Below are positions 1 to 64,000 of a stretch of DNA of 64,000 nt, piece by piece; position 1 is the first letter of the stretch; each line of letters opens with the position of its first letter. The translations under genes and the position numbers were made by a program. This stretch comes from a virus: the IMG/VR virus record IMGVR_UViG_3300009788_000098, positions 21,244 through 85,243 of that record. One strand, given 5' to 3'. The notes beneath the pieces are model-generated. The model did no database searches and had not been told where the DNA came from. It was given only the letters and a program-made list of their open reading frames with translations.

Positions 1-65
1 GGTGAGGCTTGACCCTGTAACATAAAGTTGGTACAATTTATATATTCTAAACCTCGGAGGTAACA

Positions 66-347
66 ATGGAAAATCTTTTATTGTCAGTAAGTGGAATGAA
101 CGAATATGTAGTTTTGGGGATCGCAGCCTTTGTCGTATTCCTTGTTGTAAGGACACTCAATTTTTTTGGGTATCTCAGCACAGGAACAATGAAGCGCATT
201 GGAGTACTCGTTGGTAGTGCAGTAACGTCTAACATGCTGTGCGAGGCTGAGAAGGTCTTGAGCGCGGTTGTTATCGGGTTGCTGTCAGTTGGCTTCAATG
301 AGCTGGTGACATTTATCGGGAAGGTCAAGATAAGTAAAAAAGCGTAA
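66..347 (+). CDS. small multi-pass membrane protein, holin-like
   Basis: 93 aa, GGAGG RBS, 2-3 hydrophobic segments, basic C-terminus KVKISKKA. Confidence 0.45.
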   Translation: MENLLLSVSGMNEYVVLGIAAFVVFLVVRTLNFFGYLSTGTMKRIGVLVGSAVTSNMLCEAEKVLSAVVIGLLSVGFNELVTFIGKVKISKKA

Positions 348-371
348 GAGTCGGCAGCAAGCTATTGGGTT

Positions 372-399
372 TGCGGGTGTCCCTCAACACCCGCATTTT
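372..399 (+). terminator. intrinsic terminator
   Basis: tgcgggtgt-ccctca-acacccgca hairpin followed by TTTT. Confidence 0.7.
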
Positions 400-426
400 G
401 GCAAGAAGTTTAGGTAAGGAGAAGGC

Positions 427-594
427 ATGAAAGTCATCAAAGTCAACAATCTGCGTGAGATCAAGGGGAAAAGATTGCACGTTGTTACTTGCGATGATGT
501 CAAGCGTGCAGTACGCAGGTTTGAGCATGTGTATGGAAAGAAGCCGAAGGTGGTGTACGATACCCCTAATGGGTTCTGTATGGTGGTGGAGTAG
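427..594 (+). CDS. hypothetical protein (55 aa, below ORF-track cutoff)
   Basis: AAGGAG RBS, MKVIKVNNLREIKG...CMVVE, stop abuts next ATG. Confidence 0.6.
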   Translation: MKVIKVNNLREIKGKRLHVVTCDDVKRAVRRFEHVYGKKPKVVYDTPNGFCMVVE

Positions 595-948
595 ATGAAA
601 ATAAACAAATGTGACTTTTGTGAGAGACCTACCATGATTCATTTTGTGCCCGTAATTGACGGCAAAGATAAAATTATGTGTATGGACTGTACTATCAATA
701 CACTGAATGAGTTGCTGAAAGAAGCTGAGAGACTGAAAGAACAATGTCGCTGGATACCTGTTAGCGAAAGAGTGCCTAAAAGTAGCACGACAATGGTTGC
801 TCTTATAAATATTTATGAGTGTGATTGGAATACAATTGGCTGGCTTGATGAGGAAGAGGATGAAGGGTGGGCGACAGACGGTGGATTTGTTCCATTAGGC
901 CATTTTACCCATTGGCAACCCCTACCACCGCCCCCGGAGGATGAGTAA
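595..948 (+). CDS. DUF551-like phage protein with N-terminal Cys motif
   Basis: WIPVSERVP...THWQPLPPPP signature; CxxC...CxxC at N-terminus. Confidence 0.75.
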   Translation: MKINKCDFCERPTMIHFVPVIDGKDKIMCMDCTINTLNELLKEAERLKEQCRWIPVSERVPKSSTTMVALINIYECDWNTIGWLDEEEDEGWATDGGFVPLGHFTHWQPLPPPPEDE

Positions 949-1110
949 TGGGCAAGTTTGGTAAAGGCACACCAGAACAATTGTTATGGAAAGCAGTAAA
1001 GCAAGTCCAATATGGATATTACTGTGATAATTACTCACCAAACTATTCATGGGGAAGAGTAGTGCGAGCACTGTTGGCAATTATAGCACGCATTCATAGT
1101 GAGCATATAG

Positions 1111-1974
1111 ATGATTGACATTCTCCTCTGTGCCCCGACCTATCGTTCTAGTACCGCTGCAATACGGATGATAGAGTCACTGCATCACATTGATGCTAAC
1201 GTGCTGTGCTTCATAACGGGGTCGAGAGAGGATGAGGAATTGTTGGTCATTGCTGACTACCTGGTTGGCAAAGATTTTCCTGTCATTCTAGCGTGCGCGG
1301 AGCGCAATTGTGCTGCCTTCAACCAGGCATGGGGGTTCGTGTGGGCAGTGAACAACGGATTACATGCCAAGTACGTATGCTGGATAGATGATGATGTAGA
1401 ATTTGTGCACAATGATGTTGCCATAATGCAGGCAATTGAGGGTGCTGAACCGTTTTCGTTGTTGTCTCTAGCATTACCTTGTGAGCCGCGGGAAAAAAAC
1501 AATCCAATTGGCGCTGGGTGGTTGGATGCGTGTGGTATCGTTGCAAAGTTCGAGGATTGTGTGAAATATGGTGTGAGGGATTCACAACCTGAAGCACCAT
1601 GGATATTCTACACTGAAGTAGAGTACATGCACCGTATGTGTTACTTTACAAACAGACCTACAGCTTCAAGTGTGGGTTGTTATTACTTGCATTATCAGCG
1701 CACCGATGCAGACCTCATTGAGAAGCGGGCTGAGACTGAGGCGGAGGCTTTCCACTATGCTGGTCGTTTCTGGAAGGACAAGTTTGACATTGATGTTCAC
1801 ATAGACCCGATTGGAGACCCTGATGTTTGGGGTGAGTTGTGGGCATTGTGTAATACTGGGTATAACTATAACTTTGAGAAACATCTGATATTTGATGGGC
1901 GGTGGGTTGATTGGGAAGACATTTATAACAGTTATAATGTAGAGATATTAAGAGGAGTACAACAAGATGAGTGA
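1111..1974 (+). CDS. GT-A fold glycosyltransferase-like protein
   Basis: ILLCAPTY start and YVCWIDDDVEF DxD motif. Confidence 0.55.
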   Translation: MIDILLCAPTYRSSTAAIRMIESLHHIDANVLCFITGSREDEELLVIADYLVGKDFPVILACAERNCAAFNQAWGFVWAVNNGLHAKYVCWIDDDVEFVHNDVAIMQAIEGAEPFSLLSLALPCEPREKNNPIGAGWLDACGIVAKFEDCVKYGVRDSQPEAPWIFYTEVEYMHRMCYFTNRPTASSVGCYYLHYQRTDADLIEKRAETEAEAFHYAGRFWKDKFDIDVHIDPIGDPDVWGELWALCNTGYNYNFEKHLIFDGRWVDWEDIYNSYNVEILRGVQQDE

Positions 1975-2170
1975 AAAAGTAAAATGTGTATCGGTTTATC
2001 TTGATGGTTGTTACGGATATACTGTGCCAGCAAATCCAAAGGATATAGCCTGTATGCTTGATGGCGAATTGGACGGCATAGACCTTGGTGATGATGTGGT
2101 CATAGAGCTAAAAGTTGTTGGATTTACACAAGATGAAATAGATAACTTTGGCGAATTCGCAGGCTGGTGA
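1967..2170 (+). CDS. acidic hypothetical protein
   Basis: AGGAG RBS, overlaps neighbouring genes. Confidence 0.55.
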   Translation: MSEKVKCVSVYLDGCYGYTVPANPKDIACMLDGELDGIDLGDDVVIELKVVGFTQDEIDNFGEFAGW

Positions 2171-2437
2171 ACAAGGGATTGGGCAGAGATATATGGTGGT
2201 GGATGATTGAATATATGTCCTGCACAAACTGCAACAAGAATACGATGAAAGTTACTATAACAACTGGAACAAAAGTGTTAGATTGTGGCACACTAAACAA
2301 AATAACTATCTGTAAATTCTCTTGTGAAGAATGTGGATGTTTACACGGAACGACATCAGTAAGTATCCCAAACTCAATTCCAGAAGCAGATATAGTTTTT
2401 GACAACTACATTTGCCACGAGAATATTGAGATGTTGA

Positions 2438-2596
2438 GTGATTGAGCTTGAGAACGGTTTCCAGTTGCACTTGGGGGACTGCCTTGAGGTGATAAAGAAC
2501 TTGCCTAACGAGAGTGTTGATTTAATTGTAACTGATCCTCCATATGGAGATAGTAACAGGAGTGTAAAATGGCACAACCAAAGAGAATTATTATAG
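2438..2596 (+). pseudogene. 5' remnant of N4C/N6A DNA methyltransferase
   Basis: GTG-IELENGFQLHLGDCLEVIKNLPNESVDLIVTDPPYGDS then unrelated sequence and TAG; paralogous to 3631 and 5687. Confidence 0.8.
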
Positions 2597-2988
2597 AGTA
2601 CGATAATGGGTGTGCGGATGTAATCGACCTTTTTGAGGGCTGCTATAGTATGGACTGGGGGTATGGAGAGATTGGAGGGTATCGGAACGTTGAAGGCATA
2701 ATGAGGTTTGTCATAAGAGGCACTGGCAGATTTCTTCGCAAACAAAAAGGTGACAAGTATTCTTGTAATCGGAAGGAAGAAACTATGAACGAAAAATTAA
2801 ACTTGAACAATTATTCAGAACTGTTTTTCAAAGTTCCAGTTGATAGCAAGATGACTTATGACGAAGCCAAACGACTTGTTGGCTGTATTTTGTACATAGA
2901 GGGAGGCGACGCGCTTGAGGTCACTTCTATTAGCGATGATGACGATTTCGTTTATATAAATGTGGAGAAAATAGATGAAGATAACTGA
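2569..2988 (+). CDS. hypothetical protein
   Basis: AGGAG RBS; possible internal second start MNEKL. Confidence 0.55.
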   Translation: MAQPKRIIIEYDNGCADVIDLFEGCYSMDWGYGEIGGYRNVEGIMRFVIRGTGRFLRKQKGDKYSCNRKEETMNEKLNLNNYSELFFKVPVDSKMTYDEAKRLVGCILYIEGGDALEVTSISDDDDFVYINVEKIDEDN

Positions 2989-3142
2989 CATCAAGGTCGT
3001 TGACATTGATATTCCGTTCTTGAGGTGGGTTGGGATACTTATAAAAGTGACACTTGCTTCATTAGTAGTGTCAGTCATTGTGTTTGGTGTGCTGACAGTG
3101 CTGTTAGTTGCTGGCACGGTGTTTCTTGCGATGCTGGTATGA
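2975..3142 (+). CDS. small membrane protein (55 aa)
   Basis: GGAG RBS, MKITDIKVVDIDIPFLRW followed by long hydrophobic stretch. Confidence 0.55.
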   Translation: MKITDIKVVDIDIPFLRWVGILIKVTLASLVVSVIVFGVLTVLLVAGTVFLAMLV

Positions 3143-3161
3143 CTAGACTTCAGTAAAGTCC

Positions 3162-3190
3162 TTGACAAGAACACAGATTAATGGTATACT
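3162..3190 (+). promoter_or_regulatory. sigma70/sigmaA promoter
   Basis: TTGACA-N17-TATACT with TG extension. Confidence 0.8.
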
Positions 3191-3227
3191 GTGTATAGAA
3201 ATATCCAACTAGTGAAAGGAGAAAGTT

Positions 3228-3602
3228 GTGAAAATTAGCAATAAATCACAGACCATACTCAAAGAAACGTTTGCTCAATACAAAGATGCAGACCCAGTAG
3301 ATTTCGGCATAAGCAAAACCCTATATGACCGTGCGGTGTTCCACATCTACCCTGTTGGAGATACCCTAAACGATGAGAACGAGGAATCAGCGGGCTACAC
3401 AACCTGTCTGCTGTTCGACCTCCATATTTATGACACTAAGAACATGCAAAAATACATACTATCCAACAGAGACGGTATAGACTTCATCGGTTTCGAGAAC
3501 GTAAAAGTCCACGTATTCAAAGACCAAAGCACGATGATTGCGGTGGACGTAGAGGAAATACAAATATGTAATCTCAAGCTAGTAACGGTAACTCACACAT
3601 GA
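3228..3602 (+). CDS. hypothetical protein
   Basis: AAGGAG RBS, GTG start, own promoter. Confidence 0.65.
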   Translation: MKISNKSQTILKETFAQYKDADPVDFGISKTLYDRAVFHIYPVGDTLNDENEESAGYTTCLLFDLHIYDTKNMQKYILSNRDGIDFIGFENVKVHVFKDQSTMIAVDVEEIQICNLKLVTVTHT

Positions 3603-3630
3603 GTGCAATAATTATAAAACGGACAACAAT

Positions 3631-4371
3631 ATGATTGAACTTAAAAATGGCTTCCATTTGCATCACGGGAATTGTCTTGAAACGACAACACGAATGCCAA
3701 ATAAAAGCATTGATCTGATAATAACTGATCCTCCCTATGGAGACAGCTACAAAAGTTGTTATCAGAATTATGACAATAGGGGAACAATACCCGTGAGAAT
3801 TGAGCGTGAAGATTATTTTCAAGAAATAGAAGGTGACGAAGAGGTTCCTACCGAGTATTTAATTGAATGTTATAGATTACTAAAAGATGCTTCTGCCATC
3901 TACATTTTTTGCAAATGGAACAAATGGCATATTCTTTTCCCCGCTGTAGAACAAGCAGGTTTCAAGATAAAGAATATGATTGTGATGAACAAAAACAATC
4001 ATGGAATGGGGGATTTGAAGGGTAGCTATGCCCCCAAGCATGAGCTTGTAATGTTTGCTACTAAAGGAAAGCATATTCTAAGGTACAAGATGCGACCTAA
4101 AGATGTAATAAGAGCAAAGGTTCTATACAGTGGCTCAAGAAGATTACATCCTAACCAAAAGCCTGTAGAGTGGATAATACCATTTATTTTACATTCATCA
4201 GATGAAAGCGACACGATACTAGATTTGTATATGGGTTCTGGGACAACTGGCGAAGCATGTGTCAACACCGCCAGGAATTTCGTGGGTATTGAGAAAGAGA
4301 AGAAATACTTTGATATAGCGGTAAAGCGCATCCGAAAAGCGCAAATGCAACCGTTGCTATTCCAACCTTAA
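3631..4371 (+). CDS. N4-cytosine/N6-adenine DNA methyltransferase (beta class)
   Basis: ITDPPY motif IV, HPNQKP, LDLYMGSGTTG motif I. Confidence 0.92.
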   Translation: MIELKNGFHLHHGNCLETTTRMPNKSIDLIITDPPYGDSYKSCYQNYDNRGTIPVRIEREDYFQEIEGDEEVPTEYLIECYRLLKDASAIYIFCKWNKWHILFPAVEQAGFKIKNMIVMNKNNHGMGDLKGSYAPKHELVMFATKGKHILRYKMRPKDVIRAKVLYSGSRRLHPNQKPVEWIIPFILHSSDESDTILDLYMGSGTTGEACVNTARNFVGIEKEKKYFDIAVKRIRKAQMQPLLFQP

Positions 4372-4620
4372 CAACTCCAACTCCTCTGGAATATTTAAGA
4401 TTAGAAGTGCATTTTCACCCTGTGCAGATGGGCAAGAATGGGGTAGAATACGTGTACTATGAAAAGCAGTAAGGCAATGTCGATAACTATTGAAAGTTCC
4501 CCGTGTCCGTGGTCTGGCAAGGTCGCCCCTTACCTTACTGCTTTGGCCTTCTGACCACGAACAAGGGGAATTTGCTTATTGATTTTAGTCCCAACAGGAA
4601 GGAGATAGGGAGTATTTTTT

Positions 4621-5568
4621 ATGGAAATGGTAAAAGAAGAGTTCAATTTGGTGGAGTTGCTGGAGGGCAGCTACGGTGACTATCGGGAGGCGGAGCCAGA
4701 ACCAGACAACTGGTTTGACTTATTGGATGACCGCGTCTTTGAGGTTACCAGTGATATGGAAGACGCTCTCAGAGACATGGACAGACGGAAAGAGCTGGAT
4801 GAACGGCGTTTATCTCGTATAGCTGACTGTGGGAACTGGGCTTATTGGTTTGATCCGCACGCCGGGTCAATGAAAACGTATAAGTTTCGTTGTGACCTGT
4901 TCCGTGAGTGTCCAAAGTGCTTGGAGCAGAGAGCTAAGGCTGAATTCAAGCAGTGGCGAAAGGTAATGTACGAGCCAGTTGCCCACTTCACAATGGATAG
5001 TGGTGAAACGGATAGTTGGCTACGTAAAGCTGGCGCAAAGAAGAGTGATTATGTCAGATACCCACAGAAAGACGGGACTGATGTGTTACTCGTGCAAAGA
5101 GATTTAATTCCTGACGCATCACTCGTCGGCCCTGAATGGTATCACCAACAGGATTGGACAAAGATTATGGACACGCCTGAAGGTCGTAACCGTTCTGGAA
5201 CGCTGCACGCTGGCCCACCCCCAAGTGGTAAGGAAGAGTACACGGTTATCACGACCATGCAATTCCTCACAACCGCTGATTGGGTAGTGACAGCAGAAGC
5301 TATGCGACAGGTCATTGAGGACACAGGACATTATCGCCCTACAGAACCTCAACATGTTGTATCTTGTCTCACAGATCGCACGAACAAGACTGTTGCGAAG
5401 CTTTTAGCTGCTGGCTATGAGATCACGATCTACAAGAAGAAGTTCAAGCTGATACACAGTAAGATTTCGTGGGATAATATAGATATACATACGGAAAATC
5501 TTACCAAAGTTCCGCTTCATGTATTGCACAAAAGACGGCAAAAACGGCTCGTCGCAGGTCTAATCTAG
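4621..5568 (+). CDS. Zn-finger protein, possible replication initiator
   Basis: RIADCG...FRCDLFRECPKC resembles the N-terminal Zn finger of Rep/IS91-type proteins; no clear HUH motif. Confidence 0.4.
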   Translation: MEMVKEEFNLVELLEGSYGDYREAEPEPDNWFDLLDDRVFEVTSDMEDALRDMDRRKELDERRLSRIADCGNWAYWFDPHAGSMKTYKFRCDLFRECPKCLEQRAKAEFKQWRKVMYEPVAHFTMDSGETDSWLRKAGAKKSDYVRYPQKDGTDVLLVQRDLIPDASLVGPEWYHQQDWTKIMDTPEGRNRSGTLHAGPPPSGKEEYTVITTMQFLTTADWVVTAEAMRQVIEDTGHYRPTEPQHVVSCLTDRTNKTVAKLLAAGYEITIYKKKFKLIHSKISWDNIDIHTENLTKVPLHVLHKRRQKRLVAGLI

Positions 5569-5651
5569 CAAATTAGCCTACTTAGTCCATAAGTAGCGAT
5601 AGTTGAAGGTCAACCGATGGTGGAAAGTAACAGGGAGATAGGTAAACTGAC

Positions 5652-5680
5652 TTGCATATTTTGTCAAGATATGGTATTAT
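5652..5680 (+). promoter_or_regulatory. promoter, probably giving leaderless mRNA
   Basis: TTGCAT-N17-TATTAT (TG extension); ATG 6 nt downstream, no RBS. Confidence 0.7.
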
Positions 5681-5686
5681 AGTGTA

Positions 5687-6319
5687 ATGATTGAATTAGA
5701 TAGTGGTTTCCAATTGCATTTGGGAGATTGTTTACAAATTATGAAGGGTATGCCTGGTGGTTCTGTGGATGCGGTGGTTACCGACCCGCCGTATGGAATA
5801 GGACGAGTATGGAAAGGCGGTGCTTCATGTGGTTGGGCATCCGCACAGAAACAGACATCCAAAAGGAACGAATGGGATGATAAACCACCCTCAAAAGAAG
5901 TATTTGATACTATTCTGTCCACTGGCAACACGGTGATTATATGGGGCGGGAATTACTTTGAATTGCCTACATCTCGCGGGTGGCTTGTATGGGTAAAGCC
6001 AGAGAGGGGCTTCACATTATCCGAGGCTGAGTTAGCATGGACTAATATGGATATGCCAATGAGAGTATTTGAGCATCGGCGCTCTGATAGAGGGCGTGTC
6101 CATCCTACACAGAAACCGCTTGGTTTAATGAAGTGGTGTATAACAAAATACACAAAAGAGAGCGACACCGTCCTCGATCCCTTTATGGGCAGTGGAACAA
6201 CGGGAGTAGCCTGTCACTTGACGGGACGTAACTTTATCGGCATTGAAATTGATCCTGATTACTTTGCCATAGCAGAGAAACGCATTCGAGAAGTGCAGAT
6301 GCAACCGTTATTATTTTGA
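5687..6319 (+). CDS. N4-cytosine/N6-adenine DNA methyltransferase (beta class)
   Basis: VTDPPY, HPTQKP, LDPFMGSGTTG. Confidence 0.93.
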   Translation: MIELDSGFQLHLGDCLQIMKGMPGGSVDAVVTDPPYGIGRVWKGGASCGWASAQKQTSKRNEWDDKPPSKEVFDTILSTGNTVIIWGGNYFELPTSRGWLVWVKPERGFTLSEAELAWTNMDMPMRVFEHRRSDRGRVHPTQKPLGLMKWCITKYTKESDTVLDPFMGSGTTGVACHLTGRNFIGIEIDPDYFAIAEKRIREVQMQPLLF

Positions 6320-6534
6320 AAGGAGAAGTTATGAACGTTATGAACGGAGGATACCCAATGCCAGATGAATTTGACCCCGATAACCTAGATACTGATAGAC
6401 AGTTGACAGAGGTACTGGAAGAACAGAACAAAGAATTGAAAGCCGAGGTTGAGAGGCTGAAGAAATTATTGAAAGAAGCAATTTATCGCACCGATGCGCC
6501 TGCTGGTGAAGATTGTCTAGGGTGGCAAGGCTAA
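6316..6534 (+). CDS. coiled-coil hypothetical protein
   Basis: AAGGAG RBS (likely start 6331), LKAEVERLKKLLKEA heptads. Confidence 0.55.
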   Translation: MKGEVMNVMNGGYPMPDEFDPDNLDTDRQLTEVLEEQNKELKAEVERLKKLLKEAIYRTDAPAGEDCLGWQG

Positions 6535-6663
6535 AGAGTGGCGGAAATGAATCCTATATTTGCCTACATAATTACAGTTGCCGTGTGTAGTATAATATTC
6601 ACCGTGCTTCTCACCATCTTCATTTATTGCGGCCTTGAAGAAGACTGGGGAGATTGGGATTGA

Positions 6664-6711
6664 ATGGTTGAACTAGAGAACGGATTTCAGTTGTACAGGA
6701 GTGTAAGATGA
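6664..6711 (+). pseudogene. minimal 5' remnant of DNA methyltransferase
   Basis: MVELENGFQLYRSVR*, matching the MIELxNGFQL N-terminus of the paralogues. Confidence 0.65.
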
Positions 6712-7073
6712 GGATACCGATAAAAGCGTTGAAGGAGATTGCAAAGAAATATAGCCTTTCTCACATTATTTTATTTGCTTATCACCCGAATAGTAAAGAA
6801 CACCATATCGCCTCTTATGGCAAATCACTGGAGGGGTGTTCCCAAGCAGCAGATTTTAGCAATACGTTAAGGGAAGCGCTAGGATGGCCTGAAGCATTAC
6901 TTGTACAACCATCACGAGTAAAGAAATTGCAAGTCGAGGTTGAGGGGTTGAAGGAATTATTAAAACAAGTTGCTCAGCATGTTAGTACTGATAATATTGG
7001 AGCCGGGTCAGCTTTAGTTTGTGACACTCTTCAAAAATTGATGAGAGACAATTATTTTTATGAACAAAAATAG
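6708..7073 (+). CDS. hypothetical protein
   Basis: AGGAG RBS, 121 aa with LQVEVEGLKELLKQ coiled coil. Confidence 0.65.
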   Translation: MRIPIKALKEIAKKYSLSHIILFAYHPNSKEHHIASYGKSLEGCSQAADFSNTLREALGWPEALLVQPSRVKKLQVEVEGLKELLKQVAQHVSTDNIGAGSALVCDTLQKLMRDNYFYEQK

Positions 7074-7093
7074 CTTCTGATACCCGGAAGGAA
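7066..7093 (+). repeat. 28-bp direct repeat, copy 1
   Basis: aaaaatagcttctgatacccggaaggaa, identical at 8833-8860. Confidence 0.9.
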
Positions 7094-7106
7094 GTGAGTG
7101 GCTTGC

Positions 7107-7135
7107 TTGACACAACTGTCAAGATGTGGTATTAT
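7107..7135 (+). promoter_or_regulatory. promoter with palindrome over -35
   Basis: TTGACA-N17-TATTAT; cttgaca-caac-tgtcaag inverted repeat. Confidence 0.8.
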
Positions 7136-7296
7136 AGTGTAGCATATGATATAAAGCGGTAACCACACCGTCAAGTGGGTGGAAAGCCCACACCTCCCCC
7201 TTACCCTGTTGGGAATTGGATGGCAGTTATAGTAGCTTACTGAGTGCGAACCTCAACCATCCAACTACAAGGACACCGTTGAACGAAGGAGAAACC

Positions 7297-7485
7297 ATGA
7301 TTGACTTGCAATATGTACACAAATGTCCACGATGTAATAATCTTTACTCTGATGAACGATTGTGGGAGCTTATTACAAATATGAAAACACCCGATGCTCT
7401 CATAAAAGAGTATAAGATTGACGCATGTCCTGTATGTGTTGTAACAAAAGGCATTATAAAGGTAGTGAAATCATTTCAGGAATGA
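7297..7485 (+). CDS. small Zn-ribbon protein
   Basis: AAGGAG RBS, CPRC...CPVC. Confidence 0.6.
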   Translation: MIDLQYVHKCPRCNNLYSDERLWELITNMKTPDALIKEYKIDACPVCVVTKGIIKVVKSFQE

Positions 7486-7496
7486 AGGAGAAGATA

Positions 7497-7694
7497 ATGG
7501 GAACAATGACTTTATTTATATGTGATTTGTGTGGCAAAAAGTGCGAGGGCAAACTTTCGGAATACCCACTTAAAGATGACTTCTGCTACATTGACTTTCG
7601 TTCACTTGGCGAAAAACGTAGAGTAGAAAATATTCTTGCGTGTGACAGATGTATGAATGAATTTGATAAGCTGTTAGCTACACTAAGGACATAA
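7497..7694 (+). CDS. small Zn-ribbon protein
   Basis: AAGGAG RBS, CDLC...CDRC. Confidence 0.6.
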   Translation: MGTMTLFICDLCGKKCEGKLSEYPLKDDFCYIDFRSLGEKRRVENILACDRCMNEFDKLLATLRT

Positions 7695-7696
7695 CC

Positions 7697-8062
7697 ATGA
7701 TAACATTCCGAACGGGAGACGTAGTTGAGATCAACAATGTGCCAGGCAAAGTTGTACGCACAAAGAGTAGGCAGCTCATTGTAGAGCCGTTACCGAAGTA
7801 CACCTATGCCAATGGGGTCATGCAGTTTGACGAGGAGGACATAGAGCAAGCAGGGAAGTTCTTGGAAATCACATTCATGCGCTTGCACACCGAAATAACG
7901 AACCTGATATCGCTGGTTGAGCTTGCATTGCGAGCTGATGTGCAATATAAACAGCACTACATATATCTGTTAGCGCAAGCAATTGGGGTTGAGATGGGCG
8001 GTATTGATAGAGGTGAGATACCGCACTATGAGGAGGAAGAAGACAATGGCGAGGACAGTTAG
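7697..8062 (+). CDS. hypothetical protein
   Basis: AAGGA RBS, 121 aa. Confidence 0.6.
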   Translation: MITFRTGDVVEINNVPGKVVRTKSRQLIVEPLPKYTYANGVMQFDEEDIEQAGKFLEITFMRLHTEITNLISLVELALRADVQYKQHYIYLLAQAIGVEMGGIDRGEIPHYEEEEDNGEDS

Positions 8063-8268
8063 TTCTATGAGATGTTTGACGCTCATGTCAACTTCAGACC
8101 GATATTATCCTAAGTTTGCCCAGTTCTCGTTTTACGAAGTGCGTTCTGGGCTACCTAGAGATAACTGGCCTGCTGGGACTATATTTCGGGATGGGCGTGG
8201 GCATTTGCGACATGTTCGGAGAGGTAAGAAAGGCGGGTTGATACTGGTGAAGGGGGGCGGGAGGTCGG

Positions 8269-8715
8269 ATGGACATAAGAGGACACTTGATGATGGTGGT
8301 CATAGCTTGCTTATTAGTGGGACTGGCGGGATGTGCTGACCCAGTGGTATTTGAAGCAGTTCGAGACACAGTCGGGCTGCAAGAAGCAACATTGGGTATG
8401 TGGTCAACTGAGTTGTTTTACGATGGGGCACATTACTTTGGAGTAACCCCGCTCTCTCAACAGACGTATTGGATACGGTCTACAATTGAGGGCGTGATTA
8501 CAGACTGCGGGGTGAACGGGAATATCTGCAACATTGCCGATGTGCCAATGACCGGTGTTGAATGGCATATGTTGCCGGAAACAGTCAAGGCGGGAATGGT
8601 GAATTTTGTTCTGACTGTGATTGACAATGCACAGTACGTGAACGCCTGGTTGATGATTATACCAGTAGGCGAGTTTGATATCTTTGATGTAATAGCACCG
8701 AGAGAGAAGACGTGA
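8269..8715 (+). CDS. predicted lipoprotein
   Basis: hydrophobic signal ending in lipobox LAG-C. Confidence 0.6.
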   Translation: MDIRGHLMMVVIACLLVGLAGCADPVVFEAVRDTVGLQEATLGMWSTELFYDGAHYFGVTPLSQQTYWIRSTIEGVITDCGVNGNICNIADVPMTGVEWHMLPETVKAGMVNFVLTVIDNAQYVNAWLMIIPVGEFDIFDVIAPREKT

Positions 8716-8832
8716 TGGTTATTAATAAGTGAATGATGAGCAAAACAATTACGTGTAAAAAATGCAGATGGATTTTTGATGGTCGATGGTGTCCAAAGTG
8801 TGGTTGGGATAGAGCGTCAAAATATGAGGAAG

Positions 8833-8860
8833 AAAAATAGCTTCTGATACCCGGAAGGAA
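8833..8860 (+). repeat. 28-bp direct repeat, copy 2
   Basis: identical to 7066-7093. Confidence 0.9.
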
Positions 8861-9068
8861 AGGAGAATGATGATGACTGATATGTATATTGTTGAAATTG
8901 ATGACAGGAGATATGAGATAGCTCTTGAGGTTGCGGAATTGATAAAAGGTCAAGGGGAAGAGCTCGAGGAGTTGAAGACTGAGAATGAAAGTTATAAACT
9001 TCAATGTGATATGCTGCAAAAATTAGTAAGGGCAACTTCAAAGGAATTGAAGGAAAGCGAGGACTAAA

Positions 9069-9824
9069 ATGACTGATAGAGTAATAGGACTGGATGTGTC
9101 CCGTTGGCAGGACAATCCCTACACCCCACAGGAGATTGACTTTGTAAAAGCGCGCGAGAATGGAACTGATTTTGTGTTCATCCGTGCCGGATTGGATAAC
9201 ACGGTAGACATAAACTTTGCCGATGCGTGGAGGGATGCGAAGAAGGCAGGGCTGTTGCGGGGGAGCTATTGGTATTATGATTACCGGTTCAATGCCTGGG
9301 CACAGTCCCAGAAGTATATTGGCACACTAGACGGTGATTATGGCGAGTTACCCCTGGTCGTTGATTTAGAAAAGAAGCGGGGCACAAAATATCCGAATCG
9401 CATGGCTTATCTTGTTGGCATCAAGGATTTCTTAGAAGGGCTAGAATTGCACATATCTGATAACCACTCAATAATGATTTATCTCAACCGCGGACTGATA
9501 AACTATCTCAAGCCCATACCTGAATGGCTGTTGGCATATGACCTTTGGATAGCCTGGTACCCGAACGCCTGGGCAAGGTTGCGGAATAGACAGCCCAAGG
9601 TATCACCATGGAAAAGGTACACGCTATGGCAGCACACAGATAGAGCGGATGGTCACGCATATGGCATGGAAAGTCGCCAGGTAGACGAGAACTACTTCAA
9701 CGGTTCATGGGAAGAGTTGCAGAACTACGCCACACATATCTCAATTGAGCCACCTACACCGCAACCGCCTACAGAGCTAACTAACCAGGAGAAGTTAGAC
9801 AGGCTATGGGAGATGCACCAGTAA
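9069..9824 (+). CDS. GH25 muramidase (endolysin)
   Basis: GLDVSRWQ, FVFIRA, PLVVDLE, LWIAWY, LWQHT, VDEN GH25 motifs. Confidence 0.9.
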   Translation: MTDRVIGLDVSRWQDNPYTPQEIDFVKARENGTDFVFIRAGLDNTVDINFADAWRDAKKAGLLRGSYWYYDYRFNAWAQSQKYIGTLDGDYGELPLVVDLEKKRGTKYPNRMAYLVGIKDFLEGLELHISDNHSIMIYLNRGLINYLKPIPEWLLAYDLWIAWYPNAWARLRNRQPKVSPWKRYTLWQHTDRADGHAYGMESRQVDENYFNGSWEELQNYATHISIEPPTPQPPTELTNQEKLDRLWEMHQ

Positions 9825-9934
9825 TGTGTTATAATGGTACACTATGGACACAAAATTATGGGACACAATACTATGCGTGATATTCGTGATTGCGGTTGTG
9901 GTGATAATTGTGCTTGCGGTGCTGGTGACATAGC

Positions 9935-10870
9935 ATGAAGATACTAATCACCGGCGGCGCAGGGTTCATTGGATCACACGTTGCAGACGTACTTGTCAGG
10001 CGTGGCGATAGAGTATTCACCATTGACAATTATACTACTGGGCGCTTTGAGAATACTAATGAAAGAACATTCGTCTTCGATGATAATATTGCCAATGGGC
10101 TTGCTGTCAGGGAGATATTTGAGAGCATTCGCCCCGATGTAGTTGTCCATGCTGCTGCGTCTTATGATGATCCTGATAATTGGTTCAGGGATGCAACAAC
10201 CAACGTGTGCGGGACTATCAATGCGGTCAAGATAAGTGATACATTTGATGTAAAGCGGTTTGTATATCTACAGACCGCACTGTGCTATGGGCTAAAACCA
10301 GAGACGCAACCCATCCCGATTGACCATGTCCTAAACCCAGTTGGCAGTTTCGCAATTTCCAAAGTGGCAGGCGAGAGATACGTGATGGAGAGCGACCTTG
10401 ATTGGGTATCGTTAAGGTTAGCTAACGTCTACGGGCCGAGAAGCGTGAGTGGGCCTGTACCGGCGTTCTGGAAGCGATTGAGCGAAGGCAAAGAGTGTTT
10501 TGTAGCGGATAGTCGTAGGGACTTCATCTATGTTGATGACGTGATACGTGTGATTGTGAAAGCTATCGACGGAAAGGGGGAAAGTGGTGTGTACCACGTG
10601 GCAACTGGACAAGATTGTCCGATACTAACATTGTATCAAGAGATAGTAGCTGCAATGGGATTGGATATGCCCGACCCTGAAGTGCAGAAACGAAGCCCTG
10701 ATGACGCGGCCACTATACTGCTAGATGCAACTGAAACAAGGGTGGACTTTGACTGGGATGCCGTGACACCACTGGACTTCGGTGTGCGGAAGGCAATTGC
10801 TTGGTACGAGGAGTGGGGTGTTGAGAAGACGTTTACGCATCTGGGCGACAAGGATAATGGGAACCACTGA
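9935..10870 (+). CDS. NAD-dependent epimerase/dehydratase (WbmG/WbmH-like SDR)
   Basis: ITGGAGFIG, HAAASYDDPDNW, QTALCYG, RLANVYGPR. Confidence 0.88.
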   Translation: MKILITGGAGFIGSHVADVLVRRGDRVFTIDNYTTGRFENTNERTFVFDDNIANGLAVREIFESIRPDVVVHAAASYDDPDNWFRDATTNVCGTINAVKISDTFDVKRFVYLQTALCYGLKPETQPIPIDHVLNPVGSFAISKVAGERYVMESDLDWVSLRLANVYGPRSVSGPVPAFWKRLSEGKECFVADSRRDFIYVDDVIRVIVKAIDGKGESGVYHVATGQDCPILTLYQEIVAAMGLDMPDPEVQKRSPDDAATILLDATETRVDFDWDAVTPLDFGVRKAIAWYEEWGVEKTFTHLGDKDNGNH

Positions 10871-10881
10871 GGGAGAATAGT

Positions 10882-11145
10882 ATGACAGAAGAAGCACTAA
10901 TAAGTATTCTTATGGGTACGCCAATCATAACGGAAGATTGTACTATCAAGCGTATTGATATACAGAAACACCCCTGCCCCTACTGCCACGGCATCACGTA
11001 TGACGACAGTCGAGGGCATTGTTGCGGGTGCGGTGCGCCACGAGAACAAGAGAAACCACCGCGAGGGCTTACGTTGATGAAGGGCGTTGAGAGTGCCACG
11101 CTCAAAGACGCGATGCTATCAGCTTGGTGGGAAGTTGCCAAGTAA
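10882..11145 (+). CDS. Zn-ribbon hypothetical protein
   Basis: GGGAG RBS, CPYC...CCGCG. Confidence 0.55.
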   Translation: MTEEALISILMGTPIITEDCTIKRIDIQKHPCPYCHGITYDDSRGHCCGCGAPREQEKPPRGLTLMKGVESATLKDAMLSAWWEVAK

Positions 11146-11234
11146 CACACAAACCGCCCCACATGAGCGGGGCAGCTTGCGCCAAAGTTTCCTTTGGGTG
11201 GGGGATTATAGGATTTTAACACACAAGTAGAAAT

Positions 11235-11534
11235 TTGTCAAGGAGAGATATGGTAGACGAATTGTCAGATGTAATGGGAAAGAAGTTGGTTGATGCTGAA
11301 GGATATGTGCCTGAAGGTGACGATTTACATTTTGAGATTACCAAGTTTATTTTTGAGGATGGAACAGAAGCATTTGCTGAGGGTAGCCACGATACTGTAT
11401 CGTTGTCATCATATTCTAAAAACAATGAGTATGAATTATCCAATGAAAATCTTGAGAAATGGCAAATATGTAATAATTGCGGAAATAGAATGATGTACGA
11501 TGGCAATAAATGGATATGTAGTGCATGGGTATAG
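11235..11534 (+). CDS. hypothetical protein
   Basis: AAGGAG RBS before ATG 11250, C-terminal CNNC...C. Confidence 0.55.
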   Translation: MSRRDMVDELSDVMGKKLVDAEGYVPEGDDLHFEITKFIFEDGTEAFAEGSHDTVSLSSYSKNNEYELSNENLEKWQICNNCGNRMMYDGNKWICSAWV

Positions 11535-13102
11535 CAATACCAGACAACCCCAGCGACATAGGCGTTCCCCACAATGAGTGGCGACGAGGACAGCGTTCTC
11601 TATTGGAGTCCTTTATACATAGCAAGGCAGAGTACGTCTTTACAGAAATTCCAACGGGCACGGGCAAGAGCGGGGTTGCGTGTGCTCTAGGTCACTACAA
11701 CAACGTCACGGTCTGCGTACACACATTGGCACTACTCACCCAATACGAGAACCAGTACGGGTTTTCAGTCGTGCGTGGCAAGCAAGAATACAATTGTGCT
11801 AATGTTGAGAAGGTTGATGCTTGGAGAGGGTTGCACAAGATAGTCCCGACTGTTGCTGATTGCACTTATAGTCCTATGAACAATTGTGAGTATTATTCTT
11901 ATTGCCCTTATCCACGTGCTAAACACCGTGCAACGCTTGCGGAACGATCCGCTTGTACCTATCGCTACATGGCATTGTCTGAGAGGATGCAAAATCGTAA
12001 CGGGTTTTTAGTATTTGATGAAGCTCACGATGCAGCAGAGGAGCTTATTGCTTTCAATCAGTTTGAGCTTGTCAACCGCAGATTGCAGAAGCATAAATTG
12101 CCATTGTTTCCTATACAAGAGTTTGGGGAAGATAACAAAGGGGATGTTGTGACACCTGTAGAACGAGGGGCGTTGCACAGATGGTTGCGTGAGTGTATCG
12201 GTCTGCTCAAAGTTGAAGCAGGTGACGAGAGCCGTGAAGCTGCTACAAGGAAACGCATGGAGAGCAGATTCATACGTATCGGTGGCGAGATAGCATCTGA
12301 TGATTGGTTCTTGCATATCACGGACAAAGGCTTCACTGTTTAGGCATTGAGTGCGCGCAGGATTGCGACCATAGTATCTGAGAAGAAAAGGCGTAAGTTG
12401 CTGATGAGTGCTACAATTGGCAAGCCGGCTCCCCTTGCGGGGGCATTAGGGATTAAGAACTATCAATCATATTCGCTTCCCCATCCTGTACCAGCTAAAT
12501 ACCGCCCTGTAGATGATTTAGGTGTGCCACGCATGACGCATCGTAATCTTGTACAGCAAGGTGATGGTCTGTTTGATGTGCAGGCAGGGTGCATCTGGGA
12601 GTGGGTTAGTATGTTTCCGAAACACTGGCGTGGTGTTATACTGACAACCAGTTACTATAAGATAGAACAAATAGCTAAACGATCACAGGGCAGAGGTCGC
12701 AGGTTGCTTGTCCAAGAACGGGGGGTGAAGGTCGGTGACGTAGTGAAACAGTTCATCAGCGATATGCGAGACGGCGATGTTATGATTGGCACAATACAAG
12801 GCATGGGAACGGGCATTGATTTGTTTGGCGACATTGCTCGGTGGTTGGTCATTGCTGGTGTTCCGCATGTAAACCCGACTGATAGGTATATGAAAGCTAG
12901 ACGTGACAAGGACGGGGGAGCGCACTATCAACGTTGGTTGACGTACAATGCGGTTGTACAGGCAGCAGGGCGTATCAGCAGGGGCGAACTGTTAGATGAC
13001 GGCTCGTTTATGACGAACTATGTTGCGATTGCTGATGGGTCTGCGATGACGGCTACTGCGTTGAGGTTCTATCCTGAGTGGTTCAAGGAAGCAATACAAT
13101 AA
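11525..13102 (+). pseudogene. DinG/XPD-family Fe-S helicase interrupted by in-frame TAG at 12341-12343
   Basis: PTGTGKS, Cys cluster and DEAH in first half; LMSAT, GTGID, QAAGRISR in second half; same frame. Confidence 0.8.
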
Positions 13103-13131
13103 TTGACATTCAAACCAAAACATGCTATACT
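13103..13131 (+). promoter_or_regulatory. promoter
   Basis: TTGACA-N17-TATACT with TG extension. Confidence 0.8.
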
Positions 13132-13136
13132 CCTAT

Positions 13137-13177
13137 AATCACCCCCCCCACTAGCCCTGCCCGTTGGCGGGGTTTTT
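13137..13177 (+). ncRNA. candidate ~40-nt small RNA with C-rich anti-SD-like 5' end
   Basis: promoter immediately followed by atcacccccccca and terminator gccctgcc-cgtt-ggcggggt-tttt. Confidence 0.5.
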
Positions 13178-13202
13178 GGGTGTGCAGTCATTGACTTATT
13201 CA

Positions 13203-13231
13203 TTGACTTATCGCATAGCATGTGGTATACT
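13203..13231 (+). promoter_or_regulatory. promoter of glycan biosynthesis cluster
   Basis: TTGACT-N17-TATACT; tandem duplication tcattgacttat at 13188-13211. Confidence 0.78.
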
Positions 13232-13269
13232 GAAATAGTAGCCCAATACTGTTGGGCAAGGAGAATTCT

Positions 13270-13896
13270 ATGAAAGACACATCAGTCATAATTTTGTGTG
13301 CAGGTCATCAAGAACGATGGGGCGATATATCTTGTAAGCATCTTGTGCCGATTGACAAAGAACCGTTGCTGTTTCGGACTGTGAAGCAATGCAAGAAGAT
13401 ATTTGGGGTTGAGCCTGTAGTTGCTACGCAGAATCCTTTGCTTGATAAGTTGTCTCGGCATAAGGGGTATGAATCTCATATACCGTTTATGTGCAGGTGG
13501 ACAGTTGAGACGCTTTCAAGCACTCTTGACCAGATTATATATTATCCAGGCGGAAATCCATTACCGATAATGATTGTGTTATTAGGTGATGTTTATTATA
13601 CTGATGTCACATTGAGGGTTATCAAGAAGGGCAATACATTAGTCTATGGCGATTCGTATGAAATATATGGGTTGAAACTTTGCAATCATAATAGGGCTAG
13701 AGTTGCCTTAAAGAAAGCAATTGCACATGCTGAAGAAGGGGGCACAGGTAAGCTGTGGGAGTTCTACCGTGCTTATATTGATATTCCCATGATGCCTCAT
13801 GTTGAGTGGTTGGATGTAGAGTTCACGTTTATTGATGATGAGACACAGGACTTTGATACTTATGAAGAATATAAACAGTTTATTGCAAATAGGTAG
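13270..13896 (+). CDS. sugar/phosphate nucleotidyltransferase-like protein
   Basis: IILCAGHQERWG..CKHLVPI.EPLL, LLGDVYY, DFDTYEEY. Confidence 0.75.
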   Translation: MKDTSVIILCAGHQERWGDISCKHLVPIDKEPLLFRTVKQCKKIFGVEPVVATQNPLLDKLSRHKGYESHIPFMCRWTVETLSSTLDQIIYYPGGNPLPIMIVLLGDVYYTDVTLRVIKKGNTLVYGDSYEIYGLKLCNHNRARVALKKAIAHAEEGGTGKLWEFYRAYIDIPMMPHVEWLDVEFTFIDDETQDFDTYEEYKQFIANR

Positions 13897-14124
13897 ATTT
13901 AGATGTTGGTTGCGCTATGTTCCGAACAGGATTATTGGATTTATTCTTTGGAACACTTCTCATAGTTTCATTTATCGTATTGCCAAACATGTAATGTGGC
14001 TTAAGACAGGTCATTATTGTGTGCTCTACAAGGACATAGCAGGAAGTACTGGAAAAGTTAGATGGTATCGGTGGGAGAAAGCCAGCAAACAATGTTCACT
14101 TCTTATCCCAGAAAGGTACAGGAC

Positions 14125-14850
14125 ATGAAAGTCATTATCCTTGCAGGCGGACGTGGTACAAGGTTAGGGCATGAGACAGATCGTATCCCTAAGCCGATGG
14201 TTGAGATTGGGGGGAAACCAATACTATGGCATATTATGAAGCACTATGCTCACTATGGGTTTAGTGAGTTTGTGGTTGCGGGGGGCTATCAAGTTGATAT
14301 AATCAAGCATTATATTTGGGACAGAGGGTGGAATAGCGATAGTGGTGTTTACCAAGTTGATGAGAATTTTGATGTACAGGTTATTGATACTGGCTTAGAT
14401 ACGCAAACAGGTGAGCGCATCAAGAGGTTGCAGCCCCTTATAGATGATACATTCATGGTTACATACGGTGACGGGGTAAGCAATGTCAAATTGGATAATC
14501 TCATCGCGTATCATGGCACTCACCCCTATACAGCAACCATGACAGCGGTACGCCCTCCATCTAAGTTTGGTGTGCCGAAAATCAACGAGCTTGGTTTCGT
14601 GGAAGAGTTTGCCGAGAAGCCGCGCGGGTGGATAAATGGCGGGTTCTTTGTATTTGAGCCAAGCCTGTTTGAGTATTTAGAAGACGGGGCATCTCTGGAA
14701 CAGCACACGTTATCAACACTTGCGCGCGAAGGTCAGTTGCTTGCATACAATCATTACGACTTCTGGCAATGTATGGATACGCCACATGATCGTGATAAGT
14801 TGCGTGAACTTTGGGATAGCGGTAATGCGCCGTGGAGGATATGGGAATGA
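14125..14850 (+). CDS. rfbF: glucose-1-phosphate cytidylyltransferase
   Basis: ILAGGRGTRL..ET..IPKPMVEIG, DTG..TQTG.R, TYGDG, WINGGFF, FWQCMDT, APW. Confidence 0.88.
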   Translation: MKVIILAGGRGTRLGHETDRIPKPMVEIGGKPILWHIMKHYAHYGFSEFVVAGGYQVDIIKHYIWDRGWNSDSGVYQVDENFDVQVIDTGLDTQTGERIKRLQPLIDDTFMVTYGDGVSNVKLDNLIAYHGTHPYTATMTAVRPPSKFGVPKINELGFVEEFAEKPRGWINGGFFVFEPSLFEYLEDGASLEQHTLSTLAREGQLLAYNHYDFWQCMDTPHDRDKLRELWDSGNAPWRIWE

Positions 14851-15053
14851 AGCGCGGTGATGCTCTCGACTACATCGTTGACATGCTCAATAGGGAAATC
14901 AAGAAACTCATTCCCAGAGCTGACATGGAGAAGAACCATGGTTGGTTTAGCGAAGCAGGGCGTATGGCATATAAGAAGCGTGGAAAATTGCAGGAAGTAC
15001 GTAAAGCAATGCTTGCAATACCGCGCATAAAACAGATGGAGTTATTTGAATGA
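14847..15053 (+). CDS. hypothetical protein ending QMELFE
   Basis: ATGA overlap with rfbF, GGAGG RBS. Confidence 0.55.
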   Translation: MKRGDALDYIVDMLNREIKKLIPRADMEKNHGWFSEAGRMAYKKRGKLQEVRKAMLAIPRIKQMELFE

Positions 15054-15156
15054 ATAGTCCTATATATTGTATTCCCGAGCATGTCTTGTTTTTTACATTG
15101 CTTATAGGATTTGTTATAGTTTTCGTTGTTGGGTACGGGTTAGGAGTTTCTAGGAA

Positions 15157-16197
15157 ATGAAAGTTTTAGTTACAGGACATAACGGTTACATAGGATCAGT
15201 CCTCGTTCCGATGTTACAGGAACATGGACACACAGTTGTCGGCATGGATGCTGATTGGTTCAAGGATTGCCTATTCACAGTTCCTCAATACAAATTGCAG
15301 GAAACAAAGCGTGACATTCGTACAGTCCATGATGAGAACGAACTCAAAGGTTACGATGCTATCATCTACCTTGCTAATTTGTGTAATGACCCGCTTGGCT
15401 GGCTCAATCCAACGCTCACCTACAAAATCAATCACGCCTGGTCAATGCGGTTTGCATACCGTGCCATGCTTGCAGGAGTTGAGAGATTTGTGTTTGCTTC
15501 CTCGTGTAGCGTGTATGGCAACGCAGATGGAGTTGTGGATGAGAGTTCTGAACTCAATCCGCTCACGCCTTACGCAGGTGCTAAATTTCGCATGGAGGAC
15601 AGTTTAGATGAATTCGGTGCAAGAGCACAAATGCTAAACCTTCCCTTCACGCCAGTATCATTACGCAACGCAACTGTCTATGGTGTTTCCCCTAGACTTC
15701 GCACAGACATTGTGGTCAATGATCTTGTGAAATCAGCATACGTAACAGGCAAGGTGACATTGTTGAGTGACGGCACGGCTATGCGTCCATTGGTGCATGT
15801 GCGGGATGTGTGCAGAGTCTTCGTCCTTGCGTTAGAAGCCCCGAAAGATGTTGTCCATAGACAGAAGTTCAATATCGGTTCTGAGAACCTTGCTGTACTG
15901 GAAATTGCCAAGATTGTTGCGAACATTACGGAAGCCGAGGTAGAGATTGGAACTAGCGGTGCAGACACACGTAGTTATGAAGTTGATTTTAGCAAGGCGA
16001 AACGCCAATTGAACTTCAAGCCTAATTGGGAGGCATGGGATGGTGTTGAAGAACTGTGGGATGCGTTTGAGGCAACATGCGTTGATGGGGTTCTTGCAGG
16101 ACATCCTATTGAGTGGTACAAGTTCAACCGCCTAAAGCGTATTCAATATCTGCAAGAATCTGAACAGATTGATTATAAGTTGTTTTGGAAGGAGTAA
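15157..16197 (+). CDS. NAD-dependent epimerase/dehydratase
   Basis: VTGHNGYIG, ASSCSVYG, YAGAK, LRNATVYG.SPRLR.D. Confidence 0.9.
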   Translation: MKVLVTGHNGYIGSVLVPMLQEHGHTVVGMDADWFKDCLFTVPQYKLQETKRDIRTVHDENELKGYDAIIYLANLCNDPLGWLNPTLTYKINHAWSMRFAYRAMLAGVERFVFASSCSVYGNADGVVDESSELNPLTPYAGAKFRMEDSLDEFGARAQMLNLPFTPVSLRNATVYGVSPRLRTDIVVNDLVKSAYVTGKVTLLSDGTAMRPLVHVRDVCRVFVLALEAPKDVVHRQKFNIGSENLAVLEIAKIVANITEAEVEIGTSGADTRSYEVDFSKAKRQLNFKPNWEAWDGVEELWDAFEATCVDGVLAGHPIEWYKFNRLKRIQYLQESEQIDYKLFWKE

Positions 16198-16200
16198 GAA

Positions 16201-16440
16201 GTGACAAAAGTATTGCATAATGTGTGTGATATATGTGGAAAAGACAGATTATGGAATGGTATTGCGGGATGGGCAGTTTTGAAACTGAAACCCAAAACTG
16301 AAGATGATAAAAAGACTTTGCTGTTTCAAGAATATTACAAGAATTACAGACAGTACTCTAGCAAAATGGATATATGTTATGTATGTACAAAAGAGTTTAT
16401 TGCTTGGTTAGCAAATCGAAAGCGGAAGGAACTGCAATGA
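16201..16440 (+). CDS. Zn-ribbon hypothetical protein
   Basis: AAGGAG RBS, CDIC...CYVC. Confidence 0.55.
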   Translation: MTKVLHNVCDICGKDRLWNGIAGWAVLKLKPKTEDDKKTLLFQEYYKNYRQYSSKMDICYVCTKEFIAWLANRKRKELQ

Positions 16441-17591
16441 ACTGTCGCTCATGTAACAGCACCGATTTACAACTCATCCTGGACTTGGGCGAGATGCCAT
16501 TGGCAAACGCCCTGCTAGAAACCCCCGATCAACTCTGCAAAAAATATCCACTAGACGTGTGGTTCTGCAACGATTGCACATTGGTACAAATTAGCGAGAC
16601 TGTTGCACCTGAGATACTGTTCAGTGACTATGCGTACTTTAGCTCGTACTCGGATACGGTTGTGCAGAATGCGGCAGAGTTAGTAGAACACGTGATGTGG
16701 AAATATGAACCCCAAACTGTAGTTGAGATTGGGAGCAACGATGGGTACTTGTTGCAACACTATCCAGAGGATATAAAGATACTTGGCTTTGAGCCAGCAG
16801 AGAACATTGCGAAGGTCGCTAATGCAAAAGGTATTAGCACAGATGCCTCGTTTTTTACCAAGCGGGTAGCACAAATCTTGTGTGTTATGCCAGCGGATAT
16901 TATCCATGCCAACAATGTCCTCGCTCATGTAGCAGACCTGAATGACTTCGTTGAGGGTATTGCAATACTTCTCGCAGACAATGGGACAGTCATTATCGAA
17001 GTCCCTCACGTCAAGGAATTAGTAACGCATTGCGAATTCGACACCATCTACCACGAACATCTATGCTACTTCTCAATATCGGCTATCCACAACTTGTTGC
17101 AACGACACGGGCTACACATTCATGCTGTTGAACCAATTCCCATTCACGGTGGGTCAATACGCATATTTGCCATGAAACGACCAAGTAGCTTCAAGATAGT
17201 ACACGATGAGACCTCATTGCCCAGTTATTACAAGGGGTTTGCAGAGGCGGTTGTTTGGTACAGAAATCACTTCAAGAAGTTCCTTGATGATTTGAGACAT
17301 GTCTGTGGCCCGATTGTTGCTTATGGTGCTGCCGCCAAGGGTGCGGTATTGCTGAACTATTGTGGCGTTGGTGCAGAGATACTGGATTATATAGTTGACC
17401 GAAGTCCACACAAGCAGGGGAAGTACATGCCGGGGGTACGATTGCCAATCTTTCCTGTGGAGATGCTGCTAGAAGATCAGCCTAACTATTGCCTTATCCT
17501 TGCGTGGAACCATGCTGATGAGATAATGAAGCAACTGTCAGAATATAAGGGGAAGTTCATTATTCCAATACCGAATGTGAGGGTTGTATGA
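16437..17591 (+). CDS. NDP-hexose C-methyltransferase
   Basis: CRSC...CNDC Zn site, EIGSNDG, FDTIYHEH, YGAAAKG, LAWN. Confidence 0.9.
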   Translation: MNCRSCNSTDLQLILDLGEMPLANALLETPDQLCKKYPLDVWFCNDCTLVQISETVAPEILFSDYAYFSSYSDTVVQNAAELVEHVMWKYEPQTVVEIGSNDGYLLQHYPEDIKILGFEPAENIAKVANAKGISTDASFFTKRVAQILCVMPADIIHANNVLAHVADLNDFVEGIAILLADNGTVIIEVPHVKELVTHCEFDTIYHEHLCYFSISAIHNLLQRHGLHIHAVEPIPIHGGSIRIFAMKRPSSFKIVHDETSLPSYYKGFAEAVVWYRNHFKKFLDDLRHVCGPIVAYGAAAKGAVLLNYCGVGAEILDYIVDRSPHKQGKYMPGVRLPIFPVEMLLEDQPNYCLILAWNHADEIMKQLSEYKGKFIIPIPNVRVV

Positions 17592-18109
17592 AGTTCATTG
17601 AGACCGAATTTGATGGCGTGTGGCTTATCAAGGCTGAACAACACTGGGACTTGCGTGGTGGCTTTGCTCGTGGCTTCTGCGCGAGAGAGTTTGAAGAACA
17701 CAACTTGCCTACTAAAATTGTCCAGACTAATTGGGCGTATGACCACAGAGAAGGAACTTGGCGTGGGCTACATTATCAAGTTGCCCCTCATAAAGAAGCC
17801 AAACTTATTGTGCCGGTGAACAGAATACACGATATTATTATTGACCTGCGCCCCAAGTCGGATACTTACATGGAGTGGGGTTCATTCGTGCTTACAGGGC
17901 GTACTATGCTCTACGTTCCAGAAGGGTTTGCGCATGGTCATCAGGCAATGGAAGATAATGTGCGTATCTTCTACCACATGTTCAACTATTATAATCCTGA
18001 ACATAAGAGGGGAATACGGCATGATGATTCAGCATTCAGAATGTGGTTGCCACTAGAGATTACAGCAATGTCTTTGCAAGACAAGCATTGGCCTAACTAT
18101 GAAGCGTAG
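17588..18109 (+). CDS. rfbC: NDP-4-keto-6-deoxyhexose 3,5-epimerase
   Basis: DLRGGF, RGLHYQ, DLRP.S.TY, YVPEGFAHG. Confidence 0.88.
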   Translation: MKFIETEFDGVWLIKAEQHWDLRGGFARGFCAREFEEHNLPTKIVQTNWAYDHREGTWRGLHYQVAPHKEAKLIVPVNRIHDIIIDLRPKSDTYMEWGSFVLTGRTMLYVPEGFAHGHQAMEDNVRIFYHMFNYYNPEHKRGIRHDDSAFRMWLPLEITAMSLQDKHWPNYEA

Positions 18110-19235
18110 CATACCTATCGCTGGCCCGTGGATTACCCAGAAGGAAATAGACTATGTTGCCGATGCTGTTGCAAATGCGTGGTATCAAGATGCCGGTATT
18201 TACCATGTGCGCTTTGAGAATGCGTTTGCAGAGTACGTTGGGCGCAAACATGCAATAGCACTCCCGACATGCACATCTGCAATTCACCTTGCACTATTAG
18301 CATTGGGAGTTGGCAAGGGCGATGAGGTTATTGTTCCTGAACTAACGTGGATTGCAACAGCAGCTCCCATTACTTATGTCGGTGCGACACCTGTGTTCTG
18401 CGATGTGGACAAAGATACGTGGTGCATGGACGTTGAGGCTTTGAAGATAGCAATAACACCAAGGACCAAGGCTATTATCCCTGTTGATCTCTACGGTGGG
18501 ATGCCCGACTATGATGAGATATTGAAGATTGCCAAGAAGCATAACATTGCTGTCATTGAAGACGCAGCCCAAGCTATCGGGTCTGAGTACAAGAAGCACA
18601 AAGCAGGCTCGTTTGGAACAGTTAGTTGCTTCTCGTTTCATGGTAGCAAGACGATGACTACGGGCGAGGGTGGAATGTTGGTTACTGACATGGACGAGGT
18701 ATATAACCGCGCATTACATTATCGTGACCATTGCCGTGAGGGTATATCATATCGAAGCGATGCAATCGGATACAAATATAAGATGTCATCCATGCAAGCG
18801 GCATTGGGGTTGGCACAGTTGGAGCGCATTGATGAGTTAGTTGAGAAGAAACTTAAATTGGCTGAATGGTATACTGATAGATTATGGAAGTGCAAAAAGA
18901 TAATTTGTTGGAACTTGGAAGCTTCTCACACGAAGAACTCGTATTGGATGACTTCAATCGTTATAGACTCTGATGAATATAATAATCCTGAGATATATCG
19001 AAACGAAGTGATGGAAGCATTAAAGGAAAGAAACATAGGTGTTCGTCCCGTGTTTTATCCACTGAGTCGCTTAGCAGCCTATGGTGCTTATTCTAAAGGT
19101 GAATACGTTAGTTATCGCAGTCCAAATGCCGACTATATAGGTCGGCGTGGTATCAGCCTTCCCTCAGCACTATGTCTGACAGAAGAAGATGTTGATTACG
19201 TGTGCAAGAACCTGCTGGAGATATTAGATGCGTAA
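18099..19235 (+). CDS. DegT/DnrJ/EryC1/StrS PLP aminotransferase (perosamine synthase-like)
   Basis: EDAAQA, FSFHGSKTMTTGEGG. Confidence 0.92.
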   Translation: MKRSIPIAGPWITQKEIDYVADAVANAWYQDAGIYHVRFENAFAEYVGRKHAIALPTCTSAIHLALLALGVGKGDEVIVPELTWIATAAPITYVGATPVFCDVDKDTWCMDVEALKIAITPRTKAIIPVDLYGGMPDYDEILKIAKKHNIAVIEDAAQAIGSEYKKHKAGSFGTVSCFSFHGSKTMTTGEGGMLVTDMDEVYNRALHYRDHCREGISYRSDAIGYKYKMSSMQAALGLAQLERIDELVEKKLKLAEWYTDRLWKCKKIICWNLEASHTKNSYWMTSIVIDSDEYNNPEIYRNEVMEALKERNIGVRPVFYPLSRLAAYGAYSKGEYVSYRSPNADYIGRRGISLPSALCLTEEDVDYVCKNLLEILDA

Positions 19236-20076
19236 GATACTCGTTACAGGTGCAACTGGCTTCATCGGGAGGCAATGTTTGCAGTATCTAAACGACTATG
19301 AGGTTCATGCAACTTACTTGAGTGGTTGGAAATCAGAACGGTGGTTGACAACAGATGTTGTTTGGTATTGGGCAGATTTGCTAAATGATGCAAAATCTAT
19401 TATAGAGACAGTACGCCCAACTCACCTCTTGCACTTCGCATGGTTTATGGAACACGGGAAGTACTGGACTTCTGAAAAGAACTTGATATGGTTGCAGGCA
19501 AGTACAAACTTGCTACGTGCCTTTGCAGATAATGGTGGTCAACGTGTCGTGATAGCAGGTAGTTGTGCGGAGTTCGGTAAGTCCCTATACGGTATCTGCA
19601 AACATTCGCTTCAATTAGTCACAAGTGCATATTGCAAAGCGAGAGGTATTAGCAGTGCTTGGGGACGAATATTCTTTCCATACGGCGCTTATGAGAGACC
19701 TCAGCGGTTAGTACCTTACGTTATAAATAATCTACTACAAAACAAGGAAGCACTTTGCACAAGTGGCACTCAGGTTCGGGATTTGGTGTATGTATCTGAT
19801 GTCGCCAAGGCATTTGTAGACATTCTCAACTCGGACGTTCAGGGTGTTGTAAATATAGGTTCGGGAACAGGGACACCAATAAAGGAAGTTGTGACCACGA
19901 TTGGCAAATTGTTGCAACGGGAGGAGCTTATCAAACTATGTGCAGTTCCTGACCGACCTGATGAGACTGGAATTATCATTGCGAACAATAGTTGCTTGCA
20001 GGATATTGGCTGGTCACCTGAGTTTGATTTAGAGATTGGCATACAGAAAGCGATAGACTACTGGACATCAAAATGA
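19228..20076 (+). CDS. NAD-dependent sugar reductase/epimerase
   Basis: VTGATGFIG, GSCAE, YGICK, WGRIFFPYG. Confidence 0.88.
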   Translation: MRKILVTGATGFIGRQCLQYLNDYEVHATYLSGWKSERWLTTDVVWYWADLLNDAKSIIETVRPTHLLHFAWFMEHGKYWTSEKNLIWLQASTNLLRAFADNGGQRVVIAGSCAEFGKSLYGICKHSLQLVTSAYCKARGISSAWGRIFFPYGAYERPQRLVPYVINNLLQNKEALCTSGTQVRDLVYVSDVAKAFVDILNSDVQGVVNIGSGTGTPIKEVVTTIGKLLQREELIKLCAVPDRPDETGIIIANNSCLQDIGWSPEFDLEIGIQKAIDYWTSK

Positions 20077-21176
20077 ATTGTCCTGTTTGCCAATCCAATC
20101 AAACAACTCTTTTTATTCAACGAGAGTCTGTTCCTGTTCATCAGAACGTTGTGATAAGGAGTTTGCAAGAAGCACGGAACGCCCCTGTAGGGACATTGGA
20201 ACTCGTTGTTTGCGAGAGGTGTGGCTTTATCTTCAACCGTGCATTTGACCCTGCGGCAATGAACTATGAAGAACACTATGACAATAATCAAAATTACTCT
20301 TGCGTATTTCAGGAGCATGTTGCAGATCGAGCACGTTATCTGAACGAGAATATCAAGAACAGTGTGATAATCGAGATTGGGTGCGGGAATGGGGAGTTCT
20401 TGAGACAGTTAGTTTCAGATAGCAACATAGGATATGGCATTGACCCCGCTTACACTGGCTTGATGTCTGAGAAACGGGCGACGTTCAAGAGAAGCTATTT
20501 CAGCCCAGATGTAGTTGATGTTCTCGCAGATGTGGTTATATGTCGCCATGTCATTGAGCATATTCAAGACCCACTGCGTTTACTCAATGACATTAAACAG
20601 GTGGCAAAGGACTCAGCTAGAATATTTATTGAGACTCCCAACGCTTCGTGGATTCTTCGCAATCAGGCTTCTTGGGACTTTTTCTATGAGCATTGTTCGT
20701 ATTTCTCGGCAGAGTCATTGACGTGTGCGCTCAACAGTGCGGGCATTAAGGCAGACCGATTGCACAACGTGTTTGATGGTCAATACTTATGGCTAGAAGC
20801 ATCGTTGCCTGGCGACAGCAAACAGGGCATTCCCGAAACTGCTATACCTGTGCTTGCTCACGAATATGTCAGCAATAAAGATAGGCTAATAGATAACCAC
20901 ACTGCCATCTGGGGAGCTGGGGCGAAAGGTGTGACTTTTGCAAACTTGATTGATCCAGAGATGAAGCGGATAAGTTGCGTAGTTGATATAAATCCTAATA
21001 AGCAAGGTTGTTTTATTCCTTGTTCTGGTCATCCGATAATCAGCTATGCCGAGTTGGGGGATTACCATGTGGAAACGATAATAAATATGAATCCGAATTA
21101 CTTTGACGAGAACGAAGCTATACTGCACGACATGAAATTTGATATTGATTTGATAGGGGTTGAGGAGTTGCTATGA
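20073..21176 (+). CDS. second NDP-sugar C-methyltransferase-like protein
   Basis: CPVC...CERC, EIGCGNG, RHVIEH, FFYEH, WGAGAKG. Confidence 0.85.
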   Translation: MNCPVCQSNQTTLFIQRESVPVHQNVVIRSLQEARNAPVGTLELVVCERCGFIFNRAFDPAAMNYEEHYDNNQNYSCVFQEHVADRARYLNENIKNSVIIEIGCGNGEFLRQLVSDSNIGYGIDPAYTGLMSEKRATFKRSYFSPDVVDVLADVVICRHVIEHIQDPLRLLNDIKQVAKDSARIFIETPNASWILRNQASWDFFYEHCSYFSAESLTCALNSAGIKADRLHNVFDGQYLWLEASLPGDSKQGIPETAIPVLAHEYVSNKDRLIDNHTAIWGAGAKGVTFANLIDPEMKRISCVVDINPNKQGCFIPCSGHPIISYAELGDYHVETIINMNPNYFDENEAILHDMKFDIDLIGVEELL

Positions 21177-21901
21177 GCGAATTTGAGAAAGAAGTGCAGG
21201 ACAATATCGCGCGACTGGGTGCAGATAATGTTGCTAAGAAGATGGGATATGAGTGGATAGAACGTGTTGCTCCCAATGGCTACATGCACAACTTCACCTG
21301 GTTGGGGTTGCCGATTATTCAATTACCACAAGACATTATCGCATTGCAGGAAATCATCTGGCGCACATACCCCGATGTGATAGTTGAGCTAGGGATAGCG
21401 CGTGGGGGCGGATTAGCATTCTACGCATCTATGCTAGAATTGAACGGTGGTGGCAGGGTTATTGGAGTTGACATTGACATCAGGGAACCCAATAGGATAG
21501 CCATTGAAGACCACGCAATGTGGGGGGCAATAGAGATGATAGAGGGATCATCGACAGACATACGTGTCGTGAAAGAGGTGAAAGAACTCATCGACACTTA
21601 CGATAGAGTTATGGTGTGCTTGGACAGCCACCACACACACGAACACGTCTTGCGAGAACTAGAATTGTACTCTCCGTTGGTAACAAGAGGATGCTACCTT
21701 GTGGTATTCGACACCTGGTTAGAGGATTTGGCGACAGGAACGTTCCCAGACCGTCCGTGGGGAAAGGGGAACAATCCCAAGACTGCTGTGTGGGAATTTT
21801 TTGGAACTGGTGCAGGAAAACGGTTTGAGTTTGACAAGCGCATACAGAACAAGTTGGTGATGACCAGTAACCCTGATGGATATTTGAGGTGTGTGAAATG
21901 A
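21173..21901 (+). CDS. CmcI / rhamnosyl O-methyltransferase family protein
   Basis: FTWLGLPIIQLPQD, ELGIARGG, LDSHHTHEHV, GNNPKTAV. Confidence 0.88.
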   Translation: MSEFEKEVQDNIARLGADNVAKKMGYEWIERVAPNGYMHNFTWLGLPIIQLPQDIIALQEIIWRTYPDVIVELGIARGGGLAFYASMLELNGGGRVIGVDIDIREPNRIAIEDHAMWGAIEMIEGSSTDIRVVKEVKELIDTYDRVMVCLDSHHTHEHVLRELELYSPLVTRGCYLVVFDTWLEDLATGTFPDRPWGKGNNPKTAVWEFFGTGAGKRFEFDKRIQNKLVMTSNPDGYLRCVK

Positions 21902-22890
21902 GATTTAGCATCGTAATCCCCAACCGCAACCGCGAAGATACGCTCCACTACACGTTGCAGACCTGCATTGAACAAGCCAACTTTGACGACTATGAAATTG
22001 TAGTCTACGACAATGCAAGTGATCCTCCAGCAGAAGTCAGACCTAGATGCACTCTCTACCGTGGCGAGGAACCACTCTCAATGACACGAAGTTGGGAAGC
22101 TGCTGTAGGATACGCTAAGGGTGACTACATTATCGTTGTTGGCAGTGATGATGGGATGATACCCCATGCTCTGCATGATATTGATGAAGTGCTAACCGCA
22201 TTACACAACCCCCCTCTCTTGCGCTGGAATAGATGTTACTACACGTGGGCTAATGCTACCCAAATAGCACTGCCTCCTCAACTGGGGGTGTTGCAGTTAG
22301 TCAAGGATGGTAGTTCGCGTATGCTCGATGCTAAGAAGCTGATTGATGCTGTAGCGCGCGGCAAGATGGATTATACGTTCCTGCCCATGCTTTACACAGC
22401 GGCCATTAGGAGAGATTTGCTAGACACAATGAGAGAACGAACAGGGAGTGTGTTTCATTCGGTGTGTCCTGACATATTTTCGGGGTTTGCTTTTGCGTCT
22501 CTAGTAGACACAGTTCCGTGTATCAACAAGGCAATGACTATCAGCGGTGGAGGCAATAGGTCAACGGGCTTTCATGTCATGGCTATTCCTTACGGCGAGA
22601 TTAGCAAGGAATTTCTTGCCCTGAACAGACAGGATGGGCTTGTGTTGAATCACCGTATCCCAGAGGGGTATTATGACCGCTTGGATGGGGGTTTGCAAGG
22701 TAGTTATTACACAGTTTATGATTTGGGTCTGATTGATTGGGATATAGCAGATACGCCAGAGAAGTTTACAGATATGCCTGCCTTTGATGGTCGGCGCGCA
22801 AATATGCGTGCTACTGACGTGTACCATGCTTCGATAATATGTGGGCGTGAGTTACAGTTTGAGCCTGATTTGAATTTTGTGGAGTGGTGA
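21898..22890 (+). CDS. family 2 glycosyltransferase
   Basis: FSIVIPNRNR, VYDNAS, GSDDG. Confidence 0.88.
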   Translation: MRFSIVIPNRNREDTLHYTLQTCIEQANFDDYEIVVYDNASDPPAEVRPRCTLYRGEEPLSMTRSWEAAVGYAKGDYIIVVGSDDGMIPHALHDIDEVLTALHNPPLLRWNRCYYTWANATQIALPPQLGVLQLVKDGSSRMLDAKKLIDAVARGKMDYTFLPMLYTAAIRRDLLDTMRERTGSVFHSVCPDIFSGFAFASLVDTVPCINKAMTISGGGNRSTGFHVMAIPYGEISKEFLALNRQDGLVLNHRIPEGYYDRLDGGLQGSYYTVYDLGLIDWDIADTPEKFTDMPAFDGRRANMRATDVYHASIICGRELQFEPDLNFVEW

Positions 22891-22891
22891 A

Positions 22892-23881
22892 ATGCCTAGA
22901 TTTAGCATCGTAATCCCCGCCCGTAATCGGCACCATACGTTAGCATACACACTCAAAACGTGTCTTGCGTGTGAGTACGACAACTACGAAATAATCGTAT
23001 ACGACAATGCAAGCATACCTCCGCTTGAAGTCCCAAGTGGCGTTACCCTCTACCGTGGCGAGAAGGCACTTTCCGTAACACGAAGCTGGAACGAGGCTGT
23101 CCTGCGCGCTACAGGAGAATACATCATTCTCTTTGGTAACGACGATGGCATTATTCCTTACGCTCTGCGCGACTTGGATACTATCCTAACGACAATGGGT
23201 AATCCGCCACTGCTCCGCTGGCGTAGGTGCTATTACACATGGGCTAATGCCGATATGATAGGATTGCCACACCAGCGGGGAATTTTGCAACTGTCTATAG
23301 GCGGCACTCCACGCATACTAAACTCTAAGAAACTGATAAGCGCCGCAGTGCAACTCAAGATAGATTACACCTATTTGCCAATGCTGTACACGGCGACTAT
23401 CAGGCGTGACCTAGTAGAAGAGCTATATGAGCGCACAGGATATGTATTTCACTCTCTCGCACCAGACCTGTTCTCAGGGTTTGCTTTTGCGGCAATGGTG
23501 GACAAAGTGCCATCAATTACTAAGCCCATGACCATCAATGCCGGAAGCAACGAATCAACAGGTGTTAACGTGTTGGCTTTTGGCAAAACGGGGAAAGAGT
23601 CAGAGCTTCATAAGGAATTTATAAGGTTGAATTACCAGGATGGATTGATACCTGCTAATCACATGACAAAACAAGAGCTGACACGACAAGCAGAATTTGA
23701 GAGGTGCTTTCGTATCATAGGAGAGTTGGGGTTGATAGACCATGACCCTGTGCCGTTCTCCGATGTGCCGGAGTTTGATGGAACAATTGAAGAAGTGTAT
23801 GCAAACGATGTGTTTGAGGCATCGCAGATATGTGGGGAGAGATTAGATACGCCGTATAGTTTGGAATTTGTGGAGTGGTAA
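22892..23881 (+). CDS. family 2 glycosyltransferase, tandem paralogue
   Basis: FSIVIPARNR, VYDNAS, GNDDG; colinear with upstream gene, both end FVEW. Confidence 0.88.
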   Translation: MPRFSIVIPARNRHHTLAYTLKTCLACEYDNYEIIVYDNASIPPLEVPSGVTLYRGEKALSVTRSWNEAVLRATGEYIILFGNDDGIIPYALRDLDTILTTMGNPPLLRWRRCYYTWANADMIGLPHQRGILQLSIGGTPRILNSKKLISAAVQLKIDYTYLPMLYTATIRRDLVEELYERTGYVFHSLAPDLFSGFAFAAMVDKVPSITKPMTINAGSNESTGVNVLAFGKTGKESELHKEFIRLNYQDGLIPANHMTKQELTRQAEFERCFRIIGELGLIDHDPVPFSDVPEFDGTIEEVYANDVFEASQICGERLDTPYSLEFVEW

Positions 23882-25441
23882 ATGAACATCGTATTCGTTG
23901 AGTTGCTGAAAACACCACTGGACAATATCCTCGCACATTTTGAAGGTAAGCATGTGATAGCTGAGACTGTCTGTGTCCCATTGGGCATTATGTATCTGTC
24001 AGCTTACATTAAAGAAAACAACGATGTAGAACAAGTAGGGCTTATTGATTATCCGTTGATACCGCTCAGTGACTACAACGACTTAGACGAGTACATACTT
24101 GCTGGCATAAAGTCTATAGATTTCAGGCCAGATTTCATTGCTATCTCGCTCAATTACACTACCGCACATCACTTCTTTCTTGCCGTTTTGGAACAACTCA
24201 AGGCTTGTTGGCCTGATGCTACAACTGTGGTCGGTGGCACGCACGCTACATTCTACACAGAGGGCATTGCCAAGAAGGTTGACTTCGTAATTGGGGGCGA
24301 GGGGGAACTTAGCTTCTCAGAGTTCATACGAGAATATCCCTATGTTGAGGACATACCAGGTGTTACACAACTCACAATGTCAGAAGCGGTATCAGACCTT
24401 GACACCATTCCAGACTGGGACTTGATAGATGTGGAAGCATATCGCAAGAGTGCTGGTATCCACCCGCGAGATGGTAGAAGGCGAGAGTACGAAGCTATGA
24501 TCCTGACTTCGCGCGGCTGTCCAATCGGGTGTAAGTTTTGTGCTAATTACATCATACACGGGCGCAAGATGCGTTTGCGTTCAACAGAAAGCGTACTAGC
24601 AGAAATGAAGGAACTGCGTACTCGGTATGGGTTCAACCGTTTTGTCATATTCGATGACTACTTCGGTGGCAAGAAGAGGATACTAGAACTGCTGAACAGG
24701 GTTGTGGAAGAAGGGTTTGTTGTTACTGGTTACCCTAATGGTCTACACGTCAACTCCTTGGATAAGCAGATGCTCAATGCTATGATAGAAGCTGGCATGG
24801 AAGTAGCGACAATTGCTATTGAGTCCGGTTCACAGCACATACAGGACTATCTGAACAACAAGGTAGACTTGGACAAAGCCAAGGAATTGGTAAGCTACCT
24901 GTATCGCAGAGGCATCATTGTTCGCATCTATATGATGTTAGGCTTCCCTGGTGAGACTAAGGAACGGATGTTCGAGACTATAGATTATGCGAAGCAACTA
25001 GACGCAGACTGGGTTCACTTCGCGATAGCGACACCGCTCTTGGGTACTGAGATGCACAGGGAGTTTACAGAGATGGGATGTCTGCGAGATAATCCTGACA
25101 GATGGCGTGTAGCGTCGCGTATGCACAGGGACTTTGATACGCTTGAGATATCTGCGACTGAACTCAATGATTTGATGTATCTGGCTAATCTGGAAGTCAA
25201 TTTCGTTTACAATACCAATATAGAAAAGGGCAATTGGCAGAGAGCGAGAGACTTGTTTGAAGGCATTCTGAAACTCTATCCGCATCATATAATTGCACTA
25301 GATGGCATAATGCGCTGTAATACGAAATTGGGCTATAATAGTATGGGAGAGTTTTGGCAAATAGCAAATTTGGTTGCTAATGATGAGAGAGCAGGGGAAA
25401 TGAGACAGAAATATAGTTATCTTATGAGATATTTCCCATGA
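23882..25441 (+). CDS. B12-binding radical SAM enzyme
   Basis: PLGIMYL, GGTHAT, GEGE, SRGCPIGCKFC. Confidence 0.9.
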   Translation: MNIVFVELLKTPLDNILAHFEGKHVIAETVCVPLGIMYLSAYIKENNDVEQVGLIDYPLIPLSDYNDLDEYILAGIKSIDFRPDFIAISLNYTTAHHFFLAVLEQLKACWPDATTVVGGTHATFYTEGIAKKVDFVIGGEGELSFSEFIREYPYVEDIPGVTQLTMSEAVSDLDTIPDWDLIDVEAYRKSAGIHPRDGRRREYEAMILTSRGCPIGCKFCANYIIHGRKMRLRSTESVLAEMKELRTRYGFNRFVIFDDYFGGKKRILELLNRVVEEGFVVTGYPNGLHVNSLDKQMLNAMIEAGMEVATIAIESGSQHIQDYLNNKVDLDKAKELVSYLYRRGIIVRIYMMLGFPGETKERMFETIDYAKQLDADWVHFAIATPLLGTEMHREFTEMGCLRDNPDRWRVASRMHRDFDTLEISATELNDLMYLANLEVNFVYNTNIEKGNWQRARDLFEGILKLYPHHIIALDGIMRCNTKLGYNSMGEFWQIANLVANDERAGEMRQKYSYLMRYFP

Positions 25442-26973
25442 AAGTTTTATTGGGTGACCTGCGCCACAAGACCATAGGCGCACACTCCATGCTTGTGCCG
25501 CTAGGAATTGGGTACGTTGCTGCGTATGCTAAGGACAGAAACGCAATAGAAATCCGTATGCGTACTGACCCAGAACTTGCACTACAAGACATCACAGATT
25601 GGCAGCCAGACGTTATCGGGTTGGCGAACTTTGTCTGGAACGCGGGACTCAACGAAATGGTTTACACATATGCCAAGGAACTCAACCCGAAAGTGGTAAC
25701 CGTTGGCGGGGGGCCAGAGTTTTCTACAGGTTGTGACTTCTACGCCTATTACGAGGGGGAGGTGGCATTTACAGAGCTAATTAGAAACCTCATTGCAGGC
25801 ATGGATGCACCGCACCGAGGGTTTGCCCCTGGGGGTGTGCCATTGCCACGCATCAAAAATCTTGACACTATCCCATCCCCCTACCTTGCTGGACTTTTAG
25901 ATCAATGGCTTGATGGCACTCATATTCCTATAATACAAACAACTCGTGGATGTCCATACAGTTGTGGTTTTTGCAAGGAGGGTGCGGATGACCATCGCAC
26001 GGTTGCTCGTTTTAGTTTAGAGCGTGTCAAAGAAGAACTCAACTATATCGCAGATAAGTTGCCAGAACTGCCCGAGCTTCAGATTGCAGATAGTAATTTC
26101 GGTCTATCGAGGCACGATGAGGATGTAGCAATGCACTTGCGTTGGTTGCAGGACAATCGCAACTGGTGGCCTGTTATCAAGGCAGGAACTCACCGTGTCA
26201 ACGATAGAGTTGTACGCATTGCGTCAATAGTGCGGAACAAGCTAGTGGCAGCAGGATCATTACAGTCGCTCAACGAGGAAACCTTACATATCATCAGCCG
26301 CGAGAATGTTCCCTTTGAGGAATATTGCAAGCACGCTGAGACATTCAAGAAGCAGCACAATCCGCTCATTGCAGAGCTGATTGTGCCATTGCCAGCAGAG
26401 ACAAAGAAGTCGTTCTTTACGGGAGTAAGGAAGATGATGGGTGCGTCCATAAACAACTTCTATCCGTACACACTCATGTTTCTGAAAGGGACGGCTATTT
26501 GCGAGATGCGCGAGAAGTACAGTATGGTGTCACGGTTTAGACTGTTGCCCAACCAATTTGGGGAATACAACGGGAAGAAAGTCTTTGAACTAGAAGAAGT
26601 GTGCGTTGCCACAAATACAATGTCATTTGAAGATTACTTGGACTGTCGTGGGTTCATGTTTGTTTGTCTCCTGTTGATGGACGCACGATTAGGTTGGTTC
26701 AGGCAGGACATTGATGATTATTTCAGCTTTGCAGTTCAGTTCTGGGAAGAGTTGCCGAACACAGATACTACTTTTGCTAGAATATATAAGGACTTTATGC
26801 TAGAAGCTAAGACAGAACTGTGGGATACGCGAGAAGCGTTTGTTGAACATTTCTCAAAGGATGAGAATTACGAACTATTGCTACAGGGCAATCTTGGGGA
26901 TAACCTCTTCCGCAAGTACAGGGCAATAGGATTTATCTCTCTTATAGATACGCTTTATGAGGCAGCAAAATGA
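25438..26973 (+). CDS. B12-binding radical SAM enzyme
   Basis: PLGIGYVAAY, GGGPE, EGE, TRGCPYSCGFC, DSNFG. Confidence 0.9.
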   Translation: MKVLLGDLRHKTIGAHSMLVPLGIGYVAAYAKDRNAIEIRMRTDPELALQDITDWQPDVIGLANFVWNAGLNEMVYTYAKELNPKVVTVGGGPEFSTGCDFYAYYEGEVAFTELIRNLIAGMDAPHRGFAPGGVPLPRIKNLDTIPSPYLAGLLDQWLDGTHIPIIQTTRGCPYSCGFCKEGADDHRTVARFSLERVKEELNYIADKLPELPELQIADSNFGLSRHDEDVAMHLRWLQDNRNWWPVIKAGTHRVNDRVVRIASIVRNKLVAAGSLQSLNEETLHIISRENVPFEEYCKHAETFKKQHNPLIAELIVPLPAETKKSFFTGVRKMMGASINNFYPYTLMFLKGTAICEMREKYSMVSRFRLLPNQFGEYNGKKVFELEEVCVATNTMSFEDYLDCRGFMFVCLLLMDARLGWFRQDIDDYFSFAVQFWEELPNTDTTFARIYKDFMLEAKTELWDTREAFVEHFSKDENYELLLQGNLGDNLFRKYRAIGFISLIDTLYEAAK

Positions 26974-27944
26974 ATATCTTGGTAGCTGGAATTGGCGGGG
27001 CTTCTTTAGGGACTGAGATTATAAAGAGCTTGCAACACGCTGGCAAGTACACTGTGTACGGTTGTGACATTTCCGAGTACGCCTATGGGCATTTTCAGGG
27101 GATACAGACCTTCAATGTGTCCAAGGAAAGGTATATCGAAGACGTGAAAGCAATATGCAAGCGTTATGATATTGATGCGATTATACCAGGCGCAGAGGGG
27201 TCGTTGAAGTTGCTGATAGAAGCAACAATCAATGCGCATATAGCATCTAACTCATTGGAAGTAGTTGACATTTGTTCAAACAAAGATATGTTATTTAGGC
27301 GGCTCAAACGATTGAAATTGCCAACACCATTTACAACTGTTATCACTAATCCTATTCAAGTGTTAGACGTTCCATATCCGTGTGTTATAAAACCTGCTAC
27401 AGGGACAGGAGGCAGTCACCTTGTATTCTTGGCATCTGCCACAGAGGAAGCTGTCTTGTATACTAGTTATGTTCTGAAACACACAGAAATAGTTATGTTG
27501 CAAGAGTACATCCCACTGGACGAAGGTGAATTCACAGTTGGTGTTCTAACGCTGGGCAACAAGACACATTCTATTGCAATGCAACGTCTATTCCACTCTA
27601 AATTATCTATCAGAAGCGAGACAGAACATGGTCTAATCTCCAGTGGGTATAGCCAGGGTGTCATTGACGACTTCCCCGAAATAAGAAAGCAGGCAGAGGT
27701 CTACGCACAAGCACTAGGGAGTACAGGGCCGATGAACATCCAGGGGCGTGTCAAAGATGGTGTTCTATACCCGTTTGAAATCAACCCACGGTTCTCGGCA
27801 TCGACTTACTTGCGTACTCTAGCGGGATTCAACGAGATTGACATGTATTTGCAGTTCGTGCTGAATGAGGTTAGTCCACCTGAAACACCTATCAAGCGTG
27901 GTCTTTATTTGCGTAGTTTTACAGAAGTAGTGACGGAAAAATGA
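26970..27944 (+). CDS. ATP-grasp protein
   Basis: VIKPATGTGGS, QEYI, FEINPRFS. Confidence 0.88.
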   Translation: MNILVAGIGGASLGTEIIKSLQHAGKYTVYGCDISEYAYGHFQGIQTFNVSKERYIEDVKAICKRYDIDAIIPGAEGSLKLLIEATINAHIASNSLEVVDICSNKDMLFRRLKRLKLPTPFTTVITNPIQVLDVPYPCVIKPATGTGGSHLVFLASATEEAVLYTSYVLKHTEIVMLQEYIPLDEGEFTVGVLTLGNKTHSIAMQRLFHSKLSIRSETEHGLISSGYSQGVIDDFPEIRKQAEVYAQALGSTGPMNIQGRVKDGVLYPFEINPRFSASTYLRTLAGFNEIDMYLQFVLNEVSPPETPIKRGLYLRSFTEVVTEK

Positions 27945-28135
27945 AATACTCAAGAGCAGTCAAGTTGGCAGTTGAGTGCATTGACAAAGAAATCCAACGC
28001 GGGGCTGTTGAAGCCAACTTGCATGATATATACAAAGCAACGTATTCTGCCGCTGTTAGATTGTCCAAGCGCCGTAAGGCACTGAAAGAGGCGAAAGAAT
28101 GCTTGCTTGGTCAACTACCGCTATCAAGGTCTTGA
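27941..28135 (+). CDS. hypothetical protein
   Basis: ATGA overlap with upstream gene. Confidence 0.5.
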   Translation: MKYSRAVKLAVECIDKEIQRGAVEANLHDIYKATYSAAVRLSKRRKALKEAKECLLGQLPLSRS

Positions 28136-28160
28136 CAATTTGCATACAATAGTGTATAAT
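28132..28160 (+). promoter_or_regulatory. perfect consensus promoter
   Basis: TTGACA-N17-TATAAT. Confidence 0.85.
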
Positions 28161-28180
28161 AGGGGAAAGGAGAACAAACT

Positions 28181-28492
28181 ATGATTGAACCGAAACAAAC
28201 CAGGAGACCGCTCCGAGATCGTGACGAGAAGTGTACAGAGGTAAAAAAGATAGTCCGTGTGTACATGACAGAACAGGGTGGCGTACAGGTATCGTTGCGC
28301 ATGTTCGCTGAGATGCTGAACGAGCCGTTTACAGAGCAAGGGCTGACAGGGTGTTCGCATCAGACTATCCATAACTGGATACATCAGAAGCACCTCCCGT
28401 TACCCCGCTGGATGGAACAGTTGAAATACTTTGCACAGCCCGAAGATTGGCAGTACAAGTTTGCTTGCGATCTTGAGATGGCAGCAATCTAA
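28181..28492 (+). CDS. helix-turn-helix transcriptional regulator
   Basis: SLRMFAEML...SHQTIHNW...P XRE-like pattern; AAGGAG RBS. Confidence 0.65.
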   Translation: MIEPKQTRRPLRDRDEKCTEVKKIVRVYMTEQGGVQVSLRMFAEMLNEPFTEQGLTGCSHQTIHNWIHQKHLPLPRWMEQLKYFAQPEDWQYKFACDLEMAAI

Positions 28493-28650
28493 TGGCTACA
28501 GCAATCTTCAAGTGTACGTGTACCAATCCCTATCAAGACCGTATATACGGTATTGGCAAACGCGTCTACAACAGCAAGAAAGAGGGCGGTCAATGGCGTT
28601 GCACAGTGTGCAAGAAAGAGTACACGGGCAAGGTAGAACAGTTGTCCTAA
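28492..28650 (+). CDS. small Zn-finger protein (52 aa)
   Basis: CTC...WRCTVC, TAATG overlap. Confidence 0.55.
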   Translation: MATAIFKCTCTNPYQDRIYGIGKRVYNSKKEGGQWRCTVCKKEYTGKVEQLS

Positions 28651-28691
28651 AAACATTGTCCTAATGGAAATAGTATGTTACAATGGGGGTC

Positions 28692-28925
28692 ATGCCGAAG
28701 TATTTTATCAGATATATCAACCTAGTACATAAACTCCCCCCGTTGAATGACCAGCGCCATAGGCAGATACTACACGATACTTACCAAGCTATTGACAAGC
28801 CAGATGAGGTGCTGGAACTTGATGAGTTGATTGGGGAGTTACAAGGGTTGGGGGATGTGAGCGTTGCAGAACTGCTAACGAAACTGTCTATCTTCGTTTA
28901 CATGTCGATGGACAAAACCAACTAA
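28692..28925 (+). CDS. hypothetical protein, probably leaderless
   Basis: TTGTCC-N17-TACAAT promoter, ATG 7 nt downstream. Confidence 0.5.
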   Translation: MPKYFIRYINLVHKLPPLNDQRHRQILHDTYQAIDKPDEVLELDELIGELQGLGDVSVAELLTKLSIFVYMSMDKTN

Positions 28926-29338
28926 CCATCTAATTCTTCAGGACGCGGGTGAGGCTCAATGTCGTGTGAGCGCAATTGTTCAATAAGCTCGTCAATGTAT
29001 TCTTCATAGTGACGTTGCCTAGTCTGCAATCGTTTGACACGAGCATCTAGTTTAGCAGTCTTGGCCTGTTCAACCTTGAAGTTGATATTCAGTTCATTAG
29101 TCGTGGTTATGAGGTGCGTTACTTGCTCTTGTAGCTCATCTATGATGCCGCGGTAGGTATCCCCCTGTATCTGTGTTACCTCAGCCTCAATCTTCTTGAT
29201 GTCAACAGGTTGTTTTCGCACATTGATGAATATTTGTACTGCCTGTGCGATAAGTGCCACTACCCCCGATATACCACCAATTATTATTGCTAACATGCTC
29301 GTTTCATTGTTCATAGTGTCCTCTATTATAGCACTCAT
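28922..29338 (-). CDS. single-TM coiled-coil protein, holin-like
   Basis: N-terminal TM helix plus long coiled coil at end of tail module. Confidence 0.5.
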   Translation of the reverse strand: MSAIIEDTMNNETSMLAIIIGGISGVVALIAQAVQIFINVRKQPVDIKKIEAEVTQIQGDTYRGIIDELQEQVTHLITTTNELNINFKVEQAKTAKLDARVKRLQTRQRHYEEYIDELIEQLRSHDIEPHPRPEELDG

Positions 29339-29346
29339 TTGTGTAG

Positions 29347-29592
29347 TTATGTACCCTTTAAAATTGCCACATCTACTTCTAGCACAGTAACGCGTTCTGA
29401 CAAAGTTGGAACATATGGCAATGGCTCTGGCGGGAAATCAGTTAATTTTCCATCAACAATAGTGTGTGTTTTAAAGTCTGGGATATATTCTAGTTGAATA
29501 ATTGCTTCATTTTCTCCGCATTCTCCGACTTCTCCAAAATTGCCTTCTAAAAGTTTGCCTGAAACTGTGTTGTATCTAATATTAGCTTTCAT
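29347..29592 (-). CDS. small protein after tail fibre (possible fibre chaperone)
   Basis: position; PTLSERVTVLE C-terminus typical of this slot. Confidence 0.5.
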   Translation of the reverse strand: MKANIRYNTVSGKLLEGNFGEVGECGENEAIIQLEYIPDFKTHTIVDGKLTDFPPEPLPYVPTLSERVTVLEVDVAILKGT

Positions 29593-29594
29593 AA

Positions 29595-30596
29595 CTATAA
29601 TTCCTCTATATAGCCAATTGCATAAAGATAAGCATCACAAGAAGCATTTAATACTTTATACATTAGTGCTTGGTTTGGGCTAAGAGGCAAAAAACCACTT
29701 GAAGTAGTTTGGAAACCTCCTACAGCAAATAGCAATCCTGTGAGATCAGGTGATTCGATGGGTTTTACATAAACTAAAGCTTGGTTAACTGCTGCGGCAG
29801 GAGGAAAATCAGCAAATAGCAACAAAAACGAGCGCAAACTATATGGAGGAATATAGTTAGAAGCAGCTACTCTTGTCCAAGCAACAGAACTTCCTGCTGC
29901 AAGTATTATAACGGGGTCTCTGGCATCGTGAGAGACGAATCCACACATATTTCTTTGAAATTTCATTATCTGCGTACTTGCATTTAATCTAATTGCACCT
30001 ACGCATCTATACCATGTGCCGTTTACTTTTCTATATCTTGGCACTCCGTGAACAATTGTAAGATAATCATTGTCCGCTGCATCTACATCGTTGACCTCAA
30101 CTGTAATATTGTTTCCCACGGTATCTATGGAAATGACTGTCCACCCCCCTCTAACAGTAGAGAATGTGATATCTGTCCATCCTCGGAGTATGTCGCCCGG
30201 CTCAACATCGTTTTCGCCTGTATCATTATCATAGCTTAATATCACGGCATTAGCAGCAGGGTTTGCATCTAGTTGAGCATCAAATACAGTTGTCTCAATA
30301 GTCGTGGGATACAGAGGTGGTTCATCGTACAGCAATGCTGCCCATCTGTTATCGCTATCATTGTATACATATACATACAGCCATGTATCAGCAGCACTTA
30401 AATCAGCCCCGCCAATATAACTCGCTCCTACGCCAATATCTAATTCATCTGTATCATTAGCTTCTGTTAGCGGAAAGCCCGACATGCTTATTTCCCCTTT
30501 CATCACACGAATTTTATCTGTGTCCGTATAGTAAGGTAACACCCCATCTCGGTAGTGCAAGTTGATATTATTTACTGCATTTTGGTACACTGTCAT
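29595..30596 (-). CDS. tail fibre / receptor-binding protein
   Basis: TWLYVYVY..., YRCVGAIR and GYIEEL C-terminus typical of phage tail proteins; position. Confidence 0.55.
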   Translation of the reverse strand: MTVYQNAVNNINLHYRDGVLPYYTDTDKIRVMKGEISMSGFPLTEANDTDELDIGVGASYIGGADLSAADTWLYVYVYNDSDNRWAALLYDEPPLYPTTIETTVFDAQLDANPAANAVILSYDNDTGENDVEPGDILRGWTDITFSTVRGGWTVISIDTVGNNITVEVNDVDAADNDYLTIVHGVPRYRKVNGTWYRCVGAIRLNASTQIMKFQRNMCGFVSHDARDPVIILAAGSSVAWTRVAASNYIPPYSLRSFLLLFADFPPAAAVNQALVYVKPIESPDLTGLLFAVGGFQTTSSGFLPLSPNQALMYKVLNASCDAYLYAIGYIEEL

Positions 30597-31675
30597 TATA
30601 TTACCTGTAGATTTCCAATCGAACTAAGAACGACCCAAGTTGTGTCCGCGGTAATACATAGAAGTTCTACTGCATCATATTGTAGAGAAGAGTCCAGACT
30701 TCCTCCCGCGCCCGCAGTTGTACTCAAACTTCCATAATGTATTGTTTCACCTGCGTTCTGAGCAACTCGCCATCCGCCAGCACCTTTGCCTGCAATTCTT
30801 ACTATTGATCCTAGAGCGGCGACATTGGGCAATGTTACAGTTACCAACGCGGCGTTGTTGCAAATATAACCATTGTCAACGGCAGCGGCTTGTGCTACGC
30901 CCACAACTTCGTTCCAGGTTATGCCACCACCAGTACCCAAGTTTTGACTCATTGCACGCCATCTGCTTGACGTAGTATCGTACTGCAATATGGTCATGCC
31001 GTCATCTTCTAGCGTTATATCGTCAGTAAGTGCAAATCTGTTAGCCGCCGCTGATGCTACATCCTCGTCTGTCAGTGTAAGGTCATTTGCACCGATATTG
31101 TGGATAATCAGTATCCTGCCATCAGAGCCACCTTGCAAACCAGTAATACTCCATGCGGCGTTAGTTGACAACCTTAGCGTAGATGCACTTGCTAAGTTAG
31201 CAGGGTTGTAGTCATCTTCATCAGCAACTATCTGCGCAGGTGTAATGTCCCCACTGAACTGCCATCCATCAGTAGCGTCTACTGTCGTATTCGTGTCGCT
31301 TGAGAGCGAGTCTAGGCTAATATCGCCCACATTTGTAATGTCGAAGTCTCCGTGTGACTGGTTAGCAACCCATGTTACAGTTCCATCATCTAGTATTGCA
31401 TTGGCAGGCCCAACTGAAAGACTGTGCCATGCTCCGTTATAGAATATCTTATACGTGAAGTCGTTGCTATTGTATACCCTGCGCCCATCCCAACTATTGC
31501 CAGCCCCATAGTCGCCAGCAGTAGTCTTAATTTCTATGTCATCACGAGCGATCATGCCTTCAACCAGTACAAGGCGCTTCTTCAAATCGACCACCTGTTG
31601 AACAAGTGACTTCGCGACGTTAGTTTGATCCTCACGTCGCCTTTCAGTTGCAAAATCTGAGAACTGGTCTGTCAT
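30596..31675 (-). CDS. tail fibre protein
   Basis: mosaic beta-rich domains (ITGLQGGSDGRILIIHN; VTVTLP...GSIVRI). Confidence 0.6.
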   Translation of the reverse strand: MTDQFSDFATERRREDQTNVAKSLVQQVVDLKKRLVLVEGMIARDDIEIKTTAGDYGAGNSWDGRRVYNSNDFTYKIFYNGAWHSLSVGPANAILDDGTVTWVANQSHGDFDITNVGDISLDSLSSDTNTTVDATDGWQFSGDITPAQIVADEDDYNPANLASASTLRLSTNAAWSITGLQGGSDGRILIIHNIGANDLTLTDEDVASAAANRFALTDDITLEDDGMTILQYDTTSSRWRAMSQNLGTGGGITWNEVVGVAQAAAVDNGYICNNAALVTVTLPNVAALGSIVRIAGKGAGGWRVAQNAGETIHYGSLSTTAGAGGSLDSSLQYDAVELLCITADTTWVVLSSIGNLQVI

Positions 31676-31676
31676 A

Positions 31677-32828
31677 TTATTTGTCCATGAACTCTGTGCG
31701 AATAATCTCGCCTTCGGCATTTTGCGAGACTGTGGCTTGCAAACTTACCAACTTCTTTGAAGCTGAGTAATCCTTGTAGCGAACTGTTACCAAATCTCCC
31801 CAAGTGTAGTGTTTGCCATAGTAAGTAGCTTCCGTTTGCAATACATCAAAAGTCAGCATCTCGTCAAACTTGCCTTCTTCTAATCTAGCTTCTGCTGCCG
31901 AGGTTAGTTGTCCTGACTGATCGTCACCCGAAGTTGCCGTGTTGACAATCATCTCAATTCTGTTCCAAGGCGAATCGTTTATATCAACACTTGTTGCAAG
32001 TTCAATTTGCTGTGCCGCGTCTGTTCCCCTTCCTAGTGCGTAAACAGCAGTTATCTCGTTTGTTCTGTCCTGTTTCAACATAGGAGTGTCCATGTTGGCA
32101 AAATCAGTAGAGAATATTACAGGGTCATTGCTGTCAGGGTTTCCCTGTGTGCGATCTGTTCCTCTCTGTCCCGCGTAGGTGCGAAACTCAAACACTGCAT
32201 TTCCAGCACTTACGATATCAAAATCAATCACATTGCTGTTCTCAACAGTAAACAGACCAATACGTTGCAACGTCGCAAGAAGATTATCGTTCTCCATGCT
32301 ATCTTCCCACGTTGGGCCGCCAGCACCATCTGCTTGGACTATCAGCCCTGGGTATACATTGCTTGCTATCCTGCCAGCTCCCACCAAGGCATCAGCCCCG
32401 ATGTTCTCAATAACTAACTCTTTCATCACAGTTTCGGCAACAGCGTTCTTGGTCGCCTCTGCTGTGCCTGCGCGCCACATGATATATGCCCGTCTAGCAA
32501 GGTCGAGATAGCTAAATCCATATGCAACAAACGAGTCCTTATCGTTTACAGGTTGCAAGAGATCATTGGTTGACCGATGGAGACCTTCCCATTCTTTATA
32601 CCACGGGAGGTCAACTTTTAGATTTTGTCTCCATATCTCAATTTGCCCGTCCAGCTCAAACAAATCAACACGGCTATCGTTGCCGTCAATCTCAAGGCGC
32701 ATGTTCCCCCTGTTATTTACTTTGTGCGCAAATGCTAACGAGCGCCAAGCATCAAACTCTGCAACCAGAAGCCCCCCTTGGTCTTTGAGGCGCACCTTAT
32801 ACTCAGCTTGACCGGGCGAACTTGGCAT
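31677..32828 (-). CDS. siphovirus ReqiPepy6 Gp37-like tail protein (Tal/hub)
   Basis: GTDRT...VIFS.DFANM, VYALGRG, RIE, YGKHYTWGDLVTV. Confidence 0.8.
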   Translation of the reverse strand: MPSSPGQAEYKVRLKDQGGLLVAEFDAWRSLAFAHKVNNRGNMRLEIDGNDSRVDLFELDGQIEIWRQNLKVDLPWYKEWEGLHRSTNDLLQPVNDKDSFVAYGFSYLDLARRAYIMWRAGTAEATKNAVAETVMKELVIENIGADALVGAGRIASNVYPGLIVQADGAGGPTWEDSMENDNLLATLQRIGLFTVENSNVIDFDIVSAGNAVFEFRTYAGQRGTDRTQGNPDSNDPVIFSTDFANMDTPMLKQDRTNEITAVYALGRGTDAAQQIELATSVDINDSPWNRIEMIVNTATSGDDQSGQLTSAAEARLEEGKFDEMLTFDVLQTEATYYGKHYTWGDLVTVRYKDYSASKKLVSLQATVSQNAEGEIIRTEFMDK

Positions 32829-32831
32829 GTT

Positions 32832-34121
32832 TTAGTGTTCGCCTGTTAGTGTCCATCCTGCCTGTTCGGAAGTTCCACCGTTATCACCATAGAATGTTGA
32901 GTTACCTGCACCACTGTTCTGTGTGATAACTTGTGCATAGTGATATCCAATTCCAGTAAATTGAACCCAACTTGCACTCATATGTTCCATTGAACCAGCA
33001 ACATTGATAACACCTGTGCTAGATTCGGTTGGCACAAAAGCTACTCCATCTGATGTAACAGAACATTTTGGATTTTCGTCTTCAGCAAGCATATGAACAA
33101 CCGCATTTTTAGAAACTGCACCAACTATTCCACCTATCAAGAAATGGAACTGCCATGCAGTCGCACCACCATTAGCAGCAACCCACGCAGCATTGTTGAG
33201 TAACCAATTATCAGTTGCGTCACGCCTGTAGTCGGTGTACCCAATGCGATTGTACATATTCCACAAGAATCTTCCTTGTACAGTTGGATGGTCATTGAAT
33301 TCTACAGAAGCATCCGTTCTAACAGTTCCAAGATATAATCGTGTAATGTCAGCAGTTTCGACAAGTGCACCATCGCTCCACGAGATTGCATCAGCACGCG
33401 CTACATCACTTGCCCAAGCAGCACTAAATTCTAATGCTAAATTCTCGTTAGCATCTAAATATCCAAACACATCATAGTTTGTATTAATTGCCAATGCGCC
33501 ATTTCCAATGCTCGGTTCAGTGAAATTGATTGTTCTCCATCCGCCACGCGCATCAGGAAGCGTAATCAGATTCCCTGAATAGGGTGTGAAGTATAAAGTT
33601 GTTTGCGCCGTTCTGGTCGGCTGATTAGGAACACCTGTTAGAAGTGACAATCTTCCTTGTACATGTCGCGGGAAAGGAGCAAATTTACGCGTATCAACTA
33701 GATTAGTAACATTTCCAGCAGCGTCCAAGTCAAATTGTGCTAGTGGTATCTCCCACAACACTCCATCATCGTGTGTCAATGCACCTATGCGCGTATCTAC
33801 TCTTACAGTCTGAGTAGCCCAGTCTTTTGCCAGCACAGTGAGATATGCTCCCGCCGCGGCAGCAGGCATCACTTCATCTACACTGGCAGTGTTGATATAA
33901 TATGTCCCATCTACCCATGCGGCACCAGAATTTACATGAATGCTATCAGGCGGCACAGCAGTAGTGGTAACTTCTAAACTGTTCAATACGCCACTCAGCA
34001 CGCCAGTATTGCTCAAGTTTTGTGCCTGTGAATGGCTATATAATGTGCCCCATTCTTGGAACGTGTAAGGGCCAGCGTCGCCTAGTGCGTCGTCAAACCA
34101 AGGGTATGAATTCTCTGCCAT
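32832..34121 (-). CDS. minor tail / baseplate protein
   Basis: MAENSYPW, LEV...VNSGAAWVDG.YY.N, WEIPLAQ...DTR. Confidence 0.7.
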   Translation of the reverse strand: MAENSYPWFDDALGDAGPYTFQEWGTLYSHSQAQNLSNTGVLSGVLNSLEVTTTAVPPDSIHVNSGAAWVDGTYYINTASVDEVMPAAAAGAYLTVLAKDWATQTVRVDTRIGALTHDDGVLWEIPLAQFDLDAAGNVTNLVDTRKFAPFPRHVQGRLSLLTGVPNQPTRTAQTTLYFTPYSGNLITLPDARGGWRTINFTEPSIGNGALAINTNYDVFGYLDANENLALEFSAAWASDVARADAISWSDGALVETADITRLYLGTVRTDASVEFNDHPTVQGRFLWNMYNRIGYTDYRRDATDNWLLNNAAWVAANGGATAWQFHFLIGGIVGAVSKNAVVHMLAEDENPKCSVTSDGVAFVPTESSTGVINVAGSMEHMSASWVQFTGIGYHYAQVITQNSGAGNSTFYGDNGGTSEQAGWTLTGEH

Positions 34122-34131
34122 AATCTATCTC

Positions 34132-35067
34132 CTAGATACCTATGTATCTGTCAAACCAGCTCATTGTAATTGCAGTATTCTCATTAATATTAGACCCGCT
34201 TACGTTAATTGTATTCAGCCCATCGGTGGCAGTGGGGTCAACCTCCAACCTGAAATTGGCTAAATCGCTATCAGTTGATAGAAAACCTATCAAGTTGTCT
34301 CCATTGTTGTCTACAACGGTTTTGTTTCCGAACTCCAAACTTATTGTTGCTATTACACCGGCATTAATTGTTGTGTTCAATTCTATTTTGGTGTTGATAG
34401 TGGCATTGGTAATAGATGGGTTCGTAATTGGCCCCGTGATGACAATAAGCGGAAATGTTTTGTACGTCCCAACTGTGGTAACACTTGTGCTCAATTGAAT
34501 ATCATCACTGTTAAACACAATTCCATCAGCGTCAAATGTTATCGGAAATACCAATTCGCCAAGTGCGACAAAGTTGACAAAACTTGCCGATTCCTGAATG
34601 GGGTTGAACAATACAGGATCGTGTGCAATAAACTGCACGACTGGCTGAACACTAAATTCATCCCATTTTGCCGGGTTGTCATTGAACTGTAGTCCACTGC
34701 TGATAAGAACATTCAAGTCGCGTTGCGAGTTATCGGGCAATCTTTTCCGCAATATTCCAGTAGCGAATTCTGTAAGTGATTGCCTGTTAGGGCGCGTGAC
34801 ATTCAGTAATTCGGCACGCATGTCCCAATACTCTTGCCGAGAACATCCGTTGTGTCTATGAATAAGCGTCAAAGTGCGTGGCTCAAGTACAAAGCCCAGT
34901 ACAGTTTCGCCATCTTGGAAAGGGCCACGTTGTGTTCTGTAATTGATGCGTGGTAGACCTAGCCCATTCGTTCCTGAGATAACGAATTTCTCCACACCAT
35001 CGCGAAACTTGTACATCTCGCCGTCTGGTGCAATATACTCATCAAATTCTACTAGGGGTTGTCTCAT
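34132..35067 (-). CDS. distal tail protein (Dit)
   Basis: follows tape measure; GPFQDG, PRTLTL, FIAHDP, PLIVITGP..NP. Confidence 0.8.
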   Translation of the reverse strand: MRQPLVEFDEYIAPDGEMYKFRDGVEKFVISGTNGLGLPRINYRTQRGPFQDGETVLGFVLEPRTLTLIHRHNGCSRQEYWDMRAELLNVTRPNRQSLTEFATGILRKRLPDNSQRDLNVLISSGLQFNDNPAKWDEFSVQPVVQFIAHDPVLFNPIQESASFVNFVALGELVFPITFDADGIVFNSDDIQLSTSVTTVGTYKTFPLIVITGPITNPSITNATINTKIELNTTINAGVIATISLEFGNKTVVDNNGDNLIGFLSTDSDLANFRLEVDPTATDGLNTINVSGSNINENTAITMSWFDRYIGI

Positions 35068-37448
35068 AGTGCTGCCACCAATGCCATATCATCTACAATT
35101 TGTTGTGGCGATTGAAGCTTGAAATAGTTAGCGTTGATAGTGAAGGATGAACTTTTATCAACTGCGCCACCTGACGCGCCAGATGCAGGCATTACAGCTC
35201 CAGTTGCTTGTATAGTCTGCCCAGCCATGTTTACAATCGCATCATTAGCCATTGTTGTTGCATCCATTATGCCTTTAGCAAAACCTTTTACTATGTTTTG
35301 CCCGATTTCAGCAAACACTTTGGATGGAGAAGCTATGCCAAGTATATTTTTTATCCATTGTAATGAACCTAAAAACACAGACACAATTGAGTTCCAAAGT
35401 CCATGCAATTTGTCGAGTACTTTTATTTTGATAACATCCCACCAAAAAGCGGCATCATTTCGTATGGACGACCATATGCCGACCAAAAAACTTATTACCC
35501 CTGAGAGTACATTAACAGCATCGTTTCTAGCCTTTGCAGCCCATTGCACAACAGATGCGTGAATGCCTCTCCACCAATTATCTGCTCCTGTAATGACTTT
35601 ACTCCATATTGCAGCAAAAGAAGCGGGAAGAGTACTAAACAATGTTAGTAATTCTCTAATTGCAAATACTGAATTGTTAAATATTCCAATCCAAAACTGC
35701 TTGAATGATTCTTTTATAGCATCTTCTATTGCTTGCAATTGTACAAGAGTATTGAACACTTCTAGTATGACAGTGACGACATCTATTGCTGATGCAATTG
35801 CTCCAGTAATATCAGCGAACAAGTTAAATTCCGGGTTTACTATTCTTAATGTTTCTCCCAAGTTGCTAATTGCAGTAGTTAGACCAAGTAGCGAGGAAGC
35901 CATTGTATCAAATACTTGTGCAACTTCTTCATCACTTAACCCGAACATTTCTCCTATTTCGGCAAAAATGCGCGCAATACCCATTTCAGGGCCGAATTCA
36001 TCAAAAGTTGCTGTTATATTTGAAATAGCGTCTGATATTTCTCCTATTCCAAATGCAATACTAGCCGCAATATTAGCCATGACGAGTTGTATTCTAGCAG
36101 GTGTAAGTTCCCCAAATCCCAGTGCTACTGACACCTCGCTCAGAGCGGGAAGCAAATCGTCTCTGATAGAGTCTTTGATTGTAGTGATAAAGCGCGGAAC
36201 TTCTTGTGTCATTGCATCCAAAAAGCCAAATGAACTCTCAACGTCAATGCCAGACAAGTCCATGAACGCCTCAACCATGTTCAGGCCAACCTCTATTGCG
36301 AGGTCGCGGAACTGATTTTTGACAATCTGAATTTTGGATTGCATTGTATCAAAGCGAATATTAGCCTCACGTGTACGAGCCACATTATCAGCAACCGCTT
36401 GCTCCACGCCGATGAGGGCATCGGTAAGAATATCAGCATTGCCGGCCAATCCCAAGAAAGTTCTCAACTGCCTGATACTTGCTATCTGCAATTCGCCAAG
36501 AGTTATGGCAGCCCTAGAACCTTCTAATGAAACTCCTTGGATAAACTTGTCAAATGCCTGAACCGGGTCTGCTCTCCAGGCTGTAGCGAATTCATTTGCA
36601 CTCATACCTGCAACCTCGGCAAATGCTTGCATCATCTCCCCGCCTTCTGCCACAGCGGTATTTATCTTGATTAATGCTATAGCAATAGCAGAACCACCAG
36701 CTTCAGTTTGAATACCAGCACGCAACATAGCTGCGGAAAGAGCAAGCGCATCGGCTTCAGTTCCACCAACAATCGCCATTGCGCCTGCAATGTTTTTTGA
36801 ACCGAGCAGAATTCTATCTTCGGCTACACCAAAGTTATTGCCCAAGAATATCAACCCAGATGATGTTCTATCTATAGAATCGACTAATTCATCCCCTGTG
36901 GCCCCAAACACAGTAGCCAACTGTGCCAATCCTACAGCGGCTTCCTCTGCAGTCAACTTAGTAGCTACGCCGACTTCAGCGATGATTTTTGTAAATTTGG
37001 GAATGTCTTTGGCAACAACGTTAAACTGCCCACCTATCGCCGCAATATCGGCAAGTTCTTCAACTGTGAGCGGCACTTGCTTAGACAGATCACGAAGTCC
37101 TTGAAACACTTCCTCGCCCAACCCAGTAAGGGCAAATATGCCAGTACCCAAATCTTGTGTTGTTTTCAGAACACCAGCAAACGCACTCTCAACACTAATG
37201 GCAGATGCAACTGACAACTTTCCAAGGTTGAGAATTGCTTTGCCCATAAGTTCAACTGCGTCTGTAACTACTTGCGCTGCAAACTCAATAGGTGCAAGAG
37301 CAAGATCAAACGCTTTGAAAGCGACAGCAGCAGTAAGACCGGCAATACCACCGCTGGCAAGTGCTCTGTTCATACTGCCCATGCCAGAAATGAACTTGCC
37401 AAGTCCTCTTATCTCTGCTATTGCGCCTACTGGGGTGAAGTTTGCCAT
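35064..37448 (-). CDS. tail tape measure protein (TP901 family)
   Basis: ESAFAGVLKT, LGNNF...E, EAGGSA, LGIASPSKVF. Confidence 0.92.
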   Translation of the reverse strand: MANFTPVGAIAEIRGLGKFISGMGSMNRALASGGIAGLTAAVAFKAFDLALAPIEFAAQVVTDAVELMGKAILNLGKLSVASAISVESAFAGVLKTTQDLGTGIFALTGLGEEVFQGLRDLSKQVPLTVEELADIAAIGGQFNVVAKDIPKFTKIIAEVGVATKLTAEEAAVGLAQLATVFGATGDELVDSIDRTSSGLIFLGNNFGVAEDRILLGSKNIAGAMAIVGGTEADALALSAAMLRAGIQTEAGGSAIAIALIKINTAVAEGGEMMQAFAEVAGMSANEFATAWRADPVQAFDKFIQGVSLEGSRAAITLGELQIASIRQLRTFLGLAGNADILTDALIGVEQAVADNVARTREANIRFDTMQSKIQIVKNQFRDLAIEVGLNMVEAFMDLSGIDVESSFGFLDAMTQEVPRFITTIKDSIRDDLLPALSEVSVALGFGELTPARIQLVMANIAASIAFGIGEISDAISNITATFDEFGPEMGIARIFAEIGEMFGLSDEEVAQVFDTMASSLLGLTTAISNLGETLRIVNPEFNLFADITGAIASAIDVVTVILEVFNTLVQLQAIEDAIKESFKQFWIGIFNNSVFAIRELLTLFSTLPASFAAIWSKVITGADNWWRGIHASVVQWAAKARNDAVNVLSGVISFLVGIWSSIRNDAAFWWDVIKIKVLDKLHGLWNSIVSVFLGSLQWIKNILGIASPSKVFAEIGQNIVKGFAKGIMDATTMANDAIVNMAGQTIQATGAVMPASGASGGAVDKSSSFTINANYFKLQSPQQIVDDMALVAAL

Positions 37449-37449
37449 A

Positions 37450-37719
37450 CTATCTCTTCTTGCGCTTGCTGTCTGCTTTCATCTTTTTATTTTGTGCGTC
37501 TTGAGCATGGTTTTCAATTAGCCCATGCAAGCGATATCGTGCTATTACATTCGCTTTGAGCCATATCGGATAATCGCCCGCTTCCCATCTCTCTATGTCT
37601 AGTCTAGCACTGATGCAGGCTTCGTATTCCTCAAAGTACATTGAATAAGTAATACCTGTATTGACTCTGCCGAGAATATGAGCATCTTCAATCGGGTCGC
37701 CATGTCTACGAACGTTGAA
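37450..37719 (-). CDS. C-terminal (T) part of frameshifted tail assembly chaperone
   Basis: +1 frame open from TCC TTT C at 37723-37717 to stop just before tape measure; no RBS. Confidence 0.65.
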   Translation of the reverse strand, partial: FNVRRHGDPIEDAHILGRVNTGITYSMYFEEYEACISARLDIERWEAGDYPIWLKANVIARYRLHGLIENHAQDAQNKKMKADSKRKKR

Positions 37720-38245
37720 AGGATTCTATTGCGTTATCTACATCCTCCTGTTTCAGTGCGGCCATTGCGCTGAGGCGGAGAATAATATCGGCATTGGCTA
37801 TTACGTACTTCTTATACCAGAACTCTCGTTCGTACTCATCCTCTGGATCGCGGTCAACCAACTTTATAAGTTTCAGATTGTGCAACCATCCATCATCTTC
37901 TGAAATGTCAGATAGCAACTCAATCCCGAACAGTACTACCGCGTCCAAGCCAACTTGCTCCAGTTTTACCTCATAGTCTTTCATTGCTTGTGCGTAGTCG
38001 GGACACATTGGGTTTTCCATGTACTTTGTTGGATCATCGGGCGCGTCTGGGTGTGGAACGAGAGGTATTTGCGGTTCTGGTATTCGCAACTGTGCCTCTC
38101 GCACTACGTAAGAAGCAACAGGATGCAACTTCACCTGTACCCCGCTGGAAAGCGTGATAATAGCATCCTGTGCTTGGTCATGTTCTTTCTTGACTGCTAC
38201 AACCGGATTGGTTGTTGGTTTATTATTCAATTGTTTGTCGTTCAT
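37706..38245 (-). CDS. tail assembly chaperone
   Basis: between major tail and tape measure, GAGGAG RBS. Confidence 0.7.
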   Translation of the reverse strand: MNDKQLNNKPTTNPVVAVKKEHDQAQDAIITLSSGVQVKLHPVASYVVREAQLRIPEPQIPLVPHPDAPDDPTKYMENPMCPDYAQAMKDYEVKLEQVGLDAVVLFGIELLSDISEDDGWLHNLKLIKLVDRDPEDEYEREFWYKKYVIANADIILRLSAMAALKQEDVDNAIESFQRS

Positions 38246-38313
38246 TTGTTATACTCCTCTCGGTGTGAGATTAGCCCCTTGCTAGGGGATTATTGTTGTT
38301 TGGTCAGTAATGG

Positions 38314-39822
38314 TTAGTCGCCACCAATTACGATGAACCCATCCGTTGCATCAAATCCCAGACCGAAGCCTGCGACGAAATCAACATCAAACGGGCACAC
38401 AACCAGGGCGTTAATCCTGTCGTTATTGGGCATAGCATTGGCTGCTCCACGAGGGGTCAGCGTCCAGCTGTTTCCGCCATCAATACTAACGTAGATTTCA
38501 CCTTTGGTATCAACTGTTGCAGCGACCCACATAACGCTATCAGATGACATAGCAATGTCAGTGATTGCAGTCGGGGCTACGCCAGGCAACGTGATTGCTA
38601 CCCAAGGTGATATGCCTGCGTCCAGTGTGTAAGCAAACGTGCCATCATCTGCACCTGCAAACCACTCGACTTCAGACTTGACTAAGATAGCAAGTAGGTC
38701 AGTACCCCAACCAACAGGTGATTGCAATACTTGGCCGACTATATCATTGTCAATGGTTACAATCGTGCCATCTTCACCAACAGCGACTGCGAACTCGTCA
38801 GAGAGCAGGTCAACGTCTAGTAACCTGCCAGTTGTCGCTATGCCAGCATCAACAACTACTACACCGGCTGGGGGATTGGTGATTTTGTACACATAACCAC
38901 TGTTACCAACAATGTAGCCAACATTGCCCACGCTGTCAATAGCCTCAGGTGCTCCACCGACTACGTAGCCAGCAGTTGATTGCACCCAATCAGGGTCTTG
39001 GATACCGTCTAACTCATCGGCATCCACAATGTGCATCTCGTCAGCGGCAATAGCTACTATCACTACTGCATATCCGGCAACGCACGCTATACCTACAGGG
39101 CTGTTTGCGACCTCAACGGTATCTATGTCTTCCATATACCATGTCGATCCACCATCAAGAGTGTAGATAATCTGAGATGGTGTTCCGGCAGAGCCGCCTT
39201 CTGTCAACGTAATACCCATGAACTTCTGGCAACCGTCTGATAGTTCTGCACACTCGCCGCAAGACGGATTGTCACACCGCGCAGCATCTACTACCTCATT
39301 GATTATGCCACCGGGGGTGCGGTCTGCATACTTGACTGGAACGTACTCATACGCTCTAATTCCTGAGATATCAATGGTTTCGTCAACTTTGGAATTCTCA
39401 CCTGGTTCAAGTGTACCCAATGGGTCTGTAGAATAAGACTCAAAGGTTACTGCTTCCCAAATCAGGGCCTTCTCAAAATCATTGAAGACGCCAGGAGCAG
39501 CACAATTGCCAAGGTGTAGCTGAACGTCGTGAGCACATTTGCGCATAGCAAGCGTCAATACTCTGCTCTTGACATCACGGGGGTAGCGACCCATCAAACT
39601 GGTTGACGGACGCTCTTCCTCATCACGAACTGAGCCTGTTTCAATGAAGTCTCCATAGCGGTCTTTGCTCGGTTCATAAATCGGGGTTGTGCCACCAAAG
39701 TTCTTTTCCATCCCTTCCATTTTCAGGTAGTACAGGAATTCAGGTTCACGATCTGCGCGCGCACGACCTTCTATGATCCAAACTCTAGTGAATGCACTTG
39801 CGAGGGGGTTTCTTTTACCCAT
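38314..39822 (-). CDS. major tail protein with C-terminal beta-propeller/BNR repeats
   Basis: position; YTLDGGSTW, YTLDAG..W, SIDGGNSW Asp-boxes. Confidence 0.65.
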   Translation of the reverse strand: MGKRNPLASAFTRVWIIEGRARADREPEFLYYLKMEGMEKNFGGTTPIYEPSKDRYGDFIETGSVRDEEERPSTSLMGRYPRDVKSRVLTLAMRKCAHDVQLHLGNCAAPGVFNDFEKALIWEAVTFESYSTDPLGTLEPGENSKVDETIDISGIRAYEYVPVKYADRTPGGIINEVVDAARCDNPSCGECAELSDGCQKFMGITLTEGGSAGTPSQIIYTLDGGSTWYMEDIDTVEVANSPVGIACVAGYAVVIVAIAADEMHIVDADELDGIQDPDWVQSTAGYVVGGAPEAIDSVGNVGYIVGNSGYVYKITNPPAGVVVVDAGIATTGRLLDVDLLSDEFAVAVGEDGTIVTIDNDIVGQVLQSPVGWGTDLLAILVKSEVEWFAGADDGTFAYTLDAGISPWVAITLPGVAPTAITDIAMSSDSVMWVAATVDTKGEIYVSIDGGNSWTLTPRGAANAMPNNDRINALVVCPFDVDFVAGFGLGFDATDGFIVIGGD

Positions 39823-39830
39823 TAGTCCTC

Positions 39831-40112
39831 CTATTTATTCTCTTTGTACATATTGGATATCCTGCGGGTGACGATCTGTTGGACAGCACTCCGTAACAGA
39901 TTATAGCCACCGGCTTGCAGGTCATCGAGGCTAATGAGACCTCGTTGAACAAGTAGATTGTTCAGTTCTTTCATCATTTCAACACAATCAATCTCGGCAA
40001 GGTCAGGCGGGTTGCATGGCACTCCCTTATGTGCGTCTAACGATGACATCCCGTCCTTAACCCAAGACTGTCGTAACCAACCATTTTCATCTTCGTAAAT
40101 TGTCAATCTCAT
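39831..40112 (-). CDS. hypothetical protein
   Basis: GAAGGA RBS, in head-tail region. Confidence 0.6.
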   Translation of the reverse strand: MRLTIYEDENGWLRQSWVKDGMSSLDAHKGVPCNPPDLAEIDCVEMMKELNNLLVQRGLISLDDLQAGGYNLLRSAVQQIVTRRISNMYKENK

Positions 40113-40124
40113 CTCGCATCCTTC

Positions 40125-41486
40125 CTACGCCGCAACTGCACTCACTCGCAGTAGTCTAGGGCGCATATTGTGCAAACTTCGATACACCTCTACCTCTCCT
40201 TGGCGCGTGCCAAAGGGGTTGTTCAGTATTTCAGGGGGCGTAAATATAACGTTTACATCGCCGCCCGACTCGGCAAGGTTGCGTGAGTAATAGGTAACTG
40301 CCTGTGCTATAGGCTGAATTGGTCTTGCTTCTCCGCCACACGGCATACGGGCTGTTGCTAGGTGAGCGATGTTGCGTGCTAGTGCTCTATCTAGTTCTGT
40401 ACAGTTTCTCTCGTTCAGCCAGTTCTGGTTCAGTTCGCCACATTTGTACCATATTTTGACAGCATCAGGTTCGCGACACTCAGTCCAGTTTACTTTCTCC
40501 CACTGGGAGTTGGTTGTGCTGTAATCCGCAGGCGAGAGTGACACAAAGCCACCCTCGGCATCGCGAACTGTCAGACAACCGTCTTGAGCAATGAGTGAAC
40601 AGGATGTGCAACCTATGCCCCCACAAGCCGTGCAACATATCGGGCTAACGCCACCACCTTCGTGTTCCCAGAGGAACTGAGCACTGTTCTCTGTGCTATC
40701 TGTGTACTCTCGGCGTACTTCAACCTCATCAACGTAGCTTGCTGCTGGGGTTGCGTCTATGGCTGTTACTTGCCCCTTGGGAATAGCGTCCCACAGAGAG
40801 GGGAGGATCATCTTCCAGCTCTCAACTGTGATTGTTGCAATGCCACCTGTGATTGCCACTGAGCGCAACGGGCGTATCTCCCATGCTGGGTCGCCGCTGT
40901 GGTTTGCAAAGTACAATCGTAGTTCACAGGGGTCTGTTGCAGTTACCGTCTGGGTGATAGTTGCTAACGAGTTCCATCCATCAGTAGCCGTAGCCATTGA
41001 GTATACGAGTACAGAAGTTGCTGGGCCGAGGAGTACGGGTGTGCCTTCCAAGTCCGCATTACGTCTGCCACCAGCAATTATCTTGCCCCAGTTGGTCTTT
41101 ACGCCTTTCATCTGTCCATGAGCACCGACACCCCCACCGTAGAGTTCTACACGGTTCTCACGGGGATATTTGTGATATTCTTGTGAAATCCACACAGGAG
41201 AAGGCCAGTAGCCCAGAAATTCTGCAATGTCGTACTCAGCTTGTTGAATTATGCGTGCTAAGTCCTCTCGACTTATATTGCCAGGATTTTGGTAGCCGAA
41301 CTGTTTCCAGATAGGTCGTCCATCTACCATGTCCCCTGCGCCAGCGGCGATGTTGACACCGTAACTCGTGAACGGTTCTGGGGAGACCTGAGGAAGTCGC
41401 GCACCGTTGAAATGCAACGGGTTCAGCCCCATAATCTGCGCGTATGTGTCTAGCGGTAAGAGTGTGTATATATCTGCTCGCGCCAT
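40125..41486 (-). CDS. putative head-tail joining/neck protein
   Basis: position; IQQAEYDIAEFLGY adaptor-like helix; Cys-rich insert. Confidence 0.45.
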   Translation of the reverse strand: MARADIYTLLPLDTYAQIMGLNPLHFNGARLPQVSPEPFTSYGVNIAAGAGDMVDGRPIWKQFGYQNPGNISREDLARIIQQAEYDIAEFLGYWPSPVWISQEYHKYPRENRVELYGGGVGAHGQMKGVKTNWGKIIAGGRRNADLEGTPVLLGPATSVLVYSMATATDGWNSLATITQTVTATDPCELRLYFANHSGDPAWEIRPLRSVAITGGIATITVESWKMILPSLWDAIPKGQVTAIDATPAASYVDEVEVRREYTDSTENSAQFLWEHEGGGVSPICCTACGGIGCTSCSLIAQDGCLTVRDAEGGFVSLSPADYSTTNSQWEKVNWTECREPDAVKIWYKCGELNQNWLNERNCTELDRALARNIAHLATARMPCGGEARPIQPIAQAVTYYSRNLAESGGDVNVIFTPPEILNNPFGTRQGEVEVYRSLHNMRPRLLRVSAVAA

Positions 41487-41488
41487 TG

Positions 41489-41800
41489 TTACTCCACAAT
41501 TGATTCAACTATAATTGCGACTGTGCTGAGTGCAAACGGTATACAGAACAAAACTGTTGCTTCAGGAAAACGAGCGTAAGCAATGGTAACTATAACTCCA
41601 AACCATATACTGTTGCACCAAATACATGTCAATCCTTTAGCAAACTGGTTTCTACCATACGGTTTACTTTCTTCATCGTACTCAACACCAACAAGATGCC
41701 GAAACTTCTCAAATACCTCATAAGGGCCATCCTCGTGAGCTACCAGAGAAGAAATTCGCCATACAGCCAGTGCAATTAGAATAAACATGACAAATTTCAT
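41489..41800 (-). CDS. DUF1360-like membrane protein
   Basis: AVWRISSLV..EDGP, LTCIWCNSIW. Confidence 0.75.
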   Translation of the reverse strand: MKFVMFILIALAVWRISSLVAHEDGPYEVFEKFRHLVGVEYDEESKPYGRNQFAKGLTCIWCNSIWFGVIVTIAYARFPEATVLFCIPFALSTVAIIVESIVE

Positions 41801-41822
41801 CTTAATAGTCCAAATTACAATC

Positions 41823-41928
41823 AAAAAAAACCGAGTGTGCTTCCTGCACGCTCGGTGTGAACGTTATATTTCTATTCAGTTGTCTGTTCAACTGTCTGTA
41901 TTATAGCACCATTGGTGCAAATATTCAA
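41823..41928 (-). promoter_or_regulatory. promoter-leader-terminator (attenuator) ahead of tail operon
   Basis: TTGAAT-N17-TATAAT, AACTGAATAGAAATATAACGTTCACA, 10-bp hairpin + T8. Confidence 0.75.
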
Positions 41929-41936
41929 GGATGAAA

Positions 41937-42620
41937 TCAGAATAAGAGTGGTTGCATCTGCGCTTCTGCTATGCGTTTTTGGGCTATGTCAAAGTAGTCG
42001 GGGTCAATTTCGATGCCAATAAACTTACGATTATGCTTAACTGAGGCCACACCTGCTGAGCATGAACCCATTGTGAAATCTAATACCGTATCGCCAATTT
42101 CTGTGCTGTCAAGTATCAGCTTTTCTATCAGCGGAACGGGTTTCTCGTTTGGATGTAGCAAGTCATTAGGCATAACCCGTCGCTGATTTATAATTGTTCT
42201 TGGTCTCTTTCGGGGAAAGACAAATCCATCTTTAATGGCAAACAGTATGCTTTCATGTTGCGGGGCATATTCACTATTTAAGTCGCCCATGCCATGAACA
42301 ATCTTATTCCATATAATTTGTGATTTTACATCAAATCCCGATGAAACAATCTCATTTAGAAATGCTTGTTGCTTATCCCATCTGTAAAATACATAGATAG
42401 CTTTTCTTGTTATTCTATAAGCATCTTTTCCCCACCCCAAAAACGGTTCTTTATCATTCCTTATCTTGGGTTTCCACTGCGTTTTGTCAGAGCGCCTGGC
42501 GCTCTGATAGTCTATTCCGTAAGGAGGGTCTACGATTGTCACGTCTGCGGAATTATCAGACATGTTTTGCATAATATCTAAACAGTCACCCAAATGCAGC
42601 TGACAGCTGTTTTCTATCAC
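41937..42620 (-). CDS. N4-cytosine/N6-adenine DNA methyltransferase (beta class)
   Basis: VDPPY, HPNEKP, LDFTMGS; paralogue of 3631. Confidence 0.92.
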   Translation of the reverse strand: MIENSCQLHLGDCLDIMQNMSDNSADVTIVDPPYGIDYQSARRSDKTQWKPKIRNDKEPFLGWGKDAYRITRKAIYVFYRWDKQQAFLNEIVSSGFDVKSQIIWNKIVHGMGDLNSEYAPQHESILFAIKDGFVFPRKRPRTIINQRRVMPNDLLHPNEKPVPLIEKLILDSTEIGDTVLDFTMGSCSAGVASVKHNRKFIGIEIDPDYFDIAQKRIAEAQMQPLLF

Positions 42621-45600
42621 GACAGATTCGTTCTATCCAGCGGATTAGGGGGAGGGACTTCAAACTTGAACCCCAGAGCGTCAATAATCCGTTGTGCCTT
42701 TATTGCTCCAATGCCGTGTAGTTGCTGCAATCCATCTGCGCCCAATGCCAACACGCCTTCTTGTGTCGTTATGCCTATGGTTTCTAATTGTTCTGCAATT
42801 GCAGGTGATATACCTGGCAGGGAACGCAAGTCTGATATCTGTGCTGTTTCAACAGGGGCAACAGGTCGTTGCATAATTTCTTCAATGGTCTTAAGTTTAG
42901 GGACATCTGGTTGAACATCTGGCTGGGCAACTTCTTGAGCAACCTCTTGAGCAAGTTCTTGGGCAGGCTCGGTGACACTTTCTTGAGCAGACGCTTGGAC
43001 AATTGGCTGGACATCCATCTCTATCAACTGTGGCACACCAGGCATATCAACTATTTCTGCTATCTCAATAGCCACATCCTGTATTGTTGCGGGGATAGGA
43101 GTAAAAAAGTGTGGCTGTGCTTCAACATCCGATCTATGAACAAGGAACTCTGCTCCGCCACCCTTATGACCATATCGTGTTCCTGTCGCAGCACCAACCA
43201 CTTTTTGATTACCCTTATTGGGATGTGTATACTTGCACATCAAAAAGTTATCATCTTCGCTACGCATCTTTTCCACCGTAGCAGAATTATCATTTATCAC
43301 ATTCAAATTTGGCCTGGATGTGCGTCTGCCGCCACAACCACTACAACTTTTAGCCACAGGAACCTCCTTTAGTACTCTCTCTGAATATTGTAACATTTTT
43401 ACAGCAATACGTCTACCCTGTTCTGTGTGCTTGCTTGCCTTTTCACGCCGTGTGCCAGTGTGCATCTTGTAACTTATTAGCTGTTCTGGCAATCTGACAT
43501 AACAATAGTTGCGTGCCATCACCCAGTGGTAGAGAACGTCTTCAAAACTCTCCATAGTTTCGTCAAATCCACCAATAGCCATATGCCATGCTTTAGGTAC
43601 AAGACAGGTAACAAGACACCAATGGAATGGCTTTGCGTAATCAGCCCCCTTTTTCTCAGGTTGCCGTTGTGCCCTCTCACAGTCATAGTCAGCAGACCTG
43701 CCTGAGATTGTGGCGATATTAGTACGCGTATTGTAATGAAGAACCTCTTCTGCTTTGAAGTTCTTTTTCAAATCCTCATCAGTTGTCACATGAGAACTTA
43801 CGTAGTCTGTGTAGACAATTGCACCCTCGTCTTGGAAGGCAAACAGACACTTTTCCAGAAACTCAGGGGCGAATTGGTCATCAGCGTCCAAGAATACGAG
43901 GAATGGCGCACGGGCATGTTCTGCCCCTCTGTTACGTGCGTACCCTGGCCCTTTGCTGCCAGTTTTGACAAGGCGCACATAGGGATATGCGACCAGTTCA
44001 GGCTCGTTGGGGCTATCCCATGCCAGAACCACCTCCCACAAGCGGTAAGTCTGTGACTCAACACTGTCGAGAGCGTTATAGACTTCCTTTTCGTGTCCTT
44101 CACCAACAGGTATAACGATACTCACAACAGGTTCATCATACTGACGTACAGGGTGAGATGCGCGTTTTTCAGGAGGTGTAGTACGGCAGGCAAACGGGAA
44201 CTTCTTATCCTTTGCGTGGGGGTGCATACTTAGCCAGCGTGGTTCAGTAAGTTCGTCAGAATGTTGCCCCTTGTTGCCCGAAACCATACCTGTACCCAGA
44301 CTGTAGATGAATAGACCAGCCTTGGTGACTTGTCTGACCCCATAACCGATTGCCATGATGCGCGTCCAGAGGTCTGCATCTTCTGATCCTGCGCCAAGAG
44401 GGGCATAACGTGACTTATATCCCCCTGTGCGCTCCCATGCTTTCTTGCGGACAACACAACATGTGGGGACTTGATTATGACCACGTGCGTTGTCTTTGGA
44501 ACGATAGGTGAATTGTAAGTCGTAGTTACAATCGGAAGGCCATGTAGTCAGTCCTTCTTTGCCATCAGCCTTTATGCCCCAGATACCCGTGTATGCGATA
44601 CCCAATGATGGGTCTTTCTCTAGCTCTGGCAAACATGCTTCTAAGAACTTGGGTGCTATCTTATCGTCAGCATCAATGCAACATATGTATTCGCCTCGTG
44701 CTTCTTCTATACCACGATTGCGGGCTACGGCTACCCCACTGTTCCGCTGTGCAATGTAGCGCACATTCTGGTATTTTTGTGCCAGTGCTGTAGCGACTTC
44801 AGAGGTATTATCTGTACTACCATCGTCAACTATGATAATCTCAAGTGCGGGACGTGCTTGTTCCAGTGCGCTTACAACTGCGCGTTCCAACATGTTCGCG
44901 TAATTGTAGACTGGAACTATCACAGATACCTGCCCCTTGTACGGATGTGGTTTCATTGCAAGGCGGTAGATACCAGCAACCTGTTCTGCAATGACCTCCC
45001 ACTTGTATTCCTTAGACATCTCACGTCCGTTCTTGCCCAGAGTGTCGCGGTGTTCAATACAGTACGCAAGACCACGAGCGAAGTCATCTATGTCATTAGG
45101 GCGTGCAAGGTAGCCATTTCTCCCATGTTCAATTAGCTCTTTATTCCCTCCCCACGCAAAGCCCAGAACTGGTACAGCAGCGGCCATTGCTTCTAGCACT
45201 CCAATGCCAAAGGTCTCTTTTGTGGTAGACAGATAGACCGTTGCTTGTTCAACGAGCTTCTTCATTTCAGCATGGGGGCGCAATCCTATCTCTTTGATAT
45301 TGGGCAAGTTCTTATTATACCCAACTGGCAAGAATGTTGTCAGATAGCGTATACCTTTCACCTTTTCAGCAAGTTGCACCATGGGAGTAGGGTCACACAC
45401 GTCACGGTTGCGGTTCTTGTTCCACAGCACGTAATCACCGTGTTCCTGCACATTCCATTCTTCCACCTCTATTCCGTGCGGGACAATATGGGGATCAATG
45501 CGCATATCGCGGCGTATGGTCTCTGCAACCCACTCTGTAGGGACTGTGACCTCTCTAGCATGGCGCAGGGCTTCTATAACGTTGCGGTTGGCGTTGTATT

Positions 45601-45835
45601 CTGGGGCTGTGCATTGGTAGTCGCTCGACCAATATAAGCCGTGGCTGTGACAAATATCAGCTTGCTTACCCGTAGTCCCCGCGTGTGCTGCTAACAAATC
45701 AAAGCTAGATGCCGCTTTAGGAACAAGTTCAACTCCATAGCTAGGCAAGTACTGAAAATATGCTTGGATGCACCGGCGAATGCCACTCTCGTGCTTGCTA
45801 TAGTCGTCCCTATGCGGAATCATCATCACTTTCAT
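42617..45835 (-). CDS. multidomain glycosyltransferase GT4-GT2-GT2 with C-terminal HhH
   Basis: ETFGIGVLEAMA; VSVIVPVYN..DDGSTD..IDADD; VSIVIPV..FLDADD; LPGISPAIA...LHGIGAIKA. Confidence 0.9.
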   Translation of the reverse strand: MKVMMIPHRDDYSKHESGIRRCIQAYFQYLPSYGVELVPKAASSFDLLAAHAGTTGKQADICHSHGLYWSSDYQCTAPEYNANRNVIEALRHAREVTVPTEWVAETIRRDMRIDPHIVPHGIEVEEWNVQEHGDYVLWNKNRNRDVCDPTPMVQLAEKVKGIRYLTTFLPVGYNKNLPNIKEIGLRPHAEMKKLVEQATVYLSTTKETFGIGVLEAMAAAVPVLGFAWGGNKELIEHGRNGYLARPNDIDDFARGLAYCIEHRDTLGKNGREMSKEYKWEVIAEQVAGIYRLAMKPHPYKGQVSVIVPVYNYANMLERAVVSALEQARPALEIIIVDDGSTDNTSEVATALAQKYQNVRYIAQRNSGVAVARNRGIEEARGEYICCIDADDKIAPKFLEACLPELEKDPSLGIAYTGIWGIKADGKEGLTTWPSDCNYDLQFTYRSKDNARGHNQVPTCCVVRKKAWERTGGYKSRYAPLGAGSEDADLWTRIMAIGYGVRQVTKAGLFIYSLGTGMVSGNKGQHSDELTEPRWLSMHPHAKDKKFPFACRTTPPEKRASHPVRQYDEPVVSIVIPVGEGHEKEVYNALDSVESQTYRLWEVVLAWDSPNEPELVAYPYVRLVKTGSKGPGYARNRGAEHARAPFLVFLDADDQFAPEFLEKCLFAFQDEGAIVYTDYVSSHVTTDEDLKKNFKAEEVLHYNTRTNIATISGRSADYDCERAQRQPEKKGADYAKPFHWCLVTCLVPKAWHMAIGGFDETMESFEDVLYHWVMARNYCYVRLPEQLISYKMHTGTRREKASKHTEQGRRIAVKMLQYSERVLKEVPVAKSCSGCGGRRTSRPNLNVINDNSATVEKMRSEDDNFLMCKYTHPNKGNQKVVGAATGTRYGHKGGGAEFLVHRSDVEAQPHFFTPIPATIQDVAIEIAEIVDMPGVPQLIEMDVQPIVQASAQESVTEPAQELAQEVAQEVAQPDVQPDVPKLKTIEEIMQRPVAPVETAQISDLRSLPGISPAIAEQLETIGITTQEGVLALGADGLQQLHGIGAIKAQRIIDALGFKFEVPPPNPLDRTNLS

Positions 45836-46626
45836 TTTGCTATCCTAAACGCTATCAAACTATCAACTTGCAATATCAATTCGCAACTCGGTGCTACCAG
45901 CTCATCAATCGCAATCTTCACTTCAGGCCACTCAACGTTGTCATGTTCATTGTCCCCGTAGTCGTCAAATGCAATGATACCGCCAGGTGTAATGCGGGGA
46001 AGCCATGTGTCAATATCGCCACGCACGCCCTCTCTGCTGTGATCGCCGTCAACGAACACCATGTTAATCTTGTCAGTACCCGTGAGAAGTCTCACGTTGC
46101 CTGCGGACACTGTTTTGCTGTCTTGTAATATCTGGTAGTGACGACCTTGTATGTCTATTCCGACAAGCGCATTGAGTTCTCCTTGCAATGAGCCTAATGC
46201 GCCATCCTGGTTGACATCAATGGTGCAAACACTAACATCAGAACGAGTCTCTAACATGGCGACAGACGATGTGCCTGCTCCTGCACCGATGTTGATAATT
46301 AGTGGTGCGGGAGGGAGTGTTATAACTAGCCCCTTTATGCCTAATACTTCCTTTTCAGTAAGGTAGCCAAATGCGTTTGATAATTCAATTGCTTTGCTCA
46401 TTTTCACCTCGGTCAGTAGATGCCAGAACTTGCGTACCTGGTCACGGTCACTCTCTTTCTCTTTTTCTGTCAGTTGTTCATAGGAAGTGTTAGCTTGCCT
46501 TAGCCAACGTGACATTTGCTCAGGGGAGAATAATGTGCCGTCTGCTTGTTCAGACATATAGTTTATCCAATGCGCCCAAATATCGTGCTGTGCGCTTGCA
46601 AGTTTCTCAAATAGCACACTATCCAT
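45832..46626 (-). CDS. class I SAM methyltransferase (Methyltransf_24-like) with fused N-terminal phage domain
   Basis: NIGAGAGTS, FVDGDHS, GGIIAFDDY; internal RBS/ATG at 46401. Confidence 0.8.
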   Translation of the reverse strand: MDSVLFEKLASAQHDIWAHWINYMSEQADGTLFSPEQMSRWLRQANTSYEQLTEKEKESDRDQVRKFWHLLTEVKMSKAIELSNAFGYLTEKEVLGIKGLVITLPPAPLIINIGAGAGTSSVAMLETRSDVSVCTIDVNQDGALGSLQGELNALVGIDIQGRHYQILQDSKTVSAGNVRLLTGTDKINMVFVDGDHSREGVRGDIDTWLPRITPGGIIAFDDYGDNEHDNVEWPEVKIAIDELVAPSCELILQVDSLIAFRIAK

Positions 46627-47338
46627 TGTTTTCTACCTTTGGTGGCACTTCTTTGGGTAACCACCGCTTTATCTTCTCCAAGTGTTCAGCGGGTATTCTG
46701 TCAGTACAAACCTGCCCCGTGCCAACATTTGAGCCATTGGTGTACCTGATAGGGTTCTGACGTGTGCCGAGAACCAACATCTCACGCTCATTGACAACTG
46801 ATGTGCCCTGCATTTCTACCTCCCACGGGTTCCAGTCAGGCATTAGAACGGTCAATAACAGTTCTTTATTCCATATTGCAGCTTGTAATGACATTTCATA
46901 CGGTGAACCGGGCGCATGAATGAGATCATAGTGTCCGTAGGGCTCGTAGTCTCTCATCCCGCCAGCATATAACCTGTCCATCGTCAAGTCCATGCGGAGA
47001 ACTAGAGGGTTGATACACATGTATTCTAACAGTGTAACTACTCCCCTTACATCCACAGTCCTGTTCAACCAGTAATCGTCCAGCAATAGCACGACAAGTT
47101 GCTCTGGGATACTGTTGAGATATTTGACAAACCCATTTGTCCACTTCTCTTTAGGCCAACCGTCCGCAAGGTTGACAGGTACAGGCGTGAAGTTCTCTGG
47201 AAGGGCGAACGGGGGAAGGGACTCGCACAGGACATCTACCGGCTGTTGAGCAGACCAATAGACGTTGAACAGATATGCCATTGGGCGTAGTGCCCACATT
47301 TGTTTATCGCATGTTGTTACGAGTACTTTGTAGTTCAT
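46619..47338 (-). CDS. GT-A fold glycosyltransferase-like protein
   Basis: VLVTTCD, LLLDDYWL, SLQAAIW, PWEVE. Confidence 0.6.
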   Translation of the reverse strand: MNYKVLVTTCDKQMWALRPMAYLFNVYWSAQQPVDVLCESLPPFALPENFTPVPVNLADGWPKEKWTNGFVKYLNSIPEQLVVLLLDDYWLNRTVDVRGVVTLLEYMCINPLVLRMDLTMDRLYAGGMRDYEPYGHYDLIHAPGSPYEMSLQAAIWNKELLLTVLMPDWNPWEVEMQGTSVVNEREMLVLGTRQNPIRYTNGSNVGTGQVCTDRIPAEHLEKIKRWLPKEVPPKVENNG

Positions 47339-47348
47339 CCACTATTCC

Positions 47349-47870
47349 TCATCGGCACATCCATATTGTGCGGTAAGCATCACGGTCTACCACATGTGTT
47401 CTGCCAAGCGGCTTAGCATACTCAAAGTGCCTCAATAAGAGGTTGAGCATCTGTTCGTCATTAGAGATACCGGTATTGAATGGTTCTGGCTCGTATCGGA
47501 CTTCGATGAGTGAAATCTTGAAGTTGTCTGCCATCCATTGTAGAGTTGCAGGGATATCATTGAGATAGGCAAGAACACTAAAACACATGCAAATATCAGC
47601 TTGTGCAAGAATAATAACACTACCTTTAACAAGTTCATTGATATCTATGTTCATCAACTCAATATCTTTAGTGCTTGATACAAACAACTCAACCTCATCT
47701 ATTCCTTTCACCCACTTCGCGCCAGCTATGTGAGCACGCCATGTAAAATCGCCATATCCACACCCCAAGTCAATTACACGTTTCTTCCGAAAGTTCACTG
47801 CTTGCGAGATAGGTCGCCACATATCATTGGCACGAGTATTATAGTCAGTTTGTTCTATGATGTTTTGCAT
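47349..47870 (-). CDS. class I SAM methyltransferase
   Basis: VIDLGCGYG, CFSVL. Confidence 0.8.
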   Translation of the reverse strand: MQNIIEQTDYNTRANDMWRPISQAVNFRKKRVIDLGCGYGDFTWRAHIAGAKWVKGIDEVELFVSSTKDIELMNIDINELVKGSVIILAQADICMCFSVLAYLNDIPATLQWMADNFKISLIEVRYEPEPFNTGISNDEQMLNLLLRHFEYAKPLGRTHVVDRDAYRTIWMCR

Positions 47871-48105
47871 ACTACAGTTCCAGTTGACTCTGTCAATTTG
47901 CCTTCTTTATATGAATAAGCACCTGCTTCAAAACTAGATATCGGAACATAATCAACCTTTCCATCCAGATAAGTTAGTTGATAACACAACCTGCGAGGGA
48001 GGTTTTCAGGAGTGCAATAGTAAACCCCAGTAATTATAGGGTAGAAATCACTATCACTTCTATATGCGTACCTATGTTCTGGTTTTGCAAGTACTTGTTC
48101 AATTC

Positions 48106-48615
48106 TCATTGTTTGCACAGTTGCTCCCACGTCTTGTTTATCCAGTATTCGTCATTCGGGGGTCTTTTGTCAGGTCTTGGGTCACATGCCAACCGACTCT
48201 CTGCCCAGTCGATGATATAGGGATGATTGTCCTTTACTATCACAGCAGCAGTAGTAAGATCGCCATGCCTGATGCCATACGCTCCCAATTCCCCCAATAT
48301 TCTCTGCTTGTGTTGCATAAACTTGTCTACATCTGTCACAGGTTGACTTTCTCCTAAATCATCCATAGCAATTGTAAATCTGTCCAGTCGCATGGCTCTT
48401 GGAACATAACCTGTGTGCTGTAACCTTCGCAGAATATATATCTCATTCTGTATCAAAAAGGGAATAGAGCGTTTATATATTTCCCCTTTGCCGCGCCACA
48501 CTATGCTAATGCCGTTGTCAGACAGTTTCTCAACCACCGCAAGCAGTGTCAGCTCATCGGGCGCAAACTCGTGTATCAGTTCTAACCAACGGTTCATGGG
48601 TTCTCCCAGCTCCAT
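48106..48615 (-). CDS. small protein-kinase-like (RIO/Kdo/Bud32-type) enzyme
   Basis: YKR, NE..IL, HGDLT, IIDW. Confidence 0.7.
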   Translation of the reverse strand: MELGEPMNRWLELIHEFAPDELTLLAVVEKLSDNGISIVWRGKGEIYKRSIPFLIQNEIYILRRLQHTGYVPRAMRLDRFTIAMDDLGESQPVTDVDKFMQHKQRILGELGAYGIRHGDLTTAAVIVKDNHPYIIDWAESRLACDPRPDKRPPNDEYWINKTWEQLCKQ

Positions 48616-48857
48616 TCTGTAGCTAATTCTTTATGCCAATCATAGTTAGCACATGAACCAAGCAAGACGCAAACAAGGTCACCGTTAGAAATAGCTACTA
48701 TCTCTGCCCATTTGTGATACCAGTATTCTTTCTCTACTGCTTCTGCCAATTGCTTTGCTTCTTCAATAGTTGAACTAACACCACGATAGTCTGCCACTAT
48801 ATTTGGTAGTCTAATTTCGTCGTGCTGATAACAGAACTTTACAAATACGTAATACAT
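48594..48857 (-). CDS. hypothetical protein with own promoter
   Basis: AAGGAG RBS; TTGACA-N17-TACAAT upstream at 48904-48876. Confidence 0.6.
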   Translation of the reverse strand: MYYVFVKFCYQHDEIRLPNIVADYRGVSSTIEEAKQLAEAVEKEYWYHKWAEIVAISNGDLVCVLLGSCANYDWHKELATEWSWENP

Positions 48858-48986
48858 ATGTTCTCCTTCGCATGTATTGTAACAATTCTTGTCCAATTTG
48901 TCAAGATAAACGGTAATGCCCCCTGACATTTCTGCCAGAGGGCAAGGAAGGAGAAAGTGCAAAATGTTACTGCAACATTATGCCCA

Positions 48987-50444
48987 TTAGTTCCAGACTG
49001 CGTAGAAGGTGTCTTGCCCACGTATGGATAGACCACCATCAGCGAAGTAGGAGCTTGCAGGATCGCTAGAGCGTAGATGCTGAAGCGGCACGTATTTCAC
49101 ATTCTGTATCTTTCCAGCTAACTGAGGGGTAACGAGAATGACGCGCTGTTCAGATTTCAAGGCCAATTCGTAACAGAACCTTGTCTGGGACAGTGCCCAT
49201 TCGTAAATCCCATCATCAGTCCAGAACGTTTGCATGTTCCGCAACAGAGCTATATTAGCCTGTGCGATGCCATCGTTATAGTCAAGATGTTCACGCTTTG
49301 TAGCGAGAATGGTTCCACCGCGCGCCTTGATGGGCACGAAGTAGATGGAACTAGCATATTCGCTAGCGTTGAGATTGCTGGAGTCATTTGTGCCGTTAGC
49401 TTCATAGATGCCATCATCTACAATAACGGGATAGTTTCGACCATTGATGTCGATTGTCATGCCAGACCGCATTGCATCACGGTCTCTCATGTTCTCTCGT
49501 CCGTCAATTACGGTGCGTGAACCCGCACCAACAACACTATTCGCACAGCGATTGGTGTTGTACTGACAAGGCCAGATTTCGGTCAGCACCTGCCACAGTT
49601 CGGGGCGCATCACCCACACCCAGTCAACGGGCAACATGCCCATTCTGCGTGCGTTGAAATAGATGTACCATTCGAGCATAGACATGTACTCAACGATTGA
49701 AGGCGCAGTGCCCTCAACGTCAGCATAGCCAAAATCCTTCACGTCAGAGTCCATCGCAGAACATGCAACATTAGTGTACTTGTCAACGTAACCTGTTGCA
49801 ATCAGTGCGTCCAAACCAGCGAACTCAGTACCCCACTTGTCGTTGGTTCCGAACACGCCCTGCCACATGGTATAGTTGAGTTTCCGTTCAGCGTTAATGC
49901 CAGCGGTGACCATTGCTGCGGCGGTTATGATGGACAAAATCTGTCTTGTCTTGCCCTCCAAACCACGAGGTTCGAGCTTAGTTAGCCCAAGCACCTCTCC
50001 TGCCACACGCAGGTCTTTGAAGTCGCCACGATGTAACCGGCGCATTGTGTTATTGAACTCAATAGTGGGAGTATCGACACGAAGCAGACCGAACCTTGCG
50101 GTCTGGTCACAAGACTTCATGTGTCCGAAAGCGGCGGGGTCACAGGCATTTGCTAATGCGGTCTGCACACCACCATCTGTATCGGTAAAACCAGTAATTG
50201 TTGAATATGTTGGGTCTTCGTCCACACTTGCAATCATCGGAAGGACTGGAGCAATACCCACGGGGCGGATGTGTGCAGTGACAACATCACGCTCTGTAGT
50301 TCTGCTAAACATTCCACCTAACCCGTGTAACTGGTTAGCCGTCTGTACAGTGGACACAGTATCATGCTTCTGCTCAAGGGCTTTCATAAACAGAAGGTTC
50401 TGATTCTCCAACGCTTCAGTTAGTGCATTTAATTCGTCAGACAT
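48987..50444 (-). CDS. major capsid protein
   Basis: 485 aa after protease/scaffold, strong AGGAGG RBS, EFAGLDALI, downstream hairpin. Confidence 0.7.
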   Translation of the reverse strand: MSDELNALTEALENQNLLFMKALEQKHDTVSTVQTANQLHGLGGMFSRTTERDVVTAHIRPVGIAPVLPMIASVDEDPTYSTITGFTDTDGGVQTALANACDPAAFGHMKSCDQTARFGLLRVDTPTIEFNNTMRRLHRGDFKDLRVAGEVLGLTKLEPRGLEGKTRQILSIITAAAMVTAGINAERKLNYTMWQGVFGTNDKWGTEFAGLDALIATGYVDKYTNVACSAMDSDVKDFGYADVEGTAPSIVEYMSMLEWYIYFNARRMGMLPVDWVWVMRPELWQVLTEIWPCQYNTNRCANSVVGAGSRTVIDGRENMRDRDAMRSGMTIDINGRNYPVIVDDGIYEANGTNDSSNLNASEYASSIYFVPIKARGGTILATKREHLDYNDGIAQANIALLRNMQTFWTDDGIYEWALSQTRFCYELALKSEQRVILVTPQLAGKIQNVKYVPLQHLRSSDPASSYFADGGLSIRGQDTFYAVWN

Positions 50445-50452
50445 TATACCTC

Positions 50453-52015
50453 CTATCGTACCTGCCCAGGAAGTGTCCCTGTCAGAATATCTACCAGGCC
50501 ACCTTCAAGCGGGTCATTAGTATCGCTCATCATGGTCTCTTCAGGGCCATCTTTAGCCAACTTTGTGCGACCATCGAGCTTTGCTTCATCGGCTTCTGTT
50601 GCACTGAACCACTGCAATTGCTTTCCCAAGATGACATCTGCGAACAACGCGGACTGAGAAACAGCAGGGGTGTTAGCGAGAGTGTGTTTGACCTGTTCCT
50701 CTATGTCTTTCTCTTTCTGGGCAACGGCTTCTGCGACAGGTGCAATCTTCTCGTCAACCATCGTACTAATCTGTTCAGCGAACTGTTTGCCGAATGCTTC
50801 AAAAACAGACTTCAACTGAGCAACTTGATCCTCAGTAAACGCCTGCTCATCCTCGCCTGCGCCCTTCTCAGGGTCAGACTCGGGGGGGTCTGATGGTGCA
50901 TCCTCTTCCTTGCGCTCCATACCAAGGTTATCAGCCATGTCAGAAACACCTTTCAGGCTTTCTGCCAGAGCATTGAGGTCAGCTTCAGAAAAACCATCAT
51001 CAATAAGTTGCTGTCGTTTTTCATCTGTTAATGCCATATTTACCTCCTTTAGTATCGTAAATCCGGCTAGTTTATTAGCGGCAGCCCAAGCAGGGAGAGG
51101 GCTAATTTCTTTAGTTACGTGTTGAATGATTATGGTGGGGTCTTCATCGGAGCGTTTGATATACTGTGCTGGCATACCGTGCGAAACTCCCCACGCTACA
51201 TCACTATTCTGTATGGCAGTCGCTATTGGCTCGGCAATTTTGTTGAAATAGCCCGCCGCAACTGCACAACCGCTTTCTTCGTCATAGGCTACGGTGGTAG
51301 CCTTCCCCAATACCAGTTCAGGACAATGCCACAGCCATAGTTCTGGAAGTGGTGTTTCGCCTTTATCAACCATCTGCACAAAGCCTTTATGGGACTCTGA
51401 TGCGATGATTTCGGGCGGACTGTCCTCGTCACGGATGTTGTTACTGTAAGACGCAATCCACAACATCTGACCATCTTTTCCTTTGAGTATCGTAAATGTA
51501 TTTCTGTTCTTCCCCGCATTTTGCTTCTCTTTTTTGCTAACCAATTTTTTGCCCACCAAGCCAGAGAGACGCTTCATAAAGCCACTGAATACGTTTCGTA
51601 TACCCTTATCATTGTCGATTTCCTCATCAGCAATGACATTATCAACCATCGGCGAAATCATACTTGTAAGTTCCTTGACTTTCTTTTCTTGTTTCTCTAT
51701 TGCTTCTTCCATCGCCTCATACGAAGCATAAGAAATAAGCTCAATAGGTACTCCATTCACCTCGTCTACCTCTTTCTCGGCATCTAATTTTGTGTCAACC
51801 ACCTCTGCATATCCACTAGTTGTAACTGTACTTTCACTCATCTTGAACTCCTTCTTCTCAGCAGTAATCTTTTCGGCAATAATCAAAGCTGCTATCTGTG
51901 CAGTTGCCTTATCACGCGTAGTATGGCAACCCGCCAGCTTGTTATCGGTTTTCTTAACAACAGCAAATGGTTTGCCTTTACATCGAGTATCATTTCTAAC
52001 TATTTTCCAAGGCAT
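50453..52015 (-). CDS. prohead protease/scaffold protein
   Basis: LWLWH, WGVSHG, EISPLP..AAN protease-like core; acidic C-terminal scaffold with internal AAGGAGG start (MALTDEKR). Confidence 0.7.
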   Translation of the reverse strand: MPWKIVRNDTRCKGKPFAVVKKTDNKLAGCHTTRDKATAQIAALIIAEKITAEKKEFKMSESTVTTSGYAEVVDTKLDAEKEVDEVNGVPIELISYASYEAMEEAIEKQEKKVKELTSMISPMVDNVIADEEIDNDKGIRNVFSGFMKRLSGLVGKKLVSKKEKQNAGKNRNTFTILKGKDGQMLWIASYSNNIRDEDSPPEIIASESHKGFVQMVDKGETPLPELWLWHCPELVLGKATTVAYDEESGCAVAAGYFNKIAEPIATAIQNSDVAWGVSHGMPAQYIKRSDEDPTIIIQHVTKEISPLPAWAAANKLAGFTILKEVNMALTDEKRQQLIDDGFSEADLNALAESLKGVSDMADNLGMERKEEDAPSDPPESDPEKGAGEDEQAFTEDQVAQLKSVFEAFGKQFAEQISTMVDEKIAPVAEAVAQKEKDIEEQVKHTLANTPAVSQSALFADVILGKQLQWFSATEADEAKLDGRTKLAKDGPEETMMSDTNDPLEGGLVDILTGTLPGQVR

Positions 52016-52037
52016 CTTTTACCCCAGTTGGGGCAAC

Positions 52038-52140
52038 AAAAAAACGGACGCACCTTTCCCATTTTCAGGGGGTACGTCCGATGTGAACGTTAGTTCTATT
52101 CAGTTATCTTGATTTTACACGTTTATTTGTGTGTTGTCAA
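52038..52140 (-). promoter_or_regulatory. promoter-leader-terminator (attenuator) ahead of head operon
   Basis: TTGACA-N17-TAAAAT, AACTGAATAGAACTAACGTTCACA, GC hairpin + T7. Confidence 0.75.
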
Positions 52141-52178
52141 TACTCAATTTGGACAATTATAGTCCGAATTATCCTGTT

Positions 52179-52454
52179 TCAGGACATTATCTTCTTGAAA
52201 ACAGCTTTTAGGGTGTACGCAAGCTCTTTCTCGGTCATTTCGTTCATTAACATATCAACGCTGACACCCAACTTGGGTTCTAGCGGGATGATTTCAGGTG
52301 GCAACCAGAAGAACGGGATGCCGTTCTGCACCATTACAAGAATGTGCATGAACGATATTCCCTCCTTTTGTTTCGCTGTTGATTGAATACGCAGGAACAG
52401 GTTGTTCCACTGCGGGTTGATTTGTCTCTTTGGTTTGATTGTGTGATCGTTCAT
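52179..52454 (-). CDS. small hypothetical protein next to head-operon attenuator
   Basis: AAGGAG RBS, 91 aa. Confidence 0.6.
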   Translation of the reverse strand: MNDHTIKPKRQINPQWNNLFLRIQSTAKQKEGISFMHILVMVQNGIPFFWLPPEIIPLEPKLGVSVDMLMNEMTEKELAYTLKAVFKKIMS

Positions 52455-52465
52455 GGTTCTCCTTC

Positions 52466-52960
52466 CTAGAATAAATTGAAAGATGCTTTTGCCATTGCCT
52501 TTGCTGTATTCAGTTGAAACGGTATTGTTCTCTTTAGTCTGACAGCAATATCAAAGCGACGTGCTGTAATGCCTTTGCGAGGAGCTGACATAGCTCTACG
52601 TCCCCGCGCAACAACTCTGCCACCGCCCGCACGAGTATTTAGCCGAAGGACACGAGTCTTTGATTGCCAGTCATCTGACATGATTGCCCATCGTTCATCC
52701 GTTCCCCAGTTAAGCCAAGACATGCGTGCTTCATTTGTGAATGCACTCGCAATTAGCCTGCCACCCTTTATTTCTACCTTTTTGGTATATGTAGGTCTTT
52801 CAGAATGTCTTGGGTCAGAACCAGAAAAGTTGTCTGACACCTTGCGAAATTCTTTCTCAATTGCTTTGGTCTCCTTCTCAGCAACTTTCCGCAACTCCTT
52901 CTCGTATTTCGCAATATTCATCTTCTTGGGAATAATTGCTTTCAAACTTATTCGTGCCAT
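52466..52960 (-). CDS. basic virion morphogenesis protein (HK97 gp10/minor head-like)
   Basis: WLNWGT, PRKGITARRF motifs; position. Confidence 0.45.
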   Translation of the reverse strand: MARISLKAIIPKKMNIAKYEKELRKVAEKETKAIEKEFRKVSDNFSGSDPRHSERPTYTKKVEIKGGRLIASAFTNEARMSWLNWGTDERWAIMSDDWQSKTRVLRLNTRAGGGRVVARGRRAMSAPRKGITARRFDIAVRLKRTIPFQLNTAKAMAKASFNLF

Positions 52961-54457
52961 CTACATATCCATCAAGTCTAGTATTTCTAATATTCCCATT
53001 ACCTCAACTACTTCTTCCTCCCTGATATCGTCAAACAAGTCACGTGCAATCGTGCGTAGCAATCTGGGATTAGGTCGCCCACTGAGGTTGTGCATTCCTG
53101 CCGCTACTGCTGGTGCTGCCGTGTAGACTGTGGCAATTGCGCCACCGAAGCTCATTGCTCCTGCATCTGCCTGGAAAAACAAAATCCCGCCACCGGGGAT
53201 AAACAAAGTAGCAAGTACACCTACGAATGTTATTGCACCTGCGAATGATTTCACTCCTTGCTTGGCTACTGTGCCGACAAAGGTTATCGCGCCCGCCAGG
53301 GGTTTTAGCGTCTCTCTAGCTAATGTTCCTGTGAATGTAATTGCTCCGGCAAGGGCCTTTCCTGCACGTGCTAGAACTGTACCCGTGAACGTGATTGCGC
53401 CAGTGATAGCTTTTAGTATGGTAGTCTTGGTGAGAGTGCCTACAAAAGTACTTGCACCAGCGAGTACCTTGAGCGCCTTTCCTATTGCTGTACCGGCGAA
53501 AGTAATCGCTCCTGCAATAGATTTGAATGTCATCTTGATAGCGGTAAGGGCACCATTGAAGGTAATCGCACCTGTGATGTCGTCTGGTATAGTCTTTCTA
53601 GCAAGCGTTCCAACAAAGGTAGATGCGCCAGCTAGTGCTTTCAGAGCTTTGGCAAGGAATGTGCCAACGAAGGTAATTGCGCCTGCTATTGACTGAAACG
53701 CTATCTTCATGCCAGTGACAGCACCGGTGAATGTGATTGCACCTGTGATGTCGTCTGGTATAGTCTTTTTAGCGAGTGTGCCGATGAATGTAGATGCACC
53801 AGCTAAGGCTTTTTGCGCCTTGGCTTTTAGGTTGCCAATAAAGGTTATCTCGCCTGCAACTGCTTGAGGAAATACTGCTGCTTCTACAACATTGATTGAT
53901 GGTGTGTTGTCATAAGCGTTGAGAAGCGTGTTGTCAGCTTGCAACATCCTGACTTCGATATCATCGGCATTATCAACTTGTGCGCTGTCAATAATGAAAA
54001 CTAGCTCGAACTCAGTCTGGTAAGGTTCAGCTCCGGCACTACCATCGTTGCCAAGAGTGACAGCACCCAGTACGTTATTCTCATCCATCTCCCCTGCTGT
54101 CCATTGAGGTGCTGTAGCTGCTAATTGCTCAGTTGTTGCATCGCCATCATTGATAACCCACGTGGTATCTGCTGATGCTGTGAATTGAATAGGAGTTCCT
54201 GCCCCTATGTCAATCCATACGCCAAATCCCTCGCCGCCGTCCAGTCGATATTGGAATTTGAGCGTAAATGCTGCTGTTTCTGTTACCGTTCCCTGGTTGT
54301 CAACTGCAATCTGAAAACGGACACGCTTGATGACATCAACGTCAATGTTGCCACCAGTATTGAGAGCGTATAGCCACGTAGCTCCTGCTTCTCCGCCGTC
54401 ATCGTTGCGAATGCGGAAGAGTGCCTGTTTTATGGTTGGGGGAATTGCCTTACCCAT
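52961..54457 (-). CDS. repeat-rich virion fibre-like protein
   Basis: many ~19-aa AGAITFxG repeats. Confidence 0.6.
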   Translation of the reverse strand: MGKAIPPTIKQALFRIRNDDGGEAGATWLYALNTGGNIDVDVIKRVRFQIAVDNQGTVTETAAFTLKFQYRLDGGEGFGVWIDIGAGTPIQFTASADTTWVINDGDATTEQLAATAPQWTAGEMDENNVLGAVTLGNDGSAGAEPYQTEFELVFIIDSAQVDNADDIEVRMLQADNTLLNAYDNTPSINVVEAAVFPQAVAGEITFIGNLKAKAQKALAGASTFIGTLAKKTIPDDITGAITFTGAVTGMKIAFQSIAGAITFVGTFLAKALKALAGASTFVGTLARKTIPDDITGAITFNGALTAIKMTFKSIAGAITFAGTAIGKALKVLAGASTFVGTLTKTTILKAITGAITFTGTVLARAGKALAGAITFTGTLARETLKPLAGAITFVGTVAKQGVKSFAGAITFVGVLATLFIPGGGILFFQADAGAMSFGGAIATVYTAAPAVAAGMHNLSGRPNPRLLRTIARDLFDDIREEEVVEVMGILEILDLMDM

Positions 54458-54818
54458 ATCTTCGTTCTCCCTTTAGATATGCGCTTTTCAGTTGCAACAT
54501 CTTCTCGTCCATTGATTGCATTATTTTCTTGAACTGTTGGTCGGGGATGTATCTGCCGAATACCACCTTGCGCCAGCCAGGACGTGTAAGATAGTCAAAC
54601 ATGCCAAACTGGTCACCACCGAACCACTGGTTATGTTCATACCAATAGAAGTCCTTCGTGAGTGAGAACCAACCAACATCCTCTCGGAACTGAATTACTG
54701 CTTGAACATCGTCCCAAGGAACATCCTGTGGATCAATATCTAGGTTACTGAGTGTTGACCCGTCCCCGTAGAATACTAGCCATTCAGGATTACCCACCAG
54801 CCGTACAAGTGAGGTCAT
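54450..54818 (-). CDS. hypothetical protein
   Basis: Trp-rich ORF coupled to neighbours; true start probably downstream of 54818. Confidence 0.5.
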   Translation of the reverse strand: MTSLVRLVGNPEWLVFYGDGSTLSNLDIDPQDVPWDDVQAVIQFREDVGWFSLTKDFYWYEHNQWFGGDQFGMFDYLTRPGWRKVVFGRYIPDQQFKKIMQSMDEKMLQLKSAYLKGERRYG

Positions 54819-55401
54819 ATGTAAATTGTATGCTATCGAGATTGACCACGTTGATTGCGCCGAATGTGTGCCTGTCCATCAAGGTCACTCCAGCAGCATT
54901 GTTGAATAATCCATGTTCAGTGATTGCAAACGGGCCAGCAAATGTGACAGTGCCGACACTCTCGTAGATTACAGGTGTGTTCTCAACCTGGTTCCCCACT
55001 GCTCTAGCACCACCGTAAGGAATTCCCAGACCAACATCACCAATAACAGCGCCACCTACACCAGTCCCGCAGTCATGGTGCTTATAATCTCCCCACGTTG
55101 CTGTTTCTGCGATCAATTCATCAACCATGTCCTGACAGAACGCGGTTGTGACTACGCCGTGTGCAACGATACCGAGGTCGTATGACCAACCGGTTAATTT
55201 AGTTACTTTTGCGCTGAGTTGCCCACGCATGATGACAATGCCTGTTAACTTTGTGAACAGTCCGGCAAGGTGATAGATGAACAAGTTCCATAGGTAATTG
55301 GGGCGCAACCTATTCTTGATTGTGTAAGATACTATATCAATATAAGCGGGTATCTTGCGTGCTTTTACTGAGCCTTTGCTCATTAGTTTTGACGATATCA
55401 T
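54790..55401 (-). CDS. virion structural protein (tail-collar-fibre-like fold)
   Basis: ITEHGLFN...LMDR..F..INV...DSIQFTY. Confidence 0.5.
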   Translation of the reverse strand: MISSKLMSKGSVKARKIPAYIDIVSYTIKNRLRPNYLWNLFIYHLAGLFTKLTGIVIMRGQLSAKVTKLTGWSYDLGIVAHGVVTTAFCQDMVDELIAETATWGDYKHHDCGTGVGGAVIGDVGLGIPYGGARAVGNQVENTPVIYESVGTVTFAGPFAITEHGLFNNAAGVTLMDRHTFGAINVVNLDSIQFTYDLTCTAGG

Positions 55402-55404
55402 TTA

Positions 55405-57606
55405 TTACTCCTTAGCTTTCCTTCTCTTTAATCCTATGATCTCACCCATCTCGTTGCGTTCAAGCTCAATGTCTTCGTTGATGCGTTCTTTCTCTTTCGG
55501 AACGTTAACCGTAATGGGTGGTGCGTTGATTTCTTGAGGTGATATATTGACCACCGGGGGCTTTTGTGGAGGGATATTGATTATAGGTGCGTCTTGTTTC
55601 GGGACATTGACCACTGGTGCTGAGACGTTTACAGTAGGCGTTTTCTGTTCAGGAATATTGACTGTAACCTGAGCAGGGGGAACGTCTACTGCAACAACTG
55701 TTGGCGGTTCAGGTTGGTCAAGGGCATCTTGTAATGCACCCAGTGCCTTCCTGATACTGCGTTTCTTAGATTTGCGACTGAATATACTCATTATGCCCTT
55801 TTTAAAATCTCTAGGACTATTCTCTTGGGATAGATTGGCTTCATCCGAAGGGCGAACACCTATCGCTGACTCATCTTCTGCGTTACTATCTGCCCCCTCA
55901 CGGACACCTTGCCGACCTTCAGATGTGATGCCTTGTGCTCGTTCTTGTGCAGATAACTCTTCTTCTTGAACGCTAAGGACTGTCTCATATTGTAGTTGTA
56001 GGTCTCGTAAAGCTGCCAAAGCCTCCCTCGCTCTGCGAGATGCGTTTTGTTTACTCTCATTGGCAATTACCTCCATGGCGACAGGGATTTGCTTCGATAT
56101 TGCGTCTAGCACATTATCAGGGTCGTTCCCGCGGATGTCCAGTGGGTCTGAGATGCCGGGGAGCGCCAAGATAGTTGTGTATTCAGGTTTTTCATTGTAG
56201 AATAGAGTTTCTAGTGGTTTCCCGTTAGGGAGACGACCATCGCCCAGTTCTAGTTCCGCAAACTGAGCAGTGCTAATCTCGCTCTCTCGCACCATGCGTT
56301 CTCGCTCTGCGCGCAAGTCTGTAACACCGACTGCAATGTCTTGCTTACGAGTGAGTGAACGCTCCTTGCGTATCTCAGCCCGTTGTCGATCTTGTGCATC
56401 GTCCTGATAATCAAACACCATCTTGAGATAAGGCGGGAGGAAATAGTTATTGAACATGTGTTCTGTTTGCTGGATAATCTGACCAGGGCCTTTGCCGCGC
56501 TGCTTGATGTGAGAGAGTAGTGCATCTGCCCTTGTAGCCCCACTTTGGGACTGAGGCCATAGTTCTCGTGCATCAACACCGAAGGCAAGGGCAATAGCTG
56601 CCATAGCGATGTCTGTGGATGACTGCTCATCAAAACCGTCCGGGAGTTCTGAGAGGTTGATTAGTGCAATGTCAGGTTCTTCAATGTCGGGGCTGCCGAT
56701 AATAGGCAACATGGCGAATCTGCGTAGACCACGACTGTCTGCAATGTTATCTGTAGTCTGTAGGGCTGTGCCAACTGATTCGGCGTCTAGTCCGCCTTTG
56801 ACTAATAGAATGCCACGTTTGGGACGTGAACCTAGCTTCTCTTCTTTGTAGACCGAAATGTCAAGCATATGTTGGGCGTAGGATGCGGCACGTGAAATAG
56901 CACTGAGTCCCACGCCTAGCATCTCAATGCGCTCTGAAGGAAGTTGGGAGTTATATGCAACTCTTGTCCAGTGTATCTTGCGAAGAGTGCCGTCTGTTCG
57001 TTGATAAACTACTGGATATTTGGGGTTAGAGGTACGCGTACAGCGATTCGGACTCATGTGTGCCACCGATATAGCAGGGCCGAGTAGAGGGCCGACCTTG
57101 TTCTTTGACAGATCGATGATCTCCATAAACCGTCCATTGTCTTGACCAAGCAGGGATTGTAACTGTTTGGAGAAGAATGGTATCCATCCCTCCCCAAACT
57201 CAGCTGATTCGTAAAGGCGGCGCTCAAAGCGAGATGCTTCTCGGAAGTGGGCAGTAATGGCAGGGTCTCGCGGCTCGATATGGAACGGGATTGTCGTTAG
57301 CTTGCTCACCATGGCATACATTGCGCCTGAGAGCAGGTTGACCGACTTCCAGAACTCTGTTAGCGAACTATCCCGCTGCCTTGACCACCACGGGGGAAGG
57401 GTATCAGATGCGAAGTAGAGATATGAGAGGTTGCTAAGCACTCCACCGCCAATTGGGGCTTCGCCTTTGGGACGTGCCTGTAAAGATTGTTGGCGTGCTT
57501 CCTCAACGAGAGGGATATTGGCTTTTACGACCTTGATAGCATTTTTTCCGTTACCACCACTCTCTGCAATCTTTATTGCTTCCTCAGCATCAAAAACACC
57601 TTTCAT
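55405..57606 (-). CDS. portal protein with Pro/Val-rich C-terminal extension
   Basis: first gene of head module, IALAFGVDARELW, PVVNV repeats; AGGAG RBS before 57606. Confidence 0.6.
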   Translation of the reverse strand: MKGVFDAEEAIKIAESGGNGKNAIKVVKANIPLVEEARQQSLQARPKGEAPIGGGVLSNLSYLYFASDTLPPWWSRQRDSSLTEFWKSVNLLSGAMYAMVSKLTTIPFHIEPRDPAITAHFREASRFERRLYESAEFGEGWIPFFSKQLQSLLGQDNGRFMEIIDLSKNKVGPLLGPAISVAHMSPNRCTRTSNPKYPVVYQRTDGTLRKIHWTRVAYNSQLPSERIEMLGVGLSAISRAASYAQHMLDISVYKEEKLGSRPKRGILLVKGGLDAESVGTALQTTDNIADSRGLRRFAMLPIIGSPDIEEPDIALINLSELPDGFDEQSSTDIAMAAIALAFGVDARELWPQSQSGATRADALLSHIKQRGKGPGQIIQQTEHMFNNYFLPPYLKMVFDYQDDAQDRQRAEIRKERSLTRKQDIAVGVTDLRAERERMVRESEISTAQFAELELGDGRLPNGKPLETLFYNEKPEYTTILALPGISDPLDIRGNDPDNVLDAISKQIPVAMEVIANESKQNASRRAREALAALRDLQLQYETVLSVQEEELSAQERAQGITSEGRQGVREGADSNAEDESAIGVRPSDEANLSQENSPRDFKKGIMSIFSRKSKKRSIRKALGALQDALDQPEPPTVVAVDVPPAQVTVNIPEQKTPTVNVSAPVVNVPKQDAPIINIPPQKPPVVNISPQEINAPPITVNVPKEKERINEDIELERNEMGEIIGLKRRKAKE

Positions 57607-57619
57607 GCGTATCTCCTGT

Positions 57620-57634
57620 ACCCACAAGGGGTAA
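57620..57634 (+). repeat. 15-bp direct repeat, left of HNH-MTase cassette
   Basis: acccacaaggggtaa also at 59671-59685; caaggggtaattc at 58457-58469. Confidence 0.8.
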
Positions 57635-57847
57635 TTCGGACAATTTCAGTCTTATTTGTCCATTATAGCATACGCGGGTGATTATTACAAGATTGATTGT
57701 TGTAATTCTTCGTGGTGTATGATATAATACAATTGACCTTGGGCAGATAAAATGAAATATGGAATAATCTTATAAGTTAGCTCCTTGTGCTGTTTGCCTT
57801 TGGTCAGGTATTTCATCAGTATAAGGAGTTTTCTATTGAGGTGTAAT

Positions 57848-58417
57848 ATGTATAAGGCAATAATGACGGAGATGAGAAAAACTGGATTGACATTGAAAGA
57901 AATAGGTCAGATTTTTGGAGAAAGAAAACAAAAAATACACTATATAGTTGGAAACACAGGAAGACTGACGCCGATACAACGTTTCTGGAAAAAAGTAAAT
58001 CGTTTAACATCTGATAATTGTTGGGAATGGACAGGGGCTAAACTTGCTACCAAATATGGAGGAATGGAGATTAATGGTAAACTAATTCGTGTCCATCGTT
58101 ATTCTTGGGAAATAGCCTTTGGCGAAATACCAAAAGGTTTGCATGTTCTTCATAAATGCGACAATCGATCTTGTGTAAATCCCAATCATCTGTGGTTGGG
58201 AACTCACCAAGACAATATGAGAGATCGAGATGAGAAAGGAAGAGGCAAGCCTGGGGGAAAAGAGGGAACTTCTCTTTTATCGCCTAATTTAGTGAGAGCA
58301 ATACGAAGACGGTACGAGAACGGGATGAACTATGCACAAATAGCAAGACTAGTTAAATACAACCCAGGTGCTATTCATCAAATTGTAAATCGCAAGACGT
58401 ACAAACATGTAATATAA
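57848..58417 (+). CDS. HNH homing endonuclease with HTH domains
   Basis: CWEWTG, VHRYSW, VLHKCDNRSCVNPNHLWLGT..DNM.D. Confidence 0.92.
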   Translation: MYKAIMTEMRKTGLTLKEIGQIFGERKQKIHYIVGNTGRLTPIQRFWKKVNRLTSDNCWEWTGAKLATKYGGMEINGKLIRVHRYSWEIAFGEIPKGLHVLHKCDNRSCVNPNHLWLGTHQDNMRDRDEKGRGKPGGKEGTSLLSPNLVRAIRRRYENGMNYAQIARLVKYNPGAIHQIVNRKTYKHVI

Positions 58418-58473
58418 TATGTTTCTGTTCACTTGCCGTACAGATAGGCATTTTGGCAAGGGGTAATTCTACT

Positions 58474-58502
58474 TTGACTTACGATAGAGAGTATGGTAGA
58501 AT
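58474..58502 (+). promoter_or_regulatory. promoter, probably giving leaderless mRNA
   Basis: TTGACT-N17-TAGAAT, ATG 6 nt downstream. Confidence 0.75.
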
Positions 58503-58508
58503 ACAAGT

Positions 58509-59639
58509 ATGAGATACGGTAGCCTGTTTTCAGGGATAGGTGGGTTTGATTTGGGCTTTGAGCGAGCAGGAATGGAATGTATATGGCAAGTTGAAATTGA
58601 TGAGCATTGCAACAAGGTGCTAGGAAAACATTTCCCAAATGTAAGGAGGCGCACAGATGTCAGAGAAGTCGGAAAAGGACTTGAACCAGTTGAGCTTATT
58701 TGCGGGGGCTTCCCCTGTCAAGACCTCTCCGTTGCCGGAAAGCGGAAGGGCTTGGTTGGAGAGCGATCAGGACTTTGGTTCGAGTTCCATAGAATTGTTG
58801 AAGAGCTTACTCCCAAGTGGGTTGTCATTGAGAATGTACCCGGTCTCCTCTCAAGCAACGGAGGGGAAGATTTTGCTATCATCCTTCAAGGGCTGGTCAA
58901 ATGCGGGTATGGCGTGTCGTGGAGGATACTGGACAGCCAGTATTTCGGAGTGGCACAGAGACGCAGACGTGTGTTCATTATCGGAAGTCTTGGAAACGGA
59001 CGTTCCGCAGAAGTATTATTTGAGTGCGAAAGCCTGTCAGGGAATCCTGCGAAGGGCAGAAAAACGAGGGAAGAAGATACCGAAAGAATTACATCGGGTT
59101 TTGGTCACTCAGGCGGGAAAACAGTCAAGCTAAATCCCATTGCTAACACGCTCAACGCACAAAGCGGAAGCAAAACAACAGCTATGATACAAGGAGTAGC
59201 TGTCATTCAACAAAATACTCGTGATGAAGTTAGAGTAGTGGGTGATGGCAAGATAGCAGGTGCATTACCAGCACAGCCAGGAATGAAACAACAAAATTAT
59301 GTAGTATTTGACTGGCAATCCGGCGGTGATGTCCGCCTAAATGTTTCAGACAAACATACAAGTGCATTACAAGCAAGTCAAACACCTGCTGTAGTCATTC
59401 CTGCATTTGATGGTCGTGCAGGCAGACAAACACTCAAATCACAACGGATACCAGAGGTGAGAAGTAGCCTACATGGTGTACGCCGACTAACCCCAACAGA
59501 GTGTGAGCGTCTACAAGCGTTTCCAGATGGGTGGACAGACAAGCAATCAGATACCCAACGCTACAAGCAGCTTGGAAATGCAGTAACGGTCAATGTGACT
59601 GAATGGATTGGCAAACGCATAGTTGCTCAAGTACTTTGA
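58509..59639 (+). CDS. dcm: C5-cytosine DNA methyltransferase
   Basis: LFSGIGG, GGFPCQ, ENV, QRRRR, RLTPTECERLQ, YKQLGNAV. Confidence 0.95.
   Translation: MRYGSLFSGIGGFDLGFERAGMECIWQVEIDEHCNKVLGKHFPNVRRRTDVREVGKGLEPVELICGGFPCQDLSVAGKRKGLVGERSGLWFEFHRIVEELTPKWVVIENVPGLLSSNGGEDFAIILQGLVKCGYGVSWRILDSQYFGVAQRRRRVFIIGSLGNGRSAEVLFECESLSGNPAKGRKTREEDTERITSGFGHSGGKTVKLNPIANTLNAQSGSKTTAMIQGVAVIQQNTRDEVRVVGDGKIAGALPAQPGMKQQNYVVFDWQSGGDVRLNVSDKHTSALQASQTPAVVIPAFDGRAGRQTLKSQRIPEVRSSLHGVRRLTPTECERLQAFPDGWTDKQSDTQRYKQLGNAVTVNVTEWIGKRIVAQVL
58657..59133 (+). CDS. overprinted gene inside the C5-methyltransferase (putative second subunit)
   Basis: AAGGAGG RBS, 158 codons open in +1 frame, SLSEVLE..VP.KYYLS.KAC.GILRRA motif. 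Confidence 0.7.
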   Translation: MSEKSEKDLNQLSLFAGASPVKTSPLPESGRAWLESDQDFGSSSIELLKSLLPSGLSLRMYPVSSQATEGKILLSSFKGWSNAGMACRGGYWTASISEWHRDADVCSLSEVLETDVPQKYYLSAKACQGILRRAEKRGKKIPKELHRVLVTQAGKQSS

Positions 59640-59763
59640 CTTATCTACGTGAGATTTTTGAGCAGATTAGACCCACAAGGGGTAAAAGCCCGTAATCACC
59701 CCCCCCACTAGCGGGTGTTGCCATTGTGTCAACAAGGATGTGCGTTATTGACAGTTATTGCCC

Positions 59764-59792
59764 TTGACATCTAGTTTATAGTATGCTATACT
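59764..59792 (+). promoter_or_regulatory. promoter
   Basis: TTGACA-N17-TATACT with TG extension. Confidence 0.82.
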
Positions 59793-59797
59793 AAATT

Positions 59798-59868
59798 ATT
59801 CTTCTCCTCCTTTCACGAAGAATGAGACGATCAGCCATGAGATTGGCAATGGTCGTCTCCTTGCTGTT
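59798..59868 (+). ncRNA. candidate small RNA with anti-SD loop
   Basis: attcttc-TCCTCCTTTCAC-gaagaat hairpin then gagacgatca...tggtcgtctc hairpin. Confidence 0.55.
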
Positions 59869-59869
59869 A

Positions 59870-60019
59870 AATAATACATGCCCCCAAACTCATCGAGCAG
59901 GGGGCATGGGGCCAAAAATTTGCCCGGGCTTTGCCTGGGGTACCAGCGAAAGATATGCCTACATGGTTAGTAGGTTAGCCGCACCCACCCATACGGGTAG
60001 TATTCGACTGCGCTTCCGC
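59870..60019 (-). ncRNA. candidate ~150-nt structured RNA
   Basis: TTGCAA-N17-TACAAT promoter at 60054-60026, three-way junction, terminal catgccccc/gggggcatg hairpin. Confidence 0.5.
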
Positions 60020-60090
60020 AATATTATTGTATCATAACTTTCAAGCTATTGCAATCTCTCGCGTTGTTTTACCTTCCCTATTTACAACAA

Positions 60091-60360
60091 TCATTGTGTA
60101 TGATTCTTTCCTCTAAACTTTTCTGCGTATTCAGTAGTAATACTTTCCAGTCGCTCCAAACTTATATGTTGCTTTCCTAGCACCCTTTGTAATATTTTAT
60201 ATACTTCCTCGTCGTCATCAAAATCAAAGTTATATCTTAGGTCACTTGTGTTCCCTTCAACTGCACTCCACAGGAATTTCAATAATTCAGCCCGCATCTC
60301 CGCATAGTATATTTCTCTCTTCATTAGGTCAACTTGGTTTTGCTTTCTAGGTTTGTTCAT
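60091..60360 (-). CDS. hypothetical protein
   Basis: AAGGAG RBS. Confidence 0.6.
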   Translation of the reverse strand: MNKPRKQNQVDLMKREIYYAEMRAELLKFLWSAVEGNTSDLRYNFDFDDDEEVYKILQRVLGKQHISLERLESITTEYAEKFRGKNHTQ

Positions 60361-60779
60361 TATTTTCTCCTTTTCTTTAAGGTTTTACAAGCACGCAATT
60401 CCCATGTTCTTTGCCTGTTTATCCAGTAGCTAATCATTTCGCTTTGACTTGCCACCCGGCAATCCCTACCGTGGCCCACATCTCCTATCTCATCAAAGTA
60501 TATCCTGGGTCTGGATACTAGCTGCCCCTTGGGGCAACTGTTACTCCTTCTACACCATGGTAGCCGAGCTAATAGTAGTATATCACGATTGTTGGTTAAA
60601 TGCAAACGCCCTCACGAATGAGAGCGCTTACATTAGTAGCTCAAAAGACAAAGCCGTTGCTAAGTCGAGGTTGACTATAGTATACCACAATTTTCCCCCT
60701 ATTGCAACTCGTACTCTTGCGGTACAATTAGGACACGAATTATCCGAATTGTCCCCGTGAAGGGGAAGGAGTCTACGAT

Positions 60780-61379
60780 ATGCCACCTACCAAGAGAAAA
60801 ATGGGTCAAGGGACTGTACAACCAATGGCTCTGTTCGCTGCTGATGGAACAGCTATTGACTTTGACCATGAACTAATTGCACAAGTACCAACCTCAATTC
60901 TCGTTCCTCACCGTGCTGTCCATTTAGGTGTCACATTCCTGGTGTGCTACAAATCGCCTGAAGGAAGTGAGATAGCCGACAATGCCAGCATTAACTTTAT
61001 TATTAACTCAAGATACTCAATGCACTTGTCTTTTCTAGGTGCTGCTGGCGGTGACGCTGAATTAGCACTTTGGGAAAATACAACCTATACCGACGGCTCG
61101 CTTATCTCGCCACTGAATATGAACCGTGATTCAGGAGCTTATCCCGATGTGGCGCGCAGAGACGTAACTGTAACAGCTTACGGAACTAACCTGCTCAACA
61201 TCTTCCTGCCCGGTGGTACTGGAGGCAACTCGTCAGGTGGAGTGTTGCGACTGGGAACTGAGTTTGTTCTAAGCGCCGATACAAACTACTTGCTGGAAAA
61301 CATCAACCGCGCAGGTCAGGCACAGTCCATGTCACTTCACGCAGAGTGGTACGAAGCAGAACGGGCCGTAATCCCCTAA
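60780..61379 (+). CDS. hypothetical protein, possibly virion-associated
   Basis: AAGGAG RBS, beta-rich, PLNMNRDS motif; isolated on + strand. Confidence 0.6.
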   Translation: MPPTKRKMGQGTVQPMALFAADGTAIDFDHELIAQVPTSILVPHRAVHLGVTFLVCYKSPEGSEIADNASINFIINSRYSMHLSFLGAAGGDAELALWENTTYTDGSLISPLNMNRDSGAYPDVARRDVTVTAYGTNLLNIFLPGGTGGNSSGGVLRLGTEFVLSADTNYLLENINRAGQAQSMSLHAEWYEAERAVIP

Positions 61380-61460
61380 AATCATTCACAATCCCCTGCA
61401 AACAGGGGAAACCCCCTGTAAAGGGCGGGAATTGGACAAAAAAGGTCTTATTTATCCGAA

Positions 61461-61769
61461 TTAGGACACAATCTCAACCTTGTAGCCAAGTTCCTTCTCG
61501 ACCTCTTCCACAGTCATTTGTTTGGACGCGACTTCTGCATCGTATAAAACCGTGCGATATTCAGGTTTCCAGCACCAGCCAGAACCACCCAAAACCTTAA
61601 CTATCCGATATTGGGGAGCTTCTTTACAAAAGCTAAATATCTCTAGCCGATCCCACCCTCCTTTGTAAATCACCATGTCAGTACCCTGAATAGTATCTCG
61701 TACTATTAATCCAACTTGACCTTCATTTGTTACAATCATCATCCCCGATTTCAAATCTTCCATTTTCAT
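61461..61769 (-). CDS. hypothetical phage protein
   Basis: DLKSGM.IV, MTVEEVEKELGYKVEIV C-terminus common in phages. Confidence 0.65.
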   Translation of the reverse strand: MKMEDLKSGMMIVTNEGQVGLIVRDTIQGTDMVIYKGGWDRLEIFSFCKEAPQYRIVKVLGGSGWCWKPEYRTVLYDAEVASKQMTVEEVEKELGYKVEIVS

Positions 61770-61875
61770 AAGCATTTCTCCTATCCAAACTGCACAATAC
61801 AGTACGCAATCAGCCCGCATACTGCAACAATCACTACAATTATTAACAATACCGCTTCACCGCCCATGTCATTGG

Positions 61876-62370
61876 TCACAATAACAACTCCTCAAGCGAC
61901 TTCCGCCTCTTGCGACTTGGCTCATCTGCCGCATACCCAAGAGGAGTGAAGGCAATTGGCTCTACCCCCTGCGGCAATCCCAACACATCCCTCGCTACAG
62001 CAACATCAAAAGCTGCAACCCAACAAGTACCCAATCCAAGAGCAGTAGCAGCAAGAATGAGATGATCCATCGCGATGGCAACATCCACCAACATATAATT
62101 AGCCCCGTCACACTTCCGCACCCAAGCTTCCTCCTGCACACCACATATGCAAATAACAATCGGTGCCTGTACGAACCAGTCTCGGTTGAATATACGTCTC
62201 AATTCCTCACCACGCCCCCGCAACACCAACAACCGAAAAGGCTGCCTGTTAGCAGCAGTCGGAGCTAATATAGCAGCTTGCAACACCCTCTCCAAATCCT
62301 CATCCGACACAGCATCCCGGCGATAAGCACGGACACTGTAACGGTTTGTGATAAGTTCTTCAAATGTCAT
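61876..62370 (-). CDS. nitroreductase family flavoprotein
   Basis: RYSVRAY, APTAANRQP, LAATALGLGTCWV, LGY. Confidence 0.92.
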   Translation of the reverse strand: MTFEELITNRYSVRAYRRDAVSDEDLERVLQAAILAPTAANRQPFRLLVLRGRGEELRRIFNRDWFVQAPIVICICGVQEEAWVRKCDGANYMLVDVAIAMDHLILAATALGLGTCWVAAFDVAVARDVLGLPQGVEPIAFTPLGYAADEPSRKRRKSLEELLL

Positions 62371-62634
62371 TACCGATCCTTTATCAACGCATCAATATCG
62401 TGTTCAAAACTCTTTCTCTTTTTGTAATGCGTGACGATAGACTTTAGCAATAACTGCAATTGTCTCACTTCTTCAATTGACAAAGACACAAGTCGGCATC
62501 CTGCACTACCTCTCATTACTGATATCTCAATTTCTCTATCATGCTTTCCAGACGCAGATATTCTCATATCTCCAATGCTCGTGTTGGCACTGAACTCGCT
62601 TCCCCTTTCCCGCAATATCACAGGTTTAGATACG

Positions 62635-62973
62635 TTATTCATGTCTGGCATCACTGTGCTCACACTCATCTTTCGACCAGCATCTTTCGCAATAATTAGC
62701 AATGTGCATAATATCAACTGTGTAATCATCTGCCTGTTGGTGACATGTAATATGTTTTGCTATTCCAGAGATTATGGCTTCAAGACGACCAATTTCTTCT
62801 GCCAGCTCATTCTCAATGGGGCGCATTTCAAATATTTCTGTCTGTTTATCATCCTCCATGGTTTGAAATACGAACATTATGTAGCAGTTTTTGCACCTCA
62901 TCTTGCGTTCATCAATCCATTTATAGCCCTTCGCACCGCAAAATGGACATCGCATTTCTTGTATCTCACTCAT
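62635..62973 (-). CDS. Zn-ribbon hypothetical protein
   Basis: AAGGAG RBS, CPFCG...CKNC. Confidence 0.55.
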   Translation of the reverse strand: MSEIQEMRCPFCGAKGYKWIDERKMRCKNCYIMFVFQTMEDDKQTEIFEMRPIENELAEEIGRLEAIISGIAKHITCHQQADDYTVDIMHIANYCERCWSKDECEHSDARHE

Positions 62974-63251
62974 TATTCTCCTTCCTTTCAGCAAACATCC
63001 TCTGCCTCCTACATCACGTCGCACCTGCCAATATAGCTTGATCCTCTTCCATTCACAATACTCAATATAACAAATCACAGCAAGCGTAATCGGGATATAC
63101 AAAATCGCTAACACAAAGAGTATCATAACTGTCTTATGTCGTAGTAAATCTTGGAAATACAAATGCCAAGGAAAATACCTAGAGCCAGTCCTAAAAGTAC
63201 ACCAGAGCGATAAATCTCAAAAATTGTTGTTCCGAAATATTCCATACTCAC

Positions 63252-63280
63252 AGTATAACACAGGTTGCACAGAAAGTCAA
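63252..63280 (-). promoter_or_regulatory. leftward promoter, probably leaderless
   Basis: TTGACT-N17-TATACT, ATG at 63245 6 nt downstream. Confidence 0.75.
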
Positions 63281-63339
63281 GAGTGGGACAGTAGGGATCG
63301 GGAAAAGTGGTACGTGTAGTGAGTGACCACCCCACCACC

Positions 63340-63355
63340 TAGAACACATGTTCTA
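63340..63355. promoter_or_regulatory. LexA (SOS/Cheo) box
   Basis: tAGAAC-acat-GTTCTa. Confidence 0.8.
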
Positions 63356-63399
63356 CGGAATCGATACGCGGTCTGCATGGTGTGCGGCTCGCGGGCAGG

Positions 63400-63695
63400 A
63401 CAGGACAGACGGGAGCGGGCAGGGCGTGGGTGTAGACAGGGCGTGAGGGCGTGGGTGTGGTAGTATAGCTGTCTACCGGGGTCGTTATAGATTGTAGGGT
63501 GTGGGCATGGCCGGGTGTGGGCGTGGGCGCCTCTGTATAGTATAGATAAGTAAGTATAAAGGGTTCGTTATAAGGCTCGTGGTATAGGGTCTCTGTGTCA
63601 GGACTCGTGTCAGTGCCGTGTATACTCGCATTGTGTCAGGACTCGTGTTGTGGTATCGTGTCCTGGTATCATGGGCTCGTGTCCTGGTATCATAC
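63400..63695 (+). repeat. G/T-skewed non-coding region with short direct repeats
   Basis: gggcgtggg repeats; tgtgtcaggactcgtgt x2; tcgtgtcctggtatcat x2. Confidence 0.7.
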
Positions 63696-63732
63696 ATATA
63701 TAATGAAGCAAGTTGACATTGTAAGAGGGAAT

Positions 63733-63776
63733 TAGAACACATGTTCTACAGAACGCCTGTCCAGAACATCTGTGCT
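63733..63776. promoter_or_regulatory. LexA box plus two degenerate copies
   Basis: tAGAACacatGTTCTa, AGAACgcctGTCCa, AGAACatctGTGCT. Confidence 0.78.
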
Positions 63777-63868
63777 AGGCTGCGTAAAATTGGCGTAAAG
63801 GCGCTGTGATTGCCTTGTCAAGGGCTATACTTATATCGTATACTATAGATAGTGAAAGGAGCAAGACT

Positions 63869-63997
63869 ATGACACAGAAACAAAAACTACAGCTTAAAAT
63901 GAAACTCCAACGGAAACACATTACGATATTGCGATCCATGGACAAACGGATTAACAGCGCTGATAATCGACTTGTTAGAATGTCAGGTGTACGCTAA
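63869..63997 (+). CDS. small basic protein
   Basis: AAAGGAG RBS, downstream of TTGTCA-N18-TATACT. Confidence 0.55.
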   Translation: MTQKQKLQLKMKLQRKHITILRSMDKRINSADNRLVRMSGVR

Positions 63998-64000
63998 TGA

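What the first reader, a model, noticed from the sequence alone, without database searches (positions are those of the whole stretch)
59764..59868. Small RNA presenting an anti-Shine-Dalgarno sequence in a hairpin loop
Seen: a near-consensus promoter drives a transcript that starts with a 7-bp stem whose 12-nt loop is UCCUCCUUUCAC, complementary to GUGAAAGGAGGA. This matches the phage's own gtgaaaggag RBSs upstream of 3228 and 63869. A second long hairpin follows and there is no credible ORF with an RBS. Inference: a trans-acting translational silencer of SD-led mRNAs (early phage or host).
Basis: partly seen in the sequence, partly recalled or inferred. Interest (0 to 1): 0.75.

Follow-up and report, generated by a model that had tools for sequence, protein, structure and literature searches.

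The report
Phage small RNA mirroring early ribosome sites
An uncultured 85-kb phage carries, behind a strong promoter, a short non-coding hairpin RNA whose open loop is the exact complement of the ribosome-binding tag on its own early genes. It probably switches those genes off at the level of translation, but no transcript or effect has been seen.

Summary
An 11/12 sigma-70 promoter with an extended -10 (59764-59792) is followed at about +1 by a 7-bp hairpin (59798-59823). Its 12-nt loop UCCUCCUUUCAC is at least 98% unpaired. A 14-bp hairpin (59824-59859) with a U-rich tail follows.

The whole genome (85,243 bp, 123-bp terminal repeats) holds 7 exact GUGAAAGGAG ribosome sites, not 2. Five of them belong to first genes behind strong promoters. 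Loop permutations reach the observed 8 of 126 strong pairings in 1 of 1000 trials.

No sequence homologue or Rfam family was found. A syntenic relative (about 50% protein identity) uses a different early tag, AGGAGUCAC. It carries its own promoter-driven 7-bp hairpin complementary to that tag, with up to 13 nt of perfect match.

Best reading (confidence about 0.5): a trans-acting anti-RBS sRNA that shuts down early, and perhaps host, strong-SD messages. This is a new variant of a known kind (C-rich or anti-SD loop sRNAs; phage c4 and sar RNAs; a functional analogue of T4 RegB).

No RNA data exist. Unchecked AI notes of this scan report similar anti-SD hairpins in other phages.

The parts
59764..59792 (+). 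Sigma-70/sigma-A type promoter: TTGACA, 17 nt, TG-n-TATACT (extended -10)
   Evidence: 11 of 12, TG present. (one of 13 sites with >=11/12 in the genome).
59798..59823 (+). Hairpin 1 at the predicted 5' end: 7-bp stem ATTCTTC/GAAGAAT with a 12-nt loop
   Evidence: No second copy of this inverted repeat elsewhere in the genome.
59805..59816 (+). Loop UCCUCCUUUCAC, the complement of GUGAAAGGAGGA (anti-RBS seed)
   Evidence: P(unpaired) is 0.98-1.00 at 12 of 12 positions in transcripts of 78, 163 and 298 nt. Permutation test.
59824..59859 (+). Hairpin 2: 14 pairs, one 2-nt bulge, 6-nt loop. Candidate terminator stem.
   Evidence: -21 kcal/mol on its own.
59860..59876 (+). Imperfect U-rich tail CUUGCUGUUAAAUAAUA. 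This A/T-rich spacer is shared back-to-back with the minus-strand hairpin 59877-59908.
   Evidence: Inference only: the terminator scan did not list it (bulged stem).
59877..59908 (-). 9-bp hairpin CATGCCCCC/GGGGGCATG followed on the minus strand by GUAUUAUUU. Likely end of the convergent minus-strand transcript.
3212..3221 (+). Predicted target: GTGAAAGGAG ribosome site of gene 3228-3602, behind promoter 3162 (11/12, TG)
   Evidence: total -14.2 kcal/mol.
63852..63861 (+). Predicted target: GTGAAAGGAG ribosome site of the 42-aa ORF 63869-63997, behind promoter 63815 (10/12)
   Evidence: total -12.4 kcal/mol.
6316..6325 (+). Weaker predicted target: TTGAAAGGAG (1 mismatch) before gene 6331-6534
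   Evidence: -11.9 kcal/mol.
28163..28172 (+). Weaker predicted target: GGGAAAGGAG (1 mismatch) before gene 28181-28492, behind a 12/12 promoter at 28132
   Evidence: -12.0 kcal/mol.

Best explanation
A stand-alone phage gene for a small non-coding RNA of about 70-80 nt. Host RNA polymerase starts at about 59798 from a near-consensus promoter. The RNA begins with a 7-bp hairpin that holds a 12-nt pyrimidine loop open, and it ends after a 14-bp hairpin with a U-rich tail.

The loop base-pairs with the extended Shine-Dalgarno tag (U)AGUGAAAGGAG. That tag marks seven of the phage's own genes, five of them the first cistron behind strong early-type promoters. The loop would pair more weakly with any strong AAAGGAGG-type site, host ones included. 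The duplex covers the SD, so 30S subunits cannot bind and the message may be exposed to decay. Late structural genes have weak or no SDs and would escape.

Shown here: the promoter, the fold, the open loop, the lack of coding capacity, the non-random match to the phage's tag, and an analogous hairpin in a relative. Inferred: transcription, the 3' end, pairing in vivo, repression, and timing. On timing, the gene lies about 4.2 kb from the right genome end, far from most targets at the left end. If DNA enters left end first, the RNA would be made late. That idea is pure speculation.
For: - Promoter: 11/12 with TG.
- Fold: z -4.47, MFE structure 58% of the ensemble.
- Loop: at least 98% unpaired.
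- Targets: 7 exact GTGAAAGGAG sites in the genome, all 6-7 nt before start codons, plus 5 sites with one mismatch. Five of the 7 lie directly behind promoters of >=10/12.
- Pairing: 8 of 126 translation start regions pair with the loop at <= -15 kcal/mol. Composition-preserving loop permutations give a mean of 0.88, and 1 of 1000 reaches 8. Permutations that keep the CUCC core give a mean of 1.08, P 0.002.
- Accessibility-corrected energies for the 7 targets are -10.8 to -14.2; the median over all 126 genes is -4.5.
- The loop binds these sites about 3 kcal/mol better than a generic 16S-type tail does.
- Late genes pair worst: median -6.7 against -9.9 for the left-end genes.
- No coding alternative holds up.
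- Among 26 non-coding hairpin entries of the genome, this one matches the most start regions, 10 at <= -14.
- Independent parallel: the syntenic relative G001 (28 of 126 proteins matched) uses the early tag AGGAGUCAC (6 genes) and has no GTGAAAGGAG at all. It carries a 7-bp hairpin behind an 11/12 promoter whose 16-nt loop region complements that tag. The best match is 13 nt at -24.7 kcal/mol, and 15 of 105 start regions reach <= -13 against a permutation mean of 3.31 (P 0.003). It is likewise followed at once by a long hairpin.
Against: - No RNA evidence of any kind. No RNA run is listed, and the only holder is the probable source DNA.
- No homologue of the element exists in 86 other fetched loci, the phage database or IMG/VR. 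Conservation and covariation of this hairpin itself therefore cannot be tested.
- The tail after hairpin 2 is a poor U-tract compared with canonical terminators in the same genome (for example at 13155-13177). The transcript may run on.
- Nine of the 12 loop bases resemble the generic ribosomal anti-SD tail (recalled knowledge). Only CAC is specific to the phage tag, a chance of about 1/64.
- The minus-strand copy of the tag could be an inverted relic of an RBS cassette.
- The promoter is of the same class as the target promoters, so delayed action is not explained by sequence.
- In G001, half of the 16 loop positions are predicted to be paired. That hairpin lies in the leader of a tRNA-like gene or tRNA cluster, so it may belong to a different kind of RNA.
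Confidence: 0.5

Rival explanations
1. A real transcript whose loop complementarity has no function. The promoter would drive a longer non-coding or antisense RNA into the convergent region 59870-60360. Hairpin 1 would serve only as a 5'-terminal stabiliser. Its loop would be an inverted relic of one of the phage's promoter-RBS cassettes.
For: - The tail after hairpin 2 is a weak U-tract.
- The whole 59796-59960 stretch is structured (z -4.08).
- The minus strand reads GTGAAAGGAG-GAG-AAGAAT, which resembles the cassette GTGAAAGGAGAAG seen at another gene.
- 5' hairpins protect RNAs in Gram-positive bacteria (recalled knowledge).
Against: - A relic would not be expected to sit exactly in the loop of a perfect 7-bp stem at +1 of a top promoter.
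- A relic would not be expected to keep 12 of 12 bases unpaired.
- A relative has the same arrangement for a different tag.
- No ORF or RBS lies downstream on the + strand for about 950 nt.
Confidence: 0.2
2. A mimic of the 16S rRNA 3' tail that acts globally rather than on the phage's tag. It would either soak up the strong SDs of host messages (host shut-off while weak-SD late genes are read), or it would act as a decoy for a protein or nuclease that recognises the ribosomal anti-SD tail.
For:
- A second promoter-driven mini-transcript in the same genome (13103-13177) carries another 16S-tail-like C-rich stretch. Its 20-mer is repeated 70 nt upstream of this promoter.
- Late genes have weak SDs.
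- The relative G006 has a 10-bp hairpin whose 17-nt loop holds a 10-nt CACCUCCUUA tract.
Against: - The host is unknown, so no host target set could be scored.
- The three extra bases CAC fit the phage tag rather than the recalled 16S tail.
- Titrating all strong SDs needs very high RNA levels.
- The G001 loop follows that phage's private tag, not the 16S tail.
Confidence: 0.15
3. A DNA-level element. The inverted repeat ATTCTTC-N12-GAAGAAT at +1 to +26 would be an operator for a repressor of this promoter, and the RNA would be irrelevant.
For: A perfect inverted repeat lies directly at the start site, a classical operator position.
Against: - No other copy of the repeat with <=2 arm mismatches stands at any other promoter. 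The 9 hits are this site in three registers plus six scattered 2-mismatch sites.
- The half-sites are not enriched: 8 and 7 copies against about 5.2 expected.
- The 19-bp centre-to-centre spacing is unusual.
- This reading does not explain the 10-12-nt match of the spacer to the ribosome tag.
Confidence: 0.05
4. The CU-rich tract is simply the RBS of a minus-strand gene, or the + strand 71-aa ORF 59822-60037 is a real gene.
For: - The minus strand reads GTGAAAGGAGGAG, a perfect SD.
- A 71-aa ORF starts at 59822.
Against: - None of the 13 positions 3-15 nt after GGAGG is ATG, GTG or TTG, and no frame stays open for more than 16 codons.
- The 71-aa ORF has no SD and no Pfam or PHROG hit.
- It has no relative, and is not itself a called gene, among about 5.8 billion protein clusters.
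- Its per-codon score is -0.06. Called small genes score 0.130 +/- 0.057 (minimum 0.004, n=53); all 316 ORFs of 50-100 aa average -0.047.
Confidence: 0.03

Closest known systems
C-rich / UCCC-motif sRNAs of Bacillota (RsaE/RoxS, RNAIII hairpins; Geissmann et al. 2009, PMC2790875, abstract read)
   Same: An unpaired pyrimidine motif in an sRNA binds the SD region of several mRNAs and blocks formation of the initiation complex. Action is Hfq-independent, and the architecture is a hairpin plus a terminator.
   Different: Those are chromosomal, conserved RNAs with a short UCCC seed. This one is phage-encoded with a 10-12-nt seed fitted to a private tag of the phage's own early genes. No Rfam family matches it even at E <= 10.
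Cuckoo / alpha-r14 / CcsR RNAs of Alphaproteobacteria (PMC4615179, passages read)
   Same: Hairpin loops display an anti-SD-like motif while the stems are free to vary. The proposed action is occlusion of the ribosome site.
   Different: Cuckoo RNAs have 2-4 adjacent hairpins that each carry CCUCCUCCC. Here only one of the two hairpins carries a motif, and the motif differs (UCCUCCUUUCAC). The host range and genomic context also differ.
c4 RNA of phages P1/P7 and sar RNA of P22 (review PMC12197685, passages read; sar partly recalled)
   Same: A phage-encoded small RNA whose loop sequences pair around a ribosome binding site of a phage gene and block its translation.
   Different: c4 and sar act on one neighbouring gene (ant) of their own operon or locus. 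Here the predicted targets are 7-12 dispersed genes that lie 3 to about 60 kb away and share a tag. There is no Rfam c4 match.
T4 RegB endoribonuclease (and RegA) early shut-off (PMC1702504, abstract read; PMC3014915, search listing only)
   Same: A phage device that inactivates a class of its own early messages through their GGAG ribosome sites, recognised by way of an extended conserved sequence.
   Different: RegB and RegA are proteins. Here the recognising agent would be an RNA loop. No homology is implied.

Membership tests
Trans-acting base-pairing sRNA (generic class) | Own promoter | tested here: met
   11/12 sigma-70 match with TG, 17-nt spacer. This is a consensus match only, not proof of use.
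Trans-acting base-pairing sRNA (generic class) | Non-coding | tested here: met
   No start codon follows the minus-strand SD. The 71-aa ORF has a null-like codon score and no relatives.
Trans-acting base-pairing sRNA (generic class) | Intrinsic terminator that defines a short transcript | tested here: inconclusive
   A 14-bp hairpin is followed by CUUGCUGUU. It was not called by the terminator scan.
Trans-acting base-pairing sRNA (generic class) | Accessible seed complementary to several mRNAs beyond chance | tested here: met
   Loop at least 98% unpaired. 8 of 126 start regions pair at <= -15 kcal/mol, P 0.001 by permutation. Corrected energies.
Trans-acting base-pairing sRNA (generic class) | Detected transcript and a regulatory effect | not testable with these tools
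   No RNA run holds the DNA. The host is unknown.
Cuckoo / ar14 RNAs (Rfam; PMC4615179) | 2-4 adjacent hairpins, each loop carrying CCUCCUCCC | tested here: not met
   Only hairpin 1 carries a pyrimidine motif, and it reads UCCUCCUUUCAC. The loop of hairpin 2 is UGAGAU.
Cuckoo / ar14 RNAs (Rfam; PMC4615179) | Match to the family covariance model | tested here: not met
   No Rfam match in 59600-60120 at E <= 10 or in the window at gathering score.
   no match to any of 4227 families.
   The nearest exact target is 4 kb away, behind its own promoter. No ant-like gene was recognised next to the element.
RsaE/RoxS | Match to the Rfam model, with two C-rich unpaired regions | tested here: not met
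   No Rfam match. There is a single pyrimidine loop.

The most novel reading that the evidence does not exclude
This phage lineage may mark its early genes with private, lineage-specific extensions of the Shine-Dalgarno sequence: GUGAAAGGAG here, AGGAGUCAC(C) in the relative G001. Each phage would then encode a matching 'anti-tag' hairpin RNA, so that regulator and targets change together. That would be an RNA-programmed early-to-late translational switch, an RNA counterpart of T4 RegB/RegA. It could also spare weak-SD late genes while silencing strong-SD host messages.
Probability: 0.35. Interest if true: 0.8.

Novelty: new variant of a known kind. Interest (0 to 1): 0.62.

Why it matters
Temporal control in phages is known mainly through transcription factors and, in T4, protein nucleases and repressors that act on ribosome sites. 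A phage RNA that recognises a private ribosome-site tag shared by its early genes would be a compact, evolvable way to shut off a whole gene class. It would explain why early genes of some phages keep oddly extended, identical ribosome sites.

Tag and loop appear to differ together between two related phages, so the idea can be tested directly with reporters and compensatory mutations.

My literature searches found phage sRNAs that act on single genes or on host targets. They found bacterial anti-SD-loop sRNAs. They found no description of a phage sRNA aimed at a tag shared by the phage's own early genes. Supplements were closed and could not be checked.

Tried and rejected
**Expression.** No RNA holder is listed. 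The only run that holds the stretch is a DNA run of a subsurface metagenome that may be the source. Its 85,150-base contig is identical over 58400-61500, so it gives no variants and no covariation.

**Homologues of the element.** None was found in any of these searches:
- blastn of 59640-60090 against 50,697 phage records.
- Exact 24-mer in IMG/VR.
- blastn against 86 fetched loci, best E 0.51.
- Rfam at gathering score on the window and at E <= 10 on 59600-60120.
- ARAGORN.

**Relatives through neighbouring proteins.**
- Methylase: only 29-67% relatives in unrelated contexts.
- 89-aa, 199-aa, 498-aa and 502-aa proteins: nothing in viral, genome or metagenome contigs or in phage records.

**Readings considered and rejected.**
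- Minus-strand RBS.
- 71-aa ORF as a gene.
- Shared DNA operator.
- Upstream stretch 59640-59765 as a structured RNA: z 0.14.
- Homology with the 1.0-1.2-kb gap of the closer relatives L008-L011: that gap is a CA-rich low-complexity stretch.

**Candidates judged ambiguous.**
- A third candidate analogue in G005 (hairpin 21529-21561, loop with UUGACUCC) is ambiguous in strand and context and was not counted.
- The G006 hairpin (a loop with a 16S-tail-like 10-mer) lies beside a tRNA-like sequence and 4.3 kb from a Ro60/TROVE gene. It may be part of a Y-RNA-like gene and was not counted as support.
- The exact 20-mer of the G001 hairpin occurs only in G001 itself.

**Not used.** Structure prediction, fold search, complex prediction, build_rna_model and the protein-atlas search. 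No protein question arose, and there were too few homologous RNAs for a model.

Full report
**Context.** The window is bases 21244-85243 of an 85,243-bp IMG/VR virus record with 123-bp direct terminal repeats and 45% G+C. The DNA occurs in one subsurface-metagenome DNA run. The tape-measure protein finds only distant (<60%) relatives in 384 phage records. By first word of organism name these are mostly Gram-positive (Streptococcus 83, Staphylococcus 48, Paenibacillus 36, Brevibacterium 34, Arthrobacter 30). Together with TTGACA/TG-n-TATAAT promoters and AAAGGAG ribosome sites, this suggests a Gram-positive, perhaps Bacillota, host. That is inference, not a result. My own simple gene call gives 126 genes:
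- Mostly small rightward genes at 0.2-8.6 kb.
- Rightward replication and sugar genes up to 50 kb.
- Leftward structural genes at 50-79 kb.
- A mixed cluster at 79-85 kb, which holds the finding.

**The observation.** The element lies in a 451-bp gene-free gap between a C5 cytosine methylase (58509-59639, +; Pfam E 3e-73) and an 89-aa leftward ORF (60091-60360).
- The promoter is TTGACA-17-TATACT with TG (59764-59792). It is the best site in 58000-62000 and one of 13 sites with at least 11/12 in the genome.
- Six bases after the -10 begins a perfect 7-bp stem (59798-59804 / 59817-59823) around the loop UCCUCCUUUCAC.
- A 14-pair hairpin (59824-59859) follows directly, then CUUGCUGUUAAAUAAU.
- The 78-nt stretch folds at -25.7 kcal/mol (z -4.47, 0 of 200 shuffles as good), and one structure holds 58% of the ensemble.
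- All 12 loop bases are 98-100% unpaired, also in longer transcripts.

**Is it coding, or an RBS for the other strand?** No.
- On the minus strand, GTGAAAGGAGGAG is not followed by ATG, GTG or TTG at any of the 13 spacings from 3 to 15 nt, and no frame stays open beyond 16 codons.
- The + strand 71-aa ORF (59822-60037) has no SD and no Pfam or PHROG hit.
- It has no relative, and is not even a called gene, in the large protein collection.
- Its codon score is -0.06. That lies inside the null distribution (-0.047 +/- 0.094, 316 ORFs) and below every one of the 53 called small genes (minimum 0.004).
- The inverted repeat does not recur at other promoters.

**The targets.** The whole genome has seven, at genome positions 1542, 2129, 4953, 6901, 24455, 85095 (+) and 6745 (-). 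Each lies 6-7 nt before a start codon. Five further sites have one mismatch. The only other copy of the 10-mer is the minus strand of the loop itself.
- Five of the seven belong to the first gene behind a promoter of at least 10/12: promoters at genome 1505, 6848, 6796 (-), 24405 and 85058.
- The target proteins are small and of unknown function. 2 of 10 have a PHROG hit, both to families of unknown function.
- Loop-site duplexes are -15.2 to -16.0 kcal/mol, about 3 kcal/mol better than with a generic 16S-type tail.
- After subtracting opening energies they are -10.8 to -14.2. The median over all 126 genes is -4.5, and 18 of 126 genes reach <= -10.
- 8 of 126 start regions reach <= -15. 1000 permutations of the loop give a mean of 0.88, and only 1 reaches 8. 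Permutations that keep CUCC give 1.08, P 0.002.
- Late structural genes pair worst (median -6.7).

Caveat: CCUCCUUUC looks like the usual ribosomal anti-SD tail (recalled knowledge). Only the last three loop bases are specific to the phage tag, a chance of about 1/64.

**Relatives.** The element has no sequence homologue and no Rfam match. The 733-aa protein next to the locus has 1512 relatives, the best at 57%. An alignment of it brought 80 viral loci.
- The 79.5-kb record G001 is syntenic: 28 of 126 proteins match at 26-58%.
- In G001, and in the closer fragments L008-L012, the homologues of the 532-aa and 733-aa genes are neighbours.
- Here they are separated by about 15 kb (genome 78850-85243 plus 1-8780). 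That stretch carries the terminal repeat, this RNA and six of its seven exact targets. Regulator and targets therefore belong largely to one lineage-specific module.
- GTGAAAGGAG occurs in 0 of 5 related records. Its complement occurs in 1 of 10, a single site.

**An independent parallel.**
- G001's early genes (15.6-21.2 kb) use a different extended tag, AAGGAGUCAC. The 9-mer AGGAGTCAC occurs before 6 genes.
- At G001 42515 an 11/12 promoter leads a structured leader (z -3.95) ahead of a tRNA-like sequence and six tRNAs.
- That leader contains a perfect 7-bp stem around UCGGUGACUCCUAACC, followed 5 nt later by a 17-bp hairpin.
- This loop region is complementary to G001's tag. The best match is a 13-nt perfect match at -24.7 kcal/mol. 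15 of 105 start regions reach <= -13 against a permutation mean of 3.31 (P 0.003). The top-ten mean is -18.1 against -12.49, with 0 of 1000 permutations as good.
- In a blind scan of ten genomes for frequent ribosome-site 9-mers that occur away from any called gene start, 37 rows were listed. Only 2 lie in a perfect-stem hairpin loop: this element and the G001 one.
- In a scan of all non-coding hairpins against all start regions, each of the two is the top entry of its genome. They match 10 and 11 start regions, among 26 and 60 entries.

Limits of the parallel:
- Half of the G001 loop positions are predicted to be paired.
- An earlier AI note links a look-alike of that leader in another genome to Y-RNA-like tRNA mimics. 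G001 itself has no TROVE gene, although G006 has one.
- Two genomes are a small sample.

**Mechanism and rivals.** The best-supported reading is a trans-acting anti-RBS sRNA, with confidence about 0.5. The main rival is a real but functionless or differently functioning transcript: a 5' stabiliser of a longer RNA, with a relic of an inverted RBS cassette in its loop (0.2). Next is a global 16S-tail mimic acting on host messages or on a protein (0.15). A DNA operator (0.05) and the coding or minus-strand RBS readings (0.03) are weak.

**Comparison with what is known.**
- In mechanism it resembles the UCCC/C-rich sRNAs of Bacillota (PMC2790875, abstract) and the cuckoo RNAs, whose loops show an anti-SD motif (PMC4615179, passages).
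- Among phages it resembles the c4 RNA of P1/P7, which pairs around one ribosome site through its loops (PMC12197685, passages).
- In logic it resembles T4 RegB, which inactivates early messages at GGAG within an extended conserved site (PMC1702504, abstract).
- It is a member of none of these families: the models do not match and the defining architectures are not met (see the membership table).

**Earlier notes of this scan.** These are AI notes, unchecked by experiment. They report anti-SD or anti-RBS hairpin RNAs in several other phage groups, some beside tRNA clusters. The scan has therefore seen this kind of thing before on other DNA. I used those notes as leads only.

**Verdict.** The feature is real. 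It is a new variant of a known kind, with interest 0.62.

Noticed in passing
window 59693-59712 and 13136-13155: An exact 20-mer, TAATCACCCCCCCCACTAGC, occurs twice. At 13103-13177 it follows an 11/12 promoter and precedes a canonical terminator, forming a mini-transcript of about 40 nt. At 59693 it lies 70 nt upstream of the anti-RBS promoter with no evident promoter of its own. Similar promoter plus C-run units stand at genome 8623 (+) and 32484 (-).
   Followed up: partly
window 57620-57634 and 59671-59685: A 15-bp direct repeat, ACCCACAAGGGGTAA, brackets the HNH endonuclease and C5 methylase genes, with the copies 2,051 bp apart. It may be the footprint of a mobile cassette or of a recombination event.
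   Followed up: no
window 59870-60054, minus strand: A convergent structured region (fold z -4.30 over 59780-60095) lies behind a 9/12 TG promoter at 60054-60026. It ends at the hairpin 59908-59877 plus GUAUUAUUU, back-to-back with the end of the anti-RBS RNA. It may be a second small RNA.
   Followed up: partly
L090:2515-2700 (G001 42515-42700): An 11/12 promoter leads a leader with a hairpin complementary to G001's own early ribosome tag AGGAGUCAC. A 17-bp hairpin, a tRNA-like sequence and six tRNAs follow.
   Followed up: yes
L099:3851-3887 (G006), minus strand; L129: A 10-bp GC-rich hairpin has a 17-nt loop that reads UUUUUUUCACCUCCUUA. It lies about 45 nt after a tRNA-like sequence and 4.3 kb from a Ro60/TROVE gene (E 4.5e-21). 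It may be a module of a Y-RNA-like gene or another anti-SD display.
   Followed up: partly
genome 78850-85243 plus 1-8780 (window 57607-64000 and beyond the window start): About 15 kb separates the 733-aa and 532-aa genes, which are adjacent in all the relatives examined (G001, L008-L012). The stretch holds the terminal repeat, HNH, the methylase, this RNA and most tagged early genes.
   Followed up: partly
window 28922-57606, minus strand (late genes): Structural genes have weak or no SDs by my simple scan: 11 of 29 had no SD motif recognised. They show the weakest pairing with the loop (median -6.7 kcal/mol).
   Followed up: partly
L010:1330-2170: A gap of about 1.0-1.2 kb lies between the 532-aa and 733-aa homologues in the closer relatives L008-L011. 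In L010 it holds a CA/AC-rich low-complexity stretch and a G-run with no convincing gene.
   Followed up: no
G013 22324-22374 (L115): The frequent ribosome-site 9-mer CAGGAGGGT and its complement face each other about 33 nt apart in a non-coding stretch with no ORF downstream. This is a hairpin that would pair an SD-like tract with its complement in cis.
   Followed up: no
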